DNA from: an uncultured Bacilli bacterium | Lineage (GTDB): Bacteria > Bacillota_I > Bacilli_A > RF39 > UBA660 | Reading direction: 5' to 3' | NCBI GenBank assembly: GCA_947625505.1 | Contig: CANQON010000004.1 | Span: 23,498 to 87,497 of the forward strand | Length of the DNA: 64,000 bases | In this document: positions 1 to 64,000 of the stretch, piece by piece | Layout of the letters: each line of letters starts with the position of its first letter | How positions within the stretch are numbered: position 1 is the first letter of the stretch | Notes under the pieces: generated by a model | Databases searched by the model: none | What the model was told of the DNA's origin: nothing | The model's input: the letters and a program-made list of their open reading frames with translations, nothing else | Position numbers and translations under genes: made by a program

Positions 1-2
1 TT

Positions 3-539
3 AATTCATCATCGCGTCGTACACGTGAAAAAATAAAAAAAGCTTTTGCGCAATTACTTGAAGAAAATAATAATTTAAATATCACAGTTACAGAATTAGC
101 TAAAAAAGCCGAAATTACAAGAAGTGCCTTTTATACACACTATGATAATATTTATGATGTAGCACGTGATATTCAAGATGAAACATTAGAAGTTTTAAAA
201 GTAAATAATGATATTTTAAAATCATTAGATAATATTGATTCTTATTTTGATAATATCTTTAAATATCTTAAAGATAATGAAGATATATATTCGATGATCT
301 TATCTAGTAATGAACCTATACGTTTTACAACTAACTTAAATAAAATAATATCTAAAAATCTATATGATATCTTAAATCATCATAATATTAAAAATTTAGA
401 ATTAAATATATCTTTATTTATAGATGGATCAATTAATCTTATGATTAAACATTATAAAAAAGAAATAAATTATTCTTTAGATGAAATAAATACTTATATG
501 AAAGAAACATTTAGAATCTTATTTTTAAATAACAAATAA
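3..539 (+). CDS. TetR/AcrR-family transcriptional regulator, 5' end cut by window edge
   Basis: Frame is open from base 3. N-terminal part reads RRTREKIKKAFAQLLEENNNLNITVTELAKKAEITRSAFYTHYDNIYD, a TetR-type HTH. The 294..539 track ORF is only its C-terminal piece. Confidence 0.75.
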   Translation, partial: NSSSRRTREKIKKAFAQLLEENNNLNITVTELAKKAEITRSAFYTHYDNIYDVARDIQDETLEVLKVNNDILKSLDNIDSYFDNIFKYLKDNEDIYSMILSSNEPIRFTTNLNKIISKNLYDILNHHNIKNLELNISLFIDGSINLMIKHYKKEINYSLDEINTYMKETFRILFLNNK

Positions 540-562
540 AAAAGTATCTTAGGATACTTTTT
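540..562. terminator. bidirectional rho-independent terminator between convergent genes
   Basis: Hairpin AAAAGTATC-TTAG-GATACTTTT directly after the TetR stop (537-539), overlapping the stop of the minus-strand gene. Confidence 0.7.
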
Positions 563-1115
563 ACATTTTATGATAACGTATTAAATAATATATATGTCTT
601 ATAACTTTACAAGTTATAGAATATATTAAACTATAAGAATATAAATCATATAATACTTCTTCTCTTGAACTAAAATAATCATGACGAAGAATAACTCTTT
701 GTCGGTAACTTAAGAGTTTTAATATTGTTAAATCATCATAAGTAACTAGTTTATACTTTTTACGCACTTCACTACAATTAAATAATTTACAGGTTAAATT
801 CTTCGTCGTACATCCTTTTGATGATTGATAGTGACATATACGACAACAACCATTACATTTACCATTATCTAGTAATTGTTGTACTAAACACTTATTACCT
901 TTAAAAGAACAAGCATTAGGACAATTTGTTGTATCAATTATTTCACAGGCTTTATCATAGACATAAGTAATTCTCTTATGCCTATTTTTAATATTTAAGC
1001 CTTGAACAATAGGTTTTAATTCTTCATCATCTGTTGTAAAATTAATAAACTTAAAGAAAATACTCTTATATAAAAATGTTTTCTTAAGATCTTTTTTACT
1101 AATCTTAATAAGCAC
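561..1115 (-). CDS. Cys-rich hypothetical protein (possible metal or Fe-S cluster binding)
   Basis: 184-aa ORF with a GTG start abutting the stop of the upstream PepSY gene (TAAGTG). 11 Cys within about 60 residues (CPNAC, CNGCCRIC, CKLFNC). No family recognised with certainty. Confidence 0.5.
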   Translation of the reverse strand: MLIKISKKDLKKTFLYKSIFFKFINFTTDDEELKPIVQGLNIKNRHKRITYVYDKACEIIDTTNCPNACSFKGNKCLVQQLLDNGKCNGCCRICHYQSSKGCTTKNLTCKLFNCSEVRKKYKLVTYDDLTILKLLSYRQRVILRHDYFSSREEVLYDLYSYSLIYSITCKVIRHIYYLIRYHKM

Positions 1116-1532
1116 TTAATCTCTTTCTTTAAAAGATTTTACAATATCTCCTGTTTTAGCATCTACATATACTTCATATTCATAACGATTATATTTAAAA
1201 TCAATATCATAAACATCTTTACCATATTTATAATCTAATTCATTATCTAAATCATAAATATCTTTTTTATCAATTTTTAAACTCTTTAAAGCTTTATCTA
1301 AAGCTTCATCCTTAGTAATAAAATTCTTATTACTTGTATTATCTTCTATAACTTCTTTATCATTATTATCTTCTTTATTATTACTATAACTAGTATTAGG
1401 ACAATTACATACTACATCATCATCATACTTTTCCTCTAAAAAATCATACTTCATATAAAGAACTGTACAAGCAATAAGTAATACAACTATAACACATGAT
1501 AAAGCTATAATAGCAATATTCTTTTTATCCAT
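1116..1532 (-). CDS. PepSY-domain membrane-anchored protein
   Basis: N-terminal TM helix (IAIIALSCVIVVLLIACTVLYM) and C-terminal PepSY-like motif YGKDVYDIDFKYNRYEYEVYVDAKTGDIVKSF. AGGAGG RBS overlaps the bsh stop. Confidence 0.6.
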   Translation of the reverse strand: MDKKNIAIIALSCVIVVLLIACTVLYMKYDFLEEKYDDDVVCNCPNTSYSNNKEDNNDKEVIEDNTSNKNFITKDEALDKALKSLKIDKKDIYDLDNELDYKYGKDVYDIDFKYNRYEYEVYVDAKTGDIVKSFKERD

Positions 1533-1541
1533 AACTACCTC

Positions 1542-2513
1542 CTAATTTTGCATTAATACTTCTGTATCTTTAACTAATTCATAAACAACTAAATCTTGAC
1601 TATCAAGATTTTCTTTATACATATCAACACCTGTAATATGTGTATTATCATAAGTCTTATAATAATAAATACCCTTATCTTGATTACAACAAGAACTGTA
1701 TATTGTTATTTCATATTTATCCCCTAATTTAACACATCCTCTTTGTTGATAAACAGACTCTAAAATATGAAAGAACTGATTAATACTAGATAATTCATCC
1801 TCCTTAGATAAGGAATTCATTTTTGTAAAGGCTGCTTTAACAAATCTTGAAGCACTAGATAAATCACCTGGTAATCCTAAAGCTCCCATACCACGACTAT
1901 AAATATCAAAATTTAATTTAGATGAAAAATTATTTTTAGGTTCTTCAATAGATAAACTCATATAATTATTTAAATTAAACATATGAATATCAAAAGTAGG
2001 ATTATTAGCTAAAACACCTACAGGATTATCATATATTTTTAATCCATCTTTAACACTTTCCACTGTAATAGACTCATTCTTATCAGATATAATCCAATGA
2101 AGTGGTGATGCAGGTAACTCTTCACTATAATTTATATCAGCAATATTAATATGTTTAAGTAATTCTCTTACTTCTTTAATATCACTACACTGTGTTAAAA
2201 CCCAAGGAATAAATTCAAAAGGTGCGACATTATCTTTATCACTTACTTCCTCATGATAATAAGCATTCTTAGGGAAATTAAGTCCTGCCATACCTAATCC
2301 TTTTTCATTAACCGCATCATAGTATAAAGGATAATTATTCATAACATAAGCCATACCGATCATACTATAATGTTTCTTTACCTCTTTACCATTACGAAAA
2401 GTAAATGGATATTCACGTGGTGTAATCGTAACACTCTCATGATAAGAATATTCTAAATCTAGATTTCTACCAAAATAATGATCTTTAGTATTATATGTAA
2501 TAGCTGTACACAT
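1542..2513 (-). CDS. bsh: choloylglycine (bile salt) hydrolase, Ntn-hydrolase family
   Basis: MCTAITY with nucleophile Cys2, plus FGRNLD, GLPGD..SASRFVKAAF and a KGIYYYKTYDN tail. Close by eye to Clostridium/Lactobacillus CBAH/BSH. AGAAGG RBS. Confidence 0.85.
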   Translation of the reverse strand: MCTAITYNTKDHYFGRNLDLEYSYHESVTITPREYPFTFRNGKEVKKHYSMIGMAYVMNNYPLYYDAVNEKGLGMAGLNFPKNAYYHEEVSDKDNVAPFEFIPWVLTQCSDIKEVRELLKHINIADINYSEELPASPLHWIISDKNESITVESVKDGLKIYDNPVGVLANNPTFDIHMFNLNNYMSLSIEEPKNNFSSKLNFDIYSRGMGALGLPGDLSSASRFVKAAFTKMNSLSKEDELSSINQFFHILESVYQQRGCVKLGDKYEITIYSSCCNQDKGIYYYKTYDNTHITGVDMYKENLDSQDLVVYELVKDTEVLMQN

Positions 2514-2548
2514 ATTTAACCTTCTTTCTATTTTTAATTATACTACAT

Positions 2549-2575
2549 AAAAAAGATAAATCATATGATTTATCT
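2549..2575 (-). terminator. rho-independent terminator of the 2574..3200 gene
   Basis: Palindrome AGATAAATCATATGATTTATCT followed on the minus strand by TTTTTT. Overlaps the TAG stop. Confidence 0.65.
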
Positions 2576-3200
2576 AAAACTTAACGAATTTAAAACCTAA
2601 CTTTTTATATACACTAGAAGCACGTGGTGTATGTAATATTCGGGCAAAAATAAGATTATATAATTCATCAAACATAACAATCGCAAACAAAGTAAAAGTT
2701 ATTCCTAAAAAAACTTTTTTATTTAGTTTACGCGCTAAGGCATAGCATAAAGGAACAATTAAATAGATAAGTAACAAACCTGATAAGCCAAAGAAAGTAA
2801 CACTTCTTAAGCAAACAAATCCTCCAATATTACCAAAGTTCCATATTTCTTTATTGTAATCCCAACAACGCCATCCATCAAAGAAAGTATACATAACATA
2901 GCCTGATAAAAATTCTAAAATACCACAGATTAAAAAACTTAGTAAAAAGACTTTTAATGGATTTTTACGATATCTAAAAGTTAAGAAGTAAATACCTAAA
3001 GCTCCATAAGCATAAATATTAATCCAAGGTAAGAAGTTACCTCCACGCCAATAGAATTCTTTCATTCCACCATTAAAGAAATAAAAGATGTATTCATAAA
3101 ACCAACCAAATAAGCCTGCAATAACGACAACTAAACAAATAATGCCTATGTGAGTTAAAAGATCAAAATTAGCTTTTTCATTTAAATACTTCTTATACAT
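2574..3200 (-). CDS. polytopic membrane protein, putative ABC-transporter type IV (CmpB-like) family
   Basis: 208 aa with about 6 TM helices. N-terminal pattern GLFGWFYEYIFYFF..G..WRGGNFLPW is typical of that family as I recall it. Confidence 0.55.
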   Translation of the reverse strand: MYKKYLNEKANFDLLTHIGIICLVVVIAGLFGWFYEYIFYFFNGGMKEFYWRGGNFLPWINIYAYGALGIYFLTFRYRKNPLKVFLLSFLICGILEFLSGYVMYTFFDGWRCWDYNKEIWNFGNIGGFVCLRSVTFFGLSGLLLIYLIVPLCYALARKLNKKVFLGITFTLFAIVMFDELYNLIFARILHTPRASSVYKKLGFKFVKF

Positions 3201-3238
3201 AACTACTCCTCTACTATTACTAGTATATCATAATATCT

Positions 3239-3700
3239 TTATTTTGTAATTAAAGATAGAGTTATGATAACATCTCCATCACCTAATATTTTTATTAATT
3301 CTTCTTTACTTATATCAATATGTCCTAATTTAGTAAATGACCATGTATTTTGATCATAATATAAAGTAATTTGATTACCTTGATATAGTATTAAATCACC
3401 TGGTGTCGTCGTAATTTTTTTATCATTAGTAGGTAAATTAAAACCTATACTTCCTACTTTTTCAAAGTTTCCATAATCATGAGCTTGTATCACAAAATCA
3501 TCTTTTTTTAAATATTCAACTAAAGCTCTAGTTGATGTATTATCTTCTAAATTAACTTTTAATTGATAATTATTAACAGTTAATATGACATCATAGTCCA
3601 TATTTTGTTTCTTTCCTTCCCTTTTTATGGTTAATAAAATTATGGTAATACATATAAAGATTAATATAATTCCAATTATAATTTTTTTCATTATTTTCAA
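3239..3700 (-). CDS. membrane-anchored cyclophilin-like domain protein
   Basis: N-terminal TM anchor. C-terminal region NLEDNTSTRALVEYL...GDLILYQGNQITLYYDQN..SFTKLGHI resembles the cyclophilin-like (Cyclophil_like2) fold family. Confidence 0.5.
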   Translation of the reverse strand: MKIMKKIIIGIILIFICITIILLTIKREGKKQNMDYDVILTVNNYQLKVNLEDNTSTRALVEYLKKDDFVIQAHDYGNFEKVGSIGFNLPTNDKKITTTPGDLILYQGNQITLYYDQNTWSFTKLGHIDISKEELIKILGDGDVIITLSLITK

Positions 3701-3714
3701 AGAAAAAACTAGAA

Positions 3715-4005
3715 TTATCTAGTTTGTTGTTTTTCTTCTTCTGCTTCATAATCAGGAAAACATGATAAAGCAGCTTCTAAACGTTCCTGCCAATCTCTAA
3801 TAGCTTTTTCACGAACATCATAATCTAAACTATTAATACGTCCTGTACCAAATAGTTCAATAGCGTTTTTAGCCATTGTACGCATTTTAGCTAATTTTTC
3901 ATCTTTATCATTACCACATTTAATACCAATAGAATATTCAACATCTAAAGAAGCTTTAGCAATCTTACTTTGTAATAAATAAGCTTTTTCTAATACTGTC
4001 ATCAT
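3715..4005 (-). CDS. hypothetical small acidic protein
   Basis: 96-aa ORF in an intact operon-like context. No family recognised. Confidence 0.45.
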   Translation of the reverse strand: MMTVLEKAYLLQSKIAKASLDVEYSIGIKCGNDKDEKLAKMRTMAKNAIELFGTGRINSLDYDVREKAIRDWQERLEAALSCFPDYEAEEEKQQTR

Positions 4006-4054
4006 TTACCCTCTTTCTATTATCATTATAGCATAAATATCCATTACAAACAAT

Positions 4055-4645
4055 TTATTTTATTTGTTTAGAATATTCTTTTCTTATTAAAGGAGTTAGT
4101 TCTCCTTCTCTTAATATTTGAATACGATTGTCTTTAACTTGAATAATGGTTGATGAGCTTTCTTTAATAATACCTCCATCTTCAATAAAAGATATGTATT
4201 TTAATAAATCAGGATCTATTTTTTCAACACTAGTTATAGTTTCTTGATTAGATATATTAGCGCTTGTTGATATTAAAGGATGCCCTACTCTTTGGATAAT
4301 TTCTAATAAGCCAGAATGATTAGGAATACGTACACCTACTAAAGGACTACCACAAGTTACACTATCATCAACTAATTTATTCTTTTTTAAAAGAATAGTT
4401 AGTTTACCTGGCAAATAACGATTAATTAATTCTTGTTCTAAAGGACTAATATCTTCAATATAAGTATCTAACATATCTTTAGTCATAATAATAAGTAAAG
4501 GCTTATTTTCTCTTTTTTTAGCTATAAATACTTTATCAATAGCTTCTTTATTTAAAGCATCAGCTAAAATACCATATACAGTATCTGTTGGCGTAATAAC
4601 TAAATTGCCTTTTTTAATTTCTTCAACTATCTTATTTATTTGCAT
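4055..4645 (-). CDS. tsaC: L-threonylcarbamoyladenylate synthase (YrdC/TsaC/Sua5 family)
   Basis: N-terminal VITPTDTVYGILADA and KRENKPLLIIM motifs, and ISTSANISN. Length 196 aa fits the short YrdC type. Confidence 0.8.
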   Translation of the reverse strand: MQINKIVEEIKKGNLVITPTDTVYGILADALNKEAIDKVFIAKKRENKPLLIIMTKDMLDTYIEDISPLEQELINRYLPGKLTILLKKNKLVDDSVTCGSPLVGVRIPNHSGLLEIIQRVGHPLISTSANISNQETITSVEKIDPDLLKYISFIEDGGIIKESSSTIIQVKDNRIQILREGELTPLIRKEYSKQIK

Positions 4646-4757
4646 AATATCACTTCACGATATCATTATAGCATACAAAATAAAAAGAAAAAACTTACGA
4701 GAAAAAAATTTTTTTGTTACAATATTATTAGAAATACTTTATTAAGGAGATGGTAAT

Positions 4758-5243
4758 ATGTATCAAATAAATGAATATGTCATGTATAAAAATGATGTAT
4801 GTAAAGTTATTGATATTACGCATAATATCAATAATAAAGATTATTACGTGTTAGTACCTATTAGTGATTTATCCTTAAAAATTAATGTTCCTATTGATAA
4901 ACAATCCAATAATTTAAGAAAAGTATTTACTAAGAAAGAAGCTCAAAAAATTATTAAAGAAATAAAAGATATTGAGCCTGTTACTAATATTAATGATAAG
5001 AATTTAGAAGTGACTTATCAACAATTATTAAATAATAGAAACTATGTTGATTTAATTAAAATTATTAAGACTTCTTATTTGAGAAATGAAGCACGTACTA
5101 CTAAAAAGAAAAAGCCTAGTGAAAAAGATTCTAAATACTTTGAATTAGCTGAAAGATATTTATATAATGAATTAGGTATTGCTTTAAATATGACTTTTGA
5201 TGAAGTAAAAAATAAGATTATTAAAACTATTGAAGGTGATTAA
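4758..5243 (+). CDS. CarD/CdnL-family RNA-polymerase-binding transcription factor
   Basis: N-terminal Tudor-like YQINEYVMYKNDVCKVIDI...YYVLVPI and C-terminal helical part. AAGGAG RBS. Confidence 0.7.
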   Translation: MYQINEYVMYKNDVCKVIDITHNINNKDYYVLVPISDLSLKINVPIDKQSNNLRKVFTKKEAQKIIKEIKDIEPVTNINDKNLEVTYQQLLNNRNYVDLIKIIKTSYLRNEARTTKKKKPSEKDSKYFELAERYLYNELGIALNMTFDEVKNKIIKTIEGD

Positions 5244-5244
5244 A

Positions 5245-5418
5245 ATGCATTTAGCTAGTGAAATAAAAAATATATTAAGTTCTAATAAAATAAGTGATGA
5301 AAATTTAAAAGATTTAACAAGAGATGAATTACGTAATTTAAATCTTACTAATCAACAGATTAATGAAATTATTATTTACTTACAATTAAAAGGTTTAGAT
5401 ATAAAAAAAAGAAAGTGA
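5245..5418 (+). CDS. small hypothetical protein (helix-hairpin-helix-like)
   Basis: ATG at 5245 preceded by an AAGGTGA RBS. The track ORF start at 5230 is a TTG without RBS. 57 aa. Confidence 0.4.
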   Translation: MHLASEIKNILSSNKISDENLKDLTRDELRNLNLTNQQINEIIIYLQLKGLDIKKRK

Positions 5419-5435
5419 AGTTATTTCACTTTTTT
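5412..5435. terminator. bidirectional terminator between the small ORF and trxA
   Basis: AAAGTGAA-GTTAT-TTCACTTT hairpin followed by a T-run. Overlaps both stops. Confidence 0.6.
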
Positions 5436-5743
5436 AAGTTATTAATGATTTCTATTATATCATCCTTTGATTTAAAGCCTACTGATGTTTCTTTTAGTTC
5501 ACCCTTATTAAAGAATAATAAAGTAGGAATAGCCATAATGCCATATTGTTTCGCAATAACATCATTATTATCAACATTAAGTTTATAAAAAATTACATCT
5601 TCTTGTTCATGAGCTAAATCATCTATGATAGGTCCTAATAATTTACAAGGCCCACACCATACAGCATAACAATCAATAATAACAATACCATCAGTATTTA
5701 TTTTTTCATTAAATTCTTGACTATTTATTTCTAATACTTCCAT
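5426..5743 (-). CDS. trxA: thioredoxin
   Basis: WCGPC active site. 105 aa. Confidence 0.9.
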   Translation of the reverse strand: MEVLEINSQEFNEKINTDGIVIIDCYAVWCGPCKLLGPIIDDLAHEQEDVIFYKLNVDNNDVIAKQYGIMAIPTLLFFNKGELKETSVGFKSKDDIIEIINNLKK

Positions 5744-5744
5744 A

Positions 5745-6626
5745 TTAATTCTCCATTTCTTTAATCGCTAAAGTAGCAGCAAGACTTCCATCACTTATAG
5801 CCGTAGTAAGTTGTCTTAAGCTTTTTACTCTTGTATCGCCAACAGCATATATTCCTTTTGTTTTTGTTTCAACATCATTATAAGTTTTAATATAACCATT
5901 ATCATCTAAATCAACAATATTACTAAATATGTCATTATGAGGCTCTTGTCCAATAGCGATAAATAAGCCATCAATAGCTAATACTTCATTATTATTAAGT
6001 GTAATTGATTCTAATTTATTATTTCCATTAAGACTTATAATTGTTTGATTTAAGACTAATTCAATATTTTTTTTACTCTTTACTTCCTCAAGATATTTTC
6101 TGTCTCCTTTAAAGGTCTCACGACGATGAATAAGATATACTTTAGAAGCTAAATTAGATAGATATAGACAATCTTCTAAAGCTGTATTTCCTCCTCCAAC
6201 AACAGCTACTATCTTATCTTTATAAAAATTTCCATCACAGGTAGCACAATAAGATACTCCCTTACCTATTAGTTTTTCTTCTTTAGGAATATTAAGCTTA
6301 CGATTTTTAGAACCTGTCGCAATAATAATAGCTTTAGCTTGATAAGTATTTTTGTTTGTTATAACATGCTTATCTTCTTCTACTTTTAAAACTTTTTCAT
6401 ACTTTATTTCTGCTTTTAAGGATTTTACTTGTTCATATAAGTTAGTAGCGAATTCATATCCTGATATCGATAATATTCCAGGATAATTTTCTATATTAGC
6501 AGCATTAACTATTTGTCCTCCATAAATATTTTCTTCTAATATTAAGACTTTTTTATTAGCTCTTAAAGCATATAAAGCACTAGTAAGTCCAGAAGGCCCT
6601 GCACCTATAATAATTAAATCATACAT
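5745..6626 (-). CDS. trxB: thioredoxin-disulfide reductase
   Basis: GAGPSG FAD motif, CATCDG redox centre, GGGNTA NADPH motif. Confidence 0.9.
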   Translation of the reverse strand: MYDLIIIGAGPSGLTSALYALRANKKVLILEENIYGGQIVNAANIENYPGILSISGYEFATNLYEQVKSLKAEIKYEKVLKVEEDKHVITNKNTYQAKAIIIATGSKNRKLNIPKEEKLIGKGVSYCATCDGNFYKDKIVAVVGGGNTALEDCLYLSNLASKVYLIHRRETFKGDRKYLEEVKSKKNIELVLNQTIISLNGNNKLESITLNNNEVLAIDGLFIAIGQEPHNDIFSNIVDLDDNGYIKTYNDVETKTKGIYAVGDTRVKSLRQLTTAISDGSLAATLAIKEMEN

Positions 6627-6696
6627 ATTATCACCTACTAATTACTATATAGTTTTCCCATTAATTAAATATTTATATCATACATGGTAAACTATT

Positions 6697-6726
6697 AAAA
6701 AACATTTCAAAGATTAACTTTGAAAT
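6697..6726 (-). terminator. rho-independent terminator of dfx
   Basis: ATTTCAAAG-ATTAA-CTTTGAAAT hairpin followed on the minus strand by TTTTTT. Confidence 0.7.
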
Positions 6727-6729
6727 ATT

Positions 6730-7089
6730 TTATTCAACATCTTTTTTCCATAATGAATGCTTATTACAATAAGCATAAAGTGTTGCCCCTTTAACATATT
6801 TAAATTCTGCTTTAGCTTCATCTGATGGTTTTAAATGGACTATACATTCGCTATCATTTGTAGCCATACCAATCCATGCAATATAGTGTTCTTCTTCCAT
6901 AACATGATTAACCGTTACTTCAATCATATCTCCTTTTACTTCATAATTAGGAACATGTTTTTCTATAGCAGCATCAACACTATTAGGTATTAACTCTTGC
7001 ATTGGTTCACCACAACACATGATATCACAACCATGTTCTTCAATAACATTAACTAATGCCATACATTTTTTACATTGTTTTATTATCAT
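6730..7089 (-). CDS. dfx: desulfoferrodoxin / superoxide reductase (class I)
   Basis: CKKC...CCGEPM desulforedoxin-type centre, plus EKHVP, HVMEEEHYIAWI and YCNKHSLW centre II ligands. Start moved to the ATG at 7089, which has a GGAGG RBS. The track N-terminal extension has none. Confidence 0.85.
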   Translation of the reverse strand: MIIKQCKKCMALVNVIEEHGCDIMCCGEPMQELIPNSVDAAIEKHVPNYEVKGDMIEVTVNHVMEEEHYIAWIGMATNDSECIVHLKPSDEAKAEFKYVKGATLYAYCNKHSLWKKDVE

Positions 7090-7167
7090 TATATTACCTC
7101 CATGTTTAATTATAACATATAATATCTTTTTAAAATAGTAAAATATAAAAAGCAACATCAGTTGCTT

Positions 7168-7740
7168 CTATATTTCTTTTAATCTTTTTTCTATTGCTTT
7201 ACTAATTCTTTTAACATCTCTTTTTATAATTATCATATCAATAATATTAATAACAGCATGAATAATAAGCATTATACCTATAAAAACAGTTATAGAAAGT
7301 GATGCTTCAAAAGGATTTAATAGAACAATAATACCAATAATTAAATCAACAATACCACATAATAGTAATAATATCCATGGTGCATCTTCATGTTTTAAAG
7401 CAATAGACATTTTAATAGAATTAATGCTTGATGAAACAATCCATACTCCAATAGCTAAAACTAAAATGGTTGATAATATATTAGGTTTAGCAATAAGAAC
7501 AATACCTAAAACTATAGATAATATTCCTGATAACATACCATCAAATGGAATATAATATTCATTAGCTTTAATATCTAAAACAACTAAAATAATTCCATGT
7601 AAAATAATATATATAGCAGCTACCATTCCAAAAGTTTTAATTGAAATATCTGGATAAATAATCATAATTAAACCAATAATAAAAGCAATAATAGATGATA
7701 AGATAATAGAATTAGTTGTTCTTTTAAATATATCGTTCAT
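7168..7740 (-). CDS. HdeD/DUF308-family membrane protein
   Basis: 190 aa with repeated TM hairpins and the typical ..G...II.P... pattern. Confidence 0.65.
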   Translation of the reverse strand: MNDIFKRTTNSIILSSIIAFIIGLIMIIYPDISIKTFGMVAAIYIILHGIILVVLDIKANEYYIPFDGMLSGILSIVLGIVLIAKPNILSTILVLAIGVWIVSSSINSIKMSIALKHEDAPWILLLLCGIVDLIIGIIVLLNPFEASLSITVFIGIMLIIHAVINIIDMIIIKRDVKRISKAIEKRLKEI

Positions 7741-7785
7741 TTATTTACCTCCTTTTAATTATATTATAACAAATTTTATTTTAAA

Positions 7786-9291
7786 TTAAAATAAAGGAGC
7801 AAATAATCTTAAAATAGCTTGCCATAAAGATTTTAAAAAACCAGCTTTAACATCATTATCATTTAATTTTTGACTATCAGCAAAAGTATCTATAAAATCT
7901 TGGTGAACTTCTTTTATTGCCTCAACATTTTCCATATAAATACCATTTTCAAAATGAAGATATAGACTACGATAATCCATATTAATAGTTCCAACTATAG
8001 CTCTTATATCATCAGCTAAGAAAACTTTTGAATGAATAAAACCTGGCGTATATTTATATATCTTAACGCCACTATCATGTAAAACCTTAAAGAAAGAAGT
8101 TGTTTGTGTATAAACTATTTTTTTATCAGGAATACCAGGTACAATAATTCTTACATCTACCCCTCTTTTAGCTGCTCTACATAAAGCATTAACCATATCT
8201 GTATCAATAATTAAGTAAGGTGTCATTATATATAAATATTTTTTAGCACTATTAATCATATTAATATAAACATCTTCACCAATTAAATCTTTATGAAGAG
8301 GAGCAACTCCATAAGGTATTACATAACCATTATCTTTATTTTTTTCACTAAAATTATATTTATATTTAGTAATATCTTGATCTTCATTAGTATTAGCATT
8401 CCATAATGTTAAAAACATTACCGTAAGATTCCATATCGCATCACCTACTATTTTAATCCCATTATCTTTCCATATACCTAATTTACTATTAACATTAATA
8501 TATTCATCACTTAAATTAACGCCACCAGAAAAAGCTACTTTACCATCTATAATAGTTATTTTACGGTGATCGCGATTATTCATAAATATTCCTCTAAAAG
8601 GACTTAATTTATTAAAAGGGATACACTTAATCCCATACTTAGCTAAATCTTTAGGATAACTTGCTGATAACATCGCAATACTTCCCATATCATCATATAA
8701 AATTCTTACATCTACTCCATCTTTAACTTTTTCTTTTAAAATATCTAATATTCCATTCCACATAACCCCTTCATTAATAATGAAATATTCCATAAAAATA
8801 AAATTTTGGGCTTTTTTTAATTCTTTTAATAATTCAGGATAAAACTTTTCACCAAAATTATAATAAGTAATTTCATTATTAGTACTAACAACATAATCTG
8901 TTCTATTTATTAAATATTTAATATTATCTAATTTCTTCTTATCGATTTCTTCCTTAATCTTTTCATCTTGAACTAAATATTTTTGATAATCTTTTTCATG
9001 CTTAAAAATACTCTTTAATAATTTATTTTTAGAATAATTTCTTCCTAAAGTAATCAATAAAATCGTTCCAAAAATAGGAAAAATTAAAATTAAGATAATC
9101 CAAGGTAAATCATTAGATAATCTAGTACTATCTTTTAAAACACCTAAAACAATTAAAATACTAATAACACTATATGCAATAGTAATTATCCCTAAATATT
9201 TATAAAAGAATAATCTTATCAAAATAGCAAAACCAAATTGTAAAGCTACCCCTAAGATAACAATTAAAGCTCTTTTAATAGCATTCAACAT
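7786..9291 (-). CDS. cls: cardiolipin synthase
   Basis: Two N-terminal TM helices and two PLD HKD motifs (HRKITIIDGKVAFSGGVN and HSKVFLADDIRAIVGTIN). Confidence 0.9.
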   Translation of the reverse strand: MLNAIKRALIVILGVALQFGFAILIRLFFYKYLGIITIAYSVISILIVLGVLKDSTRLSNDLPWIILILIFPIFGTILLITLGRNYSKNKLLKSIFKHEKDYQKYLVQDEKIKEEIDKKKLDNIKYLINRTDYVVSTNNEITYYNFGEKFYPELLKELKKAQNFIFMEYFIINEGVMWNGILDILKEKVKDGVDVRILYDDMGSIAMLSASYPKDLAKYGIKCIPFNKLSPFRGIFMNNRDHRKITIIDGKVAFSGGVNLSDEYINVNSKLGIWKDNGIKIVGDAIWNLTVMFLTLWNANTNEDQDITKYKYNFSEKNKDNGYVIPYGVAPLHKDLIGEDVYINMINSAKKYLYIMTPYLIIDTDMVNALCRAAKRGVDVRIIVPGIPDKKIVYTQTTSFFKVLHDSGVKIYKYTPGFIHSKVFLADDIRAIVGTINMDYRSLYLHFENGIYMENVEAIKEVHQDFIDTFADSQKLNDNDVKAGFLKSLWQAILRLFAPLF

Positions 9292-9323
9292 AATATAACT
9301 CCTCCATCATTCATGTAACACAT

Positions 9324-9941
9324 TTACTTTATTTTATTATCATAAAAAGCGATAATAATTGATCCTAAAGAATTACCTAGAATCATTATTAATAAATAAT
9401 AAAAGACTTTCAAAGAATATACTCCTGCGATAGAAAAGTAAAACATATTCGCTACGCAGTGTTCAAATCCACATAAGATAAAAGCCATAACACCCATAAA
9501 AATAGTCATGTATTTACCAATAACATTCTTTTCTTTTTTATAGTTATTAACAGCTATATACATAATCATGCCACAAAAGATAGCTAAAATAAAAATACTA
9601 AGGATATTATCATTAAGTTTTATATTAACAATATTTTTAGCTGTATCAATGTAATTTTTAAATCTTGTTAAACGCATGATATTACCTACTAGTAATGTAC
9701 CTATAAAGTTACCTAATAAAGATATGAAAAGTTCTTTTAGATAATTTAATTTATTTACTAAAATATAACCTACTTTTCCTGTATATAGATTAAAAGAATA
9801 CATACATACTGTAAGTAAGCCAAAAGAGAAAATAAATGATCCAACTATTTTATTATCAATAGCTAGATAAGCAATTCCTCCTATACTAATTAATATGCCT
9901 GCATAAATACCTTTAATCAAAAAATCTAAATATTTCTTCAT
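9324..9941 (-). CDS. formate/nitrite transporter (FNT, YfdC-like) family protein
   Basis: 6 TM helices and GFEHCVANMF signature. Start chosen at the ATG at 9941, behind a GGTAGGTG RBS. Confidence 0.8.
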   Translation of the reverse strand: MKKYLDFLIKGIYAGILISIGGIAYLAIDNKIVGSFIFSFGLLTVCMYSFNLYTGKVGYILVNKLNYLKELFISLLGNFIGTLLVGNIMRLTRFKNYIDTAKNIVNIKLNDNILSIFILAIFCGMIMYIAVNNYKKEKNVIGKYMTIFMGVMAFILCGFEHCVANMFYFSIAGVYSLKVFYYLLIMILGNSLGSIIIAFYDNKIK

Positions 9942-9987
9942 ACTAACACCTACCATCATAATAATATTATAACATTTTAATAAACAT

Positions 9988-10013
9988 AATTAAAAGGAAG
10001 ATTTTGTCTTCCT
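9988..10013 (-). terminator. rho-independent terminator of the 10021..10512 gene
   Basis: AGGAAGA-TTTTG-TCTTCCT hairpin followed on the minus strand by a TTTTAATT run. Confidence 0.6.
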
Positions 10014-10020
10014 TATTATT

Positions 10021-10512
10021 CTATTTATCTTTCTTTTTAATTCCTTTAAGTAAAGTACCTGCTACTCCATTTTCAATAACACCTTTAACTGATTCTCTTG
10101 TATTAAATCCTAAAACGGAGTCTACACGGTCAAAAGTATGGTTAACTTTTTCAATACCACGATCTGTCATGGTTGTCCCTGTCACAGCATCTCTAATCTT
10201 AGTTACAAATTTAGAGGCATCTAAAAAACTAGATAAGGTGAAGGTATAGTTTTTATTAGTTGTTTGTATAAATATAATAGAACCCTTTTGTTCAACTTGG
10301 ACTTTGCCATTATATGTTTTAATTGTATCAAGCATAATTGTATCTAGTAAAACCTTTTTAGTTTCACTTCTAAATAATCCTTTTTTCTCTTTAACATCTT
10401 GTTCTAAAATAATTTTTTTTGAAGTTAAAGTTATATAGACAATATCTTCATCAAGGCTTCCCATTAAATTAAGTAAAATAACTTCATCATTATCTAAGAC
10501 ATAATTACTCAT
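10021..10512 (-). CDS. hypothetical protein (bacterial PH/GRAM-like N-terminal region suspected)
   Basis: 163-aa ORF with an AAGAGGAG RBS. Only weak resemblance to YokE-like PH domains. Confidence 0.45.
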   Translation of the reverse strand: MSNYVLDNDEVILLNLMGSLDEDIVYITLTSKKIILEQDVKEKKGLFRSETKKVLLDTIMLDTIKTYNGKVQVEQKGSIIFIQTTNKNYTFTLSSFLDASKFVTKIRDAVTGTTMTDRGIEKVNHTFDRVDSVLGFNTRESVKGVIENGVAGTLLKGIKKKDK

Positions 10513-10574
10513 AAAACACTCCTCTTTTAGCTCGTACTAATTATAGCAAAAAAAAGAGAATTATAAAAGTCATA

Positions 10575-11462
10575 TTAATTCTCTTCTTTTAATTTTAGAA
10601 TCTCTTCTTCCGTCATGTTAGTCGTATCCATTATAAAATCAATTGTCATACCTTTTTCAAGTAATTTTTTAGCTATCTCCTTATTACGTTCATTCTTTCC
10701 TTTAGTTTCACCTATAGACATACCTTCTTCAAGACCTTTTTCGTGTCCCTCTTCAAGTCCTTCAGCTTTTCCTTCAGCTCTACTTTCAGCTATTAAGCTA
10801 TTCCTTATCTTTCTTTGATCTTCTTCGTAACTCATGTATTCTCTAAACTCTGGTTCTTCATTTACTTTATTTAATTCGCTCATATATCGTGATACCATCC
10901 TATCTTTTTTCGATAACTTTGTTAGTTCTTCTTTCTCTAATCCTATCATTACTAACATGACATTATCTTTTATCTCTTCACTTTTAGTATACCATAAGTT
11001 CATATAATAATCCATGTTTACATCATAAATGATAAAGTTATCGATATATGTCTTATCTTCTTCATTTTTTATTTTATATATATTGATACTTCCACTATTA
11101 TATCCTAAATCATATGATAAGTTTATTTGAATATATTTCATATTCCCATCATAGTTATGTCCTACTAAAATATCATGAGCATAGATATCACATAGATAGG
11201 CTGTATTACGATATCTAACGTAATCTTTATAGCTTGAGTTAACTTCAACATTAATTTTACCAATATTAGTGTCTAAGATAAGATCAAGTCTTTGTCCTTT
11301 TATATGAACATTATCTCTTAAACGTTCGTTATTTAAGATACACATAGAACTAATTTGTAGATTAAGGATTTTCTCTAACAATGATTTTAAGATATCTTGA
11401 TTAGCTTCTTTTAACATGACTTCTTTAAAAGCTCTGTCATAACGACCAGAATACCATTTCAT
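10575..11462 (-). CDS. Rpn-family recombination-promoting nuclease / PD-(D/E)XK putative transposase
   Basis: N-terminal YDRAFKEVM, the DLILDTN...NVEVN nuclease core, and a C-terminal EGKAEGLEEGHEKGLEEG repeat followed by AKKLLEKGMTIDFI, typical of YhgA/Rpn proteins. Confidence 0.8.
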   Translation of the reverse strand: MKWYSGRYDRAFKEVMLKEANQDILKSLLEKILNLQISSMCILNNERLRDNVHIKGQRLDLILDTNIGKINVEVNSSYKDYVRYRNTAYLCDIYAHDILVGHNYDGNMKYIQINLSYDLGYNSGSINIYKIKNEEDKTYIDNFIIYDVNMDYYMNLWYTKSEEIKDNVMLVMIGLEKEELTKLSKKDRMVSRYMSELNKVNEEPEFREYMSYEEDQRKIRNSLIAESRAEGKAEGLEEGHEKGLEEGMSIGETKGKNERNKEIAKKLLEKGMTIDFIMDTTNMTEEEILKLKEEN

Positions 11463-11552
11463 TAGTATTCCTCCTTTCTACTATATTATTATTGATAACT
11501 TTCTCATTTCCTTTTTTTAAATGAAAAAAAAATAAAAAAAAGAAAAAATTTT

Positions 11553-12383
11553 TCATTTTTCTTTTTCATATTCATCTAAAAAGCTTTGATATATACTATC
11601 TTTTTTAGTACCTAAAACACAGTTTAAATTAATATTATCTAAAGCTTTAAAAATATTATGTTCAATATCAGGATTTTTCTTACGTAGTTCTTTAATAAGA
11701 TTTTTTATTTCTAATCTTTTACTAGCACTTTCATCATAACTAGCTTCTTCGGTGAAACGACAAGCACAGTTTAAAAATGTTAAGTCATTACTTTTTTTCC
11801 AACTAATAATATCTTCTTCATGAACAAGATATAAAGGACGAATAAGTTCCATCCCTTGGTAATTATCACTATGTAATTTAGGCATCATTGTCTTTACTTC
11901 AGCTCCATAAAACATTGATAATAAAGTTGTTTCAATAACATCGTTAAAATGATGTCCTAAAGCTATTTTATTACATCCTAATTCTTTAGCTTTATTATAT
12001 AAGTATCCTCTTCGCATACGAGCACACATATAACAAGGACTTTTAGTATCCATATGTGTAACTGTATTAAAAATATCACTTTCAAATATTTGAATTGGTA
12101 TATTAAGTATTTGACTATTTTCAATAATCATTTTTTTGTTTAATTCATTATAACCTGGATTCATAACAACATAGTAAGCTTCAAAAGGTATTTTGCCATG
12201 ACGTGATAATTCTTGAATACATTTCGCTAATAAGAAAGAATCTTTACCTCCTGATATACATACCATAACACGATCGTTAGCTTCAATAAGTTGATATTCT
12301 TGAACAGCTTTAACTACTTTACTCCATATTTCTTTACGATATTTTTTAATAATACTTCGTTCTATTTCTTTATATCTTTCCAT
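11553..12383 (-). CDS. PP-loop ATPase, TtcA-like tRNA thiolation protein
   Basis: SGGKDS PP-loop, with CYMCARMRR and CACRF Cys pairs. Confidence 0.75.
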   Translation of the reverse strand: MERYKEIERSIIKKYRKEIWSKVVKAVQEYQLIEANDRVMVCISGGKDSFLLAKCIQELSRHGKIPFEAYYVVMNPGYNELNKKMIIENSQILNIPIQIFESDIFNTVTHMDTKSPCYMCARMRRGYLYNKAKELGCNKIALGHHFNDVIETTLLSMFYGAEVKTMMPKLHSDNYQGMELIRPLYLVHEEDIISWKKSNDLTFLNCACRFTEEASYDESASKRLEIKNLIKELRKKNPDIEHNIFKALDNINLNCVLGTKKDSIYQSFLDEYEKEK

Positions 12384-12413
12384 ATAATACTTCCTAACGT
12401 TTCCATTATACCA

Positions 12414-12441
12414 TGAAAAAAGTAAATCGATAAGATTTACT
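12414..12441 (-). terminator. rho-independent terminator of the flavin reductase gene
   Basis: AGTAAATC-GATAA-GATTTACT hairpin followed on the minus strand by a T-run. Confidence 0.65.
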
Positions 12442-13007
12442 TATTTTTTTAATTCTAATCCATCTTTAAAGGCATTTCCTACACGATTAGTTACTTCATA
12501 ATAACCATGAGTATAAGGATCAAAAGCTATAGCTCTTACTTTGGTAATATCTACATTATCATTAGTCATAACTTCTTCTTTAACAGAAGTATTAACTACT
12601 TTACCTATAACACCACATCCATAAGTATTATTTTGATATTCAATAAATTCACATTCCATACAAATAGGAAATTCATTAATAATAGGTGCATCTACTAGTT
12701 CGGATTTAGTGATAGATAATCCACTATTATTAAATTTATTAGGTGTATTATTACCTGATACTACACCAAAATAATCCGCTTCTTTAACGTGTTCAGCATC
12801 AGCTATACTAACGGTAAAAGCTTTTCTTTCTTTAATATTTTTTACTGTTTTATGAGTTTCTGTTAAATTAAGTCCTACAACATCACGATCAATCATTGTT
12901 CCCCATGCAGCATTCATAACATTGACACTACCATCTTCATTATATGTCGCAATCATCAAGACAGGCATAGGAAATATGGCTTCAGTCGTTTTTATATTTT
13001 TACGCAT
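12441..13007 (-). CDS. flavin reductase-like (flavoredoxin) family protein
   Basis: MPVLMIATYNEDGSVNVMNAAWG is typical of the FMN-binding split-barrel family. Confidence 0.7.
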   Translation of the reverse strand: MRKNIKTTEAIFPMPVLMIATYNEDGSVNVMNAAWGTMIDRDVVGLNLTETHKTVKNIKERKAFTVSIADAEHVKEADYFGVVSGNNTPNKFNNSGLSITKSELVDAPIINEFPICMECEFIEYQNNTYGCGVIGKVVNTSVKEEVMTNDNVDITKVRAIAFDPYTHGYYEVTNRVGNAFKDGLELKK

Positions 13008-13028
13008 TCTATCATCCTTTCATCTATA

Positions 13029-14039
13029 TTATAGCACGTTACTGAGTTCTTTCGTTATAGTTCTTTGACCTCTTATCGATGTAACACCATATTTTTTTAA
13101 TACTTCTAAAGGATATTCATCTTTTTTATAACGTTTTAATAGTTTTAATTTCATAACTTTATCCATTTTTAATTCTTTAGATTTATAAGTATATGGTATA
13201 TTTATTTCTATTACTTCACATTTATAAAGGATACAAGAGTATGGACTACCTACATATAAATAAGCTATATCTCCAATATAGATTTTACCTACTTGTTTCC
13301 ACATAATTGTATCAGTATCATTAAAACAGTTTATAACATCATAGTATTTAATATTGGCAGGTATAATCCATTCTTTAATCTCTTCTGTATATTTATGGCT
13401 TTGTTCAATAAGAACCATAATCTCTTCATCACTTAATGTATCATTTAAAATAATTGTAATCCAATTATCTTTATTCATATGATAAGCTTTATAAAAGCCT
13501 TTTCTCTTTAATAATTTTTTTATTAAAGTATTATCTAGTTTTAAATTAATAACTTCAATATCTTCATCAATATTATCTAATTTAGTACGATTAATATTCA
13601 TTATAAGAGCATACCATTTATTATTACGTTTATTACGATATACCGCATCTGTAAGTGAGTTATCCCATAAAAATTCAGGATTATCATGATATTTATTAAA
13701 TATTAAATTATGTAGTCGATTAGTTTGTTTATAAATAAAATAATTACTATGTGTACAATTATCTTTAATATCTAATAAAAAATTTATAAATTCTTCTTTA
13801 ACTTGACCTGAAAAACTACCTAATTCATCATTAAGGCGATAATTAGTATATTCTTCATTAAATTCTAAATCATAGACTCTACCTATTACTTGTTTATTAG
13901 TAATAGAAACATCGATACGAAAAGTATTATTTAAGATATTTTTAGATATGATATACTTATCTTGTTTTTTTATAAAACCATAAGGTATTAGTTTATCTTC
14001 ATCAATTATACTTTGCTTAAAAAGTTCTTGTTCTATCAA
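13029..14039 (-). CDS. MmcQ/YjbR-like DNA-binding domain fused to a C-terminal EVE/PUA-like domain
   Basis: Middle region WYALIMNI...KAYHMNKDNWITIILN is YjbR-like. C-terminal WIIPANIKYYDV...MWKQVGKIYIGDIAYLYVGSPYSCILYKCEV is EVE-like. TTG start overlaps the PcfJ-like TGA stop. Confidence 0.55.
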   Translation of the reverse strand: MIEQELFKQSIIDEDKLIPYGFIKKQDKYIISKNILNNTFRIDVSITNKQVIGRVYDLEFNEEYTNYRLNDELGSFSGQVKEEFINFLLDIKDNCTHSNYFIYKQTNRLHNLIFNKYHDNPEFLWDNSLTDAVYRNKRNNKWYALIMNINRTKLDNIDEDIEVINLKLDNTLIKKLLKRKGFYKAYHMNKDNWITIILNDTLSDEEIMVLIEQSHKYTEEIKEWIIPANIKYYDVINCFNDTDTIMWKQVGKIYIGDIAYLYVGSPYSCILYKCEVIEINIPYTYKSKELKMDKVMKLKLLKRYKKDEYPLEVLKKYGVTSIRGQRTITKELSNVL

Positions 14040-15538
14040 TTATCATCACTTTCCTTAATATTTGTTTCAATAATAATTAAATTATGTTCCCATCTTTTTA
14101 AAATATTCATAATATCATCACTAGGTAATTGATTATATTTAGTCCTAGCTTGCACAATCTTACCATTTTTAACTTCAATAGTAACAAAAGATTCATCAAG
14201 TTTATCTTTTTTACGCATAAAATATAATTCTGTTTCTTTATTACTATAACGTCTACTATAGGTTCGAACACAATTACTTTGTTGTTTACTTTCATCAATT
14301 AAACTTTCAATAGAAGAAGCAGGAATAATAATATATTGATCATCTTGATAACTATTCAATTCTAATATTTTAGAAAATTTATTAATCTTATCGTTAATCT
14401 TCTTATCTTTCGATATAGTATATTCTAAATATAATTTATTATGTGCTTCATAAAAGTTTGAAGGAAAGATATTTTTTTTATCTTTTATATTATATCCCTC
14501 TTCTTTTAACATTCTTAAATAGTCATTATAATCAACATAATATTCTTCATTAAAATCCTCTTGTTGCGCAAAATAATCTCTTAATTCTTCTACTGTAATA
14601 TTAGCTGTTTCCGTAATCTCTTTTAACAAATATAAATGTTGCATACAATAATTGATAAGATCTAAATCCTGTTTTTGACATAATTCAAAAGCTAGAAAAT
14701 GATAATAATCTAAATCATTTTTTTGTAAAAAATCTAAATTAGCTTTTAATAGTTTTTTTAGTTTATTATCATAATTTAAAGTACAAGTATAATCAAAAGC
14801 TAAATTATATAATTTATTTTTTACTAAGTATTCAAATTGTTTTAAATGGATAGGTGCATAAACCATGTTAACTAAACAAGGTTTTACTAGTTTAAGATGT
14901 TTTACTCCTTCCCATATTAAACTATATTTATAAATCGTATTTTTTAATATATCTAAGTTATTTAGACATAAATAAGTATCATAAAGTAAATCATAAACTC
15001 TTTCTTTTTCTTCCATATCATCTATTTTATTATCTATATCGTTATATATAGTCACTTCTTTAGTTATTAAATTAGTCATATAATCTTCTTTAATATGCCA
15101 TACTTCTTGAATACTTAAAGAGCTAGTTTTAAAAGGTAAAGGTGTTAAAGGATTATTAAAATAAATATGTTCTTTAATAACATATAATAAAATATTACCC
15201 TTAACAATATCAAAAAAATAATATTTAATATTATCTTCAATATTTTTAATTTCATCTATTTCATTATAATTCATAATAGCGTTTTTATAACGAAGTTCAT
15301 CTTCATAAGGATGATAAAAACTTTTATGACAATGTTTACAATAGTAATTTTTATTAAGTTTATTAAAACAATTAGAGCAAATAGTTGTACCATCACATAT
15401 ATTATATATCGCTATCTTATTAGATATATCTTTAATATTATTAATAATATTGGGAGATATATCATCAATATTACTTATATAATCAATAGGTTCTTCAATA
15501 ATTTTATCGAAGTCATTAGAAAAGATTAATTGATTCAT
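14036..15538 (-). CDS. PcfJ-like protein with N-terminal zinc ribbon
   Basis: CSNCFNKL...CKHCHKSF ribbon. C-terminal SNCVRTYSRRY...FVTIEV.NGKIVQARTKYNQ matches the PcfJ domain as I recall it. GGAGG RBS and TGTAGTATAAT extended -10. Confidence 0.6.
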   Translation of the reverse strand: MNQLIFSNDFDKIIEEPIDYISNIDDISPNIINNIKDISNKIAIYNICDGTTICSNCFNKLNKNYYCKHCHKSFYHPYEDELRYKNAIMNYNEIDEIKNIEDNIKYYFFDIVKGNILLYVIKEHIYFNNPLTPLPFKTSSLSIQEVWHIKEDYMTNLITKEVTIYNDIDNKIDDMEEKERVYDLLYDTYLCLNNLDILKNTIYKYSLIWEGVKHLKLVKPCLVNMVYAPIHLKQFEYLVKNKLYNLAFDYTCTLNYDNKLKKLLKANLDFLQKNDLDYYHFLAFELCQKQDLDLINYCMQHLYLLKEITETANITVEELRDYFAQQEDFNEEYYVDYNDYLRMLKEEGYNIKDKKNIFPSNFYEAHNKLYLEYTISKDKKINDKINKFSKILELNSYQDDQYIIIPASSIESLIDESKQQSNCVRTYSRRYSNKETELYFMRKKDKLDESFVTIEVKNGKIVQARTKYNQLPSDDIMNILKRWEHNLIIIETNIKESDDN

Positions 15539-15569
15539 AATATACCTCCTAATAATGTTATTATACTAC

Positions 15570-15599
15570 AAAAAAAGTAAATCACCTATGTGACTTACT
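15570..15599 (-). terminator. rho-independent terminator of the ASCH gene
   Basis: AGTAAATCAC-CTAT-GTGACTTACT hairpin with one mismatch, followed by T7 on the minus strand. Confidence 0.6.
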
Positions 15600-15957
15600 C
15601 TAACTCAAAAGCTATACCTACAATCTTACTATTTAAGACATTATCTTTACCAAATATTTCATATAAAGCTTGGGTTAATTCTTCCTTGGTATAATCTTTC
15701 GCACTTTGTAAAACAATATCTTTATGCTTAAATAAATCATCTATATTATCAAAAAGATATTTATCAGTAACTCTTACTAAAAGATATTTATCATCATCTA
15801 CGACTTTAAATCTTATTAAATCATCTTTCTTTATTTTAGCTGATTTATCAGTTAATAGTCTTAATTCAACTTTTTTCTTTCCTGTTATCATATCATCGTA
15901 TACACTCTTATATATACGATATTCATACATATTATTCATAGACATATAAAGTCCCAT
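15595..15957 (-). CDS. ASCH domain protein
   Basis: IY..VYDDMITGKKKVELRL......IKKDDLIRF pattern of ASCH/PUA-like domains. Start ambiguous (ATGs at 15957, 15945, 15939 and 15930, none with a clear RBS). Confidence 0.6.
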   Translation of the reverse strand: MGLYMSMNNMYEYRIYKSVYDDMITGKKKVELRLLTDKSAKIKKDDLIRFKVVDDDKYLLVRVTDKYLFDNIDDLFKHKDIVLQSAKDYTKEELTQALYEIFGKDNVLNSKIVGIAFELE

Positions 15958-16240
15958 TTATCTTTACTAAATTACGATTACCTAAAAAGACTATTTTATC
16001 ATCATCTAAAGTTATTTCATAATGCACAGTGGATCCTTCATCTTTAACAATAGCACGTCGATATTGATATTTTTGAACTTCTACATTTGTTATATCATTT
16101 CTTCTTAATATATCTTGAATAGAATGTGACTCTCCATAAGCAAAGACTTTATTGTTACCTAACATTACTTTATCAAAATACAAGTAACAACCAAAAGATA
16201 TAGTAGCAAAAATAAGCATTAATATTAGTAATTTTTTCAT
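15932..16240 (-). CDS. small membrane-anchored or secreted hypothetical protein
   Basis: 102 aa with an N-terminal signal/TM segment (LLILMLIFATISFGC). Confidence 0.45.
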   Translation of the reverse strand: MKKLLILMLIFATISFGCYLYFDKVMLGNNKVFAYGESHSIQDILRRNDITNVEVQKYQYRRAIVKDEGSTVHYEITLDDDKIVFLGNRNLVKINGTLYVYE

Positions 16241-16254
16241 TTTTATCGCCCCTT

Positions 16255-17016
16255 TTAATTAGATACATAATAAGCAAGTTCAATAGCTAAATCAAAGTAT
16301 CTTGTATCATGTTGCGTACCTGCATATTCCCCTTCAATATGTCTAATATCCCATTCTGGAGAATCTAGTAAATCAGCACTCGTAAAGAAGTAATATAATT
16401 CTAAATTTCTAAAATCACATACAGCTTGCATAGCTGAACATTCCATATCAACAGATATACAGCCATCATTTTTTCTTTTCGTTATATTATTTTCTGTTTC
16501 TCTATAAAAAGCATCAGTTGTCCAATTCTTACCTAAAACATAAGGTAATCTTTTACTTTCCAGGAATTTTTTTACAACATTACTATTTTTATTAATAATA
16601 TAATCACTAGGTGTAGCATAATGATAACTAGTTCCTTCATCACGATATGATTCTGTTGGTACCATTATTTTACCATGATTAATTACTTTATCTAAACATC
16701 CTGCTCCTCCAAAAACAATAAATTTATCTGTATCAATAACTTCTGTTACATCTTCTACAATACCAACAGAAGCAGGAGCTCCTAATAGCGTTTTATAAAA
16801 GGCAAATACTTTTCCTTGATAATTAATTTTATATATAGGAAATGTCCCTGTAACCATTTTATATGTTGCGCATTCTTCTATATCATAATTATCTAATACA
16901 TATTTTTCAATAATATTAGAGAATGTAACAATACAAGCATCACATTTTATTCTATTATCTTTATATTGAGGGTTTATCTTAGCAGGTGATTTATCATCAA
17001 AACTATTAATAATCAT
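16255..17016 (-). CDS. nucleoside phosphorylase (PNP_UDP_1, uridine phosphorylase-like) family protein
   Basis: GAPASVGIVED, RDEGTSYHY and VDMECSAM motifs. Confidence 0.7.
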   Translation of the reverse strand: MIINSFDDKSPAKINPQYKDNRIKCDACIVTFSNIIEKYVLDNYDIEECATYKMVTGTFPIYKINYQGKVFAFYKTLLGAPASVGIVEDVTEVIDTDKFIVFGGAGCLDKVINHGKIMVPTESYRDEGTSYHYATPSDYIINKNSNVVKKFLESKRLPYVLGKNWTTDAFYRETENNITKRKNDGCISVDMECSAMQAVCDFRNLELYYFFTSADLLDSPEWDIRHIEGEYAGTQHDTRYFDLAIELAYYVSN

Positions 17017-17082
17017 TTATTTCACCTCTATATTATTTTATCATATTATATTTTTGATAAAAACCCTAAACAAAAAAAGAAT

Positions 17083-17715
17083 TCAAAATTCTTTTTTTAA
17101 ATTAATATGAAGAGATATTAAATATGAAACATAAACCATAATAATAGATATCATTATTAAGATTATTACTAAGTAGTCTTCTAAAACTGTTAATACTTTT
17201 AAAATATTTGATAAATCTACATAAGTCGCTAGTAGACTACCAATAATAACAATACCAAAAACTAGTATAAAGATACCAATTCTTGCTTTTTCAACCCCAA
17301 ATTTATAAATAATTGGATACATAATTGTTAGAACCAATAATGTACCAAATATTGTACCGAAAATTGTCACTAATATCTGTTCATAATTAATAGTTTGAGT
17401 ATTAACATAAGATATAATAAAAGATAAAATTGTTGTAATTATTGAAACAATAAGAGTAATTAAAATAGTTGTTATATATTTAGATTTTACACTATTTTTT
17501 CTTCCATTAGGTAAAGATATAGAATAAGCATCCCATTTATTATAGTTATCATAACTAAATGATGAAATCATGATCATGACACACATAAATGGTAAGATAA
17601 ATGATATATCCATTTTATTCATTAAACCCATTATGGCATAAATAACAATTAATACGCCTAGCAATTTAAAATTACTTTTAATCATCGCTAAATCTTTCTT
17701 TATGAATCCTATCAT
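17083..17715 (-). CDS. ABC-2 type transporter permease
   Basis: 210 aa with 6 TM helices, overlapping the upstream ATPase gene by 1 nt. Confidence 0.65.
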   Translation of the reverse strand: MIGFIKKDLAMIKSNFKLLGVLIVIYAIMGLMNKMDISFILPFMCVMIMISSFSYDNYNKWDAYSISLPNGRKNSVKSKYITTILITLIVSIITTILSFIISYVNTQTINYEQILVTIFGTIFGTLLVLTIMYPIIYKFGVEKARIGIFILVFGIVIIGSLLATYVDLSNILKVLTVLEDYLVIILIMISIIMVYVSYLISLHINLKKEF

Positions 17716-18572
17716 TATTCTTCCCCCTTAATCATTAAAACCATAAGATCATCTAAAGTTATTTTATCTATTATAGAAATATTATATTTAGTTTTAAATT
17801 CCTTTTTATTGGTAATTAATACCTCATATTCATATTTTGACTTTTTATATTTAAGGTAATCTTTTTTATCTATATCTTTAAACTCTTTTTCCGTACATTT
17901 TACTATTCCATATTTATTTAATAATTCATCAGTAGTTTTAGATAAAACAATTTCACCATTATTTATAAAAGTTATATAATCAGCAATACGCTCTAAATCC
18001 GTAGTAATATGACTAGAAAGTAAAATAGAACATTCTTCTTTTTCCAATATATTTTGAAATATTTGAATTACTTCTATTCTAGCTACTGGATCAAGTCCTG
18101 ATGTTGGTTCATCTAATATTAAAAGTTTAGGATGATGTGAAAGTGCGGCTGCAATTTCTAGCTTTTTTCTCATTCCTTTAGAAAAAGTTTTAATTTGTTT
18201 GTTAGGTAATAAAGAAAATTCTTGTAAATAATCTTTAAACATTTTAGTATCCCAATTTTTATAAATACCTTGCATCGTCTTATTTATATCATTAGGTGTA
18301 AGTATTTCAGGAAAGAACATATCATCTAAAACAACTCCTATATCTTCTTTTATTTCTTTATCATTTTTACGATTATCTAATCCAAAAATTTTAATTTCTC
18401 CACTATAAGATTTAATAATATCTAATATAGCTTTTATTGTTGTCGTCTTTCCAGCTCCATTTTCACCAATAAAACCCATAATCATACCTTTAGGTAAAGT
18501 AAATGATATATTTTTTAGTTCAAAATGATCATATTTTTTACAAAGATTTTTTATTTCTAATACATTATCCAT
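17715..18572 (-). CDS. ABC transporter ATP-binding protein
   Basis: Walker A GENGAGKTT, signature SKGMRKKL, Walker B LLILDEP. Start set at the ATG at 18572, behind a GGAGGA RBS. Confidence 0.85.
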   Translation of the reverse strand: MDNVLEIKNLCKKYDHFELKNISFTLPKGMIMGFIGENGAGKTTTIKAILDIIKSYSGEIKIFGLDNRKNDKEIKEDIGVVLDDMFFPEILTPNDINKTMQGIYKNWDTKMFKDYLQEFSLLPNKQIKTFSKGMRKKLEIAAALSHHPKLLILDEPTSGLDPVARIEVIQIFQNILEKEECSILLSSHITTDLERIADYITFINNGEIVLSKTTDELLNKYGIVKCTEKEFKDIDKKDYLKYKKSKYEYEVLITNKKEFKTKYNISIIDKITLDDLMVLMIKGEE

Positions 18573-18948
18573 TGTTATCCTCCTCATATAATATATCTAA
18601 CATTTCATTTAGTGTTTCCTTATCTATATTACTCATTTTAGCTATCATAACTGCCTTATCCATAAGTTCTTCTATCTTATTTAATTGTTCTTCTAAAGCA
18701 ATATCTTTATTTATTTTAGCGACATAAAATCCTTTAGATGGAACATTTTTCACATAACCCTCTTTTACTAATTCTTCATATGCATTTTTAGTTGTTATAA
18801 CACTACAACGAAGATCTTTCGCTAAAGTTCTTATAGATGGTAATAATTCATTTTCTTTTAATTCATTAGAAACTATCTTAACTTTTATTTGCTCTTTAAT
18901 TTGTTCATAAATAGGAATACCATTTGAATTACTAATTATTATTTCCAT
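18565..18948 (-). CDS. GntR-family (YtrA-like) transcriptional regulator
   Basis: IPIYEQIKEQIK...LPSIRTLAKDLRCSVITTKNAYEEL wHTH. First gene of a GntR-ABC-permease operon. Confidence 0.85.
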   Translation of the reverse strand: MEIIISNSNGIPIYEQIKEQIKVKIVSNELKENELLPSIRTLAKDLRCSVITTKNAYEELVKEGYVKNVPSKGFYVAKINKDIALEEQLNKIEELMDKAVMIAKMSNIDKETLNEMLDILYEEDNNG

Positions 18949-18956
18949 ATTACCTC

Positions 18957-18997
18957 CTGTATATATTTATTATATACAGCATATACACAGTTGTCAA
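18957..18997 (-). promoter_or_regulatory. sigma-A promoter with a perfect 9-5-9 inverted repeat operator of the GntR/ABC operon
   Basis: Minus strand reads TTGACA (18997-18992)-N17-TATAAT (18974-18969). The inverted repeat CTGTATATA-N5-TATATACAG (18957-18979) covers the -10 and start region. Confidence 0.65.
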
Positions 18998-19062
18998 TAG
19001 TATTTAATCTAGTCAAATAAAATAAAAAGTTATATAATGGAAATATATGAGGTGTTAGAATT

Positions 19063-20382
19063 ATGAAGTACTTAATTATTCCATTATGTAAATTTATACA
19101 ATTTGTCTTAGTAAAATTAGGTCGCGGAACATCATATCCAGGTAAACTAGCTTTAAAATTAGATAAAAATATTTTAAAGAAAATAGATAAACCTAAAACG
19201 ACTATATGTATTACAGGTACTACAGGTAAAACTAGTATCTGTGGTATATTATCTGAAATATATAAACACGCTAATATTAAAGTTGGTAATAATTTAAAAG
19301 GCGCTAATTTAAAAAGAGGTATTGTTACTCTTTTCTTAGAGAATTGTACTTTAACAGGCAAGATGAAAGCTGATGTCTTAGTTATCGAAGTTGATGAAAG
19401 ATATGTTAAAGAAATATTTAAAGATTTTACGCCTACTTATTTTATTATTAATAATTTATCACGTGATCAATTAGCGCGTAATGGACATTTTGATTTAGTA
19501 TGGCAAGAAATTAATAACGCTATTACCGATGATATTCATTTAATCTTAAATGCTGATGATCCAATGATTGCGAAGTTCGCTATTAAACATAAAGGAAAAG
19601 TAAGTTATTATGGTATGGCTAAAAATAGTTTATCAGTTAAAAGTCATAATGAGTTTTTAGATATTATGTACTGCCCTATTTGTCATAAAAAATTAATTTT
19701 TGATTACTTCCATTATGGAAATTTAGGTAATTATCATTGTCCTAATAATGATTTTAAAAGGCCTAAAGTTGAACATGAATCTTACTATAATGATGACTTT
19801 AGCTTTACAATAGATAAACAAAAAATAAAGATGAATAATGAAGCAATTTATAATGTTTATAATTTATCAGCTAGTTATGTTACAGCTTTAGAAGATGGTA
19901 TTGATAAAAAAATAATTGTTGAAGCTTTAAATAATTTATCACTTAAAGTAAAAAGATTAGATACTTTTAAGTTAGGTAATGCCCAAGGAGTATTACTTCT
20001 TAGTAAAAACGAAACACCAATGTCTTATAATCAATCATTAAATTATATTAGTAAACAAAAAGAAGATAAAACAGTTATTATTGGTTTTGATCGTGTTAGT
20101 GGACGTTATGACTTAAAAGATTTATCATGGCTATATGATATTAATTTTGAATTATTAAATAATGATAGTGTTAAAAGAATAATATGTGTAGGTCCTTTTG
20201 CGCATGATATTGCCTTAAGACTTAAATATGCTAACATAGATCCTGAAATTATGATGACTTATGATTCATCTAGTAATGTTATTGACATTATTAAAGAGAA
20301 GACAATTGGACAAGCTTATTGTATGTTTTACTTTGACATCTTCTATCGTGTTAAAGACTATATTCATAAGGAGGTAAAATAA
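19063..20382 (+). CDS. murT: lipid II isoglutaminyl synthase, Mur-ligase subunit MurT
   Basis: GTTGKTS P-loop, NNLSRDQLARNGHFD, LNADDP, Cys4 ribbon CPICHKK...YHCPN, and a C-terminal DUF1727-like LSWLYDINFE. Confidence 0.85.
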   Translation: MKYLIIPLCKFIQFVLVKLGRGTSYPGKLALKLDKNILKKIDKPKTTICITGTTGKTSICGILSEIYKHANIKVGNNLKGANLKRGIVTLFLENCTLTGKMKADVLVIEVDERYVKEIFKDFTPTYFIINNLSRDQLARNGHFDLVWQEINNAITDDIHLILNADDPMIAKFAIKHKGKVSYYGMAKNSLSVKSHNEFLDIMYCPICHKKLIFDYFHYGNLGNYHCPNNDFKRPKVEHESYYNDDFSFTIDKQKIKMNNEAIYNVYNLSASYVTALEDGIDKKIIVEALNNLSLKVKRLDTFKLGNAQGVLLLSKNETPMSYNQSLNYISKQKEDKTVIIGFDRVSGRYDLKDLSWLYDINFELLNNDSVKRIICVGPFAHDIALRLKYANIDPEIMMTYDSSSNVIDIIKEKTIGQAYCMFYFDIFYRVKDYIHKEVK

Positions 20383-21104
20383 TGCAGATAAATATTGCTT
20401 ACTTATATTATGACTTATTAAATCTTTATGGTGAAAATGGTAATATTAAAGCTTTAAAAAAAGAATTAGAACATCAAGGTGTAGAAGTTAATATTCATTT
20501 TGTTACTATTGATGAAGAATTAGATTTAAATAATTATGATTTAATATATATAGGCGCAGGTACAGAAACTAATCAAAAAATTGTTATTCCTCATTTAATG
20601 AAATATAAAAAAGATATTGAAAAGTCTATAAATAATAATAAATTCTTTTTAGTAACAGGTAATTCTATTTCGCTATTTGGTAAATATATTGAAACTAATG
20701 AACAAAAAATAGATACCTTAGGTATATTTAATTATTATACTAAAGAAGAAGATTTTCGTATGTCTGATGAATGTATTATGAAGTGTTCATTTTTAGATAA
20801 GCCAATAATTGGTTATCAAAATCAAAGTAGTGTTATGAAAGATAATCCTAAGCCTATGTTTGAAGTAATTAAAGGAATTGGTAGTTATCCTAAATCACAA
20901 ACTGAAGGTATTCATGATCATAATTTTTATGGTACTTATGTTATCGGTCCTATCTTAGTTAGAAATCCTGAATTATTAGAACATTTAATTCGTGAATTAT
21001 TAACTTCTAAAGATAAAGATTTTAAATTTAAAGAATTTGATTTAAAACAAAATAAAGAAGCTTATGAATCATTCGTAAAAACTTTTTACGCTGATATCAT
21101 CTAA
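20382..21104 (+). CDS. gatD: GatD-like (CobB/CobQ-type glutamine amidotransferase) partner of MurT, apparently lacking the catalytic Cys and His
   Basis: ATG overlaps the murT stop. N-terminal YLYYDLLNLYGENGN and overall collinearity with GatD. The nucleophile elbow reads LVTGNSISLFG rather than a G-x-C-G-G-x-Q type, and the C-terminal motif reads TYVIGPIL rather than YLHGPIL. Confidence 0.75.
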   Translation: MQINIAYLYYDLLNLYGENGNIKALKKELEHQGVEVNIHFVTIDEELDLNNYDLIYIGAGTETNQKIVIPHLMKYKKDIEKSINNNKFFLVTGNSISLFGKYIETNEQKIDTLGIFNYYTKEEDFRMSDECIMKCSFLDKPIIGYQNQSSVMKDNPKPMFEVIKGIGSYPKSQTEGIHDHNFYGTYVIGPILVRNPELLEHLIRELLTSKDKDFKFKEFDLKQNKEAYESFVKTFYADII

Positions 21105-21421
21105 GCTTCTTTTACTTTTACTCTACCATTAAATTTAGAATAATAATCACTTAATAATTCACTAAATAAATCATCATCTAAATTTAAATAACGAATATTT
21201 AAAACAATATTATTAATACCATAATCGGATATAATACGATACAACTTATTTTTAAAAGATATAACGCTTTCTTCATCCATAATACCTGATAAATTAACAA
21301 ATAAAGTATCATTTGTATATATAATATCTGATTTCAAATTTGCCTCCTTATTATCAATATAACATACTAATATAGATAAAAAAAGGGATTCGACAAAACC
21401 TGTCAAATCCTTATACAACAT
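21101..21421 (-). CDS. hypothetical protein (weak STAS/anti-sigma-antagonist-like pattern)
   Basis: 106-aa ORF overlapping the upstream hemolysin-III gene end by 11 nt. Confidence 0.4.
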   Translation of the reverse strand: MLYKDLTGFVESLFLSILVCYIDNKEANLKSDIIYTNDTLFVNLSGIMDEESVISFKNKLYRIISDYGINNIVLNIRYLNLDDDLFSELLSDYYSKFNGRVKVKEA

Positions 21422-22073
21422 ATAGTAAGATAGAAAAGAACTGAAAGATACTTCCTCCTAAAACAAAGAAATGCCATATAGAGTGCATATATTTTACCTT
21501 ACTACCTATTAAGTAGATAACAGCGCCTATAGTATATATTATGCCTCCAATAAATAATAATATGACACCTGTACGATCCAAATTAGTTATCAATGTTTTT
21601 AAAGAGAAAATAATCATCCATCCCATAATTAAATATAAAGGGAAAGCTATCTTAGAAAACTTTTGAAGATTAATACTATTACCTATAATACCAATTATTG
21701 TTGCAAGCCAAATAATTGATAACATAACAATACCTTTTAACCCTCCAATAACAAGTAATAAAAATGGTGTATAACTACCTGCAATTAAAAGGAAAACACT
21801 GCAATGATCAAAAATACGAAACACTCTTTTAGCCTTATTAGGTTTAAAAGAATGGTATAAACAACTCATTAAATAAAGTATAATTAAGCTACTACCATAT
21901 ATAACACTAGATACAACACCTAAAGTATTATGATGCATAGCTGAAAAAACAACACATAATACTAAAGCAGCAATCGAAAGTAAAACACCTATACCATGTG
22001 AAATAGCGCTTATTAATTCCTCACCTAATGTATATTTAGGTAAGCTTTTATTCTTATCATCTATTTTTTTCAT
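21411..22073 (-). CDS. hemolysin III / PAQR-family membrane protein
   Basis: 7 TM helices, SAISHGIG, YHSF, DHCSVFLLIAGSYTPF and HSIWHFFVL motifs. Confidence 0.85.
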   Translation of the reverse strand: MKKIDDKNKSLPKYTLGEELISAISHGIGVLLSIAALVLCVVFSAMHHNTLGVVSSVIYGSSLIILYLMSCLYHSFKPNKAKRVFRIFDHCSVFLLIAGSYTPFLLLVIGGLKGIVMLSIIWLATIIGIIGNSINLQKFSKIAFPLYLIMGWMIIFSLKTLITNLDRTGVILLFIGGIIYTIGAVIYLIGSKVKYMHSIWHFFVLGGSIFQFFSILLYVV

Positions 22074-22120
22074 TTAATCACCTACTTCCATTATATAGTA
22101 TTTTTAATATTTATACAAAT

Positions 22121-22142
22121 AAAAAAGGCAATTAATTGCCTT
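22121..22142 (-). terminator. rho-independent terminator of hsp20
   Basis: AAGGCAATTAATTGCCTT palindrome followed by TTTTTT on the minus strand. Confidence 0.75.
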
Positions 22143-22548
22143 AATCATCAATATCAATATATCTTTTAGTTTCGACTTTTTCTTTATCTTCTTTAGGTAA
22201 AGTAACATTTAAAACACCATTTTTAAATTGTGCTTTTATATCATCTTCAGATACATCTTCACCTACATAGAAACTACGTGAGAATTCACCTGAATATCTT
22301 TCACGACGAACATACACACCTTTTTCTTCATCATCTTTATGAGCATTTGTTTTAGCTTGAATAGTTAAATAACCATTCTCCATTGATATGTTAATGTTCT
22401 CTTTATCAAAGCCAGGTAAATCAACTATTAATTCATAATGATCATCATGTTCCTTAATATCTGTCTTCATTACCTTATTATTTGATTCAAAGAATGAATC
22501 AAAATCATCAAATAAGTCGAAATCATTTCTTCTTGGTACTAACATCAT
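22141..22548 (-). CDS. Hsp20/alpha-crystallin small heat-shock protein
   Basis: Alpha-crystallin core DIKEHDDHYELIVDLPGF...F.R.F.L......I.A.F.NGVL.V.LPK. Start at the ATG at 22548, behind an AAGGAAAGGGTG RBS. Confidence 0.9.
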   Translation of the reverse strand: MMLVPRRNDFDLFDDFDSFFESNNKVMKTDIKEHDDHYELIVDLPGFDKENINISMENGYLTIQAKTNAHKDDEEKGVYVRRERYSGEFSRSFYVGEDVSEDDIKAQFKNGVLNVTLPKEDKEKVETKRYIDIDD

Positions 22549-22652
22549 ATATATCACCCTTTCCTTATGTGTTGCCAACATATAGGTAGCACAAAATATA
22601 ACATTATACCATAAGAGTTATTTCTCTTACATATATAATGTTATCACTTTCT

Positions 22653-22679
22653 TTAGCACTTGTCAAGTATGAGTGCTAA
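22653..22679. promoter_or_regulatory. CIRCE operator (HrcA binding site) upstream of hsp20
   Basis: TTAGCACTT-N9-GAGTGCTAA, one mismatch to the TTAGCACTC-N9-GAGTGCTAA consensus. Lies about 105 nt upstream of the hsp20 start. Confidence 0.8.
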
Positions 22680-22705
22680 TAATATTATACCCTATTAAAT
22701 AAATT

Positions 22706-23650
22706 TTATACTATTAAAACAATATCTTCTATTTTATCTAAATAAGGATATTCTAAAATATTACCTAATGCGACTTTTTTATCAGTCGCATTAGCATGAA
22801 TAATATAGTTATTACCTAAATATAAAATAACATGCCCTTGCATATATAGTAAACATAGATCTATTTTTTTTAATATATTTAAATTAAACTTAATTCTTTT
22901 ACCAATACTTTTTACTTGATCAGCTGTATTACGAGGAAAATATATTCCAAATACACGATAAATATTTCTTACAAAACTAGAACAATCTATTCCCTTTTTA
23001 CTTCCCCAACTATAAGGAATATCTAAATACTTTAAAGCTAGCTTAATAACATTATCTTTATTATAATTTAAATATCCTAAATGACTATCTATCTTAGGTA
23101 TTTTAACTAATTTTTTTATTAATATTCCATAATAATAATTTTTATCTTCTTTTAGATAAGGAATTTTATCTCCCATATCCAATATTAAATCATCAATTAT
23201 TAACTTAGCTTTAGTAATGATAATAAACTTTTTTGAATTAAGAATATCATAGTTTATAACATACATAATATCTTTCTTTTTTACCCAACCAATATAATAA
23301 TCAGTAATAATAAAATCCCATAATTTATCTTTACTTTCATGAATACTTAAAGTAGGACTATTAATAGCTAGTTCACTTTCTTGTAATATATCAAAATTAT
23401 TTTTATTAAGAAAAAGCTTATCAGTTGGATAAGCTTTTATATTAGTACGATTAAGGGTTATTCCTTTATAAGTATTAGTATTAATATGTTCTAAATCTAA
23501 ATTATCTAAATGTAAATCAGGATAATAACTTACATACCTTTTTATATCATCTAGGGATAAAGATTTATTTAAATCATAGAATAAGGCTTTTTTCCTTATA
23601 TTTAAATTAAACTTATTAATATCTAAAGATATTTTAATCACCTTTCTCAT
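22706..23650 (-). CDS. NlpC/P60 (C40) cell-wall peptidase with N-terminal SH3-like region
   Basis: GIDCSSFVRNIYRVFG nucleophile motif and the GHVILYLG His motif. Confidence 0.8.
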   Translation of the reverse strand: MRKVIKISLDINKFNLNIRKKALFYDLNKSLSLDDIKRYVSYYPDLHLDNLDLEHINTNTYKGITLNRTNIKAYPTDKLFLNKNNFDILQESELAINSPTLSIHESKDKLWDFIITDYYIGWVKKKDIMYVINYDILNSKKFIIITKAKLIIDDLILDMGDKIPYLKEDKNYYYGILIKKLVKIPKIDSHLGYLNYNKDNVIKLALKYLDIPYSWGSKKGIDCSSFVRNIYRVFGIYFPRNTADQVKSIGKRIKFNLNILKKIDLCLLYMQGHVILYLGNNYIIHANATDKKVALGNILEYPYLDKIEDIVLIV

Positions 23651-24101
23651 TAATAATGAAGGTAGCTGTTTTTAATTTCTTTAATACACGACGACGTCTT
23701 CTATTTTCTAAATCAGTAATGATTTCTATTTCAACCATTTCCCATATTAGAACCCAACCACATATTAATAATATTTCATGTAAAACAGAAGCATCACCTA
23801 AGAATGTAGCTCCAAATATAATAATTACTCCCACAATAAAATATATTAGTTGCATAATATTATTTAATTGATAACGACGGAAGTAACGAAAATAATCATT
23901 CTTAAATCCTTCTTTAATTAATGCTTCACAATTAGTATGTCCAATATAATCATTGATAACTATTGTTATTTTATCTTTTAAAGAAAAGGCATTAGCTCTT
24001 GTAACAATATAATCTACTAAATCACGAGCAACAATACTATCATCATATCTTTCATATAAATCTTCTTCTTGTTTTAAATCTATTTTTATTGTTCTTTCCA
24101 T
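23634..24101 (-). CDS. hypothetical membrane protein
   Basis: 155 aa with two central TM helices, overlapping the NlpC/P60 gene start by 17 nt (operon). Confidence 0.5.
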   Translation of the reverse strand: MERTIKIDLKQEEDLYERYDDSIVARDLVDYIVTRANAFSLKDKITIVINDYIGHTNCEALIKEGFKNDYFRYFRRYQLNNIMQLIYFIVGVIIIFGATFLGDASVLHEILLICGWVLIWEMVEIEIITDLENRRRRRVLKKLKTATFIINEKGD

Positions 24102-24202
24102 AATTTTAACTCCTAACTCTAGTCTACCTATTTAATTATATCACAAATCATCTTTAATTATTATCTATTTATGTGCTATAATGAAAAAGAAAAGAGGTAT
24201 GT

Positions 24203-25291
24203 ATGAAAAAGATATATTTATGTATAACTATTATTATTGCAGGATTATTATTTTGTGTAGGTAGTGTATACATTATTCATAAAACAGCACTAAAGAATCA
24301 TTTCACCAAAGAAGATTATAAGGATAGCGATTTAGAAGTAGTTCTATCTTTAGAAGATGATATTGAAACTGATAGTGTTTGGTGTGGTACTTTTAATCTA
24401 GTATGGAATGATTTAAAAGAACAATATGTAAAACAAGATATTATTTTTGATGAACCTATCGCTAGTGTTAACAATTTAAATAAAGGAACATTTAATAAAA
24501 ACTATTTAAATGCTGATAGCTATTATATTAAAAATGGATATCAAACATATAAATTAAAAGAAGAAATAGAACAAAATATTAAGGAAAAATTTAATGAAGA
24601 AAGTGATATCTTAAATGACTTCGAATGGGAAGAAGAGTCACAAAATATCTTCTTATATGCAATGTTAAAAAAAGAGTTTAAATTTGAAACAGCTTTTACT
24701 AAGTTAAGTAATGGAAAGTTTAATAATTATAATAATGTTAAATATTTTGGAATAGATGGTACTACTAAAGATAAAGTACGTAAGCAAGTAGAAGTTCTTT
24801 ATTACGTATCTGATGACGAGTTTGCTATCAAACTTTTAACTAAAGATAATGATGAAGTTATCCTTGTTAAAGGTAATCCAAATAAATCATTCTTAAGTAT
24901 ATATAATGATGTTATAACAAAAAGTTCTACTAATTTAGATGTAACTTTAGGAGAAAATGATTTTGTTAAAATTCCTTATATAGATTTTAAAATTAAAGAA
25001 GAATTTAAGGAACTAGAAAATAAAACATTTACTTTTAGTAATAATAAAGAATATTATATATCTAAAGCTATGCAAACAATTAACTTTAGTCTAAATGAAC
25101 AAGGGGGAAAAATAAAAAGTGAAGCAGGAATAGGTGTTAATGAATCAGCAAGTCTAGCTGAAACGCCTAGATATTTATATCTAGATGATACTTTTGTAAT
25201 TTTCTTAAAAGAGAAAGATAAAGACTTACCTTACTTTGGAGCTAAAATTAGTAATATAAGTAATGTCCAAGATGATGTTAAATTAAATTAA
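24203..25291 (+). CDS. membrane-anchored serpin-fold protein
   Basis: N-terminal TM anchor. IFLYAMLKKEFKFETAF is serpin s3A-like. C-terminal KAMQTINFSLNEQGGKIKSEAG...PRYLYLDDTFVIFLKEKDKDLPYFGAKISN parallels the serpin hinge, RCL and s4B/s5B motifs. TGTGCTATAAT extended -10. Confidence 0.55.
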   Translation: MKKIYLCITIIIAGLLFCVGSVYIIHKTALKNHFTKEDYKDSDLEVVLSLEDDIETDSVWCGTFNLVWNDLKEQYVKQDIIFDEPIASVNNLNKGTFNKNYLNADSYYIKNGYQTYKLKEEIEQNIKEKFNEESDILNDFEWEEESQNIFLYAMLKKEFKFETAFTKLSNGKFNNYNNVKYFGIDGTTKDKVRKQVEVLYYVSDDEFAIKLLTKDNDEVILVKGNPNKSFLSIYNDVITKSSTNLDVTLGENDFVKIPYIDFKIKEEFKELENKTFTFSNNKEYYISKAMQTINFSLNEQGGKIKSEAGIGVNESASLAETPRYLYLDDTFVIFLKEKDKDLPYFGAKISNISNVQDDVKLN

Positions 25292-25316
25292 AAACGTGTA
25301 AAAACACGTTTTTTTA
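25291..25316. terminator. bidirectional terminator
   Basis: AAAACGTGT-AAAA-ACACGTTTT hairpin followed by a T-run, between convergent genes. Confidence 0.75.
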
Positions 25317-25736
25317 TAAATCTTCTTCAGTTATGACTTTAAAACCATTATCTATTAGTAACTTAGCAGTAACACCATTACCATCTATAAGTGTTTTACT
25401 AAATGTTCCATCATAGATATGTCCACATCCACAGGCAGGACTACGAGCTTTTAATATAGCATAATCAATATTTAATTCTTTAGCTAATCTTAATACTTCT
25501 AAAGCTCCCTTTTCATATTCTTGGCTTACATCAACATGATCTTGACGCATAACTTTCATTTGTTCTAAGTCTATTATCTCCGCAGGCAATCTAGGGGTTG
25601 TTAAGCCTCCTAATTGTTCAGGGCAAACAAGAATAGCTTCCCCTTTCTTAACTAGTTCCCATACTTTTTCATTATAATTATTATGTCCATTATATTTACA
25701 GTTAACACCTGCTAAACAAGCACTTACTAAAATCAT
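25314..25736 (-). CDS. DUF523 (YbbK / 2-thiouracil desulfurase-like) protein
   Basis: MILVSACLAGVNCKYNG N-terminus and SPACGCG motif. Confidence 0.75.
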   Translation of the reverse strand: MILVSACLAGVNCKYNGHNNYNEKVWELVKKGEAILVCPEQLGGLTTPRLPAEIIDLEQMKVMRQDHVDVSQEYEKGALEVLRLAKELNIDYAILKARSPACGCGHIYDGTFSKTLIDGNGVTAKLLIDNGFKVITEEDL

Positions 25737-25744
25737 AGTTCTCC

Positions 25745-27121
25745 TTAATTAACTTCATCATAACTTGATAAAGAAACAATTACTGTCTTTTCTTTATATT
25801 CTCTACCACTTGTATATTTAACTTTTAAAGTTACTTTTTCATTAGCTCTTTTTAGTTCTAATACCTCACTAATATCAGAGAATTGTGTAACTGTTTTACC
25901 ATCTATAGAAACAATAATATCGCCAATTTCTAGTTTAGCTTTATCAGCTCCACTTCCCTCTACAATACTACTTATATAGAAGCCTTCTGGCATATTATAA
26001 GCTTCACTATATGATTCCGTTATCATATAGCCACTTACTCCTAAGTATCCACGTTCTTTATCTGTTAAGTTTTCACCATTCATAAGTCTGGTAATTAAAT
26101 CTTTAACATCAGATATAGGAATAGCAAAACCCATACCTTCAATACTAGCAGAACTTGAAGTAGCACTAGATGAATATTTAGCTGAATTAATACCTATTAC
26201 TTCACCTTTACTATTTAGTAAAGCTCCTCCACTATTTCCTCCATTAATAGCGGCATCTATTTGAATCATATTCATTGTGTTATTATCAATTGTTACTTCT
26301 CTATTTAAAGCACTAATAACTCCTGTTGTTACTGATTGACCATAACCTAAGGCATTACCTATCGCAATAACACCATTACCTACTTTTAAAGCATTACTAT
26401 CACCTATAGTAGCTATCTTAATTGATTTTAAAGTATCTTCATCTAAATCATCTAATTTTACAGTTATGATAGCAACATCACGAGTAGCTGAACTACCCTT
26501 TACTTTAGCATCAACACTCTTATTATTAATAAATTGAACACTTAAAGAATTAGCATCTTCAATAACATGATTATTCGTTAAAATCATTAATTCTGTATCA
26601 GATTTACTAACAATAATACCAGATCCTGCTCCTGTAGCATATTCTTCTCTATTAGAAAACCAAGGTCCATAGTTTCCACTACTTACTCTTGTTTGACTAG
26701 TAATAGCTACTATTGATGGCATAGCATTATCTACTACTTCTGATACATCAGTAATATATACTCCCTCTTTAACATCAGATACTTCTGTATATTTTAATTC
26801 AATATCATTTTTATTTTCTTTCTTTTTAGATTCAGCTGTATCTTTTGGAATAATACCATTAACATATAAATAAATGAATAAAGCTACTAAAGCACAAAAT
26901 ATCAATATAGCAAATATCGCAATAGTTAATGTTTTACTATCTTTTTTATTTTGTTCTTGATATTTTTTATTTAATTCATTATATAGTTTTTGCTTTTCAT
27001 CAGTTTCTTCTTGTTTACTTACTTCTTTAGAAACTTCTTCTTTAGGTTCTTCTGCTTTAGTATCATCAACTACCTCTGCATCACCTATTACTTTGTTTTC
27101 TTCATTTTCTTTTTCTTCCAT
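25745..27121 (-). CDS. htrA: HtrA/DegP-family serine protease with PDZ domain
   Basis: TM anchor, catalytic TNNHVI / RDVAII / GNSGGALLN, and a C-terminal PDZ (GDIIVSIDGK). Confidence 0.9.
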   Translation of the reverse strand: MEEKENEENKVIGDAEVVDDTKAEEPKEEVSKEVSKQEETDEKQKLYNELNKKYQEQNKKDSKTLTIAIFAILIFCALVALFIYLYVNGIIPKDTAESKKKENKNDIELKYTEVSDVKEGVYITDVSEVVDNAMPSIVAITSQTRVSSGNYGPWFSNREEYATGAGSGIIVSKSDTELMILTNNHVIEDANSLSVQFINNKSVDAKVKGSSATRDVAIITVKLDDLDEDTLKSIKIATIGDSNALKVGNGVIAIGNALGYGQSVTTGVISALNREVTIDNNTMNMIQIDAAINGGNSGGALLNSKGEVIGINSAKYSSSATSSSASIEGMGFAIPISDVKDLITRLMNGENLTDKERGYLGVSGYMITESYSEAYNMPEGFYISSIVEGSGADKAKLEIGDIIVSIDGKTVTQFSDISEVLELKRANEKVTLKVKYTSGREYKEKTVIVSLSSYDEVN

Positions 27122-27161
27122 ACTTTTTATCTCCTTTACTAATAAGATTATAAATTATTAA

Positions 27162-27178
27162 TGTGTCGATTTTGTGAA
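27162..27178. promoter_or_regulatory. direct repeat TGTGTC-N5-TGTGAA over the -35 region of the htrA promoter (candidate response-regulator site)
   Basis: Hexamers at 27162-27167 and 27173-27178, 11 bp apart, 10-26 bp upstream of a TATAAT (27152-27147, minus strand). Confidence 0.3.
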
Positions 27179-27204
27179 AACAACATCCTATATATAAGTA
27201 TAAC

Positions 27205-27228
27205 ATAAAAGAGTCATAAATGACTCTT
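27205..27228 (-). terminator. probable terminator of serS
   Basis: AAGAGTCA-TAAA-TGACTCTT hairpin right after the serS stop. The T-run is short (TTTTAT). Confidence 0.55.
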
Positions 27229-27229
27229 C

Positions 27230-28519
27230 TTATTTTTTAGGTTCAATAACCTTTTTTCCTCCCATATAAGGTTGTAATACTTTTGGTACTTTGACACTAC
27301 CATCTTTTTGATAGTTATTTTCAAGTAAAGCAATTAACATTCTTGGAGGAGCAATAACAGTATTATTTAAAGTATGAACAAACTCTTTATCTCCATTATC
27401 TTTTTTATAACGAATAGCTAAACGACGAGCTTGAGCATCTGTTAAATTAGAACAAGAACATACTTCAAAATATTTTTGTTGACGTGGACTCCATGCTTCA
27501 ATATCACATGAACGATATTTTAAATCAGCTAAGTCTCCACTACAACATACTAATTTGCGAACAGGTATATCTAATGTTCTAAATAATTCAACTGAGTAAT
27601 TCCACATTTTATCATACCATGCTTCACTATCTTCTGGTTTACATAAAACAACCATTTCTTGTTTTTCAAACTGATGAATACGATATACGCCTCTTTCTTC
27701 AATACCATGAGCTCCTACTTCTTTTCTAAAGCATGGAGAGTATGAAGTCATTGTAATTGGTAATTCACTTTCTTTAATAATTTGATCTTTAAATTTAGCA
27801 ATCATAGAGTGTTCACTTGTACCAATTAAATATAAATCTTCTCCTTCAATTTTATACATCATATTAGATTTTTCTTCAAATGACATAACACCATCAACAG
27901 CATCACTTCTAATCATATAAGGAGGTATACAATAAGTAAAACCTTTATCAATCATAAAGTCACGAGCATACGCTAAAACAGCACTATGTAAACGAGCTAT
28001 ATCACCCATTAAATAGTAAAAACCATTACCACTTACACGAGCTGCCGCATCTTTATCTAAACCATTAAAACTTGCCATAATATCAGAATGATATGGAATT
28101 TCATAATCAGGAACAATAGGTTCGCCAAATTTTTGTTCTTCAACATTATGAGTATCATCTTCACCAATTGGTACATCATCAGCAATAATATTAGGTATAA
28201 CCATCATTTTTTCTTTAATTGTTTTACTTAATTCTTCTTCCTTATTAGTTAATTCTGTTATTTCATTACCCATTTGCGCTACTTCATCTTTTAATTTCAT
28301 AGCTTCATCTTTTTTACCTTCACGCATTAAAGCACCTATACTATCACTAATACGATTTTTCTCAGCTTTTAAATTATCAGCTTTAGCTTTAGCGTCACGA
28401 TATTCTTTATCTAAATCGTATACTTCATCAACTAAAGGTAATTTCTTATCCTGAAATTTCTTCTTAATATTTTCTTTTACTAATTCTTTATTTTCTCTAA
28501 TTAATTTTATATCTATCAT
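27230..28519 (-). CDS. serS: serine--tRNA ligase
   Basis: N-terminal coiled coil and class II motifs (GTSEHSM, YRIHQFEKQE, CSGDLADLKYRSCDIEAW, TLNNTVIAPPR). Confidence 0.95.
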   Translation of the reverse strand: MIDIKLIRENKELVKENIKKKFQDKKLPLVDEVYDLDKEYRDAKAKADNLKAEKNRISDSIGALMREGKKDEAMKLKDEVAQMGNEITELTNKEEELSKTIKEKMMVIPNIIADDVPIGEDDTHNVEEQKFGEPIVPDYEIPYHSDIMASFNGLDKDAAARVSGNGFYYLMGDIARLHSAVLAYARDFMIDKGFTYCIPPYMIRSDAVDGVMSFEEKSNMMYKIEGEDLYLIGTSEHSMIAKFKDQIIKESELPITMTSYSPCFRKEVGAHGIEERGVYRIHQFEKQEMVVLCKPEDSEAWYDKMWNYSVELFRTLDIPVRKLVCCSGDLADLKYRSCDIEAWSPRQQKYFEVCSCSNLTDAQARRLAIRYKKDNGDKEFVHTLNNTVIAPPRMLIALLENNYQKDGSVKVPKVLQPYMGGKKVIEPKK

Positions 28520-29412
28520 AATAATTCCTCTTTTCTAAATAACTCTATACTATTTTTATATAATATTTTATCTATTTGTTCATTATTAAATTCTTGACTT
28601 AATGCTTGTCTTAAATAACTTGTTATTTCTTCATAAGGTAATAACGCTACCGACTTATATATTGGACTAATAATTTCCATATTATCTGAAGCTATCATAA
28701 CATTATCAATACCTAATACTTTAATTGCATATTTAATATGTTCTATATATTCATCAATATCTTTAGCAAAGTAGTTAACAAGAACTAATCCTAATTTACC
28801 ATTAACTTCCTTTAATAAAGATAGTTCTTCATCATCTAGATTACGGGAGTGATCAAAGATTGTTCGAATATTTGAATGACTGGCATATACTAAAGGATAT
28901 TTTTCTTCTTTAATAAGTTTTAAAATATCCATACACGTACTTTTATTAGCGTGTGATACATCAATATATAAATGTAAGCGCACAGCTTCTTTTATAAATA
29001 ATATTCCTTCATTCGTTAACCCATAAGTATCACGATTACCTGATCCATAACGGTTAGGATTATTCCATACTAGTATTATAGAAGTTAATCCCAATTCTTT
29101 TAAAGATACTAAATCATTAACACTAACATAGTCACATCCTTCAATACTATATTTAAAGTTTATATCTGGCATATATTTATTTAACGTATCTTTAGCAAGT
29201 TTAAACATCTCTATAACCGAGACATTATCTTGATAGTATTTATCTCCTAATTCTTCTTGCATTTCTTCACGTGTCATAAAATATAAATTAGCTGTAACAT
29301 AATTTATATTACCTTTTTTTAATATTTGATAAATACTTTTTAAATCTTCATAGTTGTTATTCGTATAAGATCTATAAGCTATAGATAATAGATCATTATG
29401 CATATCAAACAT
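28516..29412 (-). CDS. membrane dipeptidase (peptidase M19) family protein
   Basis: DMHNDLL, IEGCDYV, LVWNNPNRYGSG, IDVSHAN, YASHSNIR and SRNLDDEEL follow the M19 metal-ligand pattern. Overlaps the serS start. Confidence 0.75.
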   Translation of the reverse strand: MFDMHNDLLSIAYRSYTNNNYEDLKSIYQILKKGNINYVTANLYFMTREEMQEELGDKYYQDNVSVIEMFKLAKDTLNKYMPDINFKYSIEGCDYVSVNDLVSLKELGLTSIILVWNNPNRYGSGNRDTYGLTNEGILFIKEAVRLHLYIDVSHANKSTCMDILKLIKEEKYPLVYASHSNIRTIFDHSRNLDDEELSLLKEVNGKLGLVLVNYFAKDIDEYIEHIKYAIKVLGIDNVMIASDNMEIISPIYKSVALLPYEEITSYLRQALSQEFNNEQIDKILYKNSIELFRKEELL

Positions 29413-29422
29413 ATTATCTCTC

Positions 29423-29595
29423 CTAACAAAAAAGACTATAATTAGGAGCGCAATAGCGCGGTACCATCCTACTATAGTCTTAATTAATATAACGAGTTTC
29501 CCCGGAAATGTTTACATTTCTCTCCAAAGTAGATTCATAAAGTTATTATTATTCATTTCCACCAACCATGAACTCTCTATTAATAATTTCTTTAT
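29423..29595 (-). promoter_or_regulatory. T-box riboswitch leader, serine specifier (UCU)
   Basis: Minus strand shows AGAGAG/GGTTGGTGGAAA stem I elements, specifier loop GAA-UCU-A (codon at 29533-29531), T-box AGTAGGATGGTACCGCG, and the terminator GACTATAGTAGGA..GCGC-TATT-GCGCTCCTAATTATAGTC followed by TTTTTT. Confidence 0.85.
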
Positions 29596-29637
29596 TACTA
29601 TTCTTTATCATCGATTTCTATATGTATTTTAACTTAT

Positions 29638-30369
29638 TTAACCCATATTGTCAATTGTTGGTTTATTTACTTTTTGAATTCCATGTTCTAAAGATACTTC
29701 ATCTCTTAATTCAATAAGCTCTGGTAATTCAAGGCTTAATAAATCAATTCTAGTCTCACCATCAATAGCGTCTTCTATTTCTTTAGCGTATCCTTTTTTT
29801 ATTTCTAAGCGAACGTCGTCTTCTTTATCAGCCATTTCTGAGATAACCATAGGCGCATATTTATCATTTCTTATTACATCATCACTTAAAAATGAATTAA
29901 AGGAATAATCAATACCAATACTATCAATAAATTCTAAAGCTTCTCTTAAGGCAACATTACCTCTTTTTAAGTAATCATTCATAATTAAGAAGATATTCTC
30001 ACGACGTGATAAAGCATTATTACGAGCTTCATATTCATGATAATTATACCAATATTCATCATTTTTACCGAATTTACTATTAACACCTGCTGTAACAATA
30101 CCATAAGCTATTAAGGATATCGAAGGTACACTAATTGATATGACAGGTTCATGTGTTAATACTTGTAATAAAGCTCCTACACCTATAAATCCTGGAATTA
30201 AAGCTTTACTCTTTAAGATTTTTATTAAACGTTCAGATACGATAATACCTTTACGATGACTAAAAGCATAATTATTCCATGCATATTCATTAATTTGTTT
30301 TCTTAAGGATGTTTTTCTTAGTTCATCATTATTATGAAGAATTACTTCTTCAACATTAATTTTTTCCAT
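29638..30369 (-). CDS. hypothetical membrane protein (central 2-TM hairpin)
   Basis: 243-aa ORF. No family recognised. Confidence 0.5.
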   Translation of the reverse strand: MEKINVEEVILHNNDELRKTSLRKQINEYAWNNYAFSHRKGIIVSERLIKILKSKALIPGFIGVGALLQVLTHEPVISISVPSISLIAYGIVTAGVNSKFGKNDEYWYNYHEYEARNNALSRRENIFLIMNDYLKRGNVALREALEFIDSIGIDYSFNSFLSDDVIRNDKYAPMVISEMADKEDDVRLEIKKGYAKEIEDAIDGETRIDLLSLELPELIELRDEVSLEHGIQKVNKPTIDNMG

Positions 30370-30391
30370 AATTCCTCCAAACTGGCATATA

Positions 30392-31048
30392 TTATATCGA
30401 AATTTCTTTAAAAGTCAAATTATCTAAGATATTATTTAAGATATCCTTACTTGTATCATCTTCTAAGTATAAGAGTTTACCTTCAATATCTAATTTAATA
30501 TCATTAATCATATATATTTCTTGTTGTTTAATTTGCCGAAATAAATTCCATGCAACAACATCTTGATGTAACCAAATCTTTTCTTCGCACTTTTGATAAT
30601 CATAATATGGTGTCCTATTAATTCTTTTTTTAATATTCCATAGAATAGCTTTTTCACCATTAACTAAATAACTATATAAGTAAACATAAGTATTACGCAA
30701 ATTCATTAAATCAACGTATTCTTCATTATAATAATCAATCGTATCATAGTATTCTTCATCAGGTTTTAATTTATCTTTTAAGAATATTATTAAATAATTA
30801 AATAAAAGACATATTATTAATACGAATAAAATTGTAAGTAAAAAATTATGAACAAAAAAATAAGTAATTAGGGAAAAGATAATAACACTTACCATTATTA
30901 CTTTTATGTTACTTATTTCTTTTATTAAATCATAAAAGTCTAATCTTTGTGCATAACTTCTTAGATAACTATGTAAGTTTATTCGATTAGTGTGCAAAAG
31001 CATATCAACTAAAGATATTTTCTTTAAAAAGTCTTCTTTTATGTTCAT
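30392..31048 (-). CDS. hypothetical membrane protein (central 2-TM hairpin)
   Basis: 218-aa ORF with the same topology as its downstream neighbour. Confidence 0.5.
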   Translation of the reverse strand: MNIKEDFLKKISLVDMLLHTNRINLHSYLRSYAQRLDFYDLIKEISNIKVIMVSVIIFSLITYFFVHNFLLTILFVLIICLLFNYLIIFLKDKLKPDEEYYDTIDYYNEEYVDLMNLRNTYVYLYSYLVNGEKAILWNIKKRINRTPYYDYQKCEEKIWLHQDVVAWNLFRQIKQQEIYMINDIKLDIEGKLLYLEDDTSKDILNNILDNLTFKEISI

Positions 31049-31087
31049 AACACTACCTCACATAGTTAATTATTATACTTTCTGCAC

Positions 31088-31969
31088 TTAGACTTTGTCA
31101 ATTAATTTTTGATAAGGCTCAATATGAATATTAATATAGGCAATAGCCTCACTGTACTTTCTTATCTTATCTTCAATAATATCAGCTGTTTTATGAGCAT
31201 CCATTAAGGACATATTACCATCCATCGATATCGTAAGTGTTAAACTAGATTTAGGTCCAAACTTCATAATAACTAAAGAAGTAATACCCATTACACCCTT
31301 GGTTTCTTTAATTATTCTTCTTATATGCGCTACATACTTACGATCTGTTTCTTGTTCACCTAAAACAATACTAACATTATCTTTTAAGACAGTATATCCT
31401 ATATGCAAGATAAAAATACCTACAATAATACTAGCTATCATATCGGAATAGATAAATATTTTATTAACACTACTTAGTTGCATAAATAGTGCTGAAGCAA
31501 GAACGATAATGGAAGATATAACATCTGATTTACTTTCATTACCACTAGCTATTAATATTTGATTATGCATCTTTTTACCTTGTCTAATAATATAACGCGA
31601 TAAAAGATATTTTAAGATAATTGTTATAAGACTTACTAAAGCTACTATAATACTAGGTATAACAATATTACGTTTAAATGCTTGATATATAACTTCTACA
31701 CCTACAATCATAATAACGATTCCAATAATTAAGCTAGTTAAATATTCTATTTTGCCATGGCCATAAGGATGTTCTTCATCAGCAGGTTTACGAGCCAAAT
31801 GACTACCTATAATAGCTACTAAATCTGTTACTAAATCACTTAAAGAGTGAATTCCATCAGATATTAAAGCCCCTGATTTAAATATAAATCCTGTTATAAC
31901 TTTAATAGCAGCTAAAAAGATATTGGTAATCACACTAGTAACCATCACGGATGTTACTGTTTTTTTCAT
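31088..31969 (-). CDS. cation diffusion facilitator (CDF) family transporter
   Basis: ISDGIHSLSDLVTD and HPYGHGKIEYL motifs, 6 TM helices and a C-terminal cytoplasmic domain. Confidence 0.85.
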   Translation of the reverse strand: MKKTVTSVMVTSVITNIFLAAIKVITGFIFKSGALISDGIHSLSDLVTDLVAIIGSHLARKPADEEHPYGHGKIEYLTSLIIGIVIMIVGVEVIYQAFKRNIVIPSIIVALVSLITIILKYLLSRYIIRQGKKMHNQILIASGNESKSDVISSIIVLASALFMQLSSVNKIFIYSDMIASIIVGIFILHIGYTVLKDNVSIVLGEQETDRKYVAHIRRIIKETKGVMGITSLVIMKFGPKSSLTLTISMDGNMSLMDAHKTADIIEDKIRKYSEAIAYINIHIEPYQKLIDKV

Positions 31970-31981
31970 TTTATCACCTTT

Positions 31982-34561
31982 TTATTTTGCTTGATACCAA
32001 TCAGTACCATATTCAATATCTACTTTTAATGGAACACTTAATTTATAAGTATTCTCCATTTTTTCTTTTAAAATAGTTTTAACTTCTTCTAGTTCATCTT
32101 CAGGACAGTCTAAAACTAATTCATCATGAACTTGAACAACCATTTTACTTTTTAAATGTCTATTTTTTAATTCATTATATATTTCTATCATAGCTTTCTT
32201 AATAATATCAGCACTTGTTCCTTGAATAGGAGCATTTAAAGCCATACGTTCGGCTCCACTTCTTATCATATAATTCTTATTATTAAGTTCAGGTAAAGTA
32301 CGACGACGATGGAATAATGTACTAACGTATCCATCTTGATGCGCTTTTTTAATACAGTCATCCATATATAATTTAATACCTGGATAAGTATGATAATAGT
32401 TATCAATAAAATTTGATGCTTCTTTAGGTGTTATACCAATATTTTCTGATAAACCATAACTACTAATACCATAAATAATACCAAAGTTAACAGCTTTAGC
32501 ATTTCTACGCATTTCTTTTGTTACTTCATCTAATGAGCATTTATATATATCACTAGCTGTTTTGGCATGAATATCAATATCATGATTAAAAGCATCAATT
32601 AAAGATTCTACATTAGCCATATGCGCAAGTAGTCTTAATTCAATTTGTGAGTAATCACTACTGATAATATACCCTGTATGACTAGGAATGAAGGCTTTAC
32701 GAATTAAACGTCCATATTCATTACGAATAGGTATATTTTGAAGATTAGGTTCAATCGAAGATAGTCTTCCTGTACGAGTTAATGTTTGGGTATATATCGT
32801 ATGAACTTTATGATCAGGATAAACACTATTAATTAATCCTTCAATATAAGTTGAATATAATTTAGTTAACATACGATAATCTAATATTTTATTAATGATA
32901 GGATGTTCATTAACTAATTTTTCTAATACATCTTGAGCTGTAGAGTATCCTGTCTTACCTTTCTTACCATGTTTTAATCCTAGCTTTTCAAATAAGATAT
33001 CTCCTAATTGACTAGGTGATGAAATATTGAACTCTTGTCCTGCTAAAGCATATATTTCATTACTTAATTCATCTGCTTTAGCTTTTATTTCTTCACCCAT
33101 TTCTTTTAGAGTATCAATATTAACAGTGATACCTGTATACTCCATATCACCTAAGACAATACTTAAAGGCATTTCAATGTCTTTAAATAATGCCATCATT
33201 TCTTTATCTTCTAACTTTTTGGTTAATTCTTCTCTAGTATCATAGATAAATTTAGCTTTCATTACACTAGCACGTCTAATATTATCCATATCGATATCAC
33301 CTTTTTTAGGATATAACGTTTCACGAAAAGGAATATCAATATCAAATTGATTAGCTAAATAAGCGATATCATCTTTTAAATTATATTCTAATAAGTAAGC
33401 TGCTACTTCTGTATCAAATGTAACATTATCTATATATATATTATGCCATCTTAAAGCAACTGTTAATTTTTTCGCATCATATGTATATTTATTAGCTTGC
33501 ATTAAGAATAAGGGATTCTCTTTTAATACTTCATAAGGTATAAAAGCACTTATTTTATCGTTATATACACCCATACCAATAATATCAGCTTTATGATAAT
33601 TATCATCAGTTATTTCCAGAAAACAAGCTACATCATCAAGATTATTTAAATCATTAATATCATTAATAATACTATAGGTAACATTTTCATCTTTCTTAAT
33701 CGTTTTCATCTTCTTTAAGAAAGAGAAAAATTCTAAGTCTTCATATAAAGCATTTAACTTATTATAATCAGGTTCTTTAACAATAATATCTTCCATATTA
33801 ATATCCATAGGAACTTCGGTATAGATGGTTGCTATCTCATAACTCATATAAGCATTATCTTTATCATTAACTAATTTATCATGAACAGATCCCTTAATAT
33901 TATCGATATTCTCATAAATACCATCTAATGTCTTATACTCATTTAATAATTTTAGAGCTGTTTTTTCACCAATACCTTTCACGCCTGGAATATTATCACT
34001 AGCATCACCCATTAAAGCTTTAAGATCAATAACATTGATAGGTTCAATTCCATATGCTTCCTTAAAAGTATCGACATTATAACGAATATAATCTTTTTGT
34101 TTTAATAATTTAATATCAACTTGAGGAGATATTAATTGTAACAAATCTTTATCACTACTAATAATAGTACCTACATAATTATCATCTAAATTACATAAGC
34201 GAGCAAAAGTACCAATAATATCATCTGCTTCATAATTATCTATTTCATAATACTTTATACCCATATAGGTTAGCATTTCTTTAGCAATAGGAAATTGTAA
34301 TTTTAATTCATCAGGTGTCTCTATTCTTCCACCTTTATAGAAATCATATTTATCATGCCTAAAAGTTTTACCTTTATCAAAAGCTACAATCATCCTTGTA
34401 GGTTGTTCTTCTTCCATAATCTTATTAATCATATTAGTAAAACCAAATAGAGCATTAGTTGGGAATCCTTTACTATTATTCATAAAATTACCATTATAAG
34501 CTGTCGCATAGTAACTTCTAAATAATAAATTATTACCATCTACTAAAATTATTTTTTCCAT
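31982..34561 (-). CDS. polA: DNA polymerase I
   Basis: 5'-nuclease N-terminus (ILVDGNNLLFRSYY, GIGEKTA), motif A DYSQIELR, motif B RRNAKAVNFGIIYG, motif C QVHDELV. Start taken at MEKIILVDG (34561). Confidence 0.95.
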   Translation of the reverse strand: MEKIILVDGNNLLFRSYYATAYNGNFMNNSKGFPTNALFGFTNMINKIMEEEQPTRMIVAFDKGKTFRHDKYDFYKGGRIETPDELKLQFPIAKEMLTYMGIKYYEIDNYEADDIIGTFARLCNLDDNYVGTIISSDKDLLQLISPQVDIKLLKQKDYIRYNVDTFKEAYGIEPINVIDLKALMGDASDNIPGVKGIGEKTALKLLNEYKTLDGIYENIDNIKGSVHDKLVNDKDNAYMSYEIATIYTEVPMDINMEDIIVKEPDYNKLNALYEDLEFFSFLKKMKTIKKDENVTYSIINDINDLNNLDDVACFLEITDDNYHKADIIGMGVYNDKISAFIPYEVLKENPLFLMQANKYTYDAKKLTVALRWHNIYIDNVTFDTEVAAYLLEYNLKDDIAYLANQFDIDIPFRETLYPKKGDIDMDNIRRASVMKAKFIYDTREELTKKLEDKEMMALFKDIEMPLSIVLGDMEYTGITVNIDTLKEMGEEIKAKADELSNEIYALAGQEFNISSPSQLGDILFEKLGLKHGKKGKTGYSTAQDVLEKLVNEHPIINKILDYRMLTKLYSTYIEGLINSVYPDHKVHTIYTQTLTRTGRLSSIEPNLQNIPIRNEYGRLIRKAFIPSHTGYIISSDYSQIELRLLAHMANVESLIDAFNHDIDIHAKTASDIYKCSLDEVTKEMRRNAKAVNFGIIYGISSYGLSENIGITPKEASNFIDNYYHTYPGIKLYMDDCIKKAHQDGYVSTLFHRRRTLPELNNKNYMIRSGAERMALNAPIQGTSADIIKKAMIEIYNELKNRHLKSKMVVQVHDELVLDCPEDELEEVKTILKEKMENTYKLSVPLKVDIEYGTDWYQAK

Positions 34562-34660
34562 AAAAACACATCCCATCGTACGTATTAATATTATAACATA
34601 ATTTTAAACTACATAAACTAATAAATATATGATATTATAGATATAGTAAGAGGTGATAAC

Positions 34661-35608
34661 ATGGAATTAATTGATCGTATTAAACGTATTTTAATAATTA
34701 TTGTTCCCCTTTGGATCGTTATCATTGCTTTCTTACTAATTCATCAAAGATTATCTATTAATCTTTTTACAAGTAGTAAACATCAAAGTAGTAGTTATTT
34801 AAAGAATTTAACTATTGAAGGTCATCCTATTGATTTTGATCCTAATCAAGATTATTATGAAATATCTGTTACTAATGAAGAAACTAGTCTCGCTATTAAA
34901 GCGGAAACAGAAGATCGTAGTGCGACAGTTAAAATATTTAATAATGATGATTTAACTAATCATAATGCTGTTTATATATATGTAACAAGTAAAGATCATG
35001 ATATTCGTAAATATACTATTAGTTATAATAATAAAACAGCAATGCATTATTTTAATGAAAATATAGATGGATGTAACAATATAGAATCAGATTATTGTAT
35101 TAAATATTTTGATACTAAAGATAAAGCTAAAACTAATTATTTAATGTTTACTTATGATTATTTAGTAGCTGATGGATATCCTCATAATAATATAATTAAT
35201 ATTAACGATGTTGTCTTCTTTAATAAAACTTTAGTTAATGCAGAATTTCGTAATTTTAATATTCTAGATAATAACATTGTCTTTACTTATAATAATAGTA
35301 AAGAAAAGAATAAAATAACTATTATGAGTGTTAATACTGATGGTAAGATAATTATGAATTATCCAATCATTAATAATAAATATAAAAATTTATATACTTA
35401 TTCTTTTCAAATGGAAAAGAATAAAATCAATGTTAAAACTAGATTAGTAACACTTGATAAAGCAAGTATATGTAAACTAAATAATCAGGAATTAGTTGAA
35501 GCTCGTTACACAATCAAATATATGAATAGTAAATTTATTGAGCCTATACTAGATAATAAATTAACGGTATTAGAATATAAAATACTTATGAATATTAAAT
35601 GCGATTAA
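34661..35608 (+). CDS. membrane-anchored hypothetical protein with cadherin-like beta-sandwich segment
   Basis: N-terminal TM helix. LKNLTIEGHPIDFDPNQDYYEISV...LAIKAETEDRSATVKI resembles the cadherin-like beta-sandwich domain. Confidence 0.5.
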   Translation: MELIDRIKRILIIIVPLWIVIIAFLLIHQRLSINLFTSSKHQSSSYLKNLTIEGHPIDFDPNQDYYEISVTNEETSLAIKAETEDRSATVKIFNNDDLTNHNAVYIYVTSKDHDIRKYTISYNNKTAMHYFNENIDGCNNIESDYCIKYFDTKDKAKTNYLMFTYDYLVADGYPHNNIININDVVFFNKTLVNAEFRNFNILDNNIVFTYNNSKEKNKITIMSVNTDGKIIMNYPIINNKYKNLYTYSFQMEKNKINVKTRLVTLDKASICKLNNQELVEARYTIKYMNSKFIEPILDNKLTVLEYKILMNIKCD

Positions 35609-36705
35609 GAATAAATTTTCTTAGTCGCTTTTTGATGCGCTAAATTAATGTTATAAAATTCACTATCTTCTGTTATATCTCCTATTACTTTTAGATCACT
35701 AGGTATCTTTGCTTTAGCGTCACTAGTTTCTAAGATTACAACACCATCATCAAAGATATCTAAACGATAATATTTCTTATCACGAATAAAAGTATAACGT
35801 GTTTTCTTAACTGTACGATGTAAAGGATATTCGGACAATAACTTATCATATTCTTTACTTGTTATTTTACGATCTATTAAAACTTTAGAAGTACCATGTA
35901 AATCATGTTTTTGAACAGTATAATAGTAAGTAATCTCATTACCTAAAGTTCTCTTACGTAATCTTTTTTCATATTCATCACTACCTAAATATGTTTGTTC
36001 TATTTCTACTCCAATAGAATTATCTAATAGTTTTTGACTAATTGTTTGTCCATCAATAAGATATTTCTTTTGATGACGTATTGAAATAGGATTACCTAGT
36101 AAATTATGAATACTTTCAATAACTTTATTTAATTTTTCTTCAAAAGTAACTGAATTATCAATTATTTCTAAGTTACGATGTCCACTCCAAGCATTCATTG
36201 TTTTTTGATCTAACGCTATAGCTTCTTCTCTTGTCTCACTACGAGCTGCATTATTTTCTAAAGTATAAAACGCTTCAGCCCCATCAGCTGCTGTTACTAA
36301 ATGTAAAACTAAATCATAACGATCCATAAGTTCTAAATAGGAATAATGATTTTTTTCTAATAAATAATTAAATTCTTCTTTACTAACATAAGCACTATTA
36401 TCCATTAATCCTCTATCATAAACAATAATACATTTATCATTTGGATTTAATGCTTTAACTATTTCATCATAAATATTTTCTTTACTTAATTGATATTTAA
36501 GAATAATATCTTGAAAATCAATCATAGATAGGGATTTATCACCAAAAGGCCTAGCTCCTCCTTTAATTAACTCTGTCGCACTTTCTCCGACAATTAAAAC
36601 TTTATATCCTAATTCTGAAAAGTATTCTTCAATACGCGCTAAAGCTGTTGTCTTACCCGCACAAGGTCCTCCTGTTAAAACAATCTTTGCTTCAATACTT
36701 GCCAT
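35605..36705 (-). CDS. AAA_28 (NadR-type kinase-like) ATPase fused to a CYTH domain
   Basis: P-loop GGPCAGKTT with an NadR/RNK-like N-terminal half. C-terminal half is CYTH-like (VEIEQTYLG...RLRKR...YYYTVQK...R.TF) but the ExExK position reads IRHQKK. ATG overlaps the phosphatase stop (TAATG). Confidence 0.65.
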   Translation of the reverse strand: MASIEAKIVLTGGPCAGKTTALARIEEYFSELGYKVLIVGESATELIKGGARPFGDKSLSMIDFQDIILKYQLSKENIYDEIVKALNPNDKCIIVYDRGLMDNSAYVSKEEFNYLLEKNHYSYLELMDRYDLVLHLVTAADGAEAFYTLENNAARSETREEAIALDQKTMNAWSGHRNLEIIDNSVTFEEKLNKVIESIHNLLGNPISIRHQKKYLIDGQTISQKLLDNSIGVEIEQTYLGSDEYEKRLRKRTLGNEITYYYTVQKHDLHGTSKVLIDRKITSKEYDKLLSEYPLHRTVKKTRYTFIRDKKYYRLDIFDDGVVILETSDAKAKIPSDLKVIGDITEDSEFYNINLAHQKATKKIYS

Positions 36706-37253
36706 TAATATATCCTCCTTATAACTTTCTCTTTTATATTTGCTTCATGAATAGAAGCATGGGTTACATTAAATTGTTTCTTATCCATATCAACATCTAT
36801 GTCATTTAAAAGGAAATATAACATATTAATTATGCCACGATGAGTAACAATTAATGTATCATCTAGTTCTTGTAACTCATGTAATAGATTACTTATCCTT
36901 TTATATAAATCCATCATAGATTCCCCTTCAGGATATTTATCATATACTCCCATATGATGTCTTTCTGGAAAAATAGTATCAGCTAATTTAATAGGTAATC
37001 CTGTTATCTTTCCTTTGTCTAATTCACGATATCTTTGATCATAATGAACAGGCAAATGTAACTCATCATTAATAATCTCTGTTGTTTGAATAGCCCTATC
37101 AACATCACTACTAATAATTCTTTTAATAGGTAATGTCTTAATAAATGGTATGGCTTGTTTTACTTGTTCTATACCTTCACTTGTTAATCCTCCTTTACTC
37201 CATCCTCCAATATAATTTTCATCATCTAAACCATGTCTTATTAAATATAGCAT
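36705..37253 (-). CDS. histidine phosphatase (phosphoglycerate mutase/SixA/CobC) family protein
   Basis: LYLIRHG catalytic motif and a later IVTHRG. Start at the ATG at 37253, behind a GGAGG RBS. Confidence 0.8.
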   Translation of the reverse strand: MLYLIRHGLDDENYIGGWSKGGLTSEGIEQVKQAIPFIKTLPIKRIISSDVDRAIQTTEIINDELHLPVHYDQRYRELDKGKITGLPIKLADTIFPERHHMGVYDKYPEGESMMDLYKRISNLLHELQELDDTLIVTHRGIINMLYFLLNDIDVDMDKKQFNVTHASIHEANIKEKVIRRIY

Positions 37254-37305
37254 TTTAACCTCCACGTGTAACATTTTACACTTTATAACAATTTATAAAA
37301 ATGTA

Positions 37306-37980
37306 TTAAAATACATTTTTTATTTTTTCAATATCTTTAAAGCAATATACTTTAGCAGGTTTATTACCATCAAAGCGTTCATACATATTTGTTTCTTCAA
37401 TTAATCCTAAACTAAGTATTTTTTTACGGAAATTACGGCGATCAAAACTTCTACCTAAAATACTTTCATAAACTTTTTGAATCTCTGGCATCGTAAATCC
37501 TTTAGGATATAAACTTCTTAAAAAATCTGTCTCACATATTCTCTTTTTTAAAACAATAATAGCTTTATCTAATATCTCATTATGATCATATGCTAAAGAA
37601 GGTATTTTATCTAAAGGATACCAATCAGCATCTGATGTTTTAAGTGTATCCTTTAAGATATTTAATCTCTCTTTATCAACAATACCTATATATCCTATAG
37701 CGATCATACGCATCACAGGTGAACGATCTACTCGACTAAAAACATCAAATAATTCTAAAGGTATATTATTTAATCCTATCTTTTCTTTTATCTCTCTATT
37801 TAATCCACTGATTATATCTTCATCATTATATAAAGCTCCTCCAACTAAAGCCCACATATCCTTATAAGGTTCATTCTTTCTCTTTACTAATAAAACCTTA
37901 GTAACACCTTTATCAATCGTAAAAATAGTACTTATAACATGGATACCTTGATGTTGATATCTAGGGTTATTTACTTCCAT
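37306..37980 (-). CDS. NrtR-like regulator (degenerate Nudix domain plus C-terminal winged HTH), paralog 1
   Basis: Nudix fold with a degenerate box GGALYNDEDIISGLNREIKEKIG. C-terminal FTMPEIQKVYESILGRSFDRRNFRKKILSLGLIEE is typical of the NrtR family. Confidence 0.75.
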   Translation of the reverse strand: MEVNNPRYQHQGIHVISTIFTIDKGVTKVLLVKRKNEPYKDMWALVGGALYNDEDIISGLNREIKEKIGLNNIPLELFDVFSRVDRSPVMRMIAIGYIGIVDKERLNILKDTLKTSDADWYPLDKIPSLAYDHNEILDKAIIVLKKRICETDFLRSLYPKGFTMPEIQKVYESILGRSFDRRNFRKKILSLGLIEETNMYERFDGNKPAKVYCFKDIEKIKNVF

Positions 37981-37996
37981 ATCACTCACCAATTAT

Positions 37997-38026
37997 ATTA
38001 TAAGTGTATTTATTAACACTTGTCAA
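37997..38026 (-). promoter_or_regulatory. promoter of the nrtR-paralog-1 operon with an inverted repeat in the spacer
   Basis: Minus strand reads TTGACA-AGTGTTAATAAATACACT-TATAAT. The spacer holds the AGTGT...ACACT inverted repeat and TGTTAATAA, a 9/11 match to the NAD palindrome. Confidence 0.55.
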
Positions 38027-38059
38027 TAGTTTATAAAAAAAAGTAATAAAAAATTACTT

Positions 38060-39073
38060 TTAATTATGAAATAGATACATACAATCAGCATCCCCTGCTT
38101 CACGATATTCTTTTACCATACTAGGTACTAACATCTTTTTAAATTTAAACTTATCTAATTCAGGTCTTTCTTGTAAAATATATTTCTTACTAAATAACTT
38201 TTTTAAACCCTGTTTTGCGACAAAATTCTTTTGACGATAATTATATTGATATGCTACCTCAACAGTTGCTCCCTTATTTAAAATAGCTTTTAATTCTTCT
38301 GTTATATATCTTCCAAATCCATCACTAGATATAACATTATAATATTCATCTGTTAAATACTCATATATATTAGATAACAAAACTAAATCATAAGTATGAG
38401 GTATCTTATGTATTTGTAAGATATCCATATGCATATAATTGTGTTCAAATCCCCTTCTAAATATTGCTTGAGCAGCTTGATAACTTTGATAATCTCTTAA
38501 ATAAGCATTATTCGTTATTGCAGCTTTCTTATCTCCTCCATATAACAAATATGTATCCGTCATCGAAGTATTCTTTTCTTTAAAATAAGCATATAATTTA
38601 TCCCAATATGTCATAGCGTCATTAGGTAAACTAGATCTAACCTTTAAATAAGTTTCATAAGCAAAATAATTTGGATTAGGATTAACTAACTTTTGTGATT
38701 GTCCTAAAAAACCATTAGATATTAACTTACGATCATCACTATCAGTAAAAAAGCTTATAAACTCTTCATAAGATAATGTTTTAAGAGCAGCTACTTTAAG
38801 AGCCGAAATATAATAGGCATTACGATTAGTATCAAAATTATCAACTCTTTTAGCGTCCATTAAAGCTAAATTAATTAATTGATCTCCTGATGCTGTTACG
38901 GTTAATACTTCTTTACCTTTAACAGGTAATTTAGATAAACTACCTATTAAATTCTCTGTTGTAAATACATACATCGAACTATTTATAGTAAACTCAGGGT
39001 GCAATAAGCTTCTTCCTCTATTTAAGGTTGCTATCGTTTCTTCAACATCTTTTATAACCATTTCTTCACTCAT
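38060..39073 (-). CDS. DUF3419 / BtaA-like SAM-dependent transferase family protein
   Basis: VLTVTASGDQLINLAL.DAKRVDNFDTNRNAYYISALKVAALKTLSYEEFISFF resembles the DUF3419 N-terminal Rossmann motif as I recall it. Confidence 0.5.
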   Translation of the reverse strand: MSEEMVIKDVEETIATLNRGRSLLHPEFTINSSMYVFTTENLIGSLSKLPVKGKEVLTVTASGDQLINLALMDAKRVDNFDTNRNAYYISALKVAALKTLSYEEFISFFTDSDDRKLISNGFLGQSQKLVNPNPNYFAYETYLKVRSSLPNDAMTYWDKLYAYFKEKNTSMTDTYLLYGGDKKAAITNNAYLRDYQSYQAAQAIFRRGFEHNYMHMDILQIHKIPHTYDLVLLSNIYEYLTDEYYNVISSDGFGRYITEELKAILNKGATVEVAYQYNYRQKNFVAKQGLKKLFSKKYILQERPELDKFKFKKMLVPSMVKEYREAGDADCMYLFHN

Positions 39074-39155
39074 ATTATTACCTCATTATTATTATATCAT
39101 ATATTGTTCGAATATTTCTTTCATGATATAATTATTCTATGGTAGGAGGATATCT

Positions 39156-40616
39156 ATGTACTATAACAATAAAATATTCGTAGGTTCTAGTGATAAAGAA
39201 TTATCTATTTTACTTAATATGGCTAATCGCCATGGTTTAATAACAGGAGCCAGTGGTACAGGTAAAACTATTACATTAAAAGTAATGGCAGAAAGCTTTT
39301 CTGAAGCAGGTGTTCCTGTCTTCTTAGCGGATGTTAAAGGTGATCTAGCTGGTATGTGTACACCAGGTATTAGTAATGATAATATCACTGAACGTTTAAA
39401 TAAATTAAATATTAAAGATTTTACTTTTAAATCTTTTCCAACCCGTTTTTGGGATATCTTTGGTGTTAATGGTCATCCTATTAGAACAACCGTTAAAGAT
39501 ATTGGTCCAACAATACTAGCTCGTATGTTAGGCTTAACGGAAGCTCAAGAAGGAGTACTAAGTATTGCCTTTAAAATAGCTGATGATGAAGCTTTAGAAC
39601 TAATTGATTTAAATGATTTAAGACTTTTATTACAATATATTGGTGATAAAAGAAGTGATTATACATTAAAATATGGTAATGTATCTTTACAAAGTGTTGG
39701 TGCAATTCAAAGAAATTTATTAAAACTAGAAGAACAAGATGGTAAACTATTATTTGGCGAACCTAGTCTAGATATTAAAGACTTTATAAAATTTAGTACA
39801 GAAAATGGACATGGTTATATCAATATACTAGATGCTCGTGAATTATTTCATAAACCTACTTTATATGCTACTTTCTTACTATGGTTATTAACTAAATTAT
39901 TTGAAACATTACCTGAAGTTGGGGATTTAGCTAAACCAAAAATAGTCTTTTTCTTTGATGAAGCACATCTCCTTTTTGAAGATATGCCTGATTATTTAAT
40001 TAAACAAGTTATTCAAATTGTTAAACTAATTCGTTCTAAAGGTATTGGCTTATACTTTATATCACAAAGTCCTAAAGATATACCAGATGATGTTTTAGCG
40101 CAACTAAGTAATCGTGTTACTCATGCTTTACGTGCTTATACCCCTGCTGAACAAAAAGTTATTAAGGCTGCAGCAACATCATTTAGAACTAATCCTAATT
40201 TTGATACGGAAGAAGCTATTACTTCTTTAGGTACAGGTGAGGCATTAATATCCTTCTTAAATGAAAATGGTGAACCTAATATTGTTGAAAAAGCTACTAT
40301 ATTGCCTCCCCAAAGTCAAATGGGAACAATTGATGATACTTTAAGGCAAGAGGTCATAAGTCAAAGTAGTCTTAAAGGTAAATATGACATACGTATTGAA
40401 AGAGAAAGTGCTTTTGAAAAGCTAAATGTTAAAATAGCTAATGAAGCTAAAGCTATTGAAGAAGAAAAAAAAGCTAAAGAATTAGCTAAACAAAGTAAAC
40501 AGACAAAAAAGAAAAAAACTATGGCTGATAAAGCTGTAGAAAAAACAGCTAATTCAGCTTTTAATACATTAGGACGTAAAATTGGTAATTCCATATTTAA
40601 GGGATTATTTAAATAG
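39156..40616 (+). CDS. HerA-like ATPase, DUF853 (YjgR) family
   Basis: NRHGLITGASGTGKT Walker A, FFFDEAHLLF Walker B, and a Lys-rich C-terminal tail. Confidence 0.8.
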   Translation: MYYNNKIFVGSSDKELSILLNMANRHGLITGASGTGKTITLKVMAESFSEAGVPVFLADVKGDLAGMCTPGISNDNITERLNKLNIKDFTFKSFPTRFWDIFGVNGHPIRTTVKDIGPTILARMLGLTEAQEGVLSIAFKIADDEALELIDLNDLRLLLQYIGDKRSDYTLKYGNVSLQSVGAIQRNLLKLEEQDGKLLFGEPSLDIKDFIKFSTENGHGYINILDARELFHKPTLYATFLLWLLTKLFETLPEVGDLAKPKIVFFFDEAHLLFEDMPDYLIKQVIQIVKLIRSKGIGLYFISQSPKDIPDDVLAQLSNRVTHALRAYTPAEQKVIKAAATSFRTNPNFDTEEAITSLGTGEALISFLNENGEPNIVEKATILPPQSQMGTIDDTLRQEVISQSSLKGKYDIRIERESAFEKLNVKIANEAKAIEEEKKAKELAKQSKQTKKKKTMADKAVEKTANSAFNTLGRKIGNSIFKGLFK

Positions 40617-40618
40617 AC

Positions 40619-40873
40619 TCATATATAGGAGTCTATTTTTAATATAATAAATAACCATAAAAGGCAAAAGATAGGAACTAGTAACATAAATTTTATATGT
40701 CTCGTTTTATGATGAAATAACATCATACTAAAAAGACTACCAAAGCATCCTCCTATCATACTTGCTAAAAGAAGTATTTTTTCTGGTATACGATATTTAT
40801 GCTTAATAGATGCTCTTTTATCTATATAATATAAAAAGAAACTAATAATATTGATAATAATTAAATAAATCAT
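40619..40873 (-). CDS. DUF1294 membrane protein
   Basis: FFLYYIDKR....KYRIPEK.LL..S.IGG..GSL..M..FHHKTRH signature. Confidence 0.75.
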   Translation of the reverse strand: MIYLIIINIISFFLYYIDKRASIKHKYRIPEKILLLASMIGGCFGSLFSMMLFHHKTRHIKFMLLVPIFCLLWLFIILKIDSYI

Positions 40874-40883
40874 ATTATCCCCT

Positions 40884-41513
40884 TTAAGTTAATTTTTTAT
40901 TTAATTCCTTTATTTCCGTATTTATATAATTTATAATTTCTTTATTATCAATAAAGACACTAGTACGTAATCCCTCTTCTAATTCGTGACGAAAAATCGT
41001 AACATATTCTTCTTTATAATAATCGATACGATAACCATAATCAATAACGATATTAGGAATATGATTCTCTATTGTTAACTTATTATTTTTAAACATTCGA
41101 AGATACAATAAACTATTAATATGTAAAAATAAATAAGCCCCTTGTAATACTTTATTATCAGGAAACATTTCATCTAAAATATTTAACATTTCTAAATATG
41201 GTTTTAAATTTTCTTTTTGTTTAAATTCTTCTAAAGAAAAGATAAAGTAACAATCACTTTCAATCGTTTGATTATCTAATAAGTCTTGTTCACACTCTTC
41301 TATTTTAGACATTAAATAATCAAAAAAAGTAGTAAACTCTTCAAGGAAAGAAATATAATTACGAATAAAATCCTCATCAAAAGTATCACTATATTGTTTA
41401 AAATAGTGATCAAGTTTCTGCATAATATCGTAATTAATAATATAATTACTTTGATTTTCCAAAATAATATCAATTATTTCTTTAGTTCTTATTACTACTT
41501 GTTTATCTTTCAT
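40884..41513 (-). CDS. hypothetical protein
   Basis: 209-aa ORF, 7 nt downstream of the 350-aa ORF (operon). No family recognised. Confidence 0.5.
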   Translation of the reverse strand: MKDKQVVIRTKEIIDIILENQSNYIINYDIMQKLDHYFKQYSDTFDEDFIRNYISFLEEFTTFFDYLMSKIEECEQDLLDNQTIESDCYFIFSLEEFKQKENLKPYLEMLNILDEMFPDNKVLQGAYLFLHINSLLYLRMFKNNKLTIENHIPNIVIDYGYRIDYYKEEYVTIFRHELEEGLRTSVFIDNKEIINYINTEIKELNKKLT

Positions 41514-41520
41514 ACTTCTC

Positions 41521-42573
41521 CTATTTTCTTTTTAATTTAACTAAAGGTAAGCCATCTGATCCTATATTACAAGCAATATTATAGTAATCAGTAAAGTCCA
41601 TATCATAAGCATGTTCTAAGCGATAGGAAAAATCATCTAATTCTTTTACGGTATGAGGAAATAAACTCTCACACCCTATTTCAGCATGTAATGGATACTT
41701 TAAAGCATATCTATTTTTAGTTGTTACATCATCGATAAATAAACGATATACACAATGAACTGATCCAGGTGATATTCTTGCCCCTGAAAAAATACATAAA
41801 TGCATACGATTAGCTTTAGTATTAACAACACTAGGATATACGACTAATAGATGCCCTGGGAATAAAAACTCTGATTCATGTTCATAACTTAAATCATTAC
41901 CCATTGTTTCTAAATCTTCTAAACTAACTAAACATTGTTTAATAATATCATAATCATATTTACCACTAAGTAAATTATTTAATAATTGTTGATAACTAGT
42001 ATCGCCATACATACGTCTAAATAATGGATGCTTGATTATGGAATTTAAAGACTGAATAATATCTTCAATACCAATTGCTTTTCGCTCATCATCACTATTA
42101 ATTAAATCTAAAATATCTTTACGATATAAATCTTCATCCGTTAATTCTTGAATAATTGGTGTACTATAATCTTCATAAAGATATTTTAAATCATCAGTTA
42201 AGATAGGTACTTTACCTATCATTAAGTTATCATCAACATTAAATAATCCATCACGAATAGCTCTTTTTACTTTCATACCTTTATTAATATTAGGTACTAA
42301 ATGATTTTTCCCACGATAGCGAATAAATCTTTCTTCACAAGTACGTTCTTTACTTCTTGTAATCAAATCGTGCATATATATAAGCTTATCATGATTGTCC
42401 GCTACCGCATAATACATGTTTTTATCTTTAATAATACGCCAATATGAGGAGGTTGCGCTATCTACTAATTCTAAACGTTGTTCATTGATAACAATATGTA
42501 AGCCTAATTTACTTTCCCCATTAGCCTCAATGACAATTACTCCATTTTCATGTTCTCTAAATTTGTTTCTCAT
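41521..42573 (-). CDS. hypothetical protein
   Basis: 350-aa ORF with a TGTTATAAT extended -10 upstream. No family recognised. Confidence 0.5.
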   Translation of the reverse strand: MRNKFREHENGVIVIEANGESKLGLHIVINEQRLELVDSATSSYWRIIKDKNMYYAVADNHDKLIYMHDLITRSKERTCEERFIRYRGKNHLVPNINKGMKVKRAIRDGLFNVDDNLMIGKVPILTDDLKYLYEDYSTPIIQELTDEDLYRKDILDLINSDDERKAIGIEDIIQSLNSIIKHPLFRRMYGDTSYQQLLNNLLSGKYDYDIIKQCLVSLEDLETMGNDLSYEHESEFLFPGHLLVVYPSVVNTKANRMHLCIFSGARISPGSVHCVYRLFIDDVTTKNRYALKYPLHAEIGCESLFPHTVKELDDFSYRLEHAYDMDFTDYYNIACNIGSDGLPLVKLKRK

Positions 42574-42651
42574 AAATCATCCCTGCACATTCATTATAAC
42601 ATATATCTACAATATAAAACAAAAATATGATAAGATAATAATAGGAGTGAT

Positions 42652-43215
42652 ATGATGAAAACAATTGATTTTATTAATGATACTGATTATATACCTCAAG
42701 ATGATTTTAAAATCGTCGTTATTGATTTAAATGGTGATACTTATATAGCTGATACAAATAATGATGGTAAAGAATTCCCTTTTACATTTCCACAAAAGAT
42801 GTATGATCATCATAAATTAAATGTTCATACAGATTATTTTTATCTTTTATTTTCAAAATATTTAAAAGAATATCCTGAATTATTTGCAGCAGCTAAAGAA
42901 GCTAATATATATCAAATATTATTGCAAGCTATTAAGCATGGATTAATTATCATTAATAATATAACATCATATACAGGTCCCCTATATCAATTATATGGTA
43001 AACGTATTGAAGTAATGGTACCTATGGAAATAACACCTCAAGAACTAGAAGCTTTATCATCATTAAGATACATATTTGAAAACTTTAAAGAAGTAAGTGT
43101 ACGTACTTGTACACCAAATCTTGAAACACACTCTATCATTACCGATCAAGGAACTAAAAGTATTGATGCTTACCTAAATAATAATGGTGTTAATATGTCA
43201 AATAAAGTACATTAA
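42652..43215 (+). CDS. hypothetical protein
   Basis: 187-aa ORF divergent from the previous pair, with an AGGAGTG RBS. Confidence 0.5.
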   Translation: MMKTIDFINDTDYIPQDDFKIVVIDLNGDTYIADTNNDGKEFPFTFPQKMYDHHKLNVHTDYFYLLFSKYLKEYPELFAAAKEANIYQILLQAIKHGLIIINNITSYTGPLYQLYGKRIEVMVPMEITPQELEALSSLRYIFENFKEVSVRTCTPNLETHSIITDQGTKSIDAYLNNNGVNMSNKVH

Positions 43216-43238
43216 AAGAAGGATAATCCTTCTTTTAT
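43216..43238. terminator. bidirectional terminator
   Basis: AAGAAGGA-TAA-TCCTTCTT hairpin between convergent stops. Confidence 0.65.
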
Positions 43239-44038
43239 TTTAAAAATTTTTCATTTATAATCGTTGAATAACTATAATTATTCATTCTTAAACAAGATAT
43301 TTTCTGATTACCTATTTTAGTAACTATAGATATAACACTACGATAATTTTTACTAGTACCATCATGAAAGATAACATAATTATTTTTATTATTTTGGGGG
43401 GTAATAGTAATAACTTTACTTTCAGGTACTAAAACAGAATTAATTAAGCTATGATATACTTTACTACTTAAGGGCGCTATCGGAGTAATCTGTAATGTAT
43501 GTAAATCACTATATACAATACTTCCCCCAAAACTTAAATTATAAGCTGTTGAACCAATAGATGTTGATATTAAAAGTCCATCACCAACAAATGCTTCTAA
43601 TAAATTATCATCGACAAAAACATTTAATTTCGTCGTATTTAAATCTTTATCACGAATTACTATTTCATTTAAAGATAAGAAAGAATCAGTACCATTTTTC
43701 GATTTAACTATTGTTTCTTGAATACTTATTTCTTCTTTTTTAAAATCATTATTATTTAATCGTGCTATAAAAAGTTCTATCTCACTAGGTTTTATTTCTT
43801 GTAAGAAACCTAGAGTACCTGCATTAATTCCAACATAATAAATATTAGTATTAAAGTTATTTTCTTTTAACATTCTAAGGAAGGAACCATCTCCACCAAT
43901 AGCAATTGCTAAATCATAGTTATCATTAACAACTTCAAAGTGATATTGTTTTAATAGTTTGGTTGTTTCTAAAGCTAATTTATTTGCTTCTTCATTATCA
44001 TTAGGAAAGATACATACACGATTAATTTTTCTTAGCAT
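43235..44038 (-). CDS. nadK: NAD kinase
   Basis: GGDGSFLR and NAGTLGFL motifs. Start at the ATG at 44038 (MLRKINRVCIF), overlapping the nrtR-paralog-2 stop by 17 nt. Confidence 0.85.
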   Translation of the reverse strand: MLRKINRVCIFPNDNEEANKLALETTKLLKQYHFEVVNDNYDLAIAIGGDGSFLRMLKENNFNTNIYYVGINAGTLGFLQEIKPSEIELFIARLNNNDFKKEEISIQETIVKSKNGTDSFLSLNEIVIRDKDLNTTKLNVFVDDNLLEAFVGDGLLISTSIGSTAYNLSFGGSIVYSDLHTLQITPIAPLSSKVYHSLINSVLVPESKVITITPQNNKNNYVIFHDGTSKNYRSVISIVTKIGNQKISCLRMNNYSYSTIINEKFLK

Positions 44039-44846
44039 TCTTATATCTAAATAGAGCTGAAGGACGATGTCCTCCACCTTGTTTAACTTTATTTGTTTTT
44101 TCTACTTTATCAGCTATTATTCTTCTAAAAGCAGGATCTAATAGTTTCTTCCCTAAAATAACTTCATATACTTGTTGTAACTCTCCTAAAGTAAAATATT
44201 CAGGCATCATATTAAAGACAATATCGGTATAAGATATTTTATTTCTTAATCTACATATACCTGATGTAATAACTAAAGGATGATCAAATGCTAATTTATC
44301 ATTTTTTAATACTTTAAACTTATAACGATCAGTTGTTAATTCTTTTAAAGTTTTACCAATAGTAAAATGAATTGTTTCTTCTCCATTATCTAATGTAACA
44401 TCAATTGTTTTATCATCTTCCAAATAATTAACATTAAACCATGAAGCATTAGGAGATAACTTATCATTAAGACGAGCTTTATCTACTAAAGCCATATATG
44501 ATGTTGAAATAATACGCATTCTAGGATCACGATTAGGTTCTCCATAAGTATATAATTGTTCAAGATATATATCTTTTAAATTAGTCTCATCTTTTAAAAT
44601 ACGTTTAGGAGCATCCTCAATATCTTCATCAATACGAACAAATCCTCCAGGTAAGCACCATTTATCTTTAAAAGGGTAATCATCTCTTTTAACTAATAAT
44701 ACACTATAATACTTCTTACTTAATTTACGATAATTACTTTCTTCTTCACTAGATACACTAAGAATTAATATATCCGTTGTAATCGAAAAGCGATCATAAT
44801 CATTAGGATTATATGCTTTTAAAAATTCTTCTTCTGTCTTATACAT
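44022..44846 (-). CDS. NrtR-like regulator (degenerate Nudix domain plus C-terminal winged HTH), paralog 2
   Basis: Degenerate Nudix box GGFVRIDEDIEDAPKRILKDETN. C-terminal FTLGELQQVYEVILGKKLLDPAFRRII wHTH. AGAGGTG RBS. Confidence 0.75.
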   Translation of the reverse strand: MYKTEEEFLKAYNPNDYDRFSITTDILILSVSSEEESNYRKLSKKYYSVLLVKRDDYPFKDKWCLPGGFVRIDEDIEDAPKRILKDETNLKDIYLEQLYTYGEPNRDPRMRIISTSYMALVDKARLNDKLSPNASWFNVNYLEDDKTIDVTLDNGEETIHFTIGKTLKELTTDRYKFKVLKNDKLAFDHPLVITSGICRLRNKISYTDIVFNMMPEYFTLGELQQVYEVILGKKLLDPAFRRIIADKVEKTNKVKQGGGHRPSALFRYKNAKKN

Positions 44847-44875
44847 AATAACACCTCTATTTCATTATAACATAA

Positions 44876-44886
44876 TGTTAATAACA
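44876..44886. promoter_or_regulatory. NAD-cassette palindrome copy between the PRT-like gene and nrtR paralog 2
   Basis: TGTTAATAACA. On the minus strand it abuts TGTTATAAT (an internal extended -10 promoter). Confidence 0.55.
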
Positions 44887-44892
44887 TCACAA

Positions 44893-45357
44893 CTAATGAA
44901 AATCATAATAGCGATAAAAACTTTCAACATTTTGACTTTTTTCTTTATTACCATCATAAAAAACATAACTTTTTAAAAAGATACCATTATTTACTTCAAT
45001 ATACTTTTGAACAACATCTCTCGTTTTTCCACTCCAAAAACTATCATCTAAAAAGATATATTTCTTATGATTTAAATCATAATTATCTAAACCTATATCA
45101 TTACCTTTACGAAGTGCTCCATTACATACTAATACTTCTTTATGAGGATGATAATTATTTAAATAGAAATCATTAAAACGTTTACCAAACTTACCACTAA
45201 CGATAAATCCATCAAACTCTTCATTAGTTAAAACATGATTAATCATTGTATATAACCAAGCATCATTAATTCTAATTTCTTCATCTAAAGCATCAAAGAA
45301 TGTTTCTCCTCCTACATATTTAATTAATAAGTCATTTACCATATTTACCATATTCAT
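44893..45357 (-). CDS. small type-I phosphoribosyltransferase-like protein, function unknown
   Basis: 154 aa. KYIFLDDSFWSGKT matches the PRPP-binding loop pattern (hydrophobic4-DD-x-x-[ST]G-x-T). First gene behind NAD cassette copy 1. Confidence 0.55.
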   Translation of the reverse strand: MNMVNMVNDLLIKYVGGETFFDALDEEIRINDAWLYTMINHVLTNEEFDGFIVSGKFGKRFNDFYLNNYHPHKEVLVCNGALRKGNDIGLDNYDLNHKKYIFLDDSFWSGKTRDVVQKYIEVNNGIFLKSYVFYDGNKEKSQNVESFYRYYDFH

Positions 45358-45417
45358 ATTTATCCTCCTTATGTTTTTAACATCTTATTAATATCTAATT
45401 CTAAAAAAATATTATAC

Positions 45418-45457
45418 TTGTTATTAACATTATATTAAAAACATAACGATATGTCAA
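45418..45457 (-). promoter_or_regulatory. NAD promoter-operator cassette, copy 1
   Basis: Identical 27-mer at 45418-45444. Minus strand: TTGACA (45457-45452)-N17-TATAAT (45434-45429), then the palindrome TGTTAATAACA (45429-45419). Confidence 0.75.
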
Positions 45458-45489
45458 TAACTTTCAAAAAAAAGTAGTAAAAACTACTT

Positions 45490-46689
45490 TTATTCATATT
45501 TTTTCTTTAAAATTACTAATCCCATTAACATAGTAATCATTGTTCCAAAGATAATGTAATAGCTAATAATATTATCACTAGTTTCTGGAATAGTTATTTC
45601 TGGTTCAGGTTTTACGATAGCACCTAAAGTATATGGATTAATACTTGTTCCCTCACCCATAACAGCTAAATTACCATTTATGACAATTACAGGTCTTACA
45701 TATTCATATAGACTATGAAAGTATGACCAGCCTTCAGCGCAATCACCTATTGGCATACTAATATGATAATTGTTAATGTAGAAAGATAAGTCTCCATATA
45801 AGAAATCACCAGAAACAACATTATTCTCTATTGCTTCTTCCCCATATCCTGACATGGTTGGATATGTACCTCTAAAACTTAAATAGCTCTTTACCTGGTT
45901 GCCATAATTTTCTACTTCTTCACGATTAGAATAATCATCATTTAGTTTATGATTCTCTAAGTTATCTTGTATTCCTGCATAAATAGCTTCATCAATAGTT
46001 AATTCACCAACAGGATATTTTAATAAACCATTACCTAGTTCTTTGCTAACAGTAAATGAATTTTCCTTATTAGGACATGTTAGTGTTGGTTTTCCTTCTA
46101 TATATCGAAAATAAGCATTAGTATATTTTTCGTTACTAGTAGATCTTACAATATCATTACAATATATTTCATCATAAATTGACTCTGTATAATCTACTAA
46201 TTTATTTTCATACCATGATTCAATCATTTGTTTTTCATCGCTATCAGCATAAGTATTTGATACTCCATTACTAGTATAATCCTTATCATACTTTAATTCT
46301 TCATCATACTCTAAAACACCTGTACAAGTACCATCAGAATTTGGTTTACCACCATATATTAGTTTAACTCCTCCGTTGTCCGTTGTTCTTACGATTTGCC
46401 AACATAAATTAGCATATTTAAGCCAATTATTATCAATATTACCACGATAATAATGAATTGGGTAAGTATCTTTTAAAGTTGAAGCAATTGTATATACTCC
46501 CTTTCCATTTGTATCTGATGAAGTATATTTAAAATTAATACCATTATCATACGTGACAAATTCACTCTTTATATTATCAGCAGTTGCTTGTGATGCAATC
46601 TTATTATATAAAGACTCTTCTTTAGCATATACGGGATAACTTGTTAGAGAAAATATTAATGTTAAAATCAATAATATTATTTTTTTCAT
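45490..46689 (-). CDS. secreted surface protein with a C-terminal sorting-like signal
   Basis: Signal peptide MKKIILLILTLIFSLTSYPVYA (start 46689, GAGGTG RBS). C-terminus is IPETSDN, then a hydrophobic helix, then KKKYE. Confidence 0.6.
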   Translation of the reverse strand: MKKIILLILTLIFSLTSYPVYAKEESLYNKIASQATADNIKSEFVTYDNGINFKYTSSDTNGKGVYTIASTLKDTYPIHYYRGNIDNNWLKYANLCWQIVRTTDNGGVKLIYGGKPNSDGTCTGVLEYDEELKYDKDYTSNGVSNTYADSDEKQMIESWYENKLVDYTESIYDEIYCNDIVRSTSNEKYTNAYFRYIEGKPTLTCPNKENSFTVSKELGNGLLKYPVGELTIDEAIYAGIQDNLENHKLNDDYSNREEVENYGNQVKSYLSFRGTYPTMSGYGEEAIENNVVSGDFLYGDLSFYINNYHISMPIGDCAEGWSYFHSLYEYVRPVIVINGNLAVMGEGTSINPYTLGAIVKPEPEITIPETSDNIISYYIIFGTMITMLMGLVILKKKYE

Positions 46690-46723
46690 TATTTGTTCAC
46701 CTCTATTATAATAAGTATAATCC

Positions 46724-46740
46724 AAAAAAAAAAAAAAAAA
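46724..46740. repeat. A17/T17 homopolymer tract
   Basis: 17 consecutive A on the plus strand, 35-50 nt upstream of the surface-protein start. Part of the conserved element 46724-46766. Confidence 0.9.
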
Positions 46741-46773
46741 CAAGTAACTTTTTTGAAAGATATACTAATATAT

Positions 46774-46805
46774 AAAAAACTATACTAATATATCTTTTAG
46801 TATAG
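46774..46805 (-). terminator. rho-independent terminator of pncC
   Basis: CTATACTAA-N8-TTAGTATAG perfect 9-bp stem followed by T6 on the minus strand. Overlaps the stop. Confidence 0.7.
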
Positions 46806-47247
46806 TTTCTACTTCTTTAATAATTATTTTCTTACATTTATCTCTTTCTAGATTAGGTAATATAATCTTATTAGTATGATAAGTATTTAAATCATTATCA
46901 TAAATACTAATATAAACAACATTATCTTCACCATTTAAATTATTAGGATCTTGTCTATTTATTTTACCTGTTATCCCTACTCCATAACTAGAACTCGCAT
47001 ATTTCGCAATATTATAACTCATTTCTTTTGCTACTTCTTCACTATATACTGTATAAGTATCAATAGTCTCTTTATTAACACCCATTTTTATTTTATATTC
47101 ATTAGAATATGTAACAGCACTAAATCTTAATACTTCACTAGCACCTGGAATATTAGTTATAGCGTTCGCTACTCCTCCACCAGTACATGATTCCATCGTC
47201 GCTATCGTCTTATTATTAGCTTGTAAAAGTTTAACTATTTGTTTCAT
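46780..47247 (-). CDS. pncC: nicotinamide-nucleotide amidohydrolase (CinA C-terminal domain, PncC)
   Basis: ATMESCTGGGVANAITNIPGAS signature. 155 aa. Confidence 0.8.
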   Translation of the reverse strand: MKQIVKLLQANNKTIATMESCTGGGVANAITNIPGASEVLRFSAVTYSNEYKIKMGVNKETIDTYTVYSEEVAKEMSYNIAKYASSSYGVGITGKINRQDPNNLNGEDNVVYISIYDNDLNTYHTNKIILPNLERDKCKKIIIKEVETILKDILV

Positions 47248-48106
47248 ATTTTATTTTTTTCTCCTTATCTTTCGTTTTTATCATATTATAAAACTGATCA
47301 ATAACATTTAATTGTTCACTATTTAAGTATTTTTTAGCTTCTTCAATTAATTCTTTAGGTACACCATAATAAGCTTCTAATATTGAACAAGTGATAGCTG
47401 CGATAGTATCACTATCTCCTCCTATTGAAATACTTTTACGGAGTCCATCTTCAAAACTATCAGCTACTAAGAAACAATATATAGCCTGAGGAACAGAATC
47501 TATAGCAGCACTTTTAAAAGTATAATTATGTCTTAAATCATCTAAATTAAATTCCAAACGATAATGATAACGAAATGATAAATAAGTCATAATTTGTTCT
47601 TTAGAAAAACCATGACGCGCTAAATAGATAGCTGAAGCAACAGTGCAAGCTGCATCTACACATTCATTATTATTATGTGTTGGTAAAGTAGATAAACGTG
47701 CTTCTTGTTCTACTTTTAGTAGTTCATCAAAAGCATAACCAATAGGTCCTACTCTCATCGCACATCCATTACCTATACTATGTCCATATTTATCTTGTTT
47801 TAACCATTCACAAAAGTTATAACTAAATCTACTTCGTCCATACTTATCAATACCAAGATTTACTTCCTCTTGTCCATAAGTTCTTAAATATTTTTCATAG
47901 TCTTTATCATGCATAATAGCGTCACCAATCGCTAATGTTAAAACAGTATCATCGGTATAAGATGAATCACTAGTAAATAATGGTGTCTTATTATCCATAA
48001 TAAGCATTCTCTCTTCATAAGAACGTTTATTATGTTCTTTTTTAGCTTTTACTTCTAATACTTCATATATTGATCCTACAATATCACCAATTATGGCTCC
48101 CCACAT
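47231..48106 (-). CDS. ADP-ribosylglycohydrolase family protein
   Basis: N-terminal WGAIIGDIVGSIYE, YTDDT and GGDSDTIAAI motifs. Start at the ATG at 48106, behind an AGGTGA RBS. Confidence 0.8.
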   Translation of the reverse strand: MWGAIIGDIVGSIYEVLEVKAKKEHNKRSYEERMLIMDNKTPLFTSDSSYTDDTVLTLAIGDAIMHDKDYEKYLRTYGQEEVNLGIDKYGRSRFSYNFCEWLKQDKYGHSIGNGCAMRVGPIGYAFDELLKVEQEARLSTLPTHNNNECVDAACTVASAIYLARHGFSKEQIMTYLSFRYHYRLEFNLDDLRHNYTFKSAAIDSVPQAIYCFLVADSFEDGLRKSISIGGDSDTIAAITCSILEAYYGVPKELIEEAKKYLNSEQLNVIDQFYNMIKTKDKEKKIKYETNS

Positions 48107-48136
48107 ATATATCACCTAATTAATTATTATAACAAA

Positions 48137-48727
48137 TTAATTATCTTTCTCATATAATTTATTCAATTTAATATATTTTAAAACATTCTTATCCATAACA
48201 TCATCCACATTAAGATTATTTTTTAATTTATCTCTAATTATCGTCGATGATAAATTATAAAGAGGAATACTTGTAATAATAATATTATCTTTATATTCTT
48301 GATACTTTTTTAATAGTTCTTTAATATTGTCTCCTTTTCTTTTAATGACTAATATTTTATAGTTATTTAAAATATCCATACCATTTTTCCATTTATCAAT
48401 GTAACTTAAATTATCTGTTCCACATATAAAATATATTTCATCATTGGGATATAATAATTTAAAATGTTCTAACGTCTCACAAGTATAAACCACATAATCT
48501 TTTAATTCAAAATTACTTACTTCCATATTAGGATTATTTTTAATCATTAACTTTATCATATCCAAACGATAATTATCTTTTAATAAATTATTTTTATATT
48601 GATATTCACTACCTGTAGGAACAAAGATTATCTTATCTACATAATCTTTATTAATTAATTCTTTAGCTATTTTTAAATGCATTTTATGAGGAGGATTAAA
48701 ACTACCTCCAAAGATACCTATACGCAT
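48137..48727 (-). CDS. nadD: nicotinate-nucleotide adenylyltransferase
   Basis: GIFGGSFNPPHKMH and ISSTIIR motifs. Confidence 0.9.
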   Translation of the reverse strand: MRIGIFGGSFNPPHKMHLKIAKELINKDYVDKIIFVPTGSEYQYKNNLLKDNYRLDMIKLMIKNNPNMEVSNFELKDYVVYTCETLEHFKLLYPNDEIYFICGTDNLSYIDKWKNGMDILNNYKILVIKRKGDNIKELLKKYQEYKDNIIITSIPLYNLSSTIIRDKLKNNLNVDDVMDKNVLKYIKLNKLYEKDN

Positions 48728-48743
48728 AATATTACTCCTTATA

Positions 48744-48783
48744 TTGTTATTAACATTATATTAAAAACATTATATATTGTCAA
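48744..48783 (-). promoter_or_regulatory. NAD promoter-operator cassette, copy 2
   Basis: Identical 27-mer at 48744-48770. TTGACA (48783-48778)-N17-TATAAT (48760-48755), palindrome 48755-48745, then an AAGGAG RBS. Confidence 0.75.
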
Positions 48784-48805
48784 GATATAAAAAAGAAAAA
48801 ACACT

Positions 48806-49894
48806 TTAGTGTTTCTTCTTACGACTTTTCTCTATTTTCTTAAGCATTTCTTTTTTGCCATTTTCTAAAACATGAATAGATTCTTGATTATGAAGAGTAT
48901 TTATTATACGCGCAATAAATTTAGAACAGTCTACTTCATGGAACCATTCACATTTTTTAATTTCTTCAGGTACATAAGATAGATTAGTTGAATATATCAT
49001 CGTAAATAATCCTTCTTCATATGCTTCTTGGAATTTTTCTGTTCCTTCAGTAAATAACGAAAAAGTAGCAATTGGAAAAATCTTTTTAGCTCCCCTTTTC
49101 TTTAGTTCTTGAGCTACATCTAGAATAGATCCTCCAGACGCTATCATATCATCAACGATTAAGATATCTTTATCTTTAACATCGCTTCCCATATAGATAT
49201 GATCAACAATCGGATTTTTGCCATTAACGACTTTACTTAGATCACGTCTTTTATAGAAGACACCGACATCACAACCTAACATTTCAGCATAATATCTAGA
49301 TCTTTCCATAGCTCCCATATCAGGACTTACAACTAATAAATTATCGATATCTTCTTTCTTAATTAAATCTTCAAGAATAATATGTGTCGGGTAAAAATTT
49401 TCAAATGGTAGATTAGGTATTGAGTTATTAACATTAACATCATGAGCATCAAAAGTTACAATATCATCTACTCCTAGATTCTGTAATTCCTGTAAAGCTA
49501 TCGCACAGTCTAAAGATTCTCTTCCTTTTCTTTTATGTTGTCTTGATTGATATAAAAGTGGCATAACAAGTGTTATTTTAGCACTATGCCCACTTGTTGC
49601 GCTAACGATACGTTTAACATCTTGGAAATGTTCATCAGGAGACATATAATGTGGCATACCATGCATCATATAATTAATACTATAATTACCTACATCACAT
49701 AAGATATATAAATCTTGACCTCTTACTGTATCATTAATCGTAACTTTGCCTTCACCATTAGAAAAACGAACATTAGATATATTAATTAAATAATCTTCTT
49801 TTTCTTTACGAATTTTTTGTAATTCTTTATTAACTTTTTCCCCTACTTCTTTAAAGTTTTCTAAAACAATTAATTTCATATTATTCTTCTTCAT
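48806..49894 (-). CDS. prs: ribose-phosphate pyrophosphokinase (long form)
   Basis: FSNGEGKV, RQHKRKGRES and the ILIVDDMIASGGSI PRPP loop. Start at the ATG at 49894, behind a GGAGG RBS. TTGACT-N17-TATATT promoter upstream, with no NAD palindrome. Confidence 0.85.
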   Translation of the reverse strand: MKKNNMKLIVLENFKEVGEKVNKELQKIRKEKEDYLINISNVRFSNGEGKVTINDTVRGQDLYILCDVGNYSINYMMHGMPHYMSPDEHFQDVKRIVSATSGHSAKITLVMPLLYQSRQHKRKGRESLDCAIALQELQNLGVDDIVTFDAHDVNVNNSIPNLPFENFYPTHIILEDLIKKEDIDNLLVVSPDMGAMERSRYYAEMLGCDVGVFYKRRDLSKVVNGKNPIVDHIYMGSDVKDKDILIVDDMIASGGSILDVAQELKKRGAKKIFPIATFSLFTEGTEKFQEAYEEGLFTMIYSTNLSYVPEEIKKCEWFHEVDCSKFIARIINTLHNQESIHVLENGKKEMLKKIEKSRKKKH

Positions 49895-50001
49895 ACTACC
49901 TCCATATACCCTATTAACTATTTTCAACTACAATATAGTAAAATTAAATATTAAAGTCAATACTTTTTAGATAAAAAGAAAAAATAACTTTTCAGTTATT
50001 T

Positions 50002-50649
50002 TTACTCAGTAATCCATAGACAATATAAGTTTTCAAAAATAGCAATATCTTCTGGTGTAAAAGTATTAACTATAGCTTCTGAAATACTTCCTCTAATAGC
50101 CATATCTTTACTATATAAACTAGTTTCAGAAACATAACTAGTCGTAAATGGTTGAAAATCTACTTTAACACAATCTTTTAATTTTTTATTAGCAGCTAAA
50201 GCGATAGCGTTTGCTTTACTTAAAGCATCCTCATAAGCAAGCTCTAAAACCTCTTTACGGCATTCTTTTTCGTCTTTAACGCCAAAGTCTACTTGACATA
50301 TTGGAGGATTATCTAATTTCGATATTTCGACCATCATACGAGCCATTTTCTCACGATCATAATCAAATTTAAGAGTAGCATCTTGATTAAAAGAAAAGCC
50401 ATCAGGATAATATTGACGTGATACTTCATCATATCTTTTTTCCTCACGAATAACAAAATTACGTGTTTTTAAATCTTCTTTAGCAAAACCTTCTTTTAAA
50501 AGTAAATTATTAACGAAATCTTGGACATGTGTTACACCTTCACTTAAAACTTCTTCATAAGTTTGTCCTTTGTATTGAAATGTTATTCGCATCTTTACTT
50601 CATCAGGCTTAACATATTTAACACCACTACCTTGTACATTTATTTCCAT
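50002..50649 (-). CDS. SIMPL (DUF541) domain protein
   Basis: INVQGSGVKYVKPDEVKMRITF start and overall pattern of SIMPL / 26-kDa periplasmic immunogenic proteins. No signal peptide seen. Confidence 0.65.
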   Translation of the reverse strand: MEINVQGSGVKYVKPDEVKMRITFQYKGQTYEEVLSEGVTHVQDFVNNLLLKEGFAKEDLKTRNFVIREEKRYDEVSRQYYPDGFSFNQDATLKFDYDREKMARMMVEISKLDNPPICQVDFGVKDEKECRKEVLELAYEDALSKANAIALAANKKLKDCVKVDFQPFTTSYVSETSLYSKDMAIRGSISEAIVNTFTPEDIAIFENLYCLWITE

Positions 50650-50698
50650 TCTATCATCTCCTATTTAATTATAACATTTAAATAAAAGAAAGAAAACG

Positions 50699-53600
50699 TT
50701 ATGCCGTCTTCTTTCTTAATTTACGAAATACGAAGATTGAAATAACTAGTCCAACAAGACATGTTACAAAAAGCATGATATATTTTATAGAATTATCTAA
50801 AGTTAATGGACTTTTTATAACTTCATTAGTAATAGTTACTGTAATATCATTGTTAACTACACCTTTATTATTTTCATATGTTGTATTATAACCATTCTTA
50901 TTAGCGTCTATTTCAATTATTTCATATTGGGTATTATATGGTAAATTAATAGTTATTTTTTGATTATTTTTTAAAGTAATATTACCTATATAAGTATCAT
51001 TTTCATCTTTTGTAAACTTGATTATTCCATCTTCAATATTAGTACCTTTATAAGCTATATTTTCTTCTAAAGGTACATCAGGATTTTCAACTAAACGAAT
51101 TTCAAAACTAAATTCTTGATCTGTTTTAGTTTCTCCTTTAACTATTTTTTCAATAGTTAAATCATAATAAGAATACTTTTTATTATAGAATTCAATAGTT
51201 GGATTTTCACCTGTTAAAGTACCTTCTAAATTACCTTTAGTTGTTGTTTTATAATCATCTTGATTTGCTTCTACTTCTTCTAATTTATATTGAACACCAT
51301 TAGGTAAATCTTTTATTGTTATAGTTTCTTTATCTTTAATTTTAATTGTTCCTTCATATTTATTTTCACTATTAGTTAAAGATAAAATACCTTTTGTTCC
51401 ATCTTCATTAATAGTTTGATAAGATGTATTTAATGTTTGATTACTTGGCGCAACTAAAGTTACTTTAATAGTCCATTCTTTATCAGTTTCACCTAAGTCA
51501 CCACTTACAAACTTCTTAATAATTAAATCATTTTGTAATACTTGTAATTTACCATTATTACCTTGATACATATTTATAACAATATTATTACCATCATTAA
51601 ATCCTGTTGTTGATTCACTAATAGAAGGTAATATATAAGATGAAGAGGTCTTAGTATTATTAGTTTCTTTAGTAACTAGTTCATCTTGCATATTACCAGC
51701 AATTAAACCACCTGGTTTAGTAGCTATAACCCAATCCGTATGTGTATCTTCTGGTTTAGTTGTACTAAAGTTTTTCCAAATATTAGCTGATGGACTATAC
51801 CAACATAGATATTCGCCAAAGCTAATATTTTGTCCACTAATACCTGTTCCAAACTCTTTTCCTTGTCTTAAAAGCGCTACATGACATATTTCTTCTTCAT
51901 TAGGCATATAATAATCTATTACAATGTAATAATATTTATTAGAATTTTCATTATCAACCTTATTTACCGTTTTATGATTTTTAATAAATGTTTTATAACT
52001 AGCATCATCAAGAATTATTTCCTTCTCTTGCTTATCTTCCGCAGTTGCTTCATATAGTATCAATGGTGTATTAGATGTAAAGTATTGATTGTCTGAACTT
52101 GGTGAGAATGATATAGTAGCATCACCATGTGTACTATTATTTATTTGTTTATTTGAAAAATAATTAGCATAGAATGAAATATATTTTTTAGAGTCAACTT
52201 CTTCGGTATTTTGAGCAATATATTCTTTAGAAACTTTAGATAAATTAATTGACCCATCAGCATTTTTTATAGCGCTATCTATTCCAACCGTATAATAAAC
52301 GCGTAATGGCGTTGCTTCCTCATATTTATCTAAGTTATCACTATAAGATATAACTTTATTATTTTCATCAATTTGTATTTCAGCAACTTCTAAAGGCAAA
52401 GCATTTCTTGGAATATTAATATATAATGTTTCATCATATGTATCATAACTACTAGTCTTTGAGTTACTATCTTCTTTACTTTCAACATACATTAAAATAC
52501 TACTTAAATTAAATGTAACATTATAGTTAGTATTACCATTTACATCTTCCATTTTATATGAAAGATTATTTTGAACATCACCATCTTGTGAAACAATTTT
52601 ATAATATTGTCTTGTATAATTATATTTTTCAGGTTTAACATCATATTCAGTAACACTGTTATCAGCATTAACAACACAATATTTTAATTTATCTTTAACA
52701 ACATTGTAGAACTTACCAAATAGGGAAACATTTTTAATTTCTTTAACTTCCATGTATTTGCCAATTGGATCTATATATGTTAAATAATCTTTAATACCTA
52801 TATCATTAACACCTGAAATTGGTTTTAAAACTTGTTCAGTTATTGTAATAAGCATATTCTTAAATACATTTGTTAATTGATCAGTATCTGTTTCCATATA
52901 TTGGTCAATATAATATACATCTTCAACTGATGTTACATCGTATTTGGCAGCATCACCTGTTGGATGATTAAATGTCCAATTAGCTTTTATTTGTTTATCT
53001 GCCCACTTATAATTACCAAATGAAAAAGTTGGAGTATTTCCTTTTAAATATTCTTCAAATGCATTGTAAGACGTTTTTAAATATTCATTATCAACATCGG
53101 CTGTAAAATATTTACGTGGATCCATTGTTGCCCTTAATTGAAACTGTGAATATTCAGATTGCGTATATACATTTAAACCAATTCCAAAGCCATACATAGA
53201 TACATCTGAACCATCAATACTATTTTTAGTATAATTATCTTCTACCCAATTTTTCATATAGCCTGCTGTTAACAAAACACTTAAAGTTCTAGGAGGCATG
53301 GTATAAACTGTTTCTTCATCTAAATGAAAATAAATTGGATTACCATTAGCTTCAGCTATATAATTTTTATAAGTATTTCCTTTTTGTTCAACAGGTAATA
53401 TAGCTTTACCATCACTACTATCTGTCCAACTTAGTGGATTCCAGAAATCAATACGTGATTTTTCATCATATTTAGCTGTACTTGTAGCACCAACAACGTT
53501 AGTTCCACCATCTGTTAAAGTAATTAAAATTGGTGTACGATTCATAGTTATATTAGTTACTGGATTGGTATATGTAGTATTTTTTTCTGTAGCAAGTAAA

Positions 53601-54376
53601 TACATTCCTTGATATAAAGCTCCTTGTAAATATGTTGAATCAGCAAACATTGGATCACTTGTTTTATTTTTTATTTTATCAGTTTCTTTAACATGAGTTG
53701 TTACTTTTGGCCATAATTTATCTCGCCCACTTACTCTATCAAGGGTTAAATAATCTTCTTGACCTTCTTCTAATTCATAATGACTTAATGGCAATAATAC
53801 TTGAGTTCCACCAGCATATACGATAATTCCTACACGGTTATTGGGATGAACATACTCAATATCATCATTATCTCCCATTAAGGTTTTAATTAAAAAGTTA
53901 GCTGATTTAATTGCTTCCGCATCAGCATAATGATCTGACATAGAGGTAGAAACATCAATTAATAAAACAACATCTAGAGGAACACTTTCTAGTCTAGATA
54001 CTCTTTTACTACTACCTAAAGCAGAATAAACATGTAAGAAATCGCTATCGTTTGTAATGGTACCAGATACACCATCTGTTTCTCTATCTAAAGTTAAAGT
54101 TGATGATGAAAGAACAGTCTTATCTGACCAAATCTTACCAGCATTTTTAGATCCTGTCTTATCATTGATAAGATAGTCTTTATAACTATCCATCGTATTA
54201 TTATCTACAATATAACTTATGTTATTATTACCTAATTCACCTGCTACATAATCGCCACTTAACTTTTTATTACTCTTACTTATATTAGCATGTTTAATAG
54301 CTAGTGGCGTTATTAATGAGCAAATGACAAGTGATAAACTAATAACTAAGGCAAGTAATTTATATTTTATCTTCAT
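50699..54376 (-). CDS. large surface adhesin-like protein: signal peptide, vWA domain, C-terminal Cna-B/SpaA-like repeats, sorting-like signal
   Basis: MKIKYKLLALVISLSLVICSL signal (start 54376). MIDAS DVVLLIDVSTSMSD. Two repeats (KKFVSGDLGETDKEWTIKVTL...YKLEEVEA..DYKTT and EKIVKGETKTDQEFSFEIRL...YEIIEIDA..GYNTT). Tail is SPLTLDN, then a TM helix, then RKLRKKTA. Confidence 0.8.
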   Translation of the reverse strand: MKIKYKLLALVISLSLVICSLITPLAIKHANISKSNKKLSGDYVAGELGNNNISYIVDNNTMDSYKDYLINDKTGSKNAGKIWSDKTVLSSSTLTLDRETDGVSGTITNDSDFLHVYSALGSSKRVSRLESVPLDVVLLIDVSTSMSDHYADAEAIKSANFLIKTLMGDNDDIEYVHPNNRVGIIVYAGGTQVLLPLSHYELEEGQEDYLTLDRVSGRDKLWPKVTTHVKETDKIKNKTSDPMFADSTYLQGALYQGMYLLATEKNTTYTNPVTNITMNRTPILITLTDGGTNVVGATSTAKYDEKSRIDFWNPLSWTDSSDGKAILPVEQKGNTYKNYIAEANGNPIYFHLDEETVYTMPPRTLSVLLTAGYMKNWVEDNYTKNSIDGSDVSMYGFGIGLNVYTQSEYSQFQLRATMDPRKYFTADVDNEYLKTSYNAFEEYLKGNTPTFSFGNYKWADKQIKANWTFNHPTGDAAKYDVTSVEDVYYIDQYMETDTDQLTNVFKNMLITITEQVLKPISGVNDIGIKDYLTYIDPIGKYMEVKEIKNVSLFGKFYNVVKDKLKYCVVNADNSVTEYDVKPEKYNYTRQYYKIVSQDGDVQNNLSYKMEDVNGNTNYNVTFNLSSILMYVESKEDSNSKTSSYDTYDETLYINIPRNALPLEVAEIQIDENNKVISYSDNLDKYEEATPLRVYYTVGIDSAIKNADGSINLSKVSKEYIAQNTEEVDSKKYISFYANYFSNKQINNSTHGDATISFSPSSDNQYFTSNTPLILYEATAEDKQEKEIILDDASYKTFIKNHKTVNKVDNENSNKYYYIVIDYYMPNEEEICHVALLRQGKEFGTGISGQNISFGEYLCWYSPSANIWKNFSTTKPEDTHTDWVIATKPGGLIAGNMQDELVTKETNNTKTSSSYILPSISESTTGFNDGNNIVINMYQGNNGKLQVLQNDLIIKKFVSGDLGETDKEWTIKVTLVAPSNQTLNTSYQTINEDGTKGILSLTNSENKYEGTIKIKDKETITIKDLPNGVQYKLEEVEANQDDYKTTTKGNLEGTLTGENPTIEFYNKKYSYYDLTIEKIVKGETKTDQEFSFEIRLVENPDVPLEENIAYKGTNIEDGIIKFTKDENDTYIGNITLKNNQKITINLPYNTQYEIIEIDANKNGYNTTYENNKGVVNNDITVTITNEVIKSPLTLDNSIKYIMLFVTCLVGLVISIFVFRKLRKKTA

Positions 54377-54407
54377 ATTCAAAATTCCTTTCACATAATG
54401 AGTATAA

Positions 54408-54518
54408 ATGTCTAAATTATGTCCCATAACAAATTTCTTTAACTATTAATGATAGAAGTAATAATAATTATTAAAGAAATATAGTGTATCTTTAGTGAAT
54501 AGAACACAATTTAGACAT
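54408..54518. repeat. nested inverted repeats in the adhesin 5' leader
   Basis: Outer 11-bp inverted repeat ATGTCTAAATT (54408-54418) / AATTTAGACAT (54508-54518). Inner 10-bp inverted repeat ATTTCTTTAA (54433-54442) / TTAAAGAAAT (54471-54480). A further 8-bp hairpin at 54528-54555. Confidence 0.8.
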
Positions 54519-54571
54519 CTAAACTACGAATAGTATTCTTTTATCTCTACTATTCAGTGTCATAATATCAT

Positions 54572-54609
54572 AAAAAAAAAAACAAGTAATATTTTCGCTA
54601 GATATACTT
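54572..54609 (-). terminator. probable nadE terminator ending in a T11 tract
   Basis: Minus strand: AAGTATAT-CTAGCGAAA-ATATTACTT (one bulge), then G and T11. Shares CAAGTAA-N10-AGATATACT with 46741-46766. Confidence 0.55.
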
Positions 54610-54628
54610 ATTTTTTAAATTTTTTATT

Positions 54629-56548
54629 TTAGATAATATCATCAAGCCAAATGCTAACATCGGCATCACTTGGCATACGAAGATCTCCTCTAGGAGATAA
54701 ACTAATTGTTCCTACTTTAGGTCCATCAGGCATACAACTTCTTTTAAATTGTTGACTAAAGAATCTCTTTAAAAAGAATGTTAACCATTTTTTAATTGTT
54801 TCTGCATCATACATATCTTTAAATGTTTTCGTAGCTATTAAATAAATTTTACTAAGTGTAGCGCCATATCTTAAGAAATGATATAAGAAGAAGTCATGAA
54901 GAATATATGGACCTACACTGTTTTCCGTTTTTTGACGAATATTTCCTTTTTTATCAGGAGGTAATAATTCAGGACTAATTGGTGTATCTAAAATATCATA
55001 AATAGTATCTTTGATATCTTCATGTGTATCAGCTATCCATTTAACTAAATATCTTACTAAGGTTTTAGGTATAGATGTATTAACAGCATACATACTCATA
55101 TGATCACCATTATAAGTACACCAACCAAGTGCTAACTCTGATAAATCACCTGTACCAATAACTAATCCTCCTTCTTTATTAGCTATATCCATTAATATTT
55201 GTGTTCTTTCTCTTGCTTGACTATTTTCATAGGTAATATCGTAATTATTTGGATCTTGTCCTATATCTTCAAAATGTTTTAAACATGATTCTTTAATATT
55301 TATTTCTTTTAAAGTAGCTCCCATATTATTTATTAAGTTAAGAGCATTCTGATAAGTTCTACTTGTTGTACCAAAGCCTGGCATTGTTACGGCAATAATA
55401 TTATCATTGGAAATATCTAATTTCTTATAAGCTTCTTTAATAACTAAAAGAGCTAAAGTAGAGTCTAATCCTCCTGATATACCAATAACTGTTTTTTTAA
55501 TACCTGTATGTTTTAATCTTTTGGCTAAGCCACATGCTTGAATATTAAATATTTCATAACAACGATTATTTCTTATTTCTTCATTACTAGGTACAAAAGG
55601 ATATGGTGTATATTCTCTTAATAAGTTATCATTAGTATCTTTAATATCAATATTTATCTTACGATATTTTAAAGTAGGTTTAATCCCCATATAACTAATA
55701 TCTTTATAACGATTATTCATTAACTTATTAATATCAATATCGGTTATAATCATATTACTATTAAAATCAAATCTTTCACTTTCTTTAATAATGGTTCCAT
55801 TCTCAGCTATAATGCTATGGCCTGAAAAGACCACATCAGTAGTTGATTCATTAACACCTGATGATGCATAAATATAAGCACTTATCGTTTTAGCAGATTG
55901 CATTCTAACTAAGTTTTGACGATATTCATATTTACCTATTATTTCATTACTAGCTGATAAATTAAAAATCATACTAGCACCATTTAAAGCATGTTCATTA
56001 CTAGGAGGATTAACACTCCATAAGTCTTCACATAATTCAACGCCAAAACAAATACTTTTATTTTCTTTATCCTGAAATAAGATATTAATACCAAAAGGTA
56101 CTTCTTCATCTAAAATATTAACTGTCTCACTAATAGCATTCGTACTAGAAGCAAACCAACGCTTTTCATAAAATTCACTATAATTAGGTATATATGTTTT
56201 AGGTATCATACCTAGTATTTTACCTTTATTAATAACTACTCCTACATTAAATAATTGATTATCTAAAGATATAGGCATACCAATAATAGCTATTATATTT
56301 AATTTAGATGTTTCTTTTAATATTAATTCTAATCCTTTTAAAGATTCATCAAGTAAAACATCTTGATGAAATAAATCATTACATGTATATCCTGTTAAAG
56401 ATAGTTCTGGTAAAGTTACGATTTGTACTCCCTTATTATTTGCTTCTTTAATTAACTTAATTATTTCTTTAACATTAAAAGATACATTACCTACTTTAAG
56501 ATTAGGTGTAATAGCTCCTACTCTTACATATCCACATTTCTTTAACAT
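54629..56548 (-). CDS. nadE: glutamine-dependent NAD+ synthetase
   Basis: N-terminal nitrilase domain (LPELSLTGY, GVELCEDLW) and a C-terminal synthetase with the SGGLDS PP-loop. 639 aa. Confidence 0.9.
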   Translation of the reverse strand: MLKKCGYVRVGAITPNLKVGNVSFNVKEIIKLIKEANNKGVQIVTLPELSLTGYTCNDLFHQDVLLDESLKGLELILKETSKLNIIAIIGMPISLDNQLFNVGVVINKGKILGMIPKTYIPNYSEFYEKRWFASSTNAISETVNILDEEVPFGINILFQDKENKSICFGVELCEDLWSVNPPSNEHALNGASMIFNLSASNEIIGKYEYRQNLVRMQSAKTISAYIYASSGVNESTTDVVFSGHSIIAENGTIIKESERFDFNSNMIITDIDINKLMNNRYKDISYMGIKPTLKYRKINIDIKDTNDNLLREYTPYPFVPSNEEIRNNRCYEIFNIQACGLAKRLKHTGIKKTVIGISGGLDSTLALLVIKEAYKKLDISNDNIIAVTMPGFGTTSRTYQNALNLINNMGATLKEINIKESCLKHFEDIGQDPNNYDITYENSQARERTQILMDIANKEGGLVIGTGDLSELALGWCTYNGDHMSMYAVNTSIPKTLVRYLVKWIADTHEDIKDTIYDILDTPISPELLPPDKKGNIRQKTENSVGPYILHDFFLYHFLRYGATLSKIYLIATKTFKDMYDAETIKKWLTFFLKRFFSQQFKRSCMPDGPKVGTISLSPRGDLRMPSDADVSIWLDDII

Positions 56549-56550
56549 AT

Positions 56551-57144
56551 TTATCTCCTTTTTATATATTCTTTAACTCTTTCAATAAGTAATTTACTAT
56601 TAAAACTTTTAAAATAGCCTAAAGCATTAAGTTCTAATACTTCATCATAAGTACACTTAAAAGGTTTTATTATTTCATCTTGATCTAAATGTTGACTAGT
56701 AACTTGTTCACAATCGTAAGCTAAAAATAAACTATTTAAAGCACTAGAACAACCTTCATCTTGATAAGCTTCATCAAGTAAAATCATTTTACCTGCTTGA
56801 TAACCATGTTCTTCTTTTAATTCACGGCGTGCTCCTACTTCTTTATCTTCTCCAAGTTCAATATATCCTGCTGGAAAACCTAGTTGTACTCCCTCTTTTG
56901 TAAATACCCTTGGTTCAACATTTAATAATACTTCATTATTTTTTGTTAAAGCAAATATTATCGCAGCACTTCCATCCTTTTTACCTTTAAGTAATTTTTC
57001 TCTTAAAAAAATACTACCACATTTTAAATGAATTTCATAAACTTCACTCGATATAAATCTGGGATCTATATCTTTTTTTATTCTTGTTACAACTTGTAAT
57101 TCTTTTAAATAACTATTTAGTTCTTCTAACTTTTCTCTACGCAT
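56551..57144 (-). CDS. NUDIX hydrolase (probable ADP-ribose pyrophosphatase)
   Basis: Intact Nudix box GYIELGEDKEVGARRELKEEHGY. Overlaps the pncB end by 8 nt. Confidence 0.75.
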   Translation of the reverse strand: MRREKLEELNSYLKELQVVTRIKKDIDPRFISSEVYEIHLKCGSIFLREKLLKGKKDGSAAIIFALTKNNEVLLNVEPRVFTKEGVQLGFPAGYIELGEDKEVGARRELKEEHGYQAGKMILLDEAYQDEGCSSALNSLFLAYDCEQVTSQHLDQDEIIKPFKCTYDEVLELNALGYFKSFNSKLLIERVKEYIKRR

Positions 57145-58720
57145 GATATTGTCCTATCTTTTTTTGTTTTTCTCTTACTTCATCAGTATGTTCTTTAATC
57201 ATTTGTTTTTTAAGCGCTAATAACTTTTCACTTAAGTCAACATAGTATTCATGAGGGTTTATAGCGAACTTAATTTCTGGATATAAAGTAGCAAATTCAT
57301 GATCACAATATTCTTTACTTTCTAAAGTACTAGGTACTTCATATACTTGTTTACCATTTAAGAAAATAGGTACTTGTAATTCACGGACATGGTAATCAGT
57401 GATATCTTTTCTTTTCCATTCTTCCGTTGGTGATACTAAAGTATAACCATTAGTTGGAATAACTTCATCAGCAAGGGCAACTACATCACCTAATGCATAA
57501 CCTGTCTTTACATCATAAAAGCGATATACTTTTTTATAACCTGGATTAGTTATTTTTACTTCTGAGTCACTTAGTTTAATTCTTGGAACTGCTTTACCAT
57601 TTTCTAAAACAGCTACTAATTTATATACACCATTCATACGTCCTATAGGAGCTATCGCATTATCACCTGCTCCTAAATTATCAATAGGTGCTCCCTCTCT
57701 TTTTAACTTTTCTATTTCTTTTTCTGTTAAACCATTCGTAACAAATATTTTAGTATCTGTCATTCCTGCTTCATCTAACATTCTTCGACTTTCTTTAGAT
57801 AAATATACTAAGTCACCACTATCAATTCTAATACCTTTAAAAGGATACCCATGAGGTATTAAATAATCTTTAGCTACTTTAATAGCAGCAGGTATACCAC
57901 TATATAAAGTATTATAAGTATCAACAAGCGCTATAAAATTATAAGGATTAGATTTAGCATACGCTAAAAAAGCATCATAATCATTACCATAAAATTCAAT
58001 AATAGAATGTGCCATAGTTCCAGAAGGAATTAAATCATATTCTTGGGCAGCTAAAACATTAGATGTACTACTAAATCCTCCAATAGCTGCATGTCTTGAT
58101 CCTTGAGTAACAGATACACCATGACCTCTTCTAGCTCCAAAGTCCGCAATGCTCATAGGGAAAGCTGCATTAGCCATTCTTTTCGTCGCAGTAGCAATTA
58201 AGCTACCATGATTGAAATAAGCTAACATAAGTGTTTCTAATAATTGGGCTTCAATAATATTAGCTTTTACAGTAATAACAGGTTCATTAGGGAATATTGG
58301 TGTACCATCAGGAACAGCCCAAATATCACCTGTAAATTTTAAATTTTTTAAATAAGCTAAGAACTCTTCTGTAAACTTACCTGTACTTCTTAAATAGTCA
58401 ATATCTCCATTAGTAAAATGAAGATTACGAACATAATCAATTATTTCTTTTAAACCAGAACTAATAGTGTATCCACTGCCAAATTCATGACTACGAAAGA
58501 AAACATCAAAGTAAGCTTTTGTATCCTTATCTTTTGTATCAAAAAATGTCTGAGACATGGTAAATTCATAAAAATCAACTAACATTGTTAAATTAGGCTT
58601 TTGATTTTTTAAAATAGCTTGTTTTAAATCTTCCCATGTTTTAACACTATCATCTTCTAATTCAATCATTTTTTTGACATCTTCAACACTCATAAAATCC
58701 ATTGCTTTATTTTTTTCCAT
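57137..58720 (-). CDS. pncB: nicotinate phosphoribosyltransferase
   Basis: DFYEFTMSQ, the FGARRGHG region and GIRIDSGDL motifs. Start at the ATG at 58720, behind an AGGAGTG RBS that overlaps the pncA stop. Confidence 0.9.
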   Translation of the reverse strand: MEKNKAMDFMSVEDVKKMIELEDDSVKTWEDLKQAILKNQKPNLTMLVDFYEFTMSQTFFDTKDKDTKAYFDVFFRSHEFGSGYTISSGLKEIIDYVRNLHFTNGDIDYLRSTGKFTEEFLAYLKNLKFTGDIWAVPDGTPIFPNEPVITVKANIIEAQLLETLMLAYFNHGSLIATATKRMANAAFPMSIADFGARRGHGVSVTQGSRHAAIGGFSSTSNVLAAQEYDLIPSGTMAHSIIEFYGNDYDAFLAYAKSNPYNFIALVDTYNTLYSGIPAAIKVAKDYLIPHGYPFKGIRIDSGDLVYLSKESRRMLDEAGMTDTKIFVTNGLTEKEIEKLKREGAPIDNLGAGDNAIAPIGRMNGVYKLVAVLENGKAVPRIKLSDSEVKITNPGYKKVYRFYDVKTGYALGDVVALADEVIPTNGYTLVSPTEEWKRKDITDYHVRELQVPIFLNGKQVYEVPSTLESKEYCDHEFATLYPEIKFAINPHEYYVDLSEKLLALKKQMIKEHTDEVREKQKKIGQYHA

Positions 58721-58731
58721 CTTTAACACTC

Positions 58732-59391
58732 CTATCTTTTAACCTTTTGATATCCTAAAACATTAATACCTGCTTGATTCATAAATTTAAAAGCCATATC
58801 ATTCCATTCTTGGCGATCATGTATTCCTTCTTCTATTAGTCTTCCCTCTTGATCATATAAATTAGGTTTAATTTGATATGTTTCAACAGCTTCTGTTGGT
58901 ACTATTACTTCAATATCAATATTTAATTCATCACATAATTTTTTTAAAGGAATAGCTAAATCCATAACACATATATCTGTACAACATCCTACAATTTTAA
59001 TTCTCTTTAATTTAGGATTTGTTAAAGCCTTTTTGATAAAAGGTAAGAAAGTATTTGTCTGTCCTGCCCAAATGGTACTAGTAGAATTTTTTTCAAATTC
59101 ATAACAATAAGGTAGTAAATCTCTTAATTCATCAATTAAGCTAGATTCCCATGAATCTTTTAGGCAATGTTCAGGATGTACTTTAAATTCCATAGCGCCC
59201 TTTTCATGAGCATCACGAATTACTACAACATTCTTACTTAAATTTTGAATAGCTTCTTCCATATAATTTCTTATAGTTGGTACAATGTGCATAATGTAAG
59301 GATCAGCCATAACTCCTCCTTTCATAAATCCATTAATCATATCAACAACAATAATCATTTCTTCTGTTTCATTTATATTTTTCTTTTGCAT
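58732..59391 (-). CDS. pncA: isochorismatase-family cysteine hydrolase, probable nicotinamidase
   Basis: IVVDMINGF (Asp), PEHCLKDSWES, and VGCCTDICVMD (Cys). Operon position upstream of pncB. Confidence 0.7.
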   Translation of the reverse strand: MQKKNINETEEMIIVVDMINGFMKGGVMADPYIMHIVPTIRNYMEEAIQNLSKNVVVIRDAHEKGAMEFKVHPEHCLKDSWESSLIDELRDLLPYCYEFEKNSTSTIWAGQTNTFLPFIKKALTNPKLKRIKIVGCCTDICVMDLAIPLKKLCDELNIDIEVIVPTEAVETYQIKPNLYDQEGRLIEEGIHDRQEWNDMAFKFMNQAGINVLGYQKVKR

Positions 59392-59415
59392 TTTATCCTC
59401 CTCTTATTAATATAT

Positions 59416-59426
59416 TGTTAATAACA
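59416..59426. promoter_or_regulatory. second NAD palindrome in the pncA leader
   Basis: TGTTAATAACA, centred 50 bp downstream of the cassette palindrome and about 10 nt upstream of the GAGGAGG RBS. Confidence 0.55.
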
Positions 59427-59464
59427 TAATATAAATTTTTAAGACTTATTTGTCTTGTTATTAA

Positions 59465-59505
59465 CATTATATTAAAAACATAATATATTTGTCAATATGT
59501 TTTTA
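59465..59505 (-). promoter_or_regulatory. NAD promoter-operator cassette, copy 3
   Basis: Identical 27-mer at 59465-59491. TTGACA (59505-59500)-N18-TATAAT (59481-59476), palindrome 59476-59466. Confidence 0.75.
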
Positions 59506-59561
59506 TCATTTTTTTAAAAAGATTTTAAATAATAAAAAAATAGTAATAAATTATTACTATT

Positions 59562-60068
59562 TTATTTAGAAGATCCCACTAAATAGAATTCGATATCATT
59601 AGTCACGAAACCCATTTTAATTGGACAATTAAACATTAAATTACGTGTTTCATCATTAATTAATATTTGTTGATTACCTGTTCCTAATCCTTGTTTAATA
59701 GTTACTAAATGCGAACCATAATATAACTGAAAAGTTCTCTGTTCTCCATTAGGTACAGTACCTAATAAATAATTATCAACATATACATCATAAGGTATTA
59801 AACATCCTACAAAATTATTAGGTCTAATAATTGTTAAAGTTCCAACTCCTGGAGGATTATTAAATCCTGGATTCATCATTGGTTGCCCTACTGGTTGATT
59901 TACCATCTGCTGCTGGGGTACTTGTTGATTAAATACTTGTTGTTGAGGCATCATCTGTTGACCTGGCACTTGCCCATTTACCATAGGTTGTCCTGTTAAA
60001 GGTGCTCCACAAGTTGAACATGTTGTAGCCCCTACTGAATTATTATTTCCACACATTGAACAAATCAT
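59562..60068 (-). CDS. zinc-ribbon protein with Gln/Pro-rich linker and C-terminal beta-rich domain
   Basis: CSMCG...CSTCG ribbon, a QQ/PQ low-complexity linker, and an unassigned C-terminal domain. Confidence 0.5.
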   Translation of the reverse strand: MICSMCGNNNSVGATTCSTCGAPLTGQPMVNGQVPGQQMMPQQQVFNQQVPQQQMVNQPVGQPMMNPGFNNPPGVGTLTIIRPNNFVGCLIPYDVYVDNYLLGTVPNGEQRTFQLYYGSHLVTIKQGLGTGNQQILINDETRNLMFNCPIKMGFVTNDIEFYLVGSSK

Positions 60069-60071
60069 TTC

Positions 60072-61547
60072 TTACACTCCCTTTTTATCATACTTATTAT
60101 AAAAATATTCAATTAATGGTTTAGCACTTATTTCATCAATACCCATATTATGTAGTACTTCACGGGATATATATACTCCTCCATTAACATATATATTTTT
60201 GATTAAATAATTTGTTATTTCTTTAATTTTTCCATTACGTAATATTTCATCAATATTACCTAAATCTCTTTCAATACATTTGATAAATATTCCATCATAG
60301 ATATTACCTAATAAATAAGATGGAAAATATCCAAATGATCCTTCAGACCAATGAACATCTTGCATAACACCCATACTATCATTTGAAACATCTAAACCTA
60401 AATATTCTTTCATTTTTTGATTCCATGCTTTAGGTAAATCATCAACAGCTAAATTATTATTAAAAATATCTCTTTCAATTTCATAACGAATAATAATATG
60501 TAAGCAATATGTAAGTTCATCAGCTTCTGTTCTTATATATCCTTTATGAACATTATTTAGTTGTTTAACAAAGTCATCAAAAGATAAATCTAAATGTAAA
60601 AGTTTTTTTACTTCATCATAAATAGGTATCCAAAAGTTAGGATTACGTCCTAAAATATTTTCATAAAATCGTGATTGGCTTTCGTGTAATCCATATAGGC
60701 CATCAATACAAGCATTTCTTAAATGACTAATGGTTGGATTTATATTTTGTTCAAATATACCATGGCCTCCTTCATGAATAATAGTAGAGACAAAGTCACA
60801 AGGTTTATTACCATGTTTAAAGGCAATACGAACATCATTATAACTCATTTTTTCTGTATAGCCATGAGGATATATACCTAAAGCTCCCTTATTCATATCA
60901 AAGCCAATATAATTTAATAAATATTTAGCTGTATCTAATAATTCACTACTAGATGATTCTTTAGTATATGGTTTAATACTATCTTGATATTGATTAACTA
61001 AAGGTATTAAAGCATCTTTAATCTCTTTAAATAATTTATCTATAACTTTACTTGTCATTCCTTCTTCATACTCATTTAACATACTATCATATAAATCCAT
61101 ATCAGGATATTTATAAGTATAATACTCTTTAGTCATATCAATAATTTTCTTTAAGTATGGTTTAAACATATTATAGTCATTATTCTCTTTAGCTGTTTCC
61201 CATATTGTATTAACTGTACTACATGTTTTAGCATATTCTTCATAGAAAGCACCAGGTACTTTTTTATTTATTTCATATTTATGTAATAATTCTTTAAGAT
61301 ATCGTTTTTCTAATTCGCTTATTTGATTAAATTCTTTACTATTAATAGCGTCTTTTAATAATTCTTCATACTTAGATGATGTTTCCATTTCAAAGATTTT
61401 TAATTCAACATCAGTTTTAACTTCTATTAAATATTCTTTAGTATCTAAAGGTGCATTAACTCGTAAATCCCAACTAAGTAAATTAGCTATATATTGTTCT
61501 TTAGCGATATCTTCTAAATATTTATATAACATTTCAATCTTATTCAT
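60072..61547 (-). CDS. carboxypeptidase M32 (Taq-type)
   Basis: HEGGHG zinc motif, HESQSRFYEN and DVHWS motifs. Confidence 0.9.
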   Translation of the reverse strand: MNKIEMLYKYLEDIAKEQYIANLLSWDLRVNAPLDTKEYLIEVKTDVELKIFEMETSSKYEELLKDAINSKEFNQISELEKRYLKELLHKYEINKKVPGAFYEEYAKTCSTVNTIWETAKENNDYNMFKPYLKKIIDMTKEYYTYKYPDMDLYDSMLNEYEEGMTSKVIDKLFKEIKDALIPLVNQYQDSIKPYTKESSSSELLDTAKYLLNYIGFDMNKGALGIYPHGYTEKMSYNDVRIAFKHGNKPCDFVSTIIHEGGHGIFEQNINPTISHLRNACIDGLYGLHESQSRFYENILGRNPNFWIPIYDEVKKLLHLDLSFDDFVKQLNNVHKGYIRTEADELTYCLHIIIRYEIERDIFNNNLAVDDLPKAWNQKMKEYLGLDVSNDSMGVMQDVHWSEGSFGYFPSYLLGNIYDGIFIKCIERDLGNIDEILRNGKIKEITNYLIKNIYVNGGVYISREVLHNMGIDEISAKPLIEYFYNKYDKKGV

Positions 61548-61598
61548 ATCTCACCTATTTCTACTATTCATTATAACATAAAAAAAGAAAGACTTTCA

Positions 61599-63239
61599 TT
61601 AATTATCTTTCCTTTTACATTTTTCTTTAACAGGTTCTGTTTTTTTATACTTATCATATTCTTCAATACGACTATTAGCAATTTCTTCATCAAATCCACT
61701 ACGATATCTCTTTTGAAGTTTTTCAATATTTTTATTAATTACATCTGTAAAAGACATACCTAAAACATGATTCGCTACAGCAGCTAAATGAATAAGGATT
61801 AAACTAGCATTTTGTAATACTACTTCTTTACTATCAGAACTGATTATTTGACAAGCATATAAAGGTAATTGTTTCCAATCTTTACTTATATCATAACTAG
61901 GTAACTTATTATCTAATATTGATAAAGGTATACCTGGATGAATTTTATGGCATAAAGGATCTTTTTCTTTAGCGCAAGCACCTAATACATCACTATCAAT
62001 CATCTTATGCATTTTCTTATCTGTTAGATAAGAAGCAATATCTGCAAAATTATATTGATAAAAAGTCGCTAAAGAAGCTGCTAAATACCAAGTAATATCT
62101 CCTAATTCATATACGATATTTTCTCTTAATTGTTTCTTTTTATCATCGTTTAAAGAGTGTGTTTCATACTTTTTAAAGATATCGATTAGTTCTCCTATTT
62201 CACCTATTAATCCCATTTCGCCATTAAGACGAACATGTTCACTATCTTCAAAATTATTCATCGTTCTAAGAGCATGATGTTGATAATCTTCAAAGGTTAT
62301 ACTATGATGAATCATCGCTACCATCTTTTGTCCTAAACATCCTCCTTTACATAATGTAAAGTTATGACATGTTTGACATTCAGATGAAGCTGTATCACGT
62401 AAAGAACGTACTTTTTGAAAATATTGAGAATCATAAATAGCTTTTAAACTTATATAATGAGCATTACCTGCTAAACCCATGTAATCAAAATATTTCATGG
62501 CATCACAAGGATATACATTACCATCAAAACCAACTATCATATTTTCACTAGCCGCATTACAATCGGTATGCGTAATACCTAAAATATTCCATGGACTACC
62601 TAATCTAATCTTATCAGGATATAAAGTATATTGTTCTTTTAAATAACTTTTTAAGTCTTCTAATTCTTCATTATTAAGTAATAATGATTCATCTCCTCTA
62701 CCATGAGGTATATATCTTAAGACACTAAAAGATGTTGTTGCTTCACTAGGTAATTCTAAAAACATTTTTAAAGCAGGATCTAAATCTTTTAATGTTTGAT
62801 TAGTTATAACATGATGAATACCTAGTTTTAAATTAGTATGTTCTAATACTTGAGGTAAGAATCTTTTTAATTCATCTAAAGTAATAACATTATTTCTAGT
62901 TAAAGCTACACTAGTAGAATATATTATTTCATCTAATCCTAATTTATTTAACTCATCTAATAAAGTAATTGTCTCTTCATTAGGATTACACATCGTATAC
63001 ATTTTAACATAATATCCTAGTTCTTTAGCTCTTTTAATAACATTACCTATACCAGGATAAAGAGTTGCTTCTCCTCCTGTAAAAACAACACTATTAGCAC
63101 CTAATTCACGAGCTTCCATTAATAATATATAAATAAAATTTTCATCTAAATTACGATATTCTTTTATTTTAGCATCACTAGAACAATGAATACACATACG
63201 ATAACAATTTTGTGTTACTTCTATTTTTATCTCTTTCAT
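61599..63239 (-). CDS. radical SAM / SPASM-domain enzyme fused to a C-terminal MazG-like NTP pyrophosphohydrolase domain
   Basis: CYRMCIHC (CxxxCxxC), FTGGEATL, and SPASM Cys pattern CNAAS..GNVYPCD...CQTCHNFTLCKGGCLG. Then LIGEIGELIDIFKK...ELGDITWYLA...VINKNIEKLQKRY (MazG-type). Start at the ATG at 63239, behind an AGGGGGAG RBS. Confidence 0.75.
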   Translation of the reverse strand: MKEIKIEVTQNCYRMCIHCSSDAKIKEYRNLDENFIYILLMEARELGANSVVFTGGEATLYPGIGNVIKRAKELGYYVKMYTMCNPNEETITLLDELNKLGLDEIIYSTSVALTRNNVITLDELKRFLPQVLEHTNLKLGIHHVITNQTLKDLDPALKMFLELPSEATTSFSVLRYIPHGRGDESLLLNNEELEDLKSYLKEQYTLYPDKIRLGSPWNILGITHTDCNAASENMIVGFDGNVYPCDAMKYFDYMGLAGNAHYISLKAIYDSQYFQKVRSLRDTASSECQTCHNFTLCKGGCLGQKMVAMIHHSITFEDYQHHALRTMNNFEDSEHVRLNGEMGLIGEIGELIDIFKKYETHSLNDDKKKQLRENIVYELGDITWYLAASLATFYQYNFADIASYLTDKKMHKMIDSDVLGACAKEKDPLCHKIHPGIPLSILDNKLPSYDISKDWKQLPLYACQIISSDSKEVVLQNASLILIHLAAVANHVLGMSFTDVINKNIEKLQKRYRSGFDEEIANSRIEEYDKYKKTEPVKEKCKRKDN

Positions 63240-63333
63240 AACTCCCCCTAAAACATTTTTATTGTAACACATCCTAGATAAAAGTTCCACTATTTTTAAG
63301 GGTATGATATAATGTGTTAGAAAGAAGGTTATC

Positions 63334-63873
63334 ATGATAGATATTATTATTATCATTTTTTATACTATTTTATGTTTTATCTTACCAACAATAATTTTAT
63401 TTAAACAAAAGAAATGTGAAAACAATCATAATTTAATTAATAGCGCTAAATTCTTAGGTATGACTTTAATCTTTATCTTGTTATGCTTTTTAGCGCAATA
63501 TATCTTTGATTATAATAGTTATACTATTAAAGAATGTGGTTCTTTATGTATTGAAAGAACCAATCATCCTATATTTCTTTTACTAGGTCTTACTATTCAA
63601 TTAATTAGCACTACTATATATTATTTAATGTATAAAAAGCTTTTACTTAAAACAAGTAACTTTATAAGATATATATATCCTATTATCTATTTTAGTATTA
63701 CAACTTTTTTCTTTGTATTTAGTAGTTTAATATATATATCCTTTTTTGGTCCTTTTGTTATTAAAAATATCTTTTTAAATATTTATCGTTATTTAGTCTT
63801 TTTATTTCAAGTATTAATCTATCCTCTTGATACGTATTTATATTTATTAAAAAAGAAGTTTAAGAAAAATTAA
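63334..63873 (+). CDS. hypothetical polytopic membrane protein
   Basis: 179 aa with 4-5 TM helices, an AGAAGG RBS and a TGATATAAT extended -10 upstream. Confidence 0.5.
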   Translation: MIDIIIIIFYTILCFILPTIILFKQKKCENNHNLINSAKFLGMTLIFILLCFLAQYIFDYNSYTIKECGSLCIERTNHPIFLLLGLTIQLISTTIYYLMYKKLLLKTSNFIRYIYPIIYFSITTFFFVFSSLIYISFFGPFVIKNIFLNIYRYLVFLFQVLIYPLDTYLYLLKKKFKKN

Positions 63874-64000
63874 ACTTCTTTTTTTATACCATAAGCATAT
63901 TTAAACGCTAATATTTTTTGAACTCTTTGATCTAATTCTTTTACATCTAAGCTATTATTTTGGAAAGCTTGTAATAAGTTAGTATAGTCTGTATTAATAT
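63870..64000 (-). CDS. 3' end of a CDS running in from beyond the window (possibly a glycoside hydrolase family 3 / NagZ-like C-terminus)
   Basis: Open minus-strand frame ending in TAA at 63872-63870. Reads ..INTDYTNLLQAFQNNSLDVKELDQRVQKILAFKYAYGIKKEV. Functional guess rests only on the RVxxILxxK..YG tail. Confidence 0.35.
   Translation of the reverse strand, partial: INTDYTNLLQAFQNNSLDVKELDQRVQKILAFKYAYGIKKEV

Follow-up and report, generated by a model that had tools for sequence, protein, structure and literature searches.

The closest described counterparts of the locus analysed here are the NAD regulons controlled by NrtR proteins. The operators of NrtR proteins are palindromes of about 21 bp that differ between lineages and whose core elements lie N7 apart; the core dinucleotides are GT-N7-AC or TG-N7-CA in 12 of the 18 groups, and the other groups diverge (PMC2330246). 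Tandem sites are functional, binding is released by ADP-ribose, and in C. acetobutylicum NrtR controls nrtR-pncA-pncB-nadD-nadE (PMC2330246). The Mycobacterium NrtR box is GTTTTCGA-N7-TCGAAAAC (PMC6800001), and the dimer of the B. thetaiotaomicron regulator AraR (BtAraR) covers 25 bp of DNA (PMC4666351). For the Enterococcus NrtR, the founding study of the family found no motif.

Here we examined a window of 64,000 nucleotides (the whole stretch of DNA that was analysed) from an uncultured Bacilli bacterium. Its three NAD promoters probably carry operators for a co-encoded NrtR protein, NrtR2, which would repress the operons and its own synthesis; the argument is drawn from sequence and its comparison across species.

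NAD operons and their promoters

The operons, promoters, operators and hairpins of the three NAD loci are all read on the minus strand. The pncA operon (54629..59391) comprises a pncA-like isochorismatase gene (58732-59391), pncB (57137-58729), a Nudix hydrolase gene (56551-57144) and glutamine-dependent nadE (54629-56548). The nadD operon (46780..48727) comprises nadD (48137-48727), an ADP-ribosylglycohydrolase gene (47231-48115) and the pncC/CinA-domain NMN deamidase gene (46780-47247); a 417-aa membrane protein (45490-46743) may be co-transcribed with it. The third operon starts with the gene of a 154-aa phosphoribosyltransferase (PRT)-like protein (44893..45357), which is followed by nrtR2 (44022..44846) and the NAD kinase gene nadK (43235..44077), whose listed GTG start, overlapping nrtR2, is probably too far upstream. 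Pfam and NCBIfam confirmed the gene assignments, and with them the claim that each copy of a repeated 27-mer heads an NAD operon. For the 154-aa protein, which has no Pfam or NCBIfam match, the assignment comes from the fold only: its AlphaFold model (pLDDT 92) matches type I phosphoribosyltransferases.

The 27-mer itself, TTGTTATTAACATTATATTAAAAACAT, occurs in the window exactly three times (45418-45444, 48744-48770 and 59455-59481) against 0 expected from shuffles, and a search allowing 3 mismatches found no further copy there. The original prediction had described this identical triplicate and placed the first two copies correctly; its third copy, given as 59465-59491, was 10 nucleotides off. 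The promoters that it had read around the 27-mers are indeed perfect: TTGACA-N17-TATAAT at two sites and TTGACA-N18-TATAAT at the pncA site. These three are the only promoters with a 12/12 match to the consensus within 43000-60500 (17.5 kb). The best explanation is that each 27-mer forms the core of a sigma-A-type consensus promoter with a built-in operator, an account that we consider probable as a whole.

At all three promoters one 25-bp site, O1, covers the promoter spacer, the -10 box and the expected start site, and each O1 matches the operator pattern with 0 mismatches. In the pncA promoter the -35 box TTGACA lies at 59490..59495 and O1 (TGTTTTTAATATAATGTTAATAACA) at 59456..59480, the latter containing the -10 box TATAAT (59466-59471); this O1 is the core of the 27-mer noted earlier. 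The nadD promoter has O1 at 48745..48769, -35 at 48778-48783 and -10 at 48755-48760; its ribosome-binding site follows directly after O1, and it has no second site (O2). In the promoter of the PRT-like/nrtR2/nadK operon, O1 is at 45419..45443, -35 at 45452-45457 and -10 at 45429-45434.

The operator unit

The original prediction took the 11-bp palindrome TGTTAWTAACA to be a repressor operator, with five copies where fewer than one was expected by chance. The count holds: five exact copies are present in the window (at 44876, 45419, 48745, 59416 and 59456) against a chance expectation of 0.17, and none of 100 shuffles reached five. An operator is likewise supported, but its unit is a 25-bp imperfect palindrome of the general form TSTTWTTAA-N7-TTAAWAASA, of which the 11-mer is one arm, and the sites number seven rather than five. 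At O1 this unit reads TGTTTTTAA-TATAATG-TTAATAACA.

The 25-bp pattern with at most 2 mismatches was found eight times in the window against 0.94 expected; four regulatory regions account for seven of the matches, and the remaining one falls within a coding sequence. Besides the three O1 sites, the seven comprise two O2 sites, one O3 and one site before nrtR2. O3 (TCTTTTTAA-AAAAATG-ATAAAAACA, 59498..59522, 1 mismatch) ends 2 bp upstream of the pncA -35 box. Both O2 sites lie just upstream of a ribosome-binding site, that of pncA (TGTTATTAACAATATATTAATAAGA, 59402..59426, 0 mismatches) and that of the PRT-like gene (AGATATTAATAAGATGTTAAAAACA, 45372..45396, 2 mismatches); the former includes the palindrome noted earlier at 59416-59426. 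The internal site before nrtR2 (TGTTATTAACATTATGTTATAATGA, 44862..44886, 2 mismatches) was found as a pattern match. Its weak arm is the extended -10 element TGTTATAAT, with TATAAT at 44864-44869, of a secondary nrtR2 promoter, and TGTTATAAT was found again about 50 bp before nrtR2 in several relatives.

Several observations led us to reject the 11-mer as the binding unit in favor of the 25-bp palindrome. Positions 2, 10, 16 and 24 of the 25-mer, those that make the 11-mer a TG...CA palindrome, are the most variable, whereas the best-conserved and nearly invariant ones form TTWTTAA/TTAAWAA, N7 apart. The O3 sites (TCTT...AAGA) do not contain the 11-mer. Of the 83 exact 11-mers, as many as 75 form an arm of the 25-bp unit, while 138 of the 215 25-bp sites in related genomes lack any exact 11-mer. 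The N7 spacer is strongly preferred, with 223 matches compared to 17-57 for the other spacers in the range tried (3-11 bp). In its central frame the operator core is AA-N7-TT, and TG-N7-CA is confined to the individual 11-mer arms. Formally, a pair of dimers bound to neighbouring 11-mers is a possible alternative to the 25-bp unit.

The arms are common to O1, O2 and O3, also where no promoter element constrains them, which bears on whether a repressor site is needed at all. The three copies are identical over 27 bp, including a perfect -10 box, and the promoters are perfect consensus, as might be expected if a strong promoter module had been copied by duplication or gene conversion and then conserved for promoter function only. 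However, RNA polymerase needs no specific sequence where the arms of O1 are found, TGTTTTTAA in the spacer and TTAATAACA downstream of -10, and the same arms with the same N7 recur at O2 and O3 without promoter elements. Flanks differ between copies and between species, and the palindrome is nevertheless kept at orthologous positions in dozens of species. We consider such a promoter module very unlikely, and operators built into promoters the better reading.

Conservation in related genomes

For comparison we used uncultured gut Bacilli represented by 80 species-level genomes, with the NrtR2 orthologue (70-86% identity) as the anchor; the roughly 1.4 Mb scanned represent the loci of this set, that is, parts of the genomes. 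The clade is related to 'Ca. Coprovivens', Clostridium sp. CAG:433 and Mycoplasma sp. CAG:776. At the majority of the 80 loci there is a gene cluster with the shared order pncA-pncB-nudix-(nadE)-(prs)-nadD-(ARH)-pncC-(nadK)-nrtR2.

Dozens of related species have the cassette in front of NAD genes, in agreement with the lineage-specific NAD regulon proposed originally. There are 69 distinct cassettes (3 in the window and 66 in relatives); all 69 are on the coding strand, and 68 have a 17-bp spacer. Among 117 regulatory regions, the 64 that contain two to four sites precede NAD genes, nrtR2 and a few unannotated genes. The gene nearest to a region is most often pncA (44 regions), followed by nrtR2 (10), pncB (about 10), prs (8), nadD (5), the PRT-like gene (5), pncC (3) and NH3-dependent nadE (3). 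Nearly all sites in relatives precede pncA, pncB, prs, nadD, nadE, pncC, nadK or nrtR2; far from occurring at similar density elsewhere, they hardly ever occur at unrelated genes or inside coding sequence across the scanned loci.

Since the loci were selected by way of nrtR2, part of the co-occurrence between motif and regulator follows from the choice of the set. A metagenome scan that was not anchored in this way gave two contigs, with the motif before pncA in one and before pnuC-nadR in the other; the yield was just two because the gap in the scan pattern was one base longer, so that it matched 18-bp-spacer promoters only.

The arrangement of sites is also retained. The O3 position is kept in 34 cassettes of relatives, mostly 41 bp from O1. 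The O1-to-O2 spacing is mostly 54-56 bp, with a range of 52-59 bp, and therefore strict helical phasing is not kept. O1 has an AAT/AGT variant; in the genomes concerned, ATT is retained at the O2 sites.

As to the suggested autoregulation, nrtR2 in the window comes second in an operon that starts with O1 and O2, and another site lies immediately in front of the gene itself. Relatives in which nrtR2 is preceded by an upstream region of its own give a less clear picture: a good site (at most 2 mismatches) is present at 4 of 41 such loci and a weak one (at most 3) at 23 of 41. Autoregulation is thus clear only where a cassette-headed operon holds nrtR2, as in the window.

Leader hairpins and terminators

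In the pncA leader a short hairpin, AAGAC-aaataa-GTCTT (59441..59456), begins at the last base of O1, which is the predicted 5' end of the transcript. We folded the corresponding sequences of relatives one by one and counted stems against shuffles: a perfect stem of at least 5 bp is present in 44 of 68 cassettes, whereas shuffles give 5.7, and the arms occur in 28 different sequences. No consensus pairs emerged from MAFFT/RNAalifold for this hairpin, because its loops differ in length and the alignment had no gaps.

A 5' hairpin whose sequence varies while its pairing is kept, placed ahead of an O2 that can itself fold into an 8-bp hairpin beside the ribosome-binding site, might suggest that the leader is a riboswitch-like or protein-bound RNA element sensing an NAD metabolite. 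It is difficult to see, though, why O1, most of which precedes the start site, and O3, all of which does, should then have the same sequence. Moreover, it is the arm sequence itself that is conserved, with deviations in the weak arm left uncompensated, and the nadD cassette has no leader at all. No Rfam family, NAD+ riboswitches included, matches: at gathering thresholds the whole window yielded only a T-box (29441-29620), and the pncA leader nothing relevant at E-values up to 10. An RNA element is accordingly extremely improbable as the explanation of these sites.

Each cassette also has a hairpin upstream. A sequence scan detected a terminator-like one (48793..48820) after prs, directly upstream of the nadD cassette. 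Two others were read by eye and are likely terminators: AAAAGTAG-tttt-TACTACTTTTTTTT followed by a T run (45466..45490), upstream of the PRT-like/nrtR2/nadK cassette, and the A+T-rich TAGTAAT..ATTACTA with a T run (59534..59559), upstream of the pncA cassette. The latter, likely the terminator of the preceding gene, was missed by the scanner because it requires 3 G-C pairs. A further terminator-like hairpin is located by nadK (43213-43237).

The candidate regulator

The proposed repressor, NrtR2 (44022-44846), combines a Nudix-like domain (PF00293, 1.3e-11) with the NrtR winged-helix DNA-binding domain (PF21906 NrtR_WHD, 2.3e-17); its match to the NCBIfam NrtR model (1.7e-44) falls below the model's cut-off. 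Its gene has the PRT-like gene and nadK on either side, with the nadD and pncA operons adjoining. Comparison with PDB gave BtAraR, E. faecalis 2FML and S. oneidensis NrtR (SoNrtR) as its closest relatives of solved structure. NrtR2 has a degenerate Nudix box (RILKDE for REUXEE) and an insertion of about 40 residues between the domains, also present in E. faecalis 2FML. Of the six SoNrtR contacts to ADP-ribose named in PMC4666351, four are kept, namely the equivalents of Tyr10, Phe15 (Tyr in NrtR2), Arg41 and Arg98, and two are changed (Asn43 to Asp and Lys76 to Glu). By analogy, ADP-ribose is the most likely candidate for the effector of NrtR2; given the two substitutions, the effector may also be a different one.

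Could true NAD-regulon operators be bound by another protein, whether the second NrtR paralogue of the window (NrtR1, 37306-37992), a NiaR-type repressor encoded elsewhere or a further factor? Stand-alone nrtR2 genes seldom have a good site immediately in front of them, and the TGT-N5-ACA within the 11-mer superficially recalls the TGT/ACA triplets of NiaR, which controls pncA/pncB in some Firmicutes (PMC2330245) and whose gene could sit outside the 64 kb of genome in view. Against NiaR, no HTH_11/3H protein was found among about 40 window ORFs scanned, the C/G-containing core of NiaR type I sites, e.g., TTGTCTTGTCAA (PMC2330245), is absent from the sites described here, and their best-conserved elements, TTWTTAA/TTAAWAA, are separated by N7. 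NrtR1, for its part, has a distinct palindrome, AGTGTA-N6-TACACT, between -35 and -10 of its own promoter, conserved in 7 relatives, and occurs within 10 kb at only a minority of motif-carrying loci. In nearly all loci nrtR2 is inside the regulated gene cluster. Another binder is therefore unlikely, and NrtR2, the co-encoded regulator favored from the outset, gains comparative support as the probable one.

Discussion

Our results suggest the following mechanism. A dimer of NrtR2 would bind the 25-bp sites; at O1 it would occlude the -10 box and the start site, and O2 and O3 would contribute cooperative binding or act as a roadblock. Putatively under its control are pncA and pncB for niacin salvage, nadD and nadE for the universal steps, pncC for the deamidation of NMN, the Nudix hydrolase and ADP-ribosylglycohydrolase genes for ADP-ribose handling, nadK, and its own gene nrtR2. 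If NrtR2 behaves like the characterised NrtR proteins, it would be released by a metabolite derived from NAD.

A more far-reaching reading, which we regard as tentative and rather doubtful, is that the sites described here define, for the first time, the operator of a 'long-form' NrtR subfamily (about 274 aa, carrying the interdomain insertion as in 2FML), and that NrtR2 acts through a fixed three-operator assembly. Its parts, O3 upstream of -35, O1 over -10 and O2 ahead of the ribosome-binding site, at distances of about 41 and 55 bp, would then be occupied by several dimers binding together and not by one dimer at one site. If so, the regulon would point to unassigned NAD/ADP-ribose recycling functions in uncultured gut Bacilli, with the orphan type I PRT-fold protein, the ADP-ribosylglycohydrolase and an approximately 135-aa protein that one species has as a fusion to PncA as candidates.

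With NrtR2 as the probable regulator, the analysis provides a precise operator and an NAD salvage regulon for a widespread clade of uncultured low-GC gut Bacilli that appears to depend on niacin salvage. The regulon may be used to annotate NAD-related genes in metagenome-assembled genomes of the clade, and it flags a few unassigned NAD/ADP-ribose candidates.

Among known regulators, NiaR (YrxA) and enterobacterial NadR (PMC2330245) share with this system repressor palindromes over NAD-gene promoters; both belong to protein families other than NrtR, and neither was found in the window. The NiaR type I operator, a 22-bp imperfect repeat with a TGTCTTGTCA-type core, was ruled out on core sequence and spacing, since the sites described here have no C/G core, and no NiaR protein was seen among the roughly 40 window ORFs scanned. 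The 18-bp NadR operator TGTTTA-N6-TAAACA is superficially alike, but was ruled out too: it has 6-bp arms and N6 compared to 9-bp arms and N7 here, and the sole NadR-like protein of the window (35605-36705, AAA_28) has no HTH domain match.

The closest solved relatives of NrtR2, S. oneidensis NrtR (prs-nadV; PDB 3GZ5/3GZ6) and BtAraR (5BS6/5DD4), are of low sequence identity to it, and NrtR2 differs from them by its interdomain insertion. In these systems tandem sites are taken by two dimers (PMC2330246, PMC4666351), and tandem sites occur here too; the footprint of the BtAraR dimer equals the length of our operator unit. SoNrtR is released from DNA by ADP-ribose, whereas BtAraR senses arabinose, not an NAD metabolite. 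The Mycobacterium NrtR box (PMC6800001) likewise has arms of 8-9 bp exactly 7 bp apart, and its outer GTTTT resembles the (T)GTTTT found here; the inner arm is TTAA here and TCGA there. Mycobacterium NrtR is an auto-repressor of NAD genes, as is proposed for NrtR2, but its targets are de novo nadABC instead of salvage and universal genes, and up to three operators per promoter are seen here.

The Firmicutes NrtR regulons (PMC2330246) are similar in having a regulator with Nudix and winged-helix domains beside its targets, self-control, palindromes in promoters and the targets pncA, pncB, nadD and nadE. The regulon described here additionally includes nadK, pncC, the ADP-ribosylglycohydrolase gene and two proteins without family assignment, as well as prs in relatives and pnuC-nadR in one metagenome contig. 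Its operator sequence appears specific to this lineage of uncultured gut Bacilli. A full-text literature search for the motif strings returned nothing relevant, and the original prediction did not equate the motif with a published NrtR or NiaR consensus; its core differs from both. Its geometry, however, is of the known NrtR type: N7-separated arms, tandem sites and overlap with -10 have already been described (PMC2330246, PMC6800001), and what we report is thus an operator of known type with a sequence peculiar to one lineage. While leaving the general understanding of how NAD synthesis is regulated unchanged, this well-conserved, ordinary case of known NAD control extends the NrtR paradigm to one more lineage.

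The cassettes and the NAD operons that they head

There are exactly three copies of the plus-strand 27-mer TTGTTATTAACATTATATTAAAAACAT in the window (45418-45444, 48744-48770 and 59455-59481), against a chance expectation of none, and no fourth copy at up to 3 mismatches. The three identical copies of the original prediction are thus real, although its third coordinate was 10 bases too high. On the minus strand every copy lies, as proposed, within TTGACA-N17-TATAAT (TTGACA-N18-TATAAT at the pncA site), and these three are the only perfect 12/12 promoter matches within 43000-60500. Each of the three cassettes, that is, each promoter with its built-in palindrome, is preceded by a terminator-like hairpin with a T run, which makes them the heads of three distinct transcription units. 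Pfam and NCBIfam bear out the genes assigned to them: a PRT-like protein, NrtR (Nudix + NrtR_WHD) and NAD kinase in the first operon; NadD, ADP-ribosylglycohydrolase and a PncC domain protein in the second; and a PncA-like isochorismatase, PncB, a Nudix protein and glutamine-dependent NadE in the third. The longest ORF of nadK (43235-44077, minus strand) begins at a GTG 56 bases within nrtR2, the NrtR gene of the first operon (44022-44846); the real start is probably downstream of that GTG. The G+C content of the window is 25-28%, and its closest relatives are metagenome-assembled genomes of uncultured gut Bacilli ('Candidatus Coprovivens', Clostridium sp. CAG:433, Mycoplasma sp. CAG:776).

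The repeated unit is a 25-bp palindrome

The 11-mer TGTTAWTAACA, regarded earlier as the operator, is indeed present in five copies where it had been placed, against 0.17 expected by chance. A palindrome does cover the -10 and start site, but the unit is larger: the inner 25 bases of the 27-mer form the imperfect palindrome TGTTTTTAA-TATAATG-TTAATAACA, of which the 11-mer is the right arm plus two spacer bases. We compared the surroundings of NrtR2 orthologues (70-86% identity) in 80 species, one locus each; nearly all of these loci share the synteny pncA-pncB-nudix-(nadE)-(prs)-nadD-(ARH)-pncC-(nadK)-nrtR, ARH being ADP-ribosylglycohydrolase. Together with the window they contain 69 distinct cassettes of TTGACA-N17-TATAAT plus the 11-mer, all on the coding strand. 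The pattern TSTTWTTAA-N7-TTAAWAASA with at most 2 mismatches matches 223 times in 1.36 Mb, compared with 17-57 matches for identical arms with any other spacer of 3 to 11 bp. Among the loci, 75 of 83 exact 11-mers form an arm of a 25-bp site, and 138 of 215 such sites contain no exact 11-mer. The positions TT.TTAA and TTAA.AA hardly vary, while those giving the 11-mer its TG...CA palindrome are the most variable in the site.

The sites fall into three positional classes with common arms: O1 over the promoter spacer, -10 and start site (consensus TGTTtTTAATATAATGTTAaTAACA), O2 directly upstream of the ribosome-binding site (TGTTATTAAcAAAatGtTAAaAAgA) and O3 ending 2-3 bases upstream of the -35 (TCTTTTTAAnAAaaTGTTAAAAAgA). 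The distance between O3 and O1 starts is 41 bp in 31 of the adjacent pairs measured, and that from O1 to O2 is mostly 54-56 bp (range 52-59). In the window, at most 2 mismatches yield 8 sites against 0.94 expected. The pncA promoter has O3 (59498-59522), O1 (59456-59480) and O2 (59402-59426), nadD has O1 (48745-48769), and the PRT-like/nrtR/nadK operon has O1 (45419-45443) and O2 (45372-45396), followed by an internal site before nrtR (44862-44886), whose weak arm is the extended -10 of a secondary promoter. The lone match within a CDS (14093-14117, two mismatches) is the number that chance predicts.

The extended -10 of this secondary nrtR2 promoter, TGTTATAAT (44864-44872, minus strand), differs by a few bases from the operator arm TGTTATTAA. 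It also lies about 50 bp upstream of nrtR2 in related loci L014, L017, L018, L021, L028, L053 and L078, and other relatives have a half-site TGTTATTAA that overlaps the start codon of nrtR2. The secondary promoter may provide a low, partly regulated supply of repressor.

Genes behind the sites

The 215 sites of the related loci group into 117 regions, 64 of which have 2-4 sites. Downstream genes are pncA (44), nrtR (10), prs (8), nadD (5), the PRT-like gene (5) and pncC (3); on inspection, unannotated cases proved to be pncB (about 10), NH3-dependent nadE (3), one other unknown protein and, in five loci, a small protein of no known function. About 12 single two-mismatch matches within unrelated ORFs or non-coding DNA are at background level, as in the wrong-spacer controls. 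Site conservation and this gene specificity uphold the original prediction of a promoter-operator of an NAD regulon, with the co-encoded NrtR as its likely regulator. A cassette scan of metagenomes with no nrtR anchor, covering 18-bp spacers only, found two contigs. One has the cassette before pncA; in the other (L082:2738-4555), which lacks nrtR2 within 14 kb, pnuC (NMN_transporter) and the gene for a NadR-type NMN adenylyltransferase/ribosylnicotinamide kinase follow an O1 + O2 cassette. In some relatives the regulon therefore also spans nicotinamide riboside uptake.

Directly behind O1/O2 cassettes of several relatives we observed a protein of some 120-140 aa that has no match in Pfam, starting MKIDFTKEE..LIEEYY.. 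(L027:461-877, L049:2955-3374, L035:6911-7318, L060:661-1071, L031:3143-3499). In one species it makes up the N-terminal portion of a PncA of 307 aa (L031:3554-4477); the window does not encode it. In three related species, a gene for a 343-aa radical-SAM protein, methylthiotransferase-like with a UPF0004 N-terminal domain, lies between nadD and pncC behind a lone 11-mer or weak 25-bp site (L004:7429-8498, L006:7453-8522, L007:7453).

The 154-aa product of the first gene in the nrtR2 operon (44893-45357, minus strand) matches neither Pfam nor NCBIfam and has just 24 homologue clusters in a set of 5.8 billion proteins. Its AlphaFold model (pLDDT 92) resembles type I phosphoribosyltransferases (PRTs) such as HGPRT and PyrR (TM about 0.5), and an FxDDSxxxGxT PRPP-loop-like motif is retained. 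The known PRTs of the NAD pathway, PncB, NadV and NadC, are type II enzymes.

At pncA, a short hairpin (59441-59456, minus strand) begins at the ACA that ends O1, the predicted mRNA 5' end. A perfect stem of at least 5 bp occupies this position in 44 of 68 related cassettes, against 5.7 in shuffles; its sequence varies by species (28 different 5' arms) with pairing kept, and an A-rich run, not a T run, follows. The hairpin is absent where the ribosome-binding site directly follows O1, as at nadD in the window. Our guess is that it is a 5'-terminal stabilising stem-loop. The leaders match no Rfam family; the sole Rfam match in the window at gathering thresholds is a T-box leader (RF00230, 106 bits) at 29441-29620 (minus strand), upstream of the operon 27230-29412.

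The likely regulator and a proposed mechanism

NrtR2 combines a Nudix domain, in which the Nudix box is degenerate (G-x5-E-x7-R, then ILKDE), with an NrtR winged-helix domain. Among solved structures it is closest to B. thetaiotaomicron AraR, E. faecalis 2FML (with an almost full-length alignment) and S. oneidensis NrtR. Six SoNrtR residues contact ADP-ribose (PMC4666351); four are kept in NrtR2 (Tyr10, Phe15 as Tyr, Arg41, Arg98) and two are changed (Asn43 to Asp, Lys76 to Glu). Since nrtR2 stands second in the operon behind O1 and O2, and a further site lies directly upstream of it, its product would regulate itself.

The second paralogue, NrtR1 (37306-37992), has a different palindrome, AGTGTA-N6-TACACT (38003-38020), placed exactly between the TTGACA and TATAAT of its own promoter and kept in 7 related species. 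This distinct palindrome argues for two specificities of the paralogues and, by exclusion and gene clustering, for assigning the 25-bp sites to NrtR2. A 1-mismatch copy lies at 37265-37282, and the NrtR1 operon also encodes a histidine-phosphatase-family protein (36705-37274) and an AAA_28 / NadR-kinase-like protein (35605-36705); this operon may form a small regulon of its own. A scan of about 40 ORFs of the window turned up no NiaR-type protein.

All three consensus promoters have a palindromic site across the spacer, -10 and start site, auxiliary sites of identical form flank two of them, and the arrangement is kept in dozens of species. One dimer of the NrtR paralogue would bind each 25-bp site; 25 bp is also the length of DNA under a BtAraR dimer (PMC4666351). 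At O1, the bound dimer would block RNA polymerase, and O3 and O2 would strengthen repression through cooperative binding or a roadblock. By analogy with S. oneidensis and Synechocystis NrtR, an NAD-derived metabolite would release the repressor, ADP-ribose being the most likely candidate (PMC2330246).

Comparison with known systems

A full-text literature search turned up no description of the motif strings; the motif may equal a Firmicutes NrtR motif already listed in the 2008 NrtR study. The TGTCTTGTCA-type core of the NiaR operator does not fit the present sites, and neither does the enterobacterial NadR box TGTTTA-N6-TAAACA (PMC2330245). Since 2008, NrtR regulons have been known to use lineage-specific palindromes, which mostly span 21 bp and have seven bases between the two parts of the core; tandem sites were functional, and the C. 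acetobutylicum regulon comprises nrtR-pncA-pncB-nadD-nadE (PMC2330246). The Mycobacterium NrtR box, GTTTTCGA-N7-TCGAAAAC (PMC6800001), shares with the present site an identical arm-N7-arm design and a similar outer arm. The regulon helps to annotate an uncultured clade and will not surprise a specialist. Overall, the comparison supports a lineage-specific NrtR regulon. In the architecture of its regulator, the clustering of its genes, target pathways, overlap with promoters and N7 geometry it resembles the rest of the family; it differs only in arm sequence (with AA-N7-TT in the middle), in having as many as three operators at one promoter, and in the additional members nadK, pncC, ADP-ribosylglycohydrolase and two proteins without an assigned family.

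Follow-up and report, generated by a model that had tools for sequence, protein, structure and literature searches.

Two exported proteins that share nothing but their tails are encoded in the window, the 64,000-nucleotide stretch of DNA from an uncultured Bacilli bacterium that was analysed here. We consider it quite probable that the shared tail is a lineage-specific class B sortase signal and that it is read by a short class B sortase (SrtB) encoded on another contig, C21, rather than by a new kind of enzyme. The tail system is a modest variant of the known class B sorting system, not a new sorting pathway.

Results

Two unrelated exported proteins with a common C-terminal tail

The larger protein is adhesin-like and contains VWA, two DUF7601 and two DUF5979 domains (Pfam). 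Its longest open reading frame extends to position 54427, and the likely start (MKIKYKLL...) is at 54376. The smaller protein belongs to a DUF6273-like family; its body closes with the usual C-terminal block of that family (...VRPVIVI...GEGTSINPY), to which the sorting signal has been added as an extension. Among the 120 listed relatives of this protein, 103 stop at the NPY block without an anchor, and 11 carry an xPxTxD tail. The N-termini of the two proteins, MKIKYKLLALVISLSLVICSLITPLAIKHANI and MKKIILLILTLIFSLTSYPVYA, respectively, were judged by eye to be signal-peptide-like. In both genes, the stop codon directly follows the basic tail (Table 1).

Table 1. Coordinates of the window proteins, their tails and the sortases of the genome
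Feature	Location	Strand	Basis or context
Gene, 1225-aa exported adhesin-like protein	window 50699..54376	(-)	ORF, Pfam domains, N-terminus
Sorting motif SPLTLDNSIKY	window 50780..50812	(-)	translation
Hydrophobic helix IMLFVTCLVGLVISIFVF	window 50726-50779	(-)	translation
Basic tail RKLRKKTA	window 50702-50725	(-)	translation
Stop codon, 1225-aa ORF	window 50699-50701	(-)	
Gene, 399-aa exported protein, DUF6273-like family	window 45490..46689	(-)	ORF, homologues
Sorting motif IPETSDNIISY	window 45559..45591	(-)	translation
Hydrophobic helix YIIFGTMITMLMGLVIL	window 45508-45558	(-)	translation
Basic tail KKKYE	window 45493-45507	(-)	translation
Stop codon, 399-aa ORF	window 45490-45492	(-)	
Class C sortase and one small sortase	contig C3		pilus cluster
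Small sortase	contig C1		adjoins VPDTGV protein
Sortase	contig C9		adjoins TED/SpaA protein; conjugation-like neighbours
Long SrtB	C19:21118-22596		adjoins IPVTADMN protein
Short SrtB, 272 aa	C21:12359-13180		no adjacent substrate; follows mraZ-rsmH-PBP2B

Both proteins fit the general layout of sortase substrates, with a C-terminal motif, a hydrophobic helix of about 17-20 residues, a basic tail and a signal-peptide-like N-terminus. The first-pass annotation had described the two tails in these terms, given the protein lengths as 1225 and 399 aa and called the proteins otherwise unrelated. The translations and coordinates confirm the tails, the reading frames and N-termini confirm the lengths, and BLASTP comparison of the two proteins detects similarity in the tail alone. 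The annotation had also taken the layout for that of sortase substrates and the shared P, T, D, N, I and Y for marks of recognition by a processing system, a reading that the results below bear out.

The motif SPLTLDNSIKY places S at P4, P at P3, L at P2, T at P1, D at P2', N at P3', S at P4', I at P5' and Y at P7'; IPETSDNIISY places I at P4, P at P3, E at P2, T at P1, D at P2', N at P3', I at P4' and Y at P7'. Judging from these registers, the cuts are predicted at T|L and T|S, respectively.

Curated models largely miss these tails. The 1225-aa protein has no match to curated sorting-signal models (TIGR01167, PF00746; NCBIfam and Pfam scans). The tail of the 399-aa protein, taken alone, reaches 16.8 bits on the LPXTG_anchor model TIGR01167 (cut-off 15.9), the whole protein scores a sub-threshold 12.4 bits, and its score against PF00746 is 14.6 bits (cut-off 20). 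Across the tails, NCBIfam and Pfam scans returned only marginal LPXTG_anchor and EF0750_LPXTG matches and no dedicated curated model. That the 1225-aa tail matches no such model could be taken to suggest a new non-sortase enzyme, of the exosortase, rhombosortase or another protease-like kind, and rhomboid-family genes are indeed present in the genome. However, each of 14 control genomes has rhomboids as well, so that their presence is uninformative, and a search of the genome for the exosortase domain (PF09721) found none. The PEP and GG motifs of the PEP-CTERM and GlyGly-CTERM types are absent from both tails. Because the link to sortase B described below is specific and repeated, a further enzyme is unnecessary, and we regard this explanation as highly improbable.

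Recurrence of the tail and its class B core

An open reading frame scan of the whole 1.66-Mb genome added seven to eight proteins with this tail to the two of the window. When seven of these tails were combined into a profile, it matched large exported proteins of most species in the genus and of 50 of the 121 genera of the family, with non-self E values down to 2e-12; the E value of 6e-20 for the 1225-aa tail comes from one of the seven tails used to build the profile. Two classes of signals coexist in the genome, namely nine tails of the form [IVLS]-P-x-T-x-D-[NDSQ] and four canonical signals, LPETGG, LPSTGG, LPQTGQ and VPDTGV, which are without Asp at P2' and each of which adjoins its own sortase. 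LPETGG belongs to a pilin.

Among 62 related tails, P3 is Pro in 60, as it is in the SPLT and IPET of the window proteins. P4 is most often N (34 tails), followed by V (12), I (9) and S (4), and P1' is often bulky (L in 20, Y in 7 and F in 4). Additional conserved positions are P3' (N/G/S), P4' (I/V) and P7' (Y/F). The Asp at P2' in 62 of the 62 tails is not independent evidence because the set was anchored on T-x-D.

The class A pattern, LPXTG, does not describe the window tails, in which P4 is S or I, not Leu, and P1' is L or S, not Gly. By contrast, both motifs have the class B combination of Pro at P3, Thr or Ser at P1 and Asp at P2' (T-L-D and T-S-D). They depart from the typical class B signal at P4: Asn at this position, which is bound by Y191/S231 of the Bacillus anthracis SrtB, is typical of class B signals, and the window proteins carry S and I instead. 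The known class B signals include DNPKTGDE of B. anthracis, NPKSSDS of Listeria monocytogenes and PPKTGDS, the CD0386 peptide, of Clostridioides difficile, and the B. anthracis SrtB has been shown by experiment to require Asp at P2' (PMC11987632). Thus, the initial view that the motif lies outside the known sortase signals was mistaken, given that x-P-x-T|x-D is the class B pattern.

One sortase clade tracks the tail

The window encodes no sortase, as the first-pass annotation had noted: a PF04203 search gave six matches in the genome, all on other contigs. Five of the six sortases adjoin their own substrates; the small sortases of contigs C1, C3 and C9 are unclassified. The short SrtB of C21 is without a neighbouring substrate and is, for this reason, likely to be the housekeeping enzyme. 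The gene order mraZ-rsmH-PBP2B-srtB is shared by no more than 2 of 80 loci, each from a close relative, and so cannot be used as a general argument that the enzyme is a housekeeping one. Because no substrate lies beside the C21 gene in this genome, the pairing of enzyme and tail rests on relatives and on co-occurrence.

In the genus, the signal (E < 1e-3) is present in 15 of the 16 genomes with an ortholog of the C21 enzyme (at least 50% identity) and in none of the four without one (Fisher p = 0.001). In the family, sampled as one genome per genus across 121 genera, the signal is found in 39 of the 54 genomes that have an SrtB of the C21 clade compared to 11 of the 67 that lack one (odds ratio 13, p = 4e-10); both tests ignore shared ancestry. 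In the other 15 of these 54 genomes, the signal is absent at the chosen threshold.

Gene adjacency points to the same enzyme. The phylogeny places the C21 SrtB in a clade with 99/94 support, and other members of this clade directly adjoin genes for proteins ending in NPQTFDN, NPQTYDG, NPQTSDN, NPNTLDN, NPQTFDG and TPDTYDG, or else sit in pilus clusters with APNTYDN or VPNTLDN proteins; VPNTYDG-type endings also occur beside such enzymes in relatives. Another 80 C21-type SrtB loci from public genomes were scanned for sorting signals within 4 kb. All the real ones are of the xPxTxD form (about 35 signals in about 24 loci), with no case of LPxTG without Asp, and all neighbours found with a looser pattern also carry Asp at P2'.

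Another of the six sortases on offer in this genome might read the tails, either the long SrtB of C19 or one of the small enzymes of C1, C3 and C9. The protein beside the long SrtB ends in IPVTADMN, likewise T-x-D, and therefore the core of the motif alone cannot tell which paralogue acts. However, each of these five sortases adjoins its own substrate. Of the two SrtB types, G008 and G016, two of the four genus genomes without a C21 ortholog, have the long one alone, and the dispersed tails are missing from both. The C9-type small sortase is present in the signal-less G008, G010 and G016 and absent from the signal-bearing G002, G003 and G024, and the neighbours of the small sortases have xPxTG-type motifs without Asp at P2'. 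A role for one of these enzymes is thus unlikely.

It could also be supposed that the tail is a plain C-terminal membrane anchor that is never cleaved, its conserved residues serving insertion or another envelope contact. I at P4' and Y/F at P7', both conserved, lie where the tail meets the membrane and might have a structural role, and a substitution in the C21 enzyme, described below, might reduce its activity. Nevertheless, the invariant P-x-T-x-D core matches the experimentally defined recognition pattern of sortase B, and the tails co-occur with a single sortase clade and adjoin it across many genera. This association disfavours a passive anchor, which we consider quite unlikely.

The C21 enzyme

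The sortase favoured here, the short SrtB of C21, reaches 185.5 bits against TIGR03064 (cut-off 153.75) and resembles the solved SrtB structures 1rz2, 1ng5 and 4ux7 in the PDB (E = 3e-38 to 7.5e-34). It keeps H157 and C252, the latter in SLSTC, but not the complete His-Cys-Arg triad: K258 aligns with R243 of the B. anthracis SrtB (posterior ~0.9). Among 77 members of the clade, this position is K in about 51 and R in about 26. To our knowledge, the catalytic Arg is present in all characterised sortases, and in the literature searched we found neither a natural Arg-to-Lys sortase nor an R197K mutant. The Lys could confer lower or altered activity on the C21 enzyme.

Discussion

From the observations above, we infer a simple model of anchoring. 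Both proteins would be exported by Sec and then held in the membrane via the C-terminal helix and basic tail, where a membrane-anchored class B sortase would cut x-P-x-T|x-D between the P1 Thr and the next residue (L or S). The peptidoglycan would then receive the carboxyl group of the Thr, probably on the m-DAP side chain, as with other class B enzymes. Of the two SrtB paralogues, the C21 enzyme is the most likely to act, as a housekeeping sortase with about nine dispersed surface proteins as its substrates.

The first-pass annotation had argued for a dedicated processing enzyme. This enzyme is most likely a class B sortase of ordinary fold encoded on C21, not an enzyme of the exosortase or rhombosortase type. 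The three computational analyses that the annotation had proposed, a proteome-wide search for the motif, an inventory of sortases and correlation across relatives, have all been run, and they point to a class B sortase and yield no exosortase.

The practical outcome is an annotation rule for a large group of uncultured gut Bacilli that are deposited as 'Tenericutes', 'Mollicutes' or 'Bacilli bacterium'. Proteins of these organisms that end in x-P-x-T-x-D followed by a helix and a basic tail are probably anchored to the wall by a class B sortase, and LPXTG models mostly miss them. The rule picks out the surface adhesin set of these Bacilli, including many proteins of 2000-2500 aa. With it, the need of sortase B for a P2' Asp, recently demonstrated, extends to natural substrates in the hundreds. 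The RF39 sortase literature that we found covers only the presence or absence of srtA/B.

More tentatively, and with somewhat less than even confidence, we suggest that the clade of short SrtB enzymes in these gut Bacilli with reduced genomes could form a functional subclass of its own within class B. Its members would be housekeeping enzymes, often with a His-Cys-Lys triad, that accept a bulky P1' (L, Y, F) and read x-P-x-T|x-D-[NGS]-[IV]-x-x-[YF], a signal reaching into the start of the membrane helix. Should this hold, the clade could supply ligation enzymes with new specificity. The frequent Lys at the position of the catalytic Arg is an oddity that can be tested, of interest to sortase enzymology and to protein-ligation tools alike; should the Lys enzymes prove fully active, they would represent a natural exception to the accepted need for a catalytic Arg in sortases.

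Comparison with known systems

LPQTxE of L. plantarum is an LPXTG variant without the P1' Gly but with a conserved acidic P2', has Leu at P4 and is read by a class A sortase. The present tails have similarly lost the P1' Gly and have an acidic P2', but P4 is S or I in the window proteins and the linked enzyme is of class B. An LPQTxE-like class A variant was our first idea and was dropped, every linked enzyme being of class B. The term for the L. plantarum signal occurs in PMC3619620.

Like the signals of B. anthracis IsdC (DNPKTGDE), Listeria Lmo2186 (NPKSSDS) and Staphylococcus aureus IsdC (NPQTN), the tails consist of a motif, a helix and a basic tail at the C-terminus, with Pro at P3 and Thr or Ser at P1. 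Further shared features are the P2' Asp, which the B. anthracis SrtB requires (PMC11987632), and a cognate enzyme of the family TIGR03064. The P4 Asn of these signals is common to 34 of the 62 relatives' tails, whereas the window proteins have I or S, and P1', which is G, N or S in the known signals, is often bulky here. The conserved P3' N/G/S, P4' I/V and P7' Y/F are additional to the IsdC and Lmo2186 signals. Unlike in the IsdC systems, there are numerous substrates, which are dispersed and have no relation to haem uptake, and in this genome the enzyme gene lies apart from them.

Another parallel is the SrtB of C. difficile, a housekeeping class B sortase that reads (S/P)PxTG and the cleavage by which is boosted by the two residues after the motif (PMC4155245). 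In both cases, a class B enzyme serves, or in the present case would serve, as a general anchor for varied adhesin-like proteins encoded elsewhere, and P4 is a residue other than Asn (S/P in C. difficile). C. difficile differs in that its signals retain the P1' Gly and that it has only one sortase, compared to six sortases and two signal classes here; a further difference is the Lys of the C21 enzyme at the position of the catalytic Arg.

Two tails and their counterparts in the source genome

Translation of the two minus-strand genes verified the C-terminal tails recognised in the first-pass annotation, at the coordinates given there. The 1225-aa protein, with one VWA, two DUF7601 and two DUF5979 domains, ends in ...KSPLTLDNSIKY-IMLFVTCLVGLVISIFVF-RKLRKKTA, and the 399-aa protein in ...TIPETSDNIISY-YIIFGTMITMLMGLVIL-KKKYE; both N-termini are signal-peptide-like, and the tails are the sole part of the two proteins aligned by BLASTP. 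Hypothetical exported proteins of uncultured Bacilli make up the large family into which the 399-aa protein falls; some members have DUF6273, and the usual C-terminus is ...VRP(V/S)(V/I)SL....G.G(T/S)..NPY. Because most of the 120 listed relatives stop at this conserved ...VRP...GDGT..NPY block, without an anchor, and 11 of the 120 carry an appended xPxTxD tail, this family shows the tail to be a modular element.

The source assembly (1.66 Mb, 28% G+C, 59 contigs, denoted C; the window is C4:23498-87497) encodes more proteins with the same tail, seven of which, one a fragment, are tabulated from an ORF scan for P-x-T ahead of a C-terminal helix and basic tail. In the fragment, the tail is followed by a helix and KKLFN, and the surrounding sequence is Ala-rich, which sets it apart from the remaining genome; this partial ORF may be contamination (rated at 4% for the assembly). 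Four canonical signals (LPETGG, LPSTGG, LPQTGQ and VPDTGV) are also present and, because none of the four has Asp two residues after Thr, a single genome contains signals of two classes.

Tails, sortases and neighbouring loci (C, contig; L, genomic locus; G, relative's genome)
Feature	Location	Strand	Details
1225-aa protein gene, VWA/DUF7601/DUF5979	window, ORF 50699-54427, likely start 54376	minus	ORF + translation
399-aa protein gene	window, ORF 45490-46743, likely start 46689 (gene 45490-46689)	minus	ORF + translation
T-box leader (RF00230, 106 bits)	window 29441-29620	minus	upstream of gene ending at 29412
Tail IPNTLDDIIKY	C3		1988 aa; ORF scan
Tail IPETNDSIMKF	C8		2498 aa; ORF scan
Tail LPNTGDNIMKY	C8		753 aa; ORF scan
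Tail IPDTLDNVIKY	C13		2523 aa; ORF scan
Tail VPNTLDNATTY	C22		1385 aa; ORF scan
Tail VPSTLDQISKY	C51		1365 aa; ORF scan
Tail NPETLDAVATS	C32		fragment (partial ORF); ORF scan
Class C sortase and one small sortase	C3		within LPxTG pilus cluster
Small sortase	C1		follows VPDTGV protein gene
Small sortase	C9		follows TED/SpaA protein gene, among conjugation-like genes
C9 sortase neighbourhood	C9:16000-28000
Long SrtB, 484 aa	C19		follows TED/SpaA protein ending IPVTADMN
TED/SpaA-long SrtB pair	C19:19248-22596; L043; L044
Short SrtB, 272 aa	C21:12359-13180	minus
mraZ-rsmH-PBP2B-SrtB cluster	C21:12359-17302
Pilus-like locus L038	G103:C28:2000-6900
Pilus-like locus L040	G088:C3:5500-10000
Tandem-gene locus L046	G014:C14:10000-20000

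Sortases and their association with the tail

As had been noted, no sortase is encoded in the window: all six genes matching the Sortase domain (PF04203) lie elsewhere in the genome, and NCBIfam assigns one to class C and two to class B (185.5 and 161.4 bits on TIGR03064, cut-off 153.75), leaving three small enzymes unclassified. Substrates adjoin five of the six; no substrate gene was found in the source genome near the short SrtB on C21 (hereafter the C21 enzyme). Its gene directly follows mraZ, rsmH and a PBP2B-type penicillin-binding protein gene, a shortened division/cell-wall cluster leading into a sortase, and this order was found in 2 of 80 related loci, in close relatives only. The C9 sortase is paired with a 700-aa TED/SpaA protein ending in ...LASNTGSYNTD, a helix and KRKQ, in surroundings whose large ATPase-like ORFs and ssb-like gene resemble those of a conjugative element. 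On C19 and at two further loci, a TED/SpaA (thioester-domain) protein ending in SPIPVTAD(M/Q/T)N precedes a long SrtB of 443-492 aa with a ~220-aa N-terminal cytoplasmic extension, forming a conserved pair.

With a profile built from seven of the source genome's own tails, matches on exported proteins were obtained for most species of the genus and for 50 of the 121 genera of the family, and essentially none for other families of the class; translated tails of relatives include VPNTLDDISKY, NPQTFDNIMLY, IPRTLDNIIKY, NPKTLDNVSLY and NPETLDGITSY. Class B sortases occur throughout the family; among 16 further families sampled in the order and class, one has them. Orthologs of the C21 enzyme, 270-317 aa long and 50-72% identical to it, are encoded in 16 of 20 genomes of the genus, and the tail was detected at E < 1e-3 in 15 of these 16 compared to none of the other four (Fisher p = 0.001, kinship ignored). 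At the family level, with one genome per genus and C21-clade enzymes identified by a clade profile at E <= 1e-90, the tail is present in 39 of 54 genomes with such an enzyme as opposed to 11 of 67 without (odds ratio 13, p = 4e-10, kinship ignored); several of the exceptions encode sister short SrtBs next to NPNTSDN, NPQTGDS or NPETGDN proteins. That another sortase of the source genome reads the tails is less likely, given that each of the five others lies beside its own substrate, that two of the four ortholog-free genomes, G008 and G016, encode a long SrtB only and no tail (among the other two, G010 has neither enzyme and G013 a divergent pair), and that the small C9-type sortase, used as a control, gives no such co-occurrence pattern. 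The possibility that the tail is a membrane anchor that is never cleaved is likewise less likely than the class B route and leaves the linkage to the enzyme unexplained.

In relatives, short SrtB genes directly adjoin genes ending in ESNPQTFDNIMLY, EENPNTLDNIQLY, KNPQTYDGIKLY, ETNPQTSDNILLY, ETNPQTFDGVINY and PTPDTYDGILLY. In the maximum-likelihood tree, the C21 enzyme and the substrate-adjacent short SrtBs form one clade (support 99/94), and SrtBs beside neighbours lacking the Asp (NPKTGVTG, NPLTSSM) are placed elsewhere in the tree. When the clade profile was run against public species genomes, it yielded 80 loci; their source organisms are uncultured Bacilli from the gut of rabbit, human, sheep, goat and chicken, and we take these Bacilli to be members of the RF39 order (recorded under names such as 'uncultured Tenericutes', 'Mollicutes bacterium', 'Mycoplasma sp. 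CAG:776' and 'Candidatus Faecimonas gallistercoris'). All genuine sorting signals within 4 kb of these enzymes (~35 signals at ~24 loci) are x-P-x-T-x-D. At locus L046, four tandem ~1000-aa genes have tails VETVDEITKY or VETLDDISKY, with Glu for Pro and with T-x-D and Tyr retained; two other relatives have VNTLDN, with Val for Pro.

Pilus clusters in two genomes hold a small APNTYDNIMKY or VPNTLDNIYLY protein together with LPxTG pilins, a class C sortase and a short SrtB. At the pilus-like loci L038 and L040, a small xPNT[YL]DN protein lies between two LPxTG pilins, followed by the class C sortase and the short SrtB; the basal pilin of these clusters may be anchored by the class B enzyme.

The source genome encodes PBP2B, and three of its proteins have ...PFLSYGGSS..., an FtsW/RodA-like motif, at their ends. 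A survey predicted peptidoglycan for most RF39 species, with no loss of srtA/B sortases there (PMC10868615).

A probable class B type of signal

Numbered from the predicted scissile bond, the motif reads P4-x, P3-Pro, P2-x, P1-Thr, cut, P1'-x, P2'-Asp, which, judged by sequence, is a class B sortase pattern. The SrtB test peptides are DNPKTGDE for B. anthracis, TNPKSSDS for L. monocytogenes and PVPPKTGDS for C. difficile, and the B. anthracis enzyme requires the P2' Asp (PMC11987632). Housekeeping anchoring of varied surface proteins with (S/P)PxTG is the task of SrtB, a class B sortase, in C. difficile, and the two residues following this motif enhance its cleavage (PMC4155245). Because the tails fit this pattern, P2' Asp included, both window proteins most likely get to the wall via a class B sortase route. 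The earlier interpretation is partly supported: the tail is of sortase type, but it belongs with the known class B signals, and its processing enzyme is most likely the C21 enzyme, whose gene lies outside the window. Nothing calls for a non-sortase enzyme, and a search of the source genome for an exosortase found none.

Across 62 collected tails, P4 is N 34, V 12, I 9, S 4; P1' is L 20, S 13, G 11, Y 7, F 4; P3' is N 27, G 12, S 8; P4' is I 38, V 10; and P7' is Y 45, F 5, W 2. Since the tails were gathered by profile and anchored on T-x-D, that T and D are invariant among them is partly circular; the Asp is supported independently by the signals neighbouring the 80-locus enzymes. The conserved N, I and Y of the first-pass annotation are real and are located at the membrane interface; the conserved P4' and P7' are provisionally considered lineage-specific. 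The bulky P1' departs from the class B signals of B. anthracis, L. monocytogenes and C. difficile, and the tail represents a known system in a lineage-specific form.

Lysine at the catalytic arginine position

Aligned to B. anthracis SrtB (1rz2), the C21 enzyme keeps H140, C233, L106, Y191 and S231, and its K258 aligns with the catalytic R243 (...DSEKIVLHAKL versus ...AGRLVVHAKL, posterior ~0.9). Among 77 clade enzymes, drawn from C21 and loci L047-L126, ~51 have Lys and ~26 Arg, interleaved among close relatives, and xPxTxD substrates adjoin Lys enzymes too; the long SrtB keeps Arg. No description of Lys-for-Arg in sortases was found in the searchable literature. In S. aureus SrtA, the Arg-to-Lys change strongly impairs the enzyme. 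Of the loose ends of this analysis, the Lys-for-Arg enzymes hold the greatest interest: the C21 enzyme has K258 at the position where all characterised sortases have the catalytic Arg.

Follow-up and report, generated by a model that had tools for sequence, protein, structure and literature searches.

A radical SAM/SPASM enzyme interlocked with a MazG domain in uncultured Bacilli, a candidate nucleotide-processing enzyme

The 64,000-nucleotide stretch of DNA analyzed here (the window) carries on its minus strand, at 61599..63239, a coding sequence of 546 codons plus stop for a radical SAM/SPASM-MazG fusion, which is a real, conserved and uncharacterized enzyme of gut-type, small-genome Bacilli. 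Alignment indicates that its two halves are interlocked, MazG helices 1-3 lying between SPASM cysteines 6 and 7 and cysteine 7 being placed in an insert within MazG. This arrangement is new relative to the original prediction, which missed that MazG is spliced into the SPASM domain. We tentatively favor, at somewhat under an even chance, a bifunctional enzyme whose substrate is a free (deoxy)nucleotide, probably a pyrimidine one.

The reading frame is intact, with its stop at 61599-61601, and its 546-aa product differs at 2 residues from the cluster representative, P0001. Translation probably begins with the ATG at 63239 and not with the longer ORF start at 63356, because a Shine-Dalgarno-like AGGGGGAG, read from the sequence, lies directly upstream (63242..63249, minus strand) and the homologues begin at the same MKE(I/V)KIE position. 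The gene had been described as monocistronic, with a promoter and a terminator of its own, which our scan did not bear out. The sequence TGTTACAAT, named earlier as a possible extended -10, is present at 63261..63269 (minus strand) and remains putative; promoter-like sites in 61300-63600 numbered 17, against 18.5 +/- 5.3 by chance in this AT-rich DNA (26% GC), and the scan found no terminator-like site between the fusion gene and the next gene, which lies on the same strand 51 bp further downstream.

The domain architecture proposed from the sequence, that is radical SAM, SPASM and MazG, proved correct, as searches with PF04055, TIGR04085 and PF03819 all scored above the curated cut-offs. The radical SAM core (residues 1-215; 62595..63239, minus strand) is delimited by PF04055 and by the beta/alpha pattern of the AF2 model as a partial TIM barrel, and the Pfam match itself covers residues 6-105 (39.2 bits, cut-off 29.5). 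It contains the CX3CX2C motif as CYRMCIHC at residues 12-19 (63183-63206, minus strand; C12, C16 and C19) and a TGGE motif at residues 54-57 (T54-G55-G56-E57; 63069-63080, minus strand). The three cysteines as well as G55, G56 and E57 are invariant in 52 homologues, and CX3CX2C is found in 92 of the 94 full-length fused members. The first part of the SPASM domain follows at residues 216-311 (62307..62594, minus strand), matching PF13186 over residues 227-292 (38.5 bits, cut-off 21.5) and the NCBIfam SPASM domain model TIGR04085 (42.9 bits, cut-off 27). Its invariant cysteines are arranged as CX12GX4C (C227...C245, a CX17C spacing) and, at 288-301, as CX2CX5CX3C (C288, C291, C297 and C301). The protein thus carries the seven-cysteine motif CX9-15GX4C...CX2CX5CX3C...C with C430, located in an invariant DPxC, as the seventh. 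The earlier claim of a full SPASM pattern therefore holds in that all seven cysteines exist, although the pattern is complete only when C430, inside the MazG region, is counted. A seven-cysteine SPASM domain most likely means two auxiliary Fe-S clusters.

The position of C430 is what ties the two halves together. The DPLC segment (residues 427-430; 61950-61961, minus strand) was located by alignment, in which DPxC is invariant across fused and unfused relatives. It falls within an insert of about 80 residues (residues 404-484; 61788..62030, minus strand) that the fused/unfused alignment and spacing statistics place inside MazG. SPASM cysteines 6 and 7 are 129-140 residues apart in the 94 fused proteins; the corresponding distances in the two unfused groups are 18-24 and 24-53 residues. 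MazG-only derivatives that have lost the radical SAM part also lack the DPxC segment, and each of the 94 full-length sequences, at identities as low as 37%, retains the spliced arrangement. AF2 modeled the whole protein with confidence (pLDDT 89.9, pTM 0.83).

That the C-terminal region is MazG-like, as first proposed, is upheld by several matches. Its N-terminal part, with helices 1-3 (residues 312-403; 62031..62306, minus strand), is defined by PF03819, phrog_229, positions 3-96 of a short-MazG HMM and conservation; the C-terminal part with its basic tail (residues 485-546; 61602..61787, minus strand) corresponds to positions 79-120 of the same HMM. The tail is modeled with low confidence (pLDDT <50 for residues 541-546). 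PF03819 matches residues 344-408 and a second stretch (28.5-31.9 bits, cut-off 22) and was matched by 17 of 17 diverse C-terminal domains (best E 1e-10). The PHROG 229 'MazG-like pyrophosphatase' profile gave E 6.6e-19, and the HMM, for which 53 short MazG proteins were used, aligned (E 1.6e-27) to residues 313-403 and, beyond the insert, to residues 485-526. When the AF2 model of the C-terminal domain was compared with BFVD by Foldseek, phage MazG proteins came out on top (Bacillus phage PBC1, E 1.1e-5, TM 0.54/0.67). Against the PDB, the isolated C-terminal model retrieved generic helical bundles only, the sequence search returned weak RS21-C6/DCTPP1 matches (E about 1) and the profile search returned no match.

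Two acidic motifs stand out in this domain, GEIGELIDIFKK at residues 346-357 and ELGDITWY at residues 378-385. E347, D353 and D381 are invariant, E350 and E378 are kept in at least 90%, and the patterns GExGExxD and ExGDxxWY occur in 89 and 91 of the 94 fused proteins, respectively. The five positions align with conserved Glu/Asp residues of RS21-C6/DCTPP1 (GEVGEL, EELSD), which we take to be the metal ligands of that enzyme. The NIEKLQKRY helix (residues 504-512; 61704-61730, minus strand) lies in the C-terminal part, where N504, L508 and G515 are invariant in the 52 homologues. PHROG 229 and DCTPP1/RS21-C6 MazG proteins likewise have acidic motifs of the EXXE...EXXD type and a terminal NxxKLxxRY helix. 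By its sequence, the domain is assigned to the phage-type 'long' all-alpha NTP pyrophosphohydrolases with conserved metal-binding acidic residues, and it is probably catalytically active. Unlike free-standing MazG proteins, it sits inside a radical SAM enzyme and is split by the insert with its predicted SPASM ligand.

Uncultured Bacilli/"Tenericutes" carry the fusion, which is represented by about 100 sequence clusters and by 34 MAGs at species level. Consistent with the original statement that no characterized family has such a fusion, we found in the literature searched no described family or paper joining radical SAM, SPASM and MazG. The same-architecture search proposed earlier was expected to separate defense islands from RiPP clusters; it led to neither, since the fused gene is always alone in housekeeping neighborhoods. 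In the window, its neighbors are an M32 carboxypeptidase and NAD salvage genes, and in other genomes YigZ, UvrC, NusB and XseA; no neighbor is conserved among 35 loci. The composition of the window gene is native. A phage origin was considered and rejected, as a search of IMG/VR turned up no relative and the single weak phage match is confined to residues 6-76, within the generic radical SAM core.

The unfused relatives live in quite different company. In the sister clade, the gene after the unfused radical SAM/SPASM gene encodes a stand-alone HMUDK_hel protein (E 9e-105). In an outgroup, a conserved cassette runs from a ThyA-like (TIGR03283, E 7.6e-17) or Nmad2 gene through the radical SAM/SPASM gene to a family-4 UDG with a Panacea domain, and in one further locus (L049) the order is ThyA-like, a dTMP-kinase::HMUDK_hel fusion and radical SAM/SPASM. 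Our literature search found no paper mentioning Nmad2. The cassette enzymes share only the catalytic core with the fusion protein (24-31% identity), and the adjacent partner genes are absent at the window and at the fused loci, where tblastn with ThyA-like, Nmad2, UDG-Panacea and HMUDK_hel partners found nothing in the window or the flanks. A relationship between the C-terminal domain and the HMUDK_hel neighbor was also examined and dropped, BLASTP giving no significant similarity. The tree topology was counted as support for the nucleotide link of the clade.

These operons resemble thymidine-hypermodification toolkits and defense systems, in whose domain repertoire MazG and dUTPase belong together with ThyA-like, 5-HMUDK, aGPT-Pplase, NMAD and UDG domains (PMC8989533; PMC13092281), and the fused gene differs from them in having none of their partners nearby. 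MazG and radical SAM domains were joined on no fewer than three separate occasions. In P0447, a related radical SAM/SPASM core is preceded by a MazG-like domain at the N-terminus, and in the prophage protein P0263 a different radical SAM domain is joined to a MazG domain; P0263 has no close relatives in IMG/VR, where phage genomes match its MazG part only. In addition, the C-terminal segment of P0461 resembles part of phage thymidylate-synthase/pyrimidine-hydroxymethylase genes. The extra domains of two long fusions (P0473 and P0363) gave no PDB or phage match; by eye, nucleoside-deoxyribosyltransferase-like and HD-like domains are candidate readings for them.

Because relatives adjoin genes for DNA or nucleotide modification, the fusion most likely alters a nucleotide and not a peptide. 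The idea of a nucleotide substrate had been raised originally; it is strengthened by the lack of an RRE, a precursor and a conserved neighbor, by the nucleotide-gene operons of the sister clades and by the other MazG-radical SAM fusions, and it is still something that we infer. The MazG module would bind a Mg-(d)NTP and remove pyrophosphate from it, the most likely nucleotide being a pyrimidine deoxynucleotide. On that nucleotide, the radical SAM/SPASM module would carry out a probably oxidative reaction that is initiated by a 5'-deoxyadenosyl radical and in which the auxiliary clusters accept the electron. We prefer an order in which MazG acts first and the resulting (d)NMP is the radical substrate, since the same logic applies where phage dCTPase/dUTPase enzymes feed thymidylate-synthase-like hydroxymethylases. 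MoaA, the GTP 3',8-cyclase, offers a partial parallel, being an auxiliary-cluster radical SAM enzyme with an NTP substrate that subsequently gives up its triphosphate as pyrophosphate. It has one auxiliary cluster, not two, the pyrophosphate being released by the separate and unrelated MoaC, and its HMM and fold similarity to the fusion protein is weak (37 bits against a cut-off of 325). As a stand-alone, vertically inherited chromosomal gene in small-genome anaerobic Bacilli, the fusion would more readily act constitutively, to modify the nucleotide pool or to clean it, than as a mobile defense module.

A role in phage defense, in which this single gene would on infection make a modified or toxic (e.g. 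chain-terminating) nucleotide like the viperins do, or destroy the (d)NTP pool, with MazG supplying nucleotide binding and hydrolysis, we regard as unlikely. Unfused relatives are often found near defense genes, namely ThsB-type TIR genes (L052), Shedu SduA_C and IS21 (L050) and integrase/relaxase/WYL/NADAR/HD genes (L005), and the prophage fusion P0263 points the same way. Thymidylate-synthase, dNMP-kinase, 5-hmdU-kinase and NMAD defense systems have been validated experimentally, and systems with MazG, UDG or aGPT-Pplase domains are predicted to be defensive; the published systems mention no radical SAM component (PMC13092281). Against this stand the fused gene itself, which we never encountered in an island and which has native composition and conserved housekeeping synteny in several lineages, the near-absence of phage matches described above, and a protein with no sensor or regulator domain.

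The comparison with viperins, made in the original prediction, survives as an analogy only. Viperins and pVips are likewise radical SAM enzymes for a nucleoside triphosphate, as proposed here, and the fusion protein gave a weak PADLOC pVip match (35 and 29.5 bits) that covers the generic core only, together with a viperin Foldseek match at E about 6e-8; NF038283 is absent among its best 25 NCBIfam matches. To our knowledge, viperins have one cluster, with neither auxiliary clusters nor a MazG domain, and they carry a specific C-terminal extension. In contrast, the fusion protein has a seven-cysteine SPASM domain, with its predicted clusters, followed by MazG, and its genomic setting is housekeeping and not a defense island. 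Membership of the viperin family was rejected on these grounds, which further weakens the case for defense.

It is also rather unlikely, in our estimation, that the protein houses two independent activities, with MazG as a house-cleaning NTP pyrophosphatase and the radical SAM/SPASM part acting on an unrelated substrate, be it a protein side chain (as for anSME), a cofactor or a small metabolite, the fusion merely securing co-expression or stability. Both halves exist alone in related lineages, an observation that also speaks against the nucleotide reading: P0246, P0247 and P0250 are MazG-only proteins, P0102-P0104 lack MazG, and in the lineage of P0245 MazG is kept while the radical SAM part has decayed. 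Neither activity therefore depends strictly on the other. Among solved structures, the radical SAM/SPASM part is closest to SPASM enzymes over about 330 residues (Foldseek E 1e-11 to 1e-8), with SuiB, PqqE, anSME and SkfB at E about 1e-11 and the enzymes of nucleosides or nucleotides, BlsE, viperin and MoaA, ranking lower, so that its nearest structural relatives are peptide or protein modifiers, which likewise counts against a nucleotide substrate. Moreover, anSME presumably also lacks an RRE and an adjacent peptide substrate. What argues for a functional connection is that the domains are spliced and not joined end to end in every full-length member, that MazG and radical SAM were combined repeatedly, and that the sister clades are, without exception, linked to enzymes of nucleotides or DNA.

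More improbable is modification or repair at the level of DNA, with the radical SAM/SPASM part acting on a (modified) pyrimidine in DNA and MazG removing the free dNTP to prevent mis-incorporation. The sister-clade partners, family-4 UDG and HMUDK_hel, are presumably DNA-binding, base-flipping modules, and the relatives linked to them probably act on DNA pyrimidine; the ancestral substrate may therefore be DNA and not a free nucleotide. The fused protein, however, has no recognizable DNA-binding module, its MazG domain belongs to a type that binds free nucleotides, and UDG, ThyA-like and HMUDK_hel genes are missing from the window and the fused-locus flanks. Radical SAM chemistry on a DNA base has a precedent in phage M6 gp53 and spore photoproduct lyase, the phage M6 enzyme being spore-photoproduct-lyase-like and not SPASM (PMC8989533).

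We consider it very improbable that the enzyme is a maturase for a RiPP or protein encoded elsewhere, with MazG as a nucleotide-sensing gate, an alternative raised originally that fits the peptide substrates of most characterized SPASM enzymes and the best NCBIfam and Foldseek similarities, and that we rejected as the fusion protein has no PqqD/RRE match in Pfam (its radical SAM motif starting already at residue 12), as no conserved protease, transporter or precursor gene occurs in any of the 35 fused-gene neighborhoods, and as all NCBIfam equivalog models (anSME, PqqE, MftC, MoaA, AhbD, NirJ and others) scored far under their cut-offs (best 25-56 bits against 131-725). No precursor ORF was found either: the ORF list and the sequence agree with the earlier statement that the window flanks hold no small ORF with an RBS, and fused loci from the other genomes examined have no small ORF in their flanks that recurs from one synteny group to another. 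The CX3CX2C core and the seven-cysteine motif are shared with anSME, PqqE, SuiB and SkfB as well as with the nucleoside-acting BlsE. The fusion differs from the known SPASM peptide enzymes in lacking an RRE and a peptide partner and in carrying MazG between cysteines 6 and 7. Tandem enzymes occur among the remoter relatives whose SPASM domain ends similarly, and one of them, P0383, has by eye a PqqD-type N-terminal region.

If the favored nucleotide-processing reading is carried further, the fusion may be the free-nucleotide-directed member of an unrecognized, nucleotide-centered SPASM clade and make a novel radical-derived nucleotide, a proposal that we offer as a speculative one, to be doubted more than believed. 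With the same reservation, such a clade would combine a common core with interchangeable pyrimidine-recognition modules, MazG serving for free (d)NTPs and UDG-Panacea or a 5-hmdU-kinase helical domain for DNA bases, alongside ThyA-like and Nmad2 partners. Were this true, the product would be an antiviral nucleotide or else a new modification of a base or sugar in DNA or RNA, and radical SAM chemistry on nucleotides would have arisen independently of viperin, MoaA and QueE.

SPASM enzymes are usually assumed to be maturases of peptides or proteins, and the interlocked MazG family points instead to radical chemistry on nucleotides or DNA. The fusion is a convenient entry point to this chemistry, being a single 546-aa polypeptide that needs no partner and that can be expressed, reconstituted and screened on nucleotide panels. 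The finding bears on what the newly validated 'nucleotide-modification' anti-phage systems make, and on which modified nucleotides exist in the abundant, uncultured RF39- or Tenericutes-like Bacilli of the gut.

The MazG and SPASM halves of the fused protein are interlocked, as follows from a late DPxC motif and a two-piece HMM alignment, and this topology is new in this analysis. The unfused relatives, i.e. radical SAM/SPASM proteins without a MazG domain, end in an invariant DPxC motif 18-24 (n=120) or 24-53 residues (n=18) past the CX2CX5CX3C block, the site of the seventh SPASM cysteine; the matching spacing in anSME is ~18 residues. In 94 of 94 full-length fused proteins, DPxC instead stands 129-140 residues past this block, making the distance from sixth to seventh cysteine 129-140 residues as opposed to 18-53 in the unfused relatives, and another 101-138 residues follow. 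When 53 ordinary short MazG proteins were made into an HMM, the fused protein aligned to it as two separate segments (residues 313-403 to HMM positions 3-96, and residues 485-526 to positions 79-120). MazG helices 1-3 thereby sit between the sixth and seventh SPASM cysteines, and the seventh, C430 of DPLC 427-430, lies within an ~80-residue insert of the MazG domain, where homology makes it a putative auxiliary-cluster ligand. Derivatives lacking the radical SAM/SPASM part (P0246, P0247 and P0250; 217-224 aa) have also lost the DPxC segment, as has P0245, whose decayed N-terminus lacks CX3CX2C. The full-length AF2 model of the fused protein is of high confidence, with a pLDDT of 89.9 and a pTM of 0.83.

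The intact ORF, read from the window, spans 546 codons on the minus strand (61599-63239). The longest possible ORF would begin at 63356. Translation likely starts from the ATG at 63239, because AGGGGGAG (63242-63249, minus strand) precedes it and every homologue has its start at this M(L)KE(I/V)KIE position. Profile searches confirmed the predicted domains, with Radical_SAM (residues 6-105, 39.2 bits), SPASM (227-292, 38.5 bits) and MazG (344-408 plus a second stretch, 28.5 bits) all over their Pfam gathering scores, and with the NCBIfam SPASM domain model TIGR04085 at 42.9 bits versus 27. The motifs on which the original prediction was built are in place, both in the radical SAM core (CYRMCIHC 12-19, TGGE 54-57) and in the MazG part (GEIGELIDIFKK 346-357, ELGDITWY 378-385, NIEKLQKRY 504-512), and the three modules have intact catalytic motifs. 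Against the named NCBIfam equivalogs compared (tungsten-cofactor maturase, PqqE, MftC, AhbD, MoaA, anSME and others), the protein scored 25-56 bits, far under all the cut-offs of 131-725, and membership in any of them was rejected. The defining features of viperins and of RiPP maturases were looked for and not found, and both identities were likewise rejected. No published description of a radical SAM/SPASM-MazG fusion was found in an incomplete coverage of the literature.

The MazG identity of the C-terminal domain is solid, and the initial call held: PF03819 was matched by 17 of 17 diverse C-terminal domains (best E 1e-10), and PHROG 229 'MazG-like pyrophosphatase' gave a match at E 6.6e-19. 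Among 52 homologues, E347, D353 and D381 never vary and at least 90% retain E350 and E378, while GExGExxD occurs in 89 and ExGDxxWY in 91 of the 94 full-length fused members. On alignment with RS21-C6, the acidic positions line up with GEVGEL and EELSD, whose acidic residues are presumably the Mg2+ ligands of the RS21-C6 structure. For the domain taken alone, an AF2 model (pLDDT 87.6) had its best BFVD matches among phage MazG proteins, led by that of Bacillus phage PBC1 (E 1.1e-5, TM 0.54/0.67), with the PhiW-14 'dUTP diphosphatase' ranking lower. Searches of the PDB were uninformative or weak, yielding only generic helical bundles for this model and only weak RS21-C6/DCTPP1 matches, or none, for C-terminal sequences; the fold evidence is therefore good but not overwhelming.

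In the core tree (neighbour-joining, no bootstrap), the fused proteins form one clade with the MazG-less P0102-P0104 at its base. Genes of the sister clade (P0105-P0120; ~334 aa, 38-40% identity) are followed 3 nt later by one for a 310-aa protein that is a full-length match (E 9e-105) to Pfam HMUDK_hel, the helical domain of 5-hmdU DNA kinase. This pair of a 334-aa radical SAM/SPASM and a stand-alone HMUDK_hel protein lies at 7035-10313 of locus L005 and also in L006-L010, all human-gut contigs, with integrase, relaxase, WYL, NADAR and HD genes in the neighbourhood; a 229-aa protein without any Pfam match and a partial paralogue of it flank the pair. The outgroup is a large clade (1120 proteins at E <= 1e-10; Clostridia, Chloroflexota, Verrucomicrobiota, Zixibacteria and others) and sits in a conserved cassette whose three genes overlap or adjoin and which occurs in very diverse phyla. 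The first gene encodes a thymidylate-synthase-like or Nmad2 protein, the second the radical SAM/SPASM protein (~345 aa) and the third a family-4 UDG. The thymidylate-synthase-like protein (TIGR03283, E 7.6e-17) shares 29-44% identity between loci and is replaced by Nmad2 in one, and the UDG usually has a fused SocA/Panacea domain. Cassettes lie at L047 3104-6117, L050 6289-9185 (beside Shedu SduA_C and IS21), L051 6282-9186, L052 6357-8690 (near two ThsB-type TIR genes) and L053 6264-9165. An Armatimonadota locus (L049 5274-9020) has a ThyA-like gene, then one for a 570-aa dTMP-kinase::HMUDK_hel fusion, a 5-hmdU-DNA-kinase-type protein, then the radical SAM/SPASM gene, and adjoins an HTH/ImmA-like pair and a tyrosine recombinase (integrase). 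Elsewhere, a MazG-less relative of 332 aa whose cysteine block is shortened to CX2CX3C (L046 3774-4772) is apparently inside an rnf operon, with RnfC/RnfD-like genes on one side and RnfE/RnfA-like genes on the other (translations read by eye).

Phage thymidine hypermodification uses the same partner domains as the cassettes and the sister clade (PMC8989533), and so do bacterial systems reported in a 2026 study. Systems with thymidylate synthase, dNMP kinase, 5-hmdU kinase and NMAD were validated there as anti-phage, and systems with MazG, MazG-C, dUTPase, aGPT-Pplase and UDG were predicted to be so; a radical SAM component goes unmentioned (PMC13092281). Nucleotide or DNA enzymes are consistent partners of the wider clade, and the three-gene cassette looks like an undescribed DNA/nucleotide-modification or defence system; no description of a ThyA-like/radical SAM-SPASM/UDG cassette was found in an incomplete coverage of the literature.

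The fused family itself is real but narrow. The architecture search yielded ~100 full-length clusters at 37-67% identity by protein search, only six among 1.84 billion 50%-identity representatives, and 34 loci in a scan of species-representative genomes, all from uncultured Bacilli, 'Tenericutes' or Mollicutes MAGs by that scan's reading; the few bins labelled Muribaculaceae are probably mislabelled. The window (26% GC) probably lies within one replichore with strongly co-oriented genes: of its 59 ORFs with 150 aa or more, 54 run on the minus strand, and GC skew stays below zero all along 52-64 kb. Its sole Rfam match, a T-box leader (29441-29620, minus strand, 106 bits), is in keeping with a Bacilli-type organism. 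Composition is uniform around the fused gene. Downstream of it, the same strand encodes an M32 carboxypeptidase and a 168-aa protein (59562-60068) that begins with a zinc ribbon, continues with low-complexity sequence rich in Q, P and M, and ends in a globular part. Also downstream on this strand is an NAD-salvage cluster (54629-59391) of NadE (glutamine-dependent NAD synthase), a NUDIX hydrolase, NAPRTase (nicotinate phosphoribosyltransferase) and an isochorismatase-family (nicotinamidase-type) hydrolase. A 1242-aa minus-strand protein with VWA, DUF7601 and DUF5979 domains (50699-54427) is probably a cell-surface adhesin or pilin-like. The divergent neighbour (63334-63873, plus strand) encodes a very hydrophobic 179-aa protein without a Pfam match; as the two starts are only 95 bp apart, it may share a regulatory region with the fused gene. 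The promoter and terminator once ascribed to the gene were not supported by a scan, the 17 promoter-like matches being at chance level (18.5 +/- 5.3 expected) and no terminator-like site lying in the 51 bp that separate it from the next downstream gene. Neighbours in other genomes are YigZ/Impact_N, UvrC, NusB, XseA, a HerA-like ATPase, Tad pilus genes or thioredoxin, conserved among close relatives only. Across synteny groups, the flanks of the fused loci share no conserved small ORF, and the partner genes of the unfused relatives are absent from the window and these flanks. The fused gene is therefore a stand-alone chromosomal gene, apparently vertically inherited.

MazG was joined to radical SAM more than once. 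P0447 (459 aa) carries a short MazG-like domain, a probable but weak assignment, N-terminal to a related radical SAM/SPASM core (best PDB match of the domain MazG protein 1VMG, E 0.057, across the EXXE/EXXD motifs). P0263 (369 aa) is a fusion of another radical SAM domain, one without SPASM, whose best NCBIfam match is the prokaryotic viperin model, under its cut-off, with a canonical MazG that scores 113.9 bits against the short-MazG HMM; its gene (L055 8001-9110) lies in the early region of a prophage with serine recombinase, repressor, DnaC-like loader, methyltransferase, terminase and portal genes, and searches of INPHARED and IMG/VR gave no full-length relative. The C-terminal segment of P0461 matches both a stretch of phage 'thymidylate synthase/pyrimidine hydroxymethylase' genes and one gene from Bacillus phage SP-10. 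Other related cores bear ~450-aa C-terminal regions with an H...HD motif seen by eye (P0363, P0427) or additional 110-167-aa domains (P0465, P0473), parts that by eye look nucleotide-related. Some lineages keep only the MazG-like half (P0246, P0247, P0250 and, with a decayed radical SAM remnant attached, P0245 from an Erysipelotrichales MAG); near one such protein (L054 1631-2296) there is no radical SAM gene. Conversely, MazG-less P0102 stands alone in a housekeeping context. As each half occurs alone, the predicted activities are linked, but not obligatorily.

We tentatively propose, at a little short of even confidence, that the enzyme acts on a free (deoxy)nucleotide, probably a pyrimidine one, from which MazG releases PPi and which the radical SAM/SPASM core converts. 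MazG would bind Mg-(d)NTP and release PPi, and the core would begin a probably oxidative conversion by H-abstraction, with the auxiliary clusters as electron conduit. We favour MazG acting first and the radical step on the monophosphate, because the relatives have ThyA-like partners, members of a dNMP-acting family, and because phage dCTPase/dUTPase feed such enzymes, following the logic of T4 gp56 to gp42. Alternatively, the NTP may be modified first, and PPi loss would then disarm or activate the product. A viperin-like single-gene defence role fits the island contexts of relatives, including the TIR genes of L052 and the Shedu and IS21 neighbours of L050, but is unlikely given the housekeeping setting of the fused gene itself. 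Two independent activities on one chain, each half being known alone, seem improbable, and DNA-level modification or repair with MazG as pool sanitiser, for all the UDG and kinase partners of the relatives, is quite doubtful. The main evidence against the nucleotide reading is that the nearest solved structures are the peptide or protein modifiers SuiB, PqqE, anSME and SkfB, with BlsE, viperin, DesII and MoaA behind, and that tandem enzymes occur among the remoter relatives, one of them with a region that may be PqqD-like. Peptide-modifying hallmarks are absent from the fused protein and its housekeeping loci, and a peptide maturase is highly improbable. If the proposed nucleotide chemistry is confirmed, the interest of this fusion would rise considerably.
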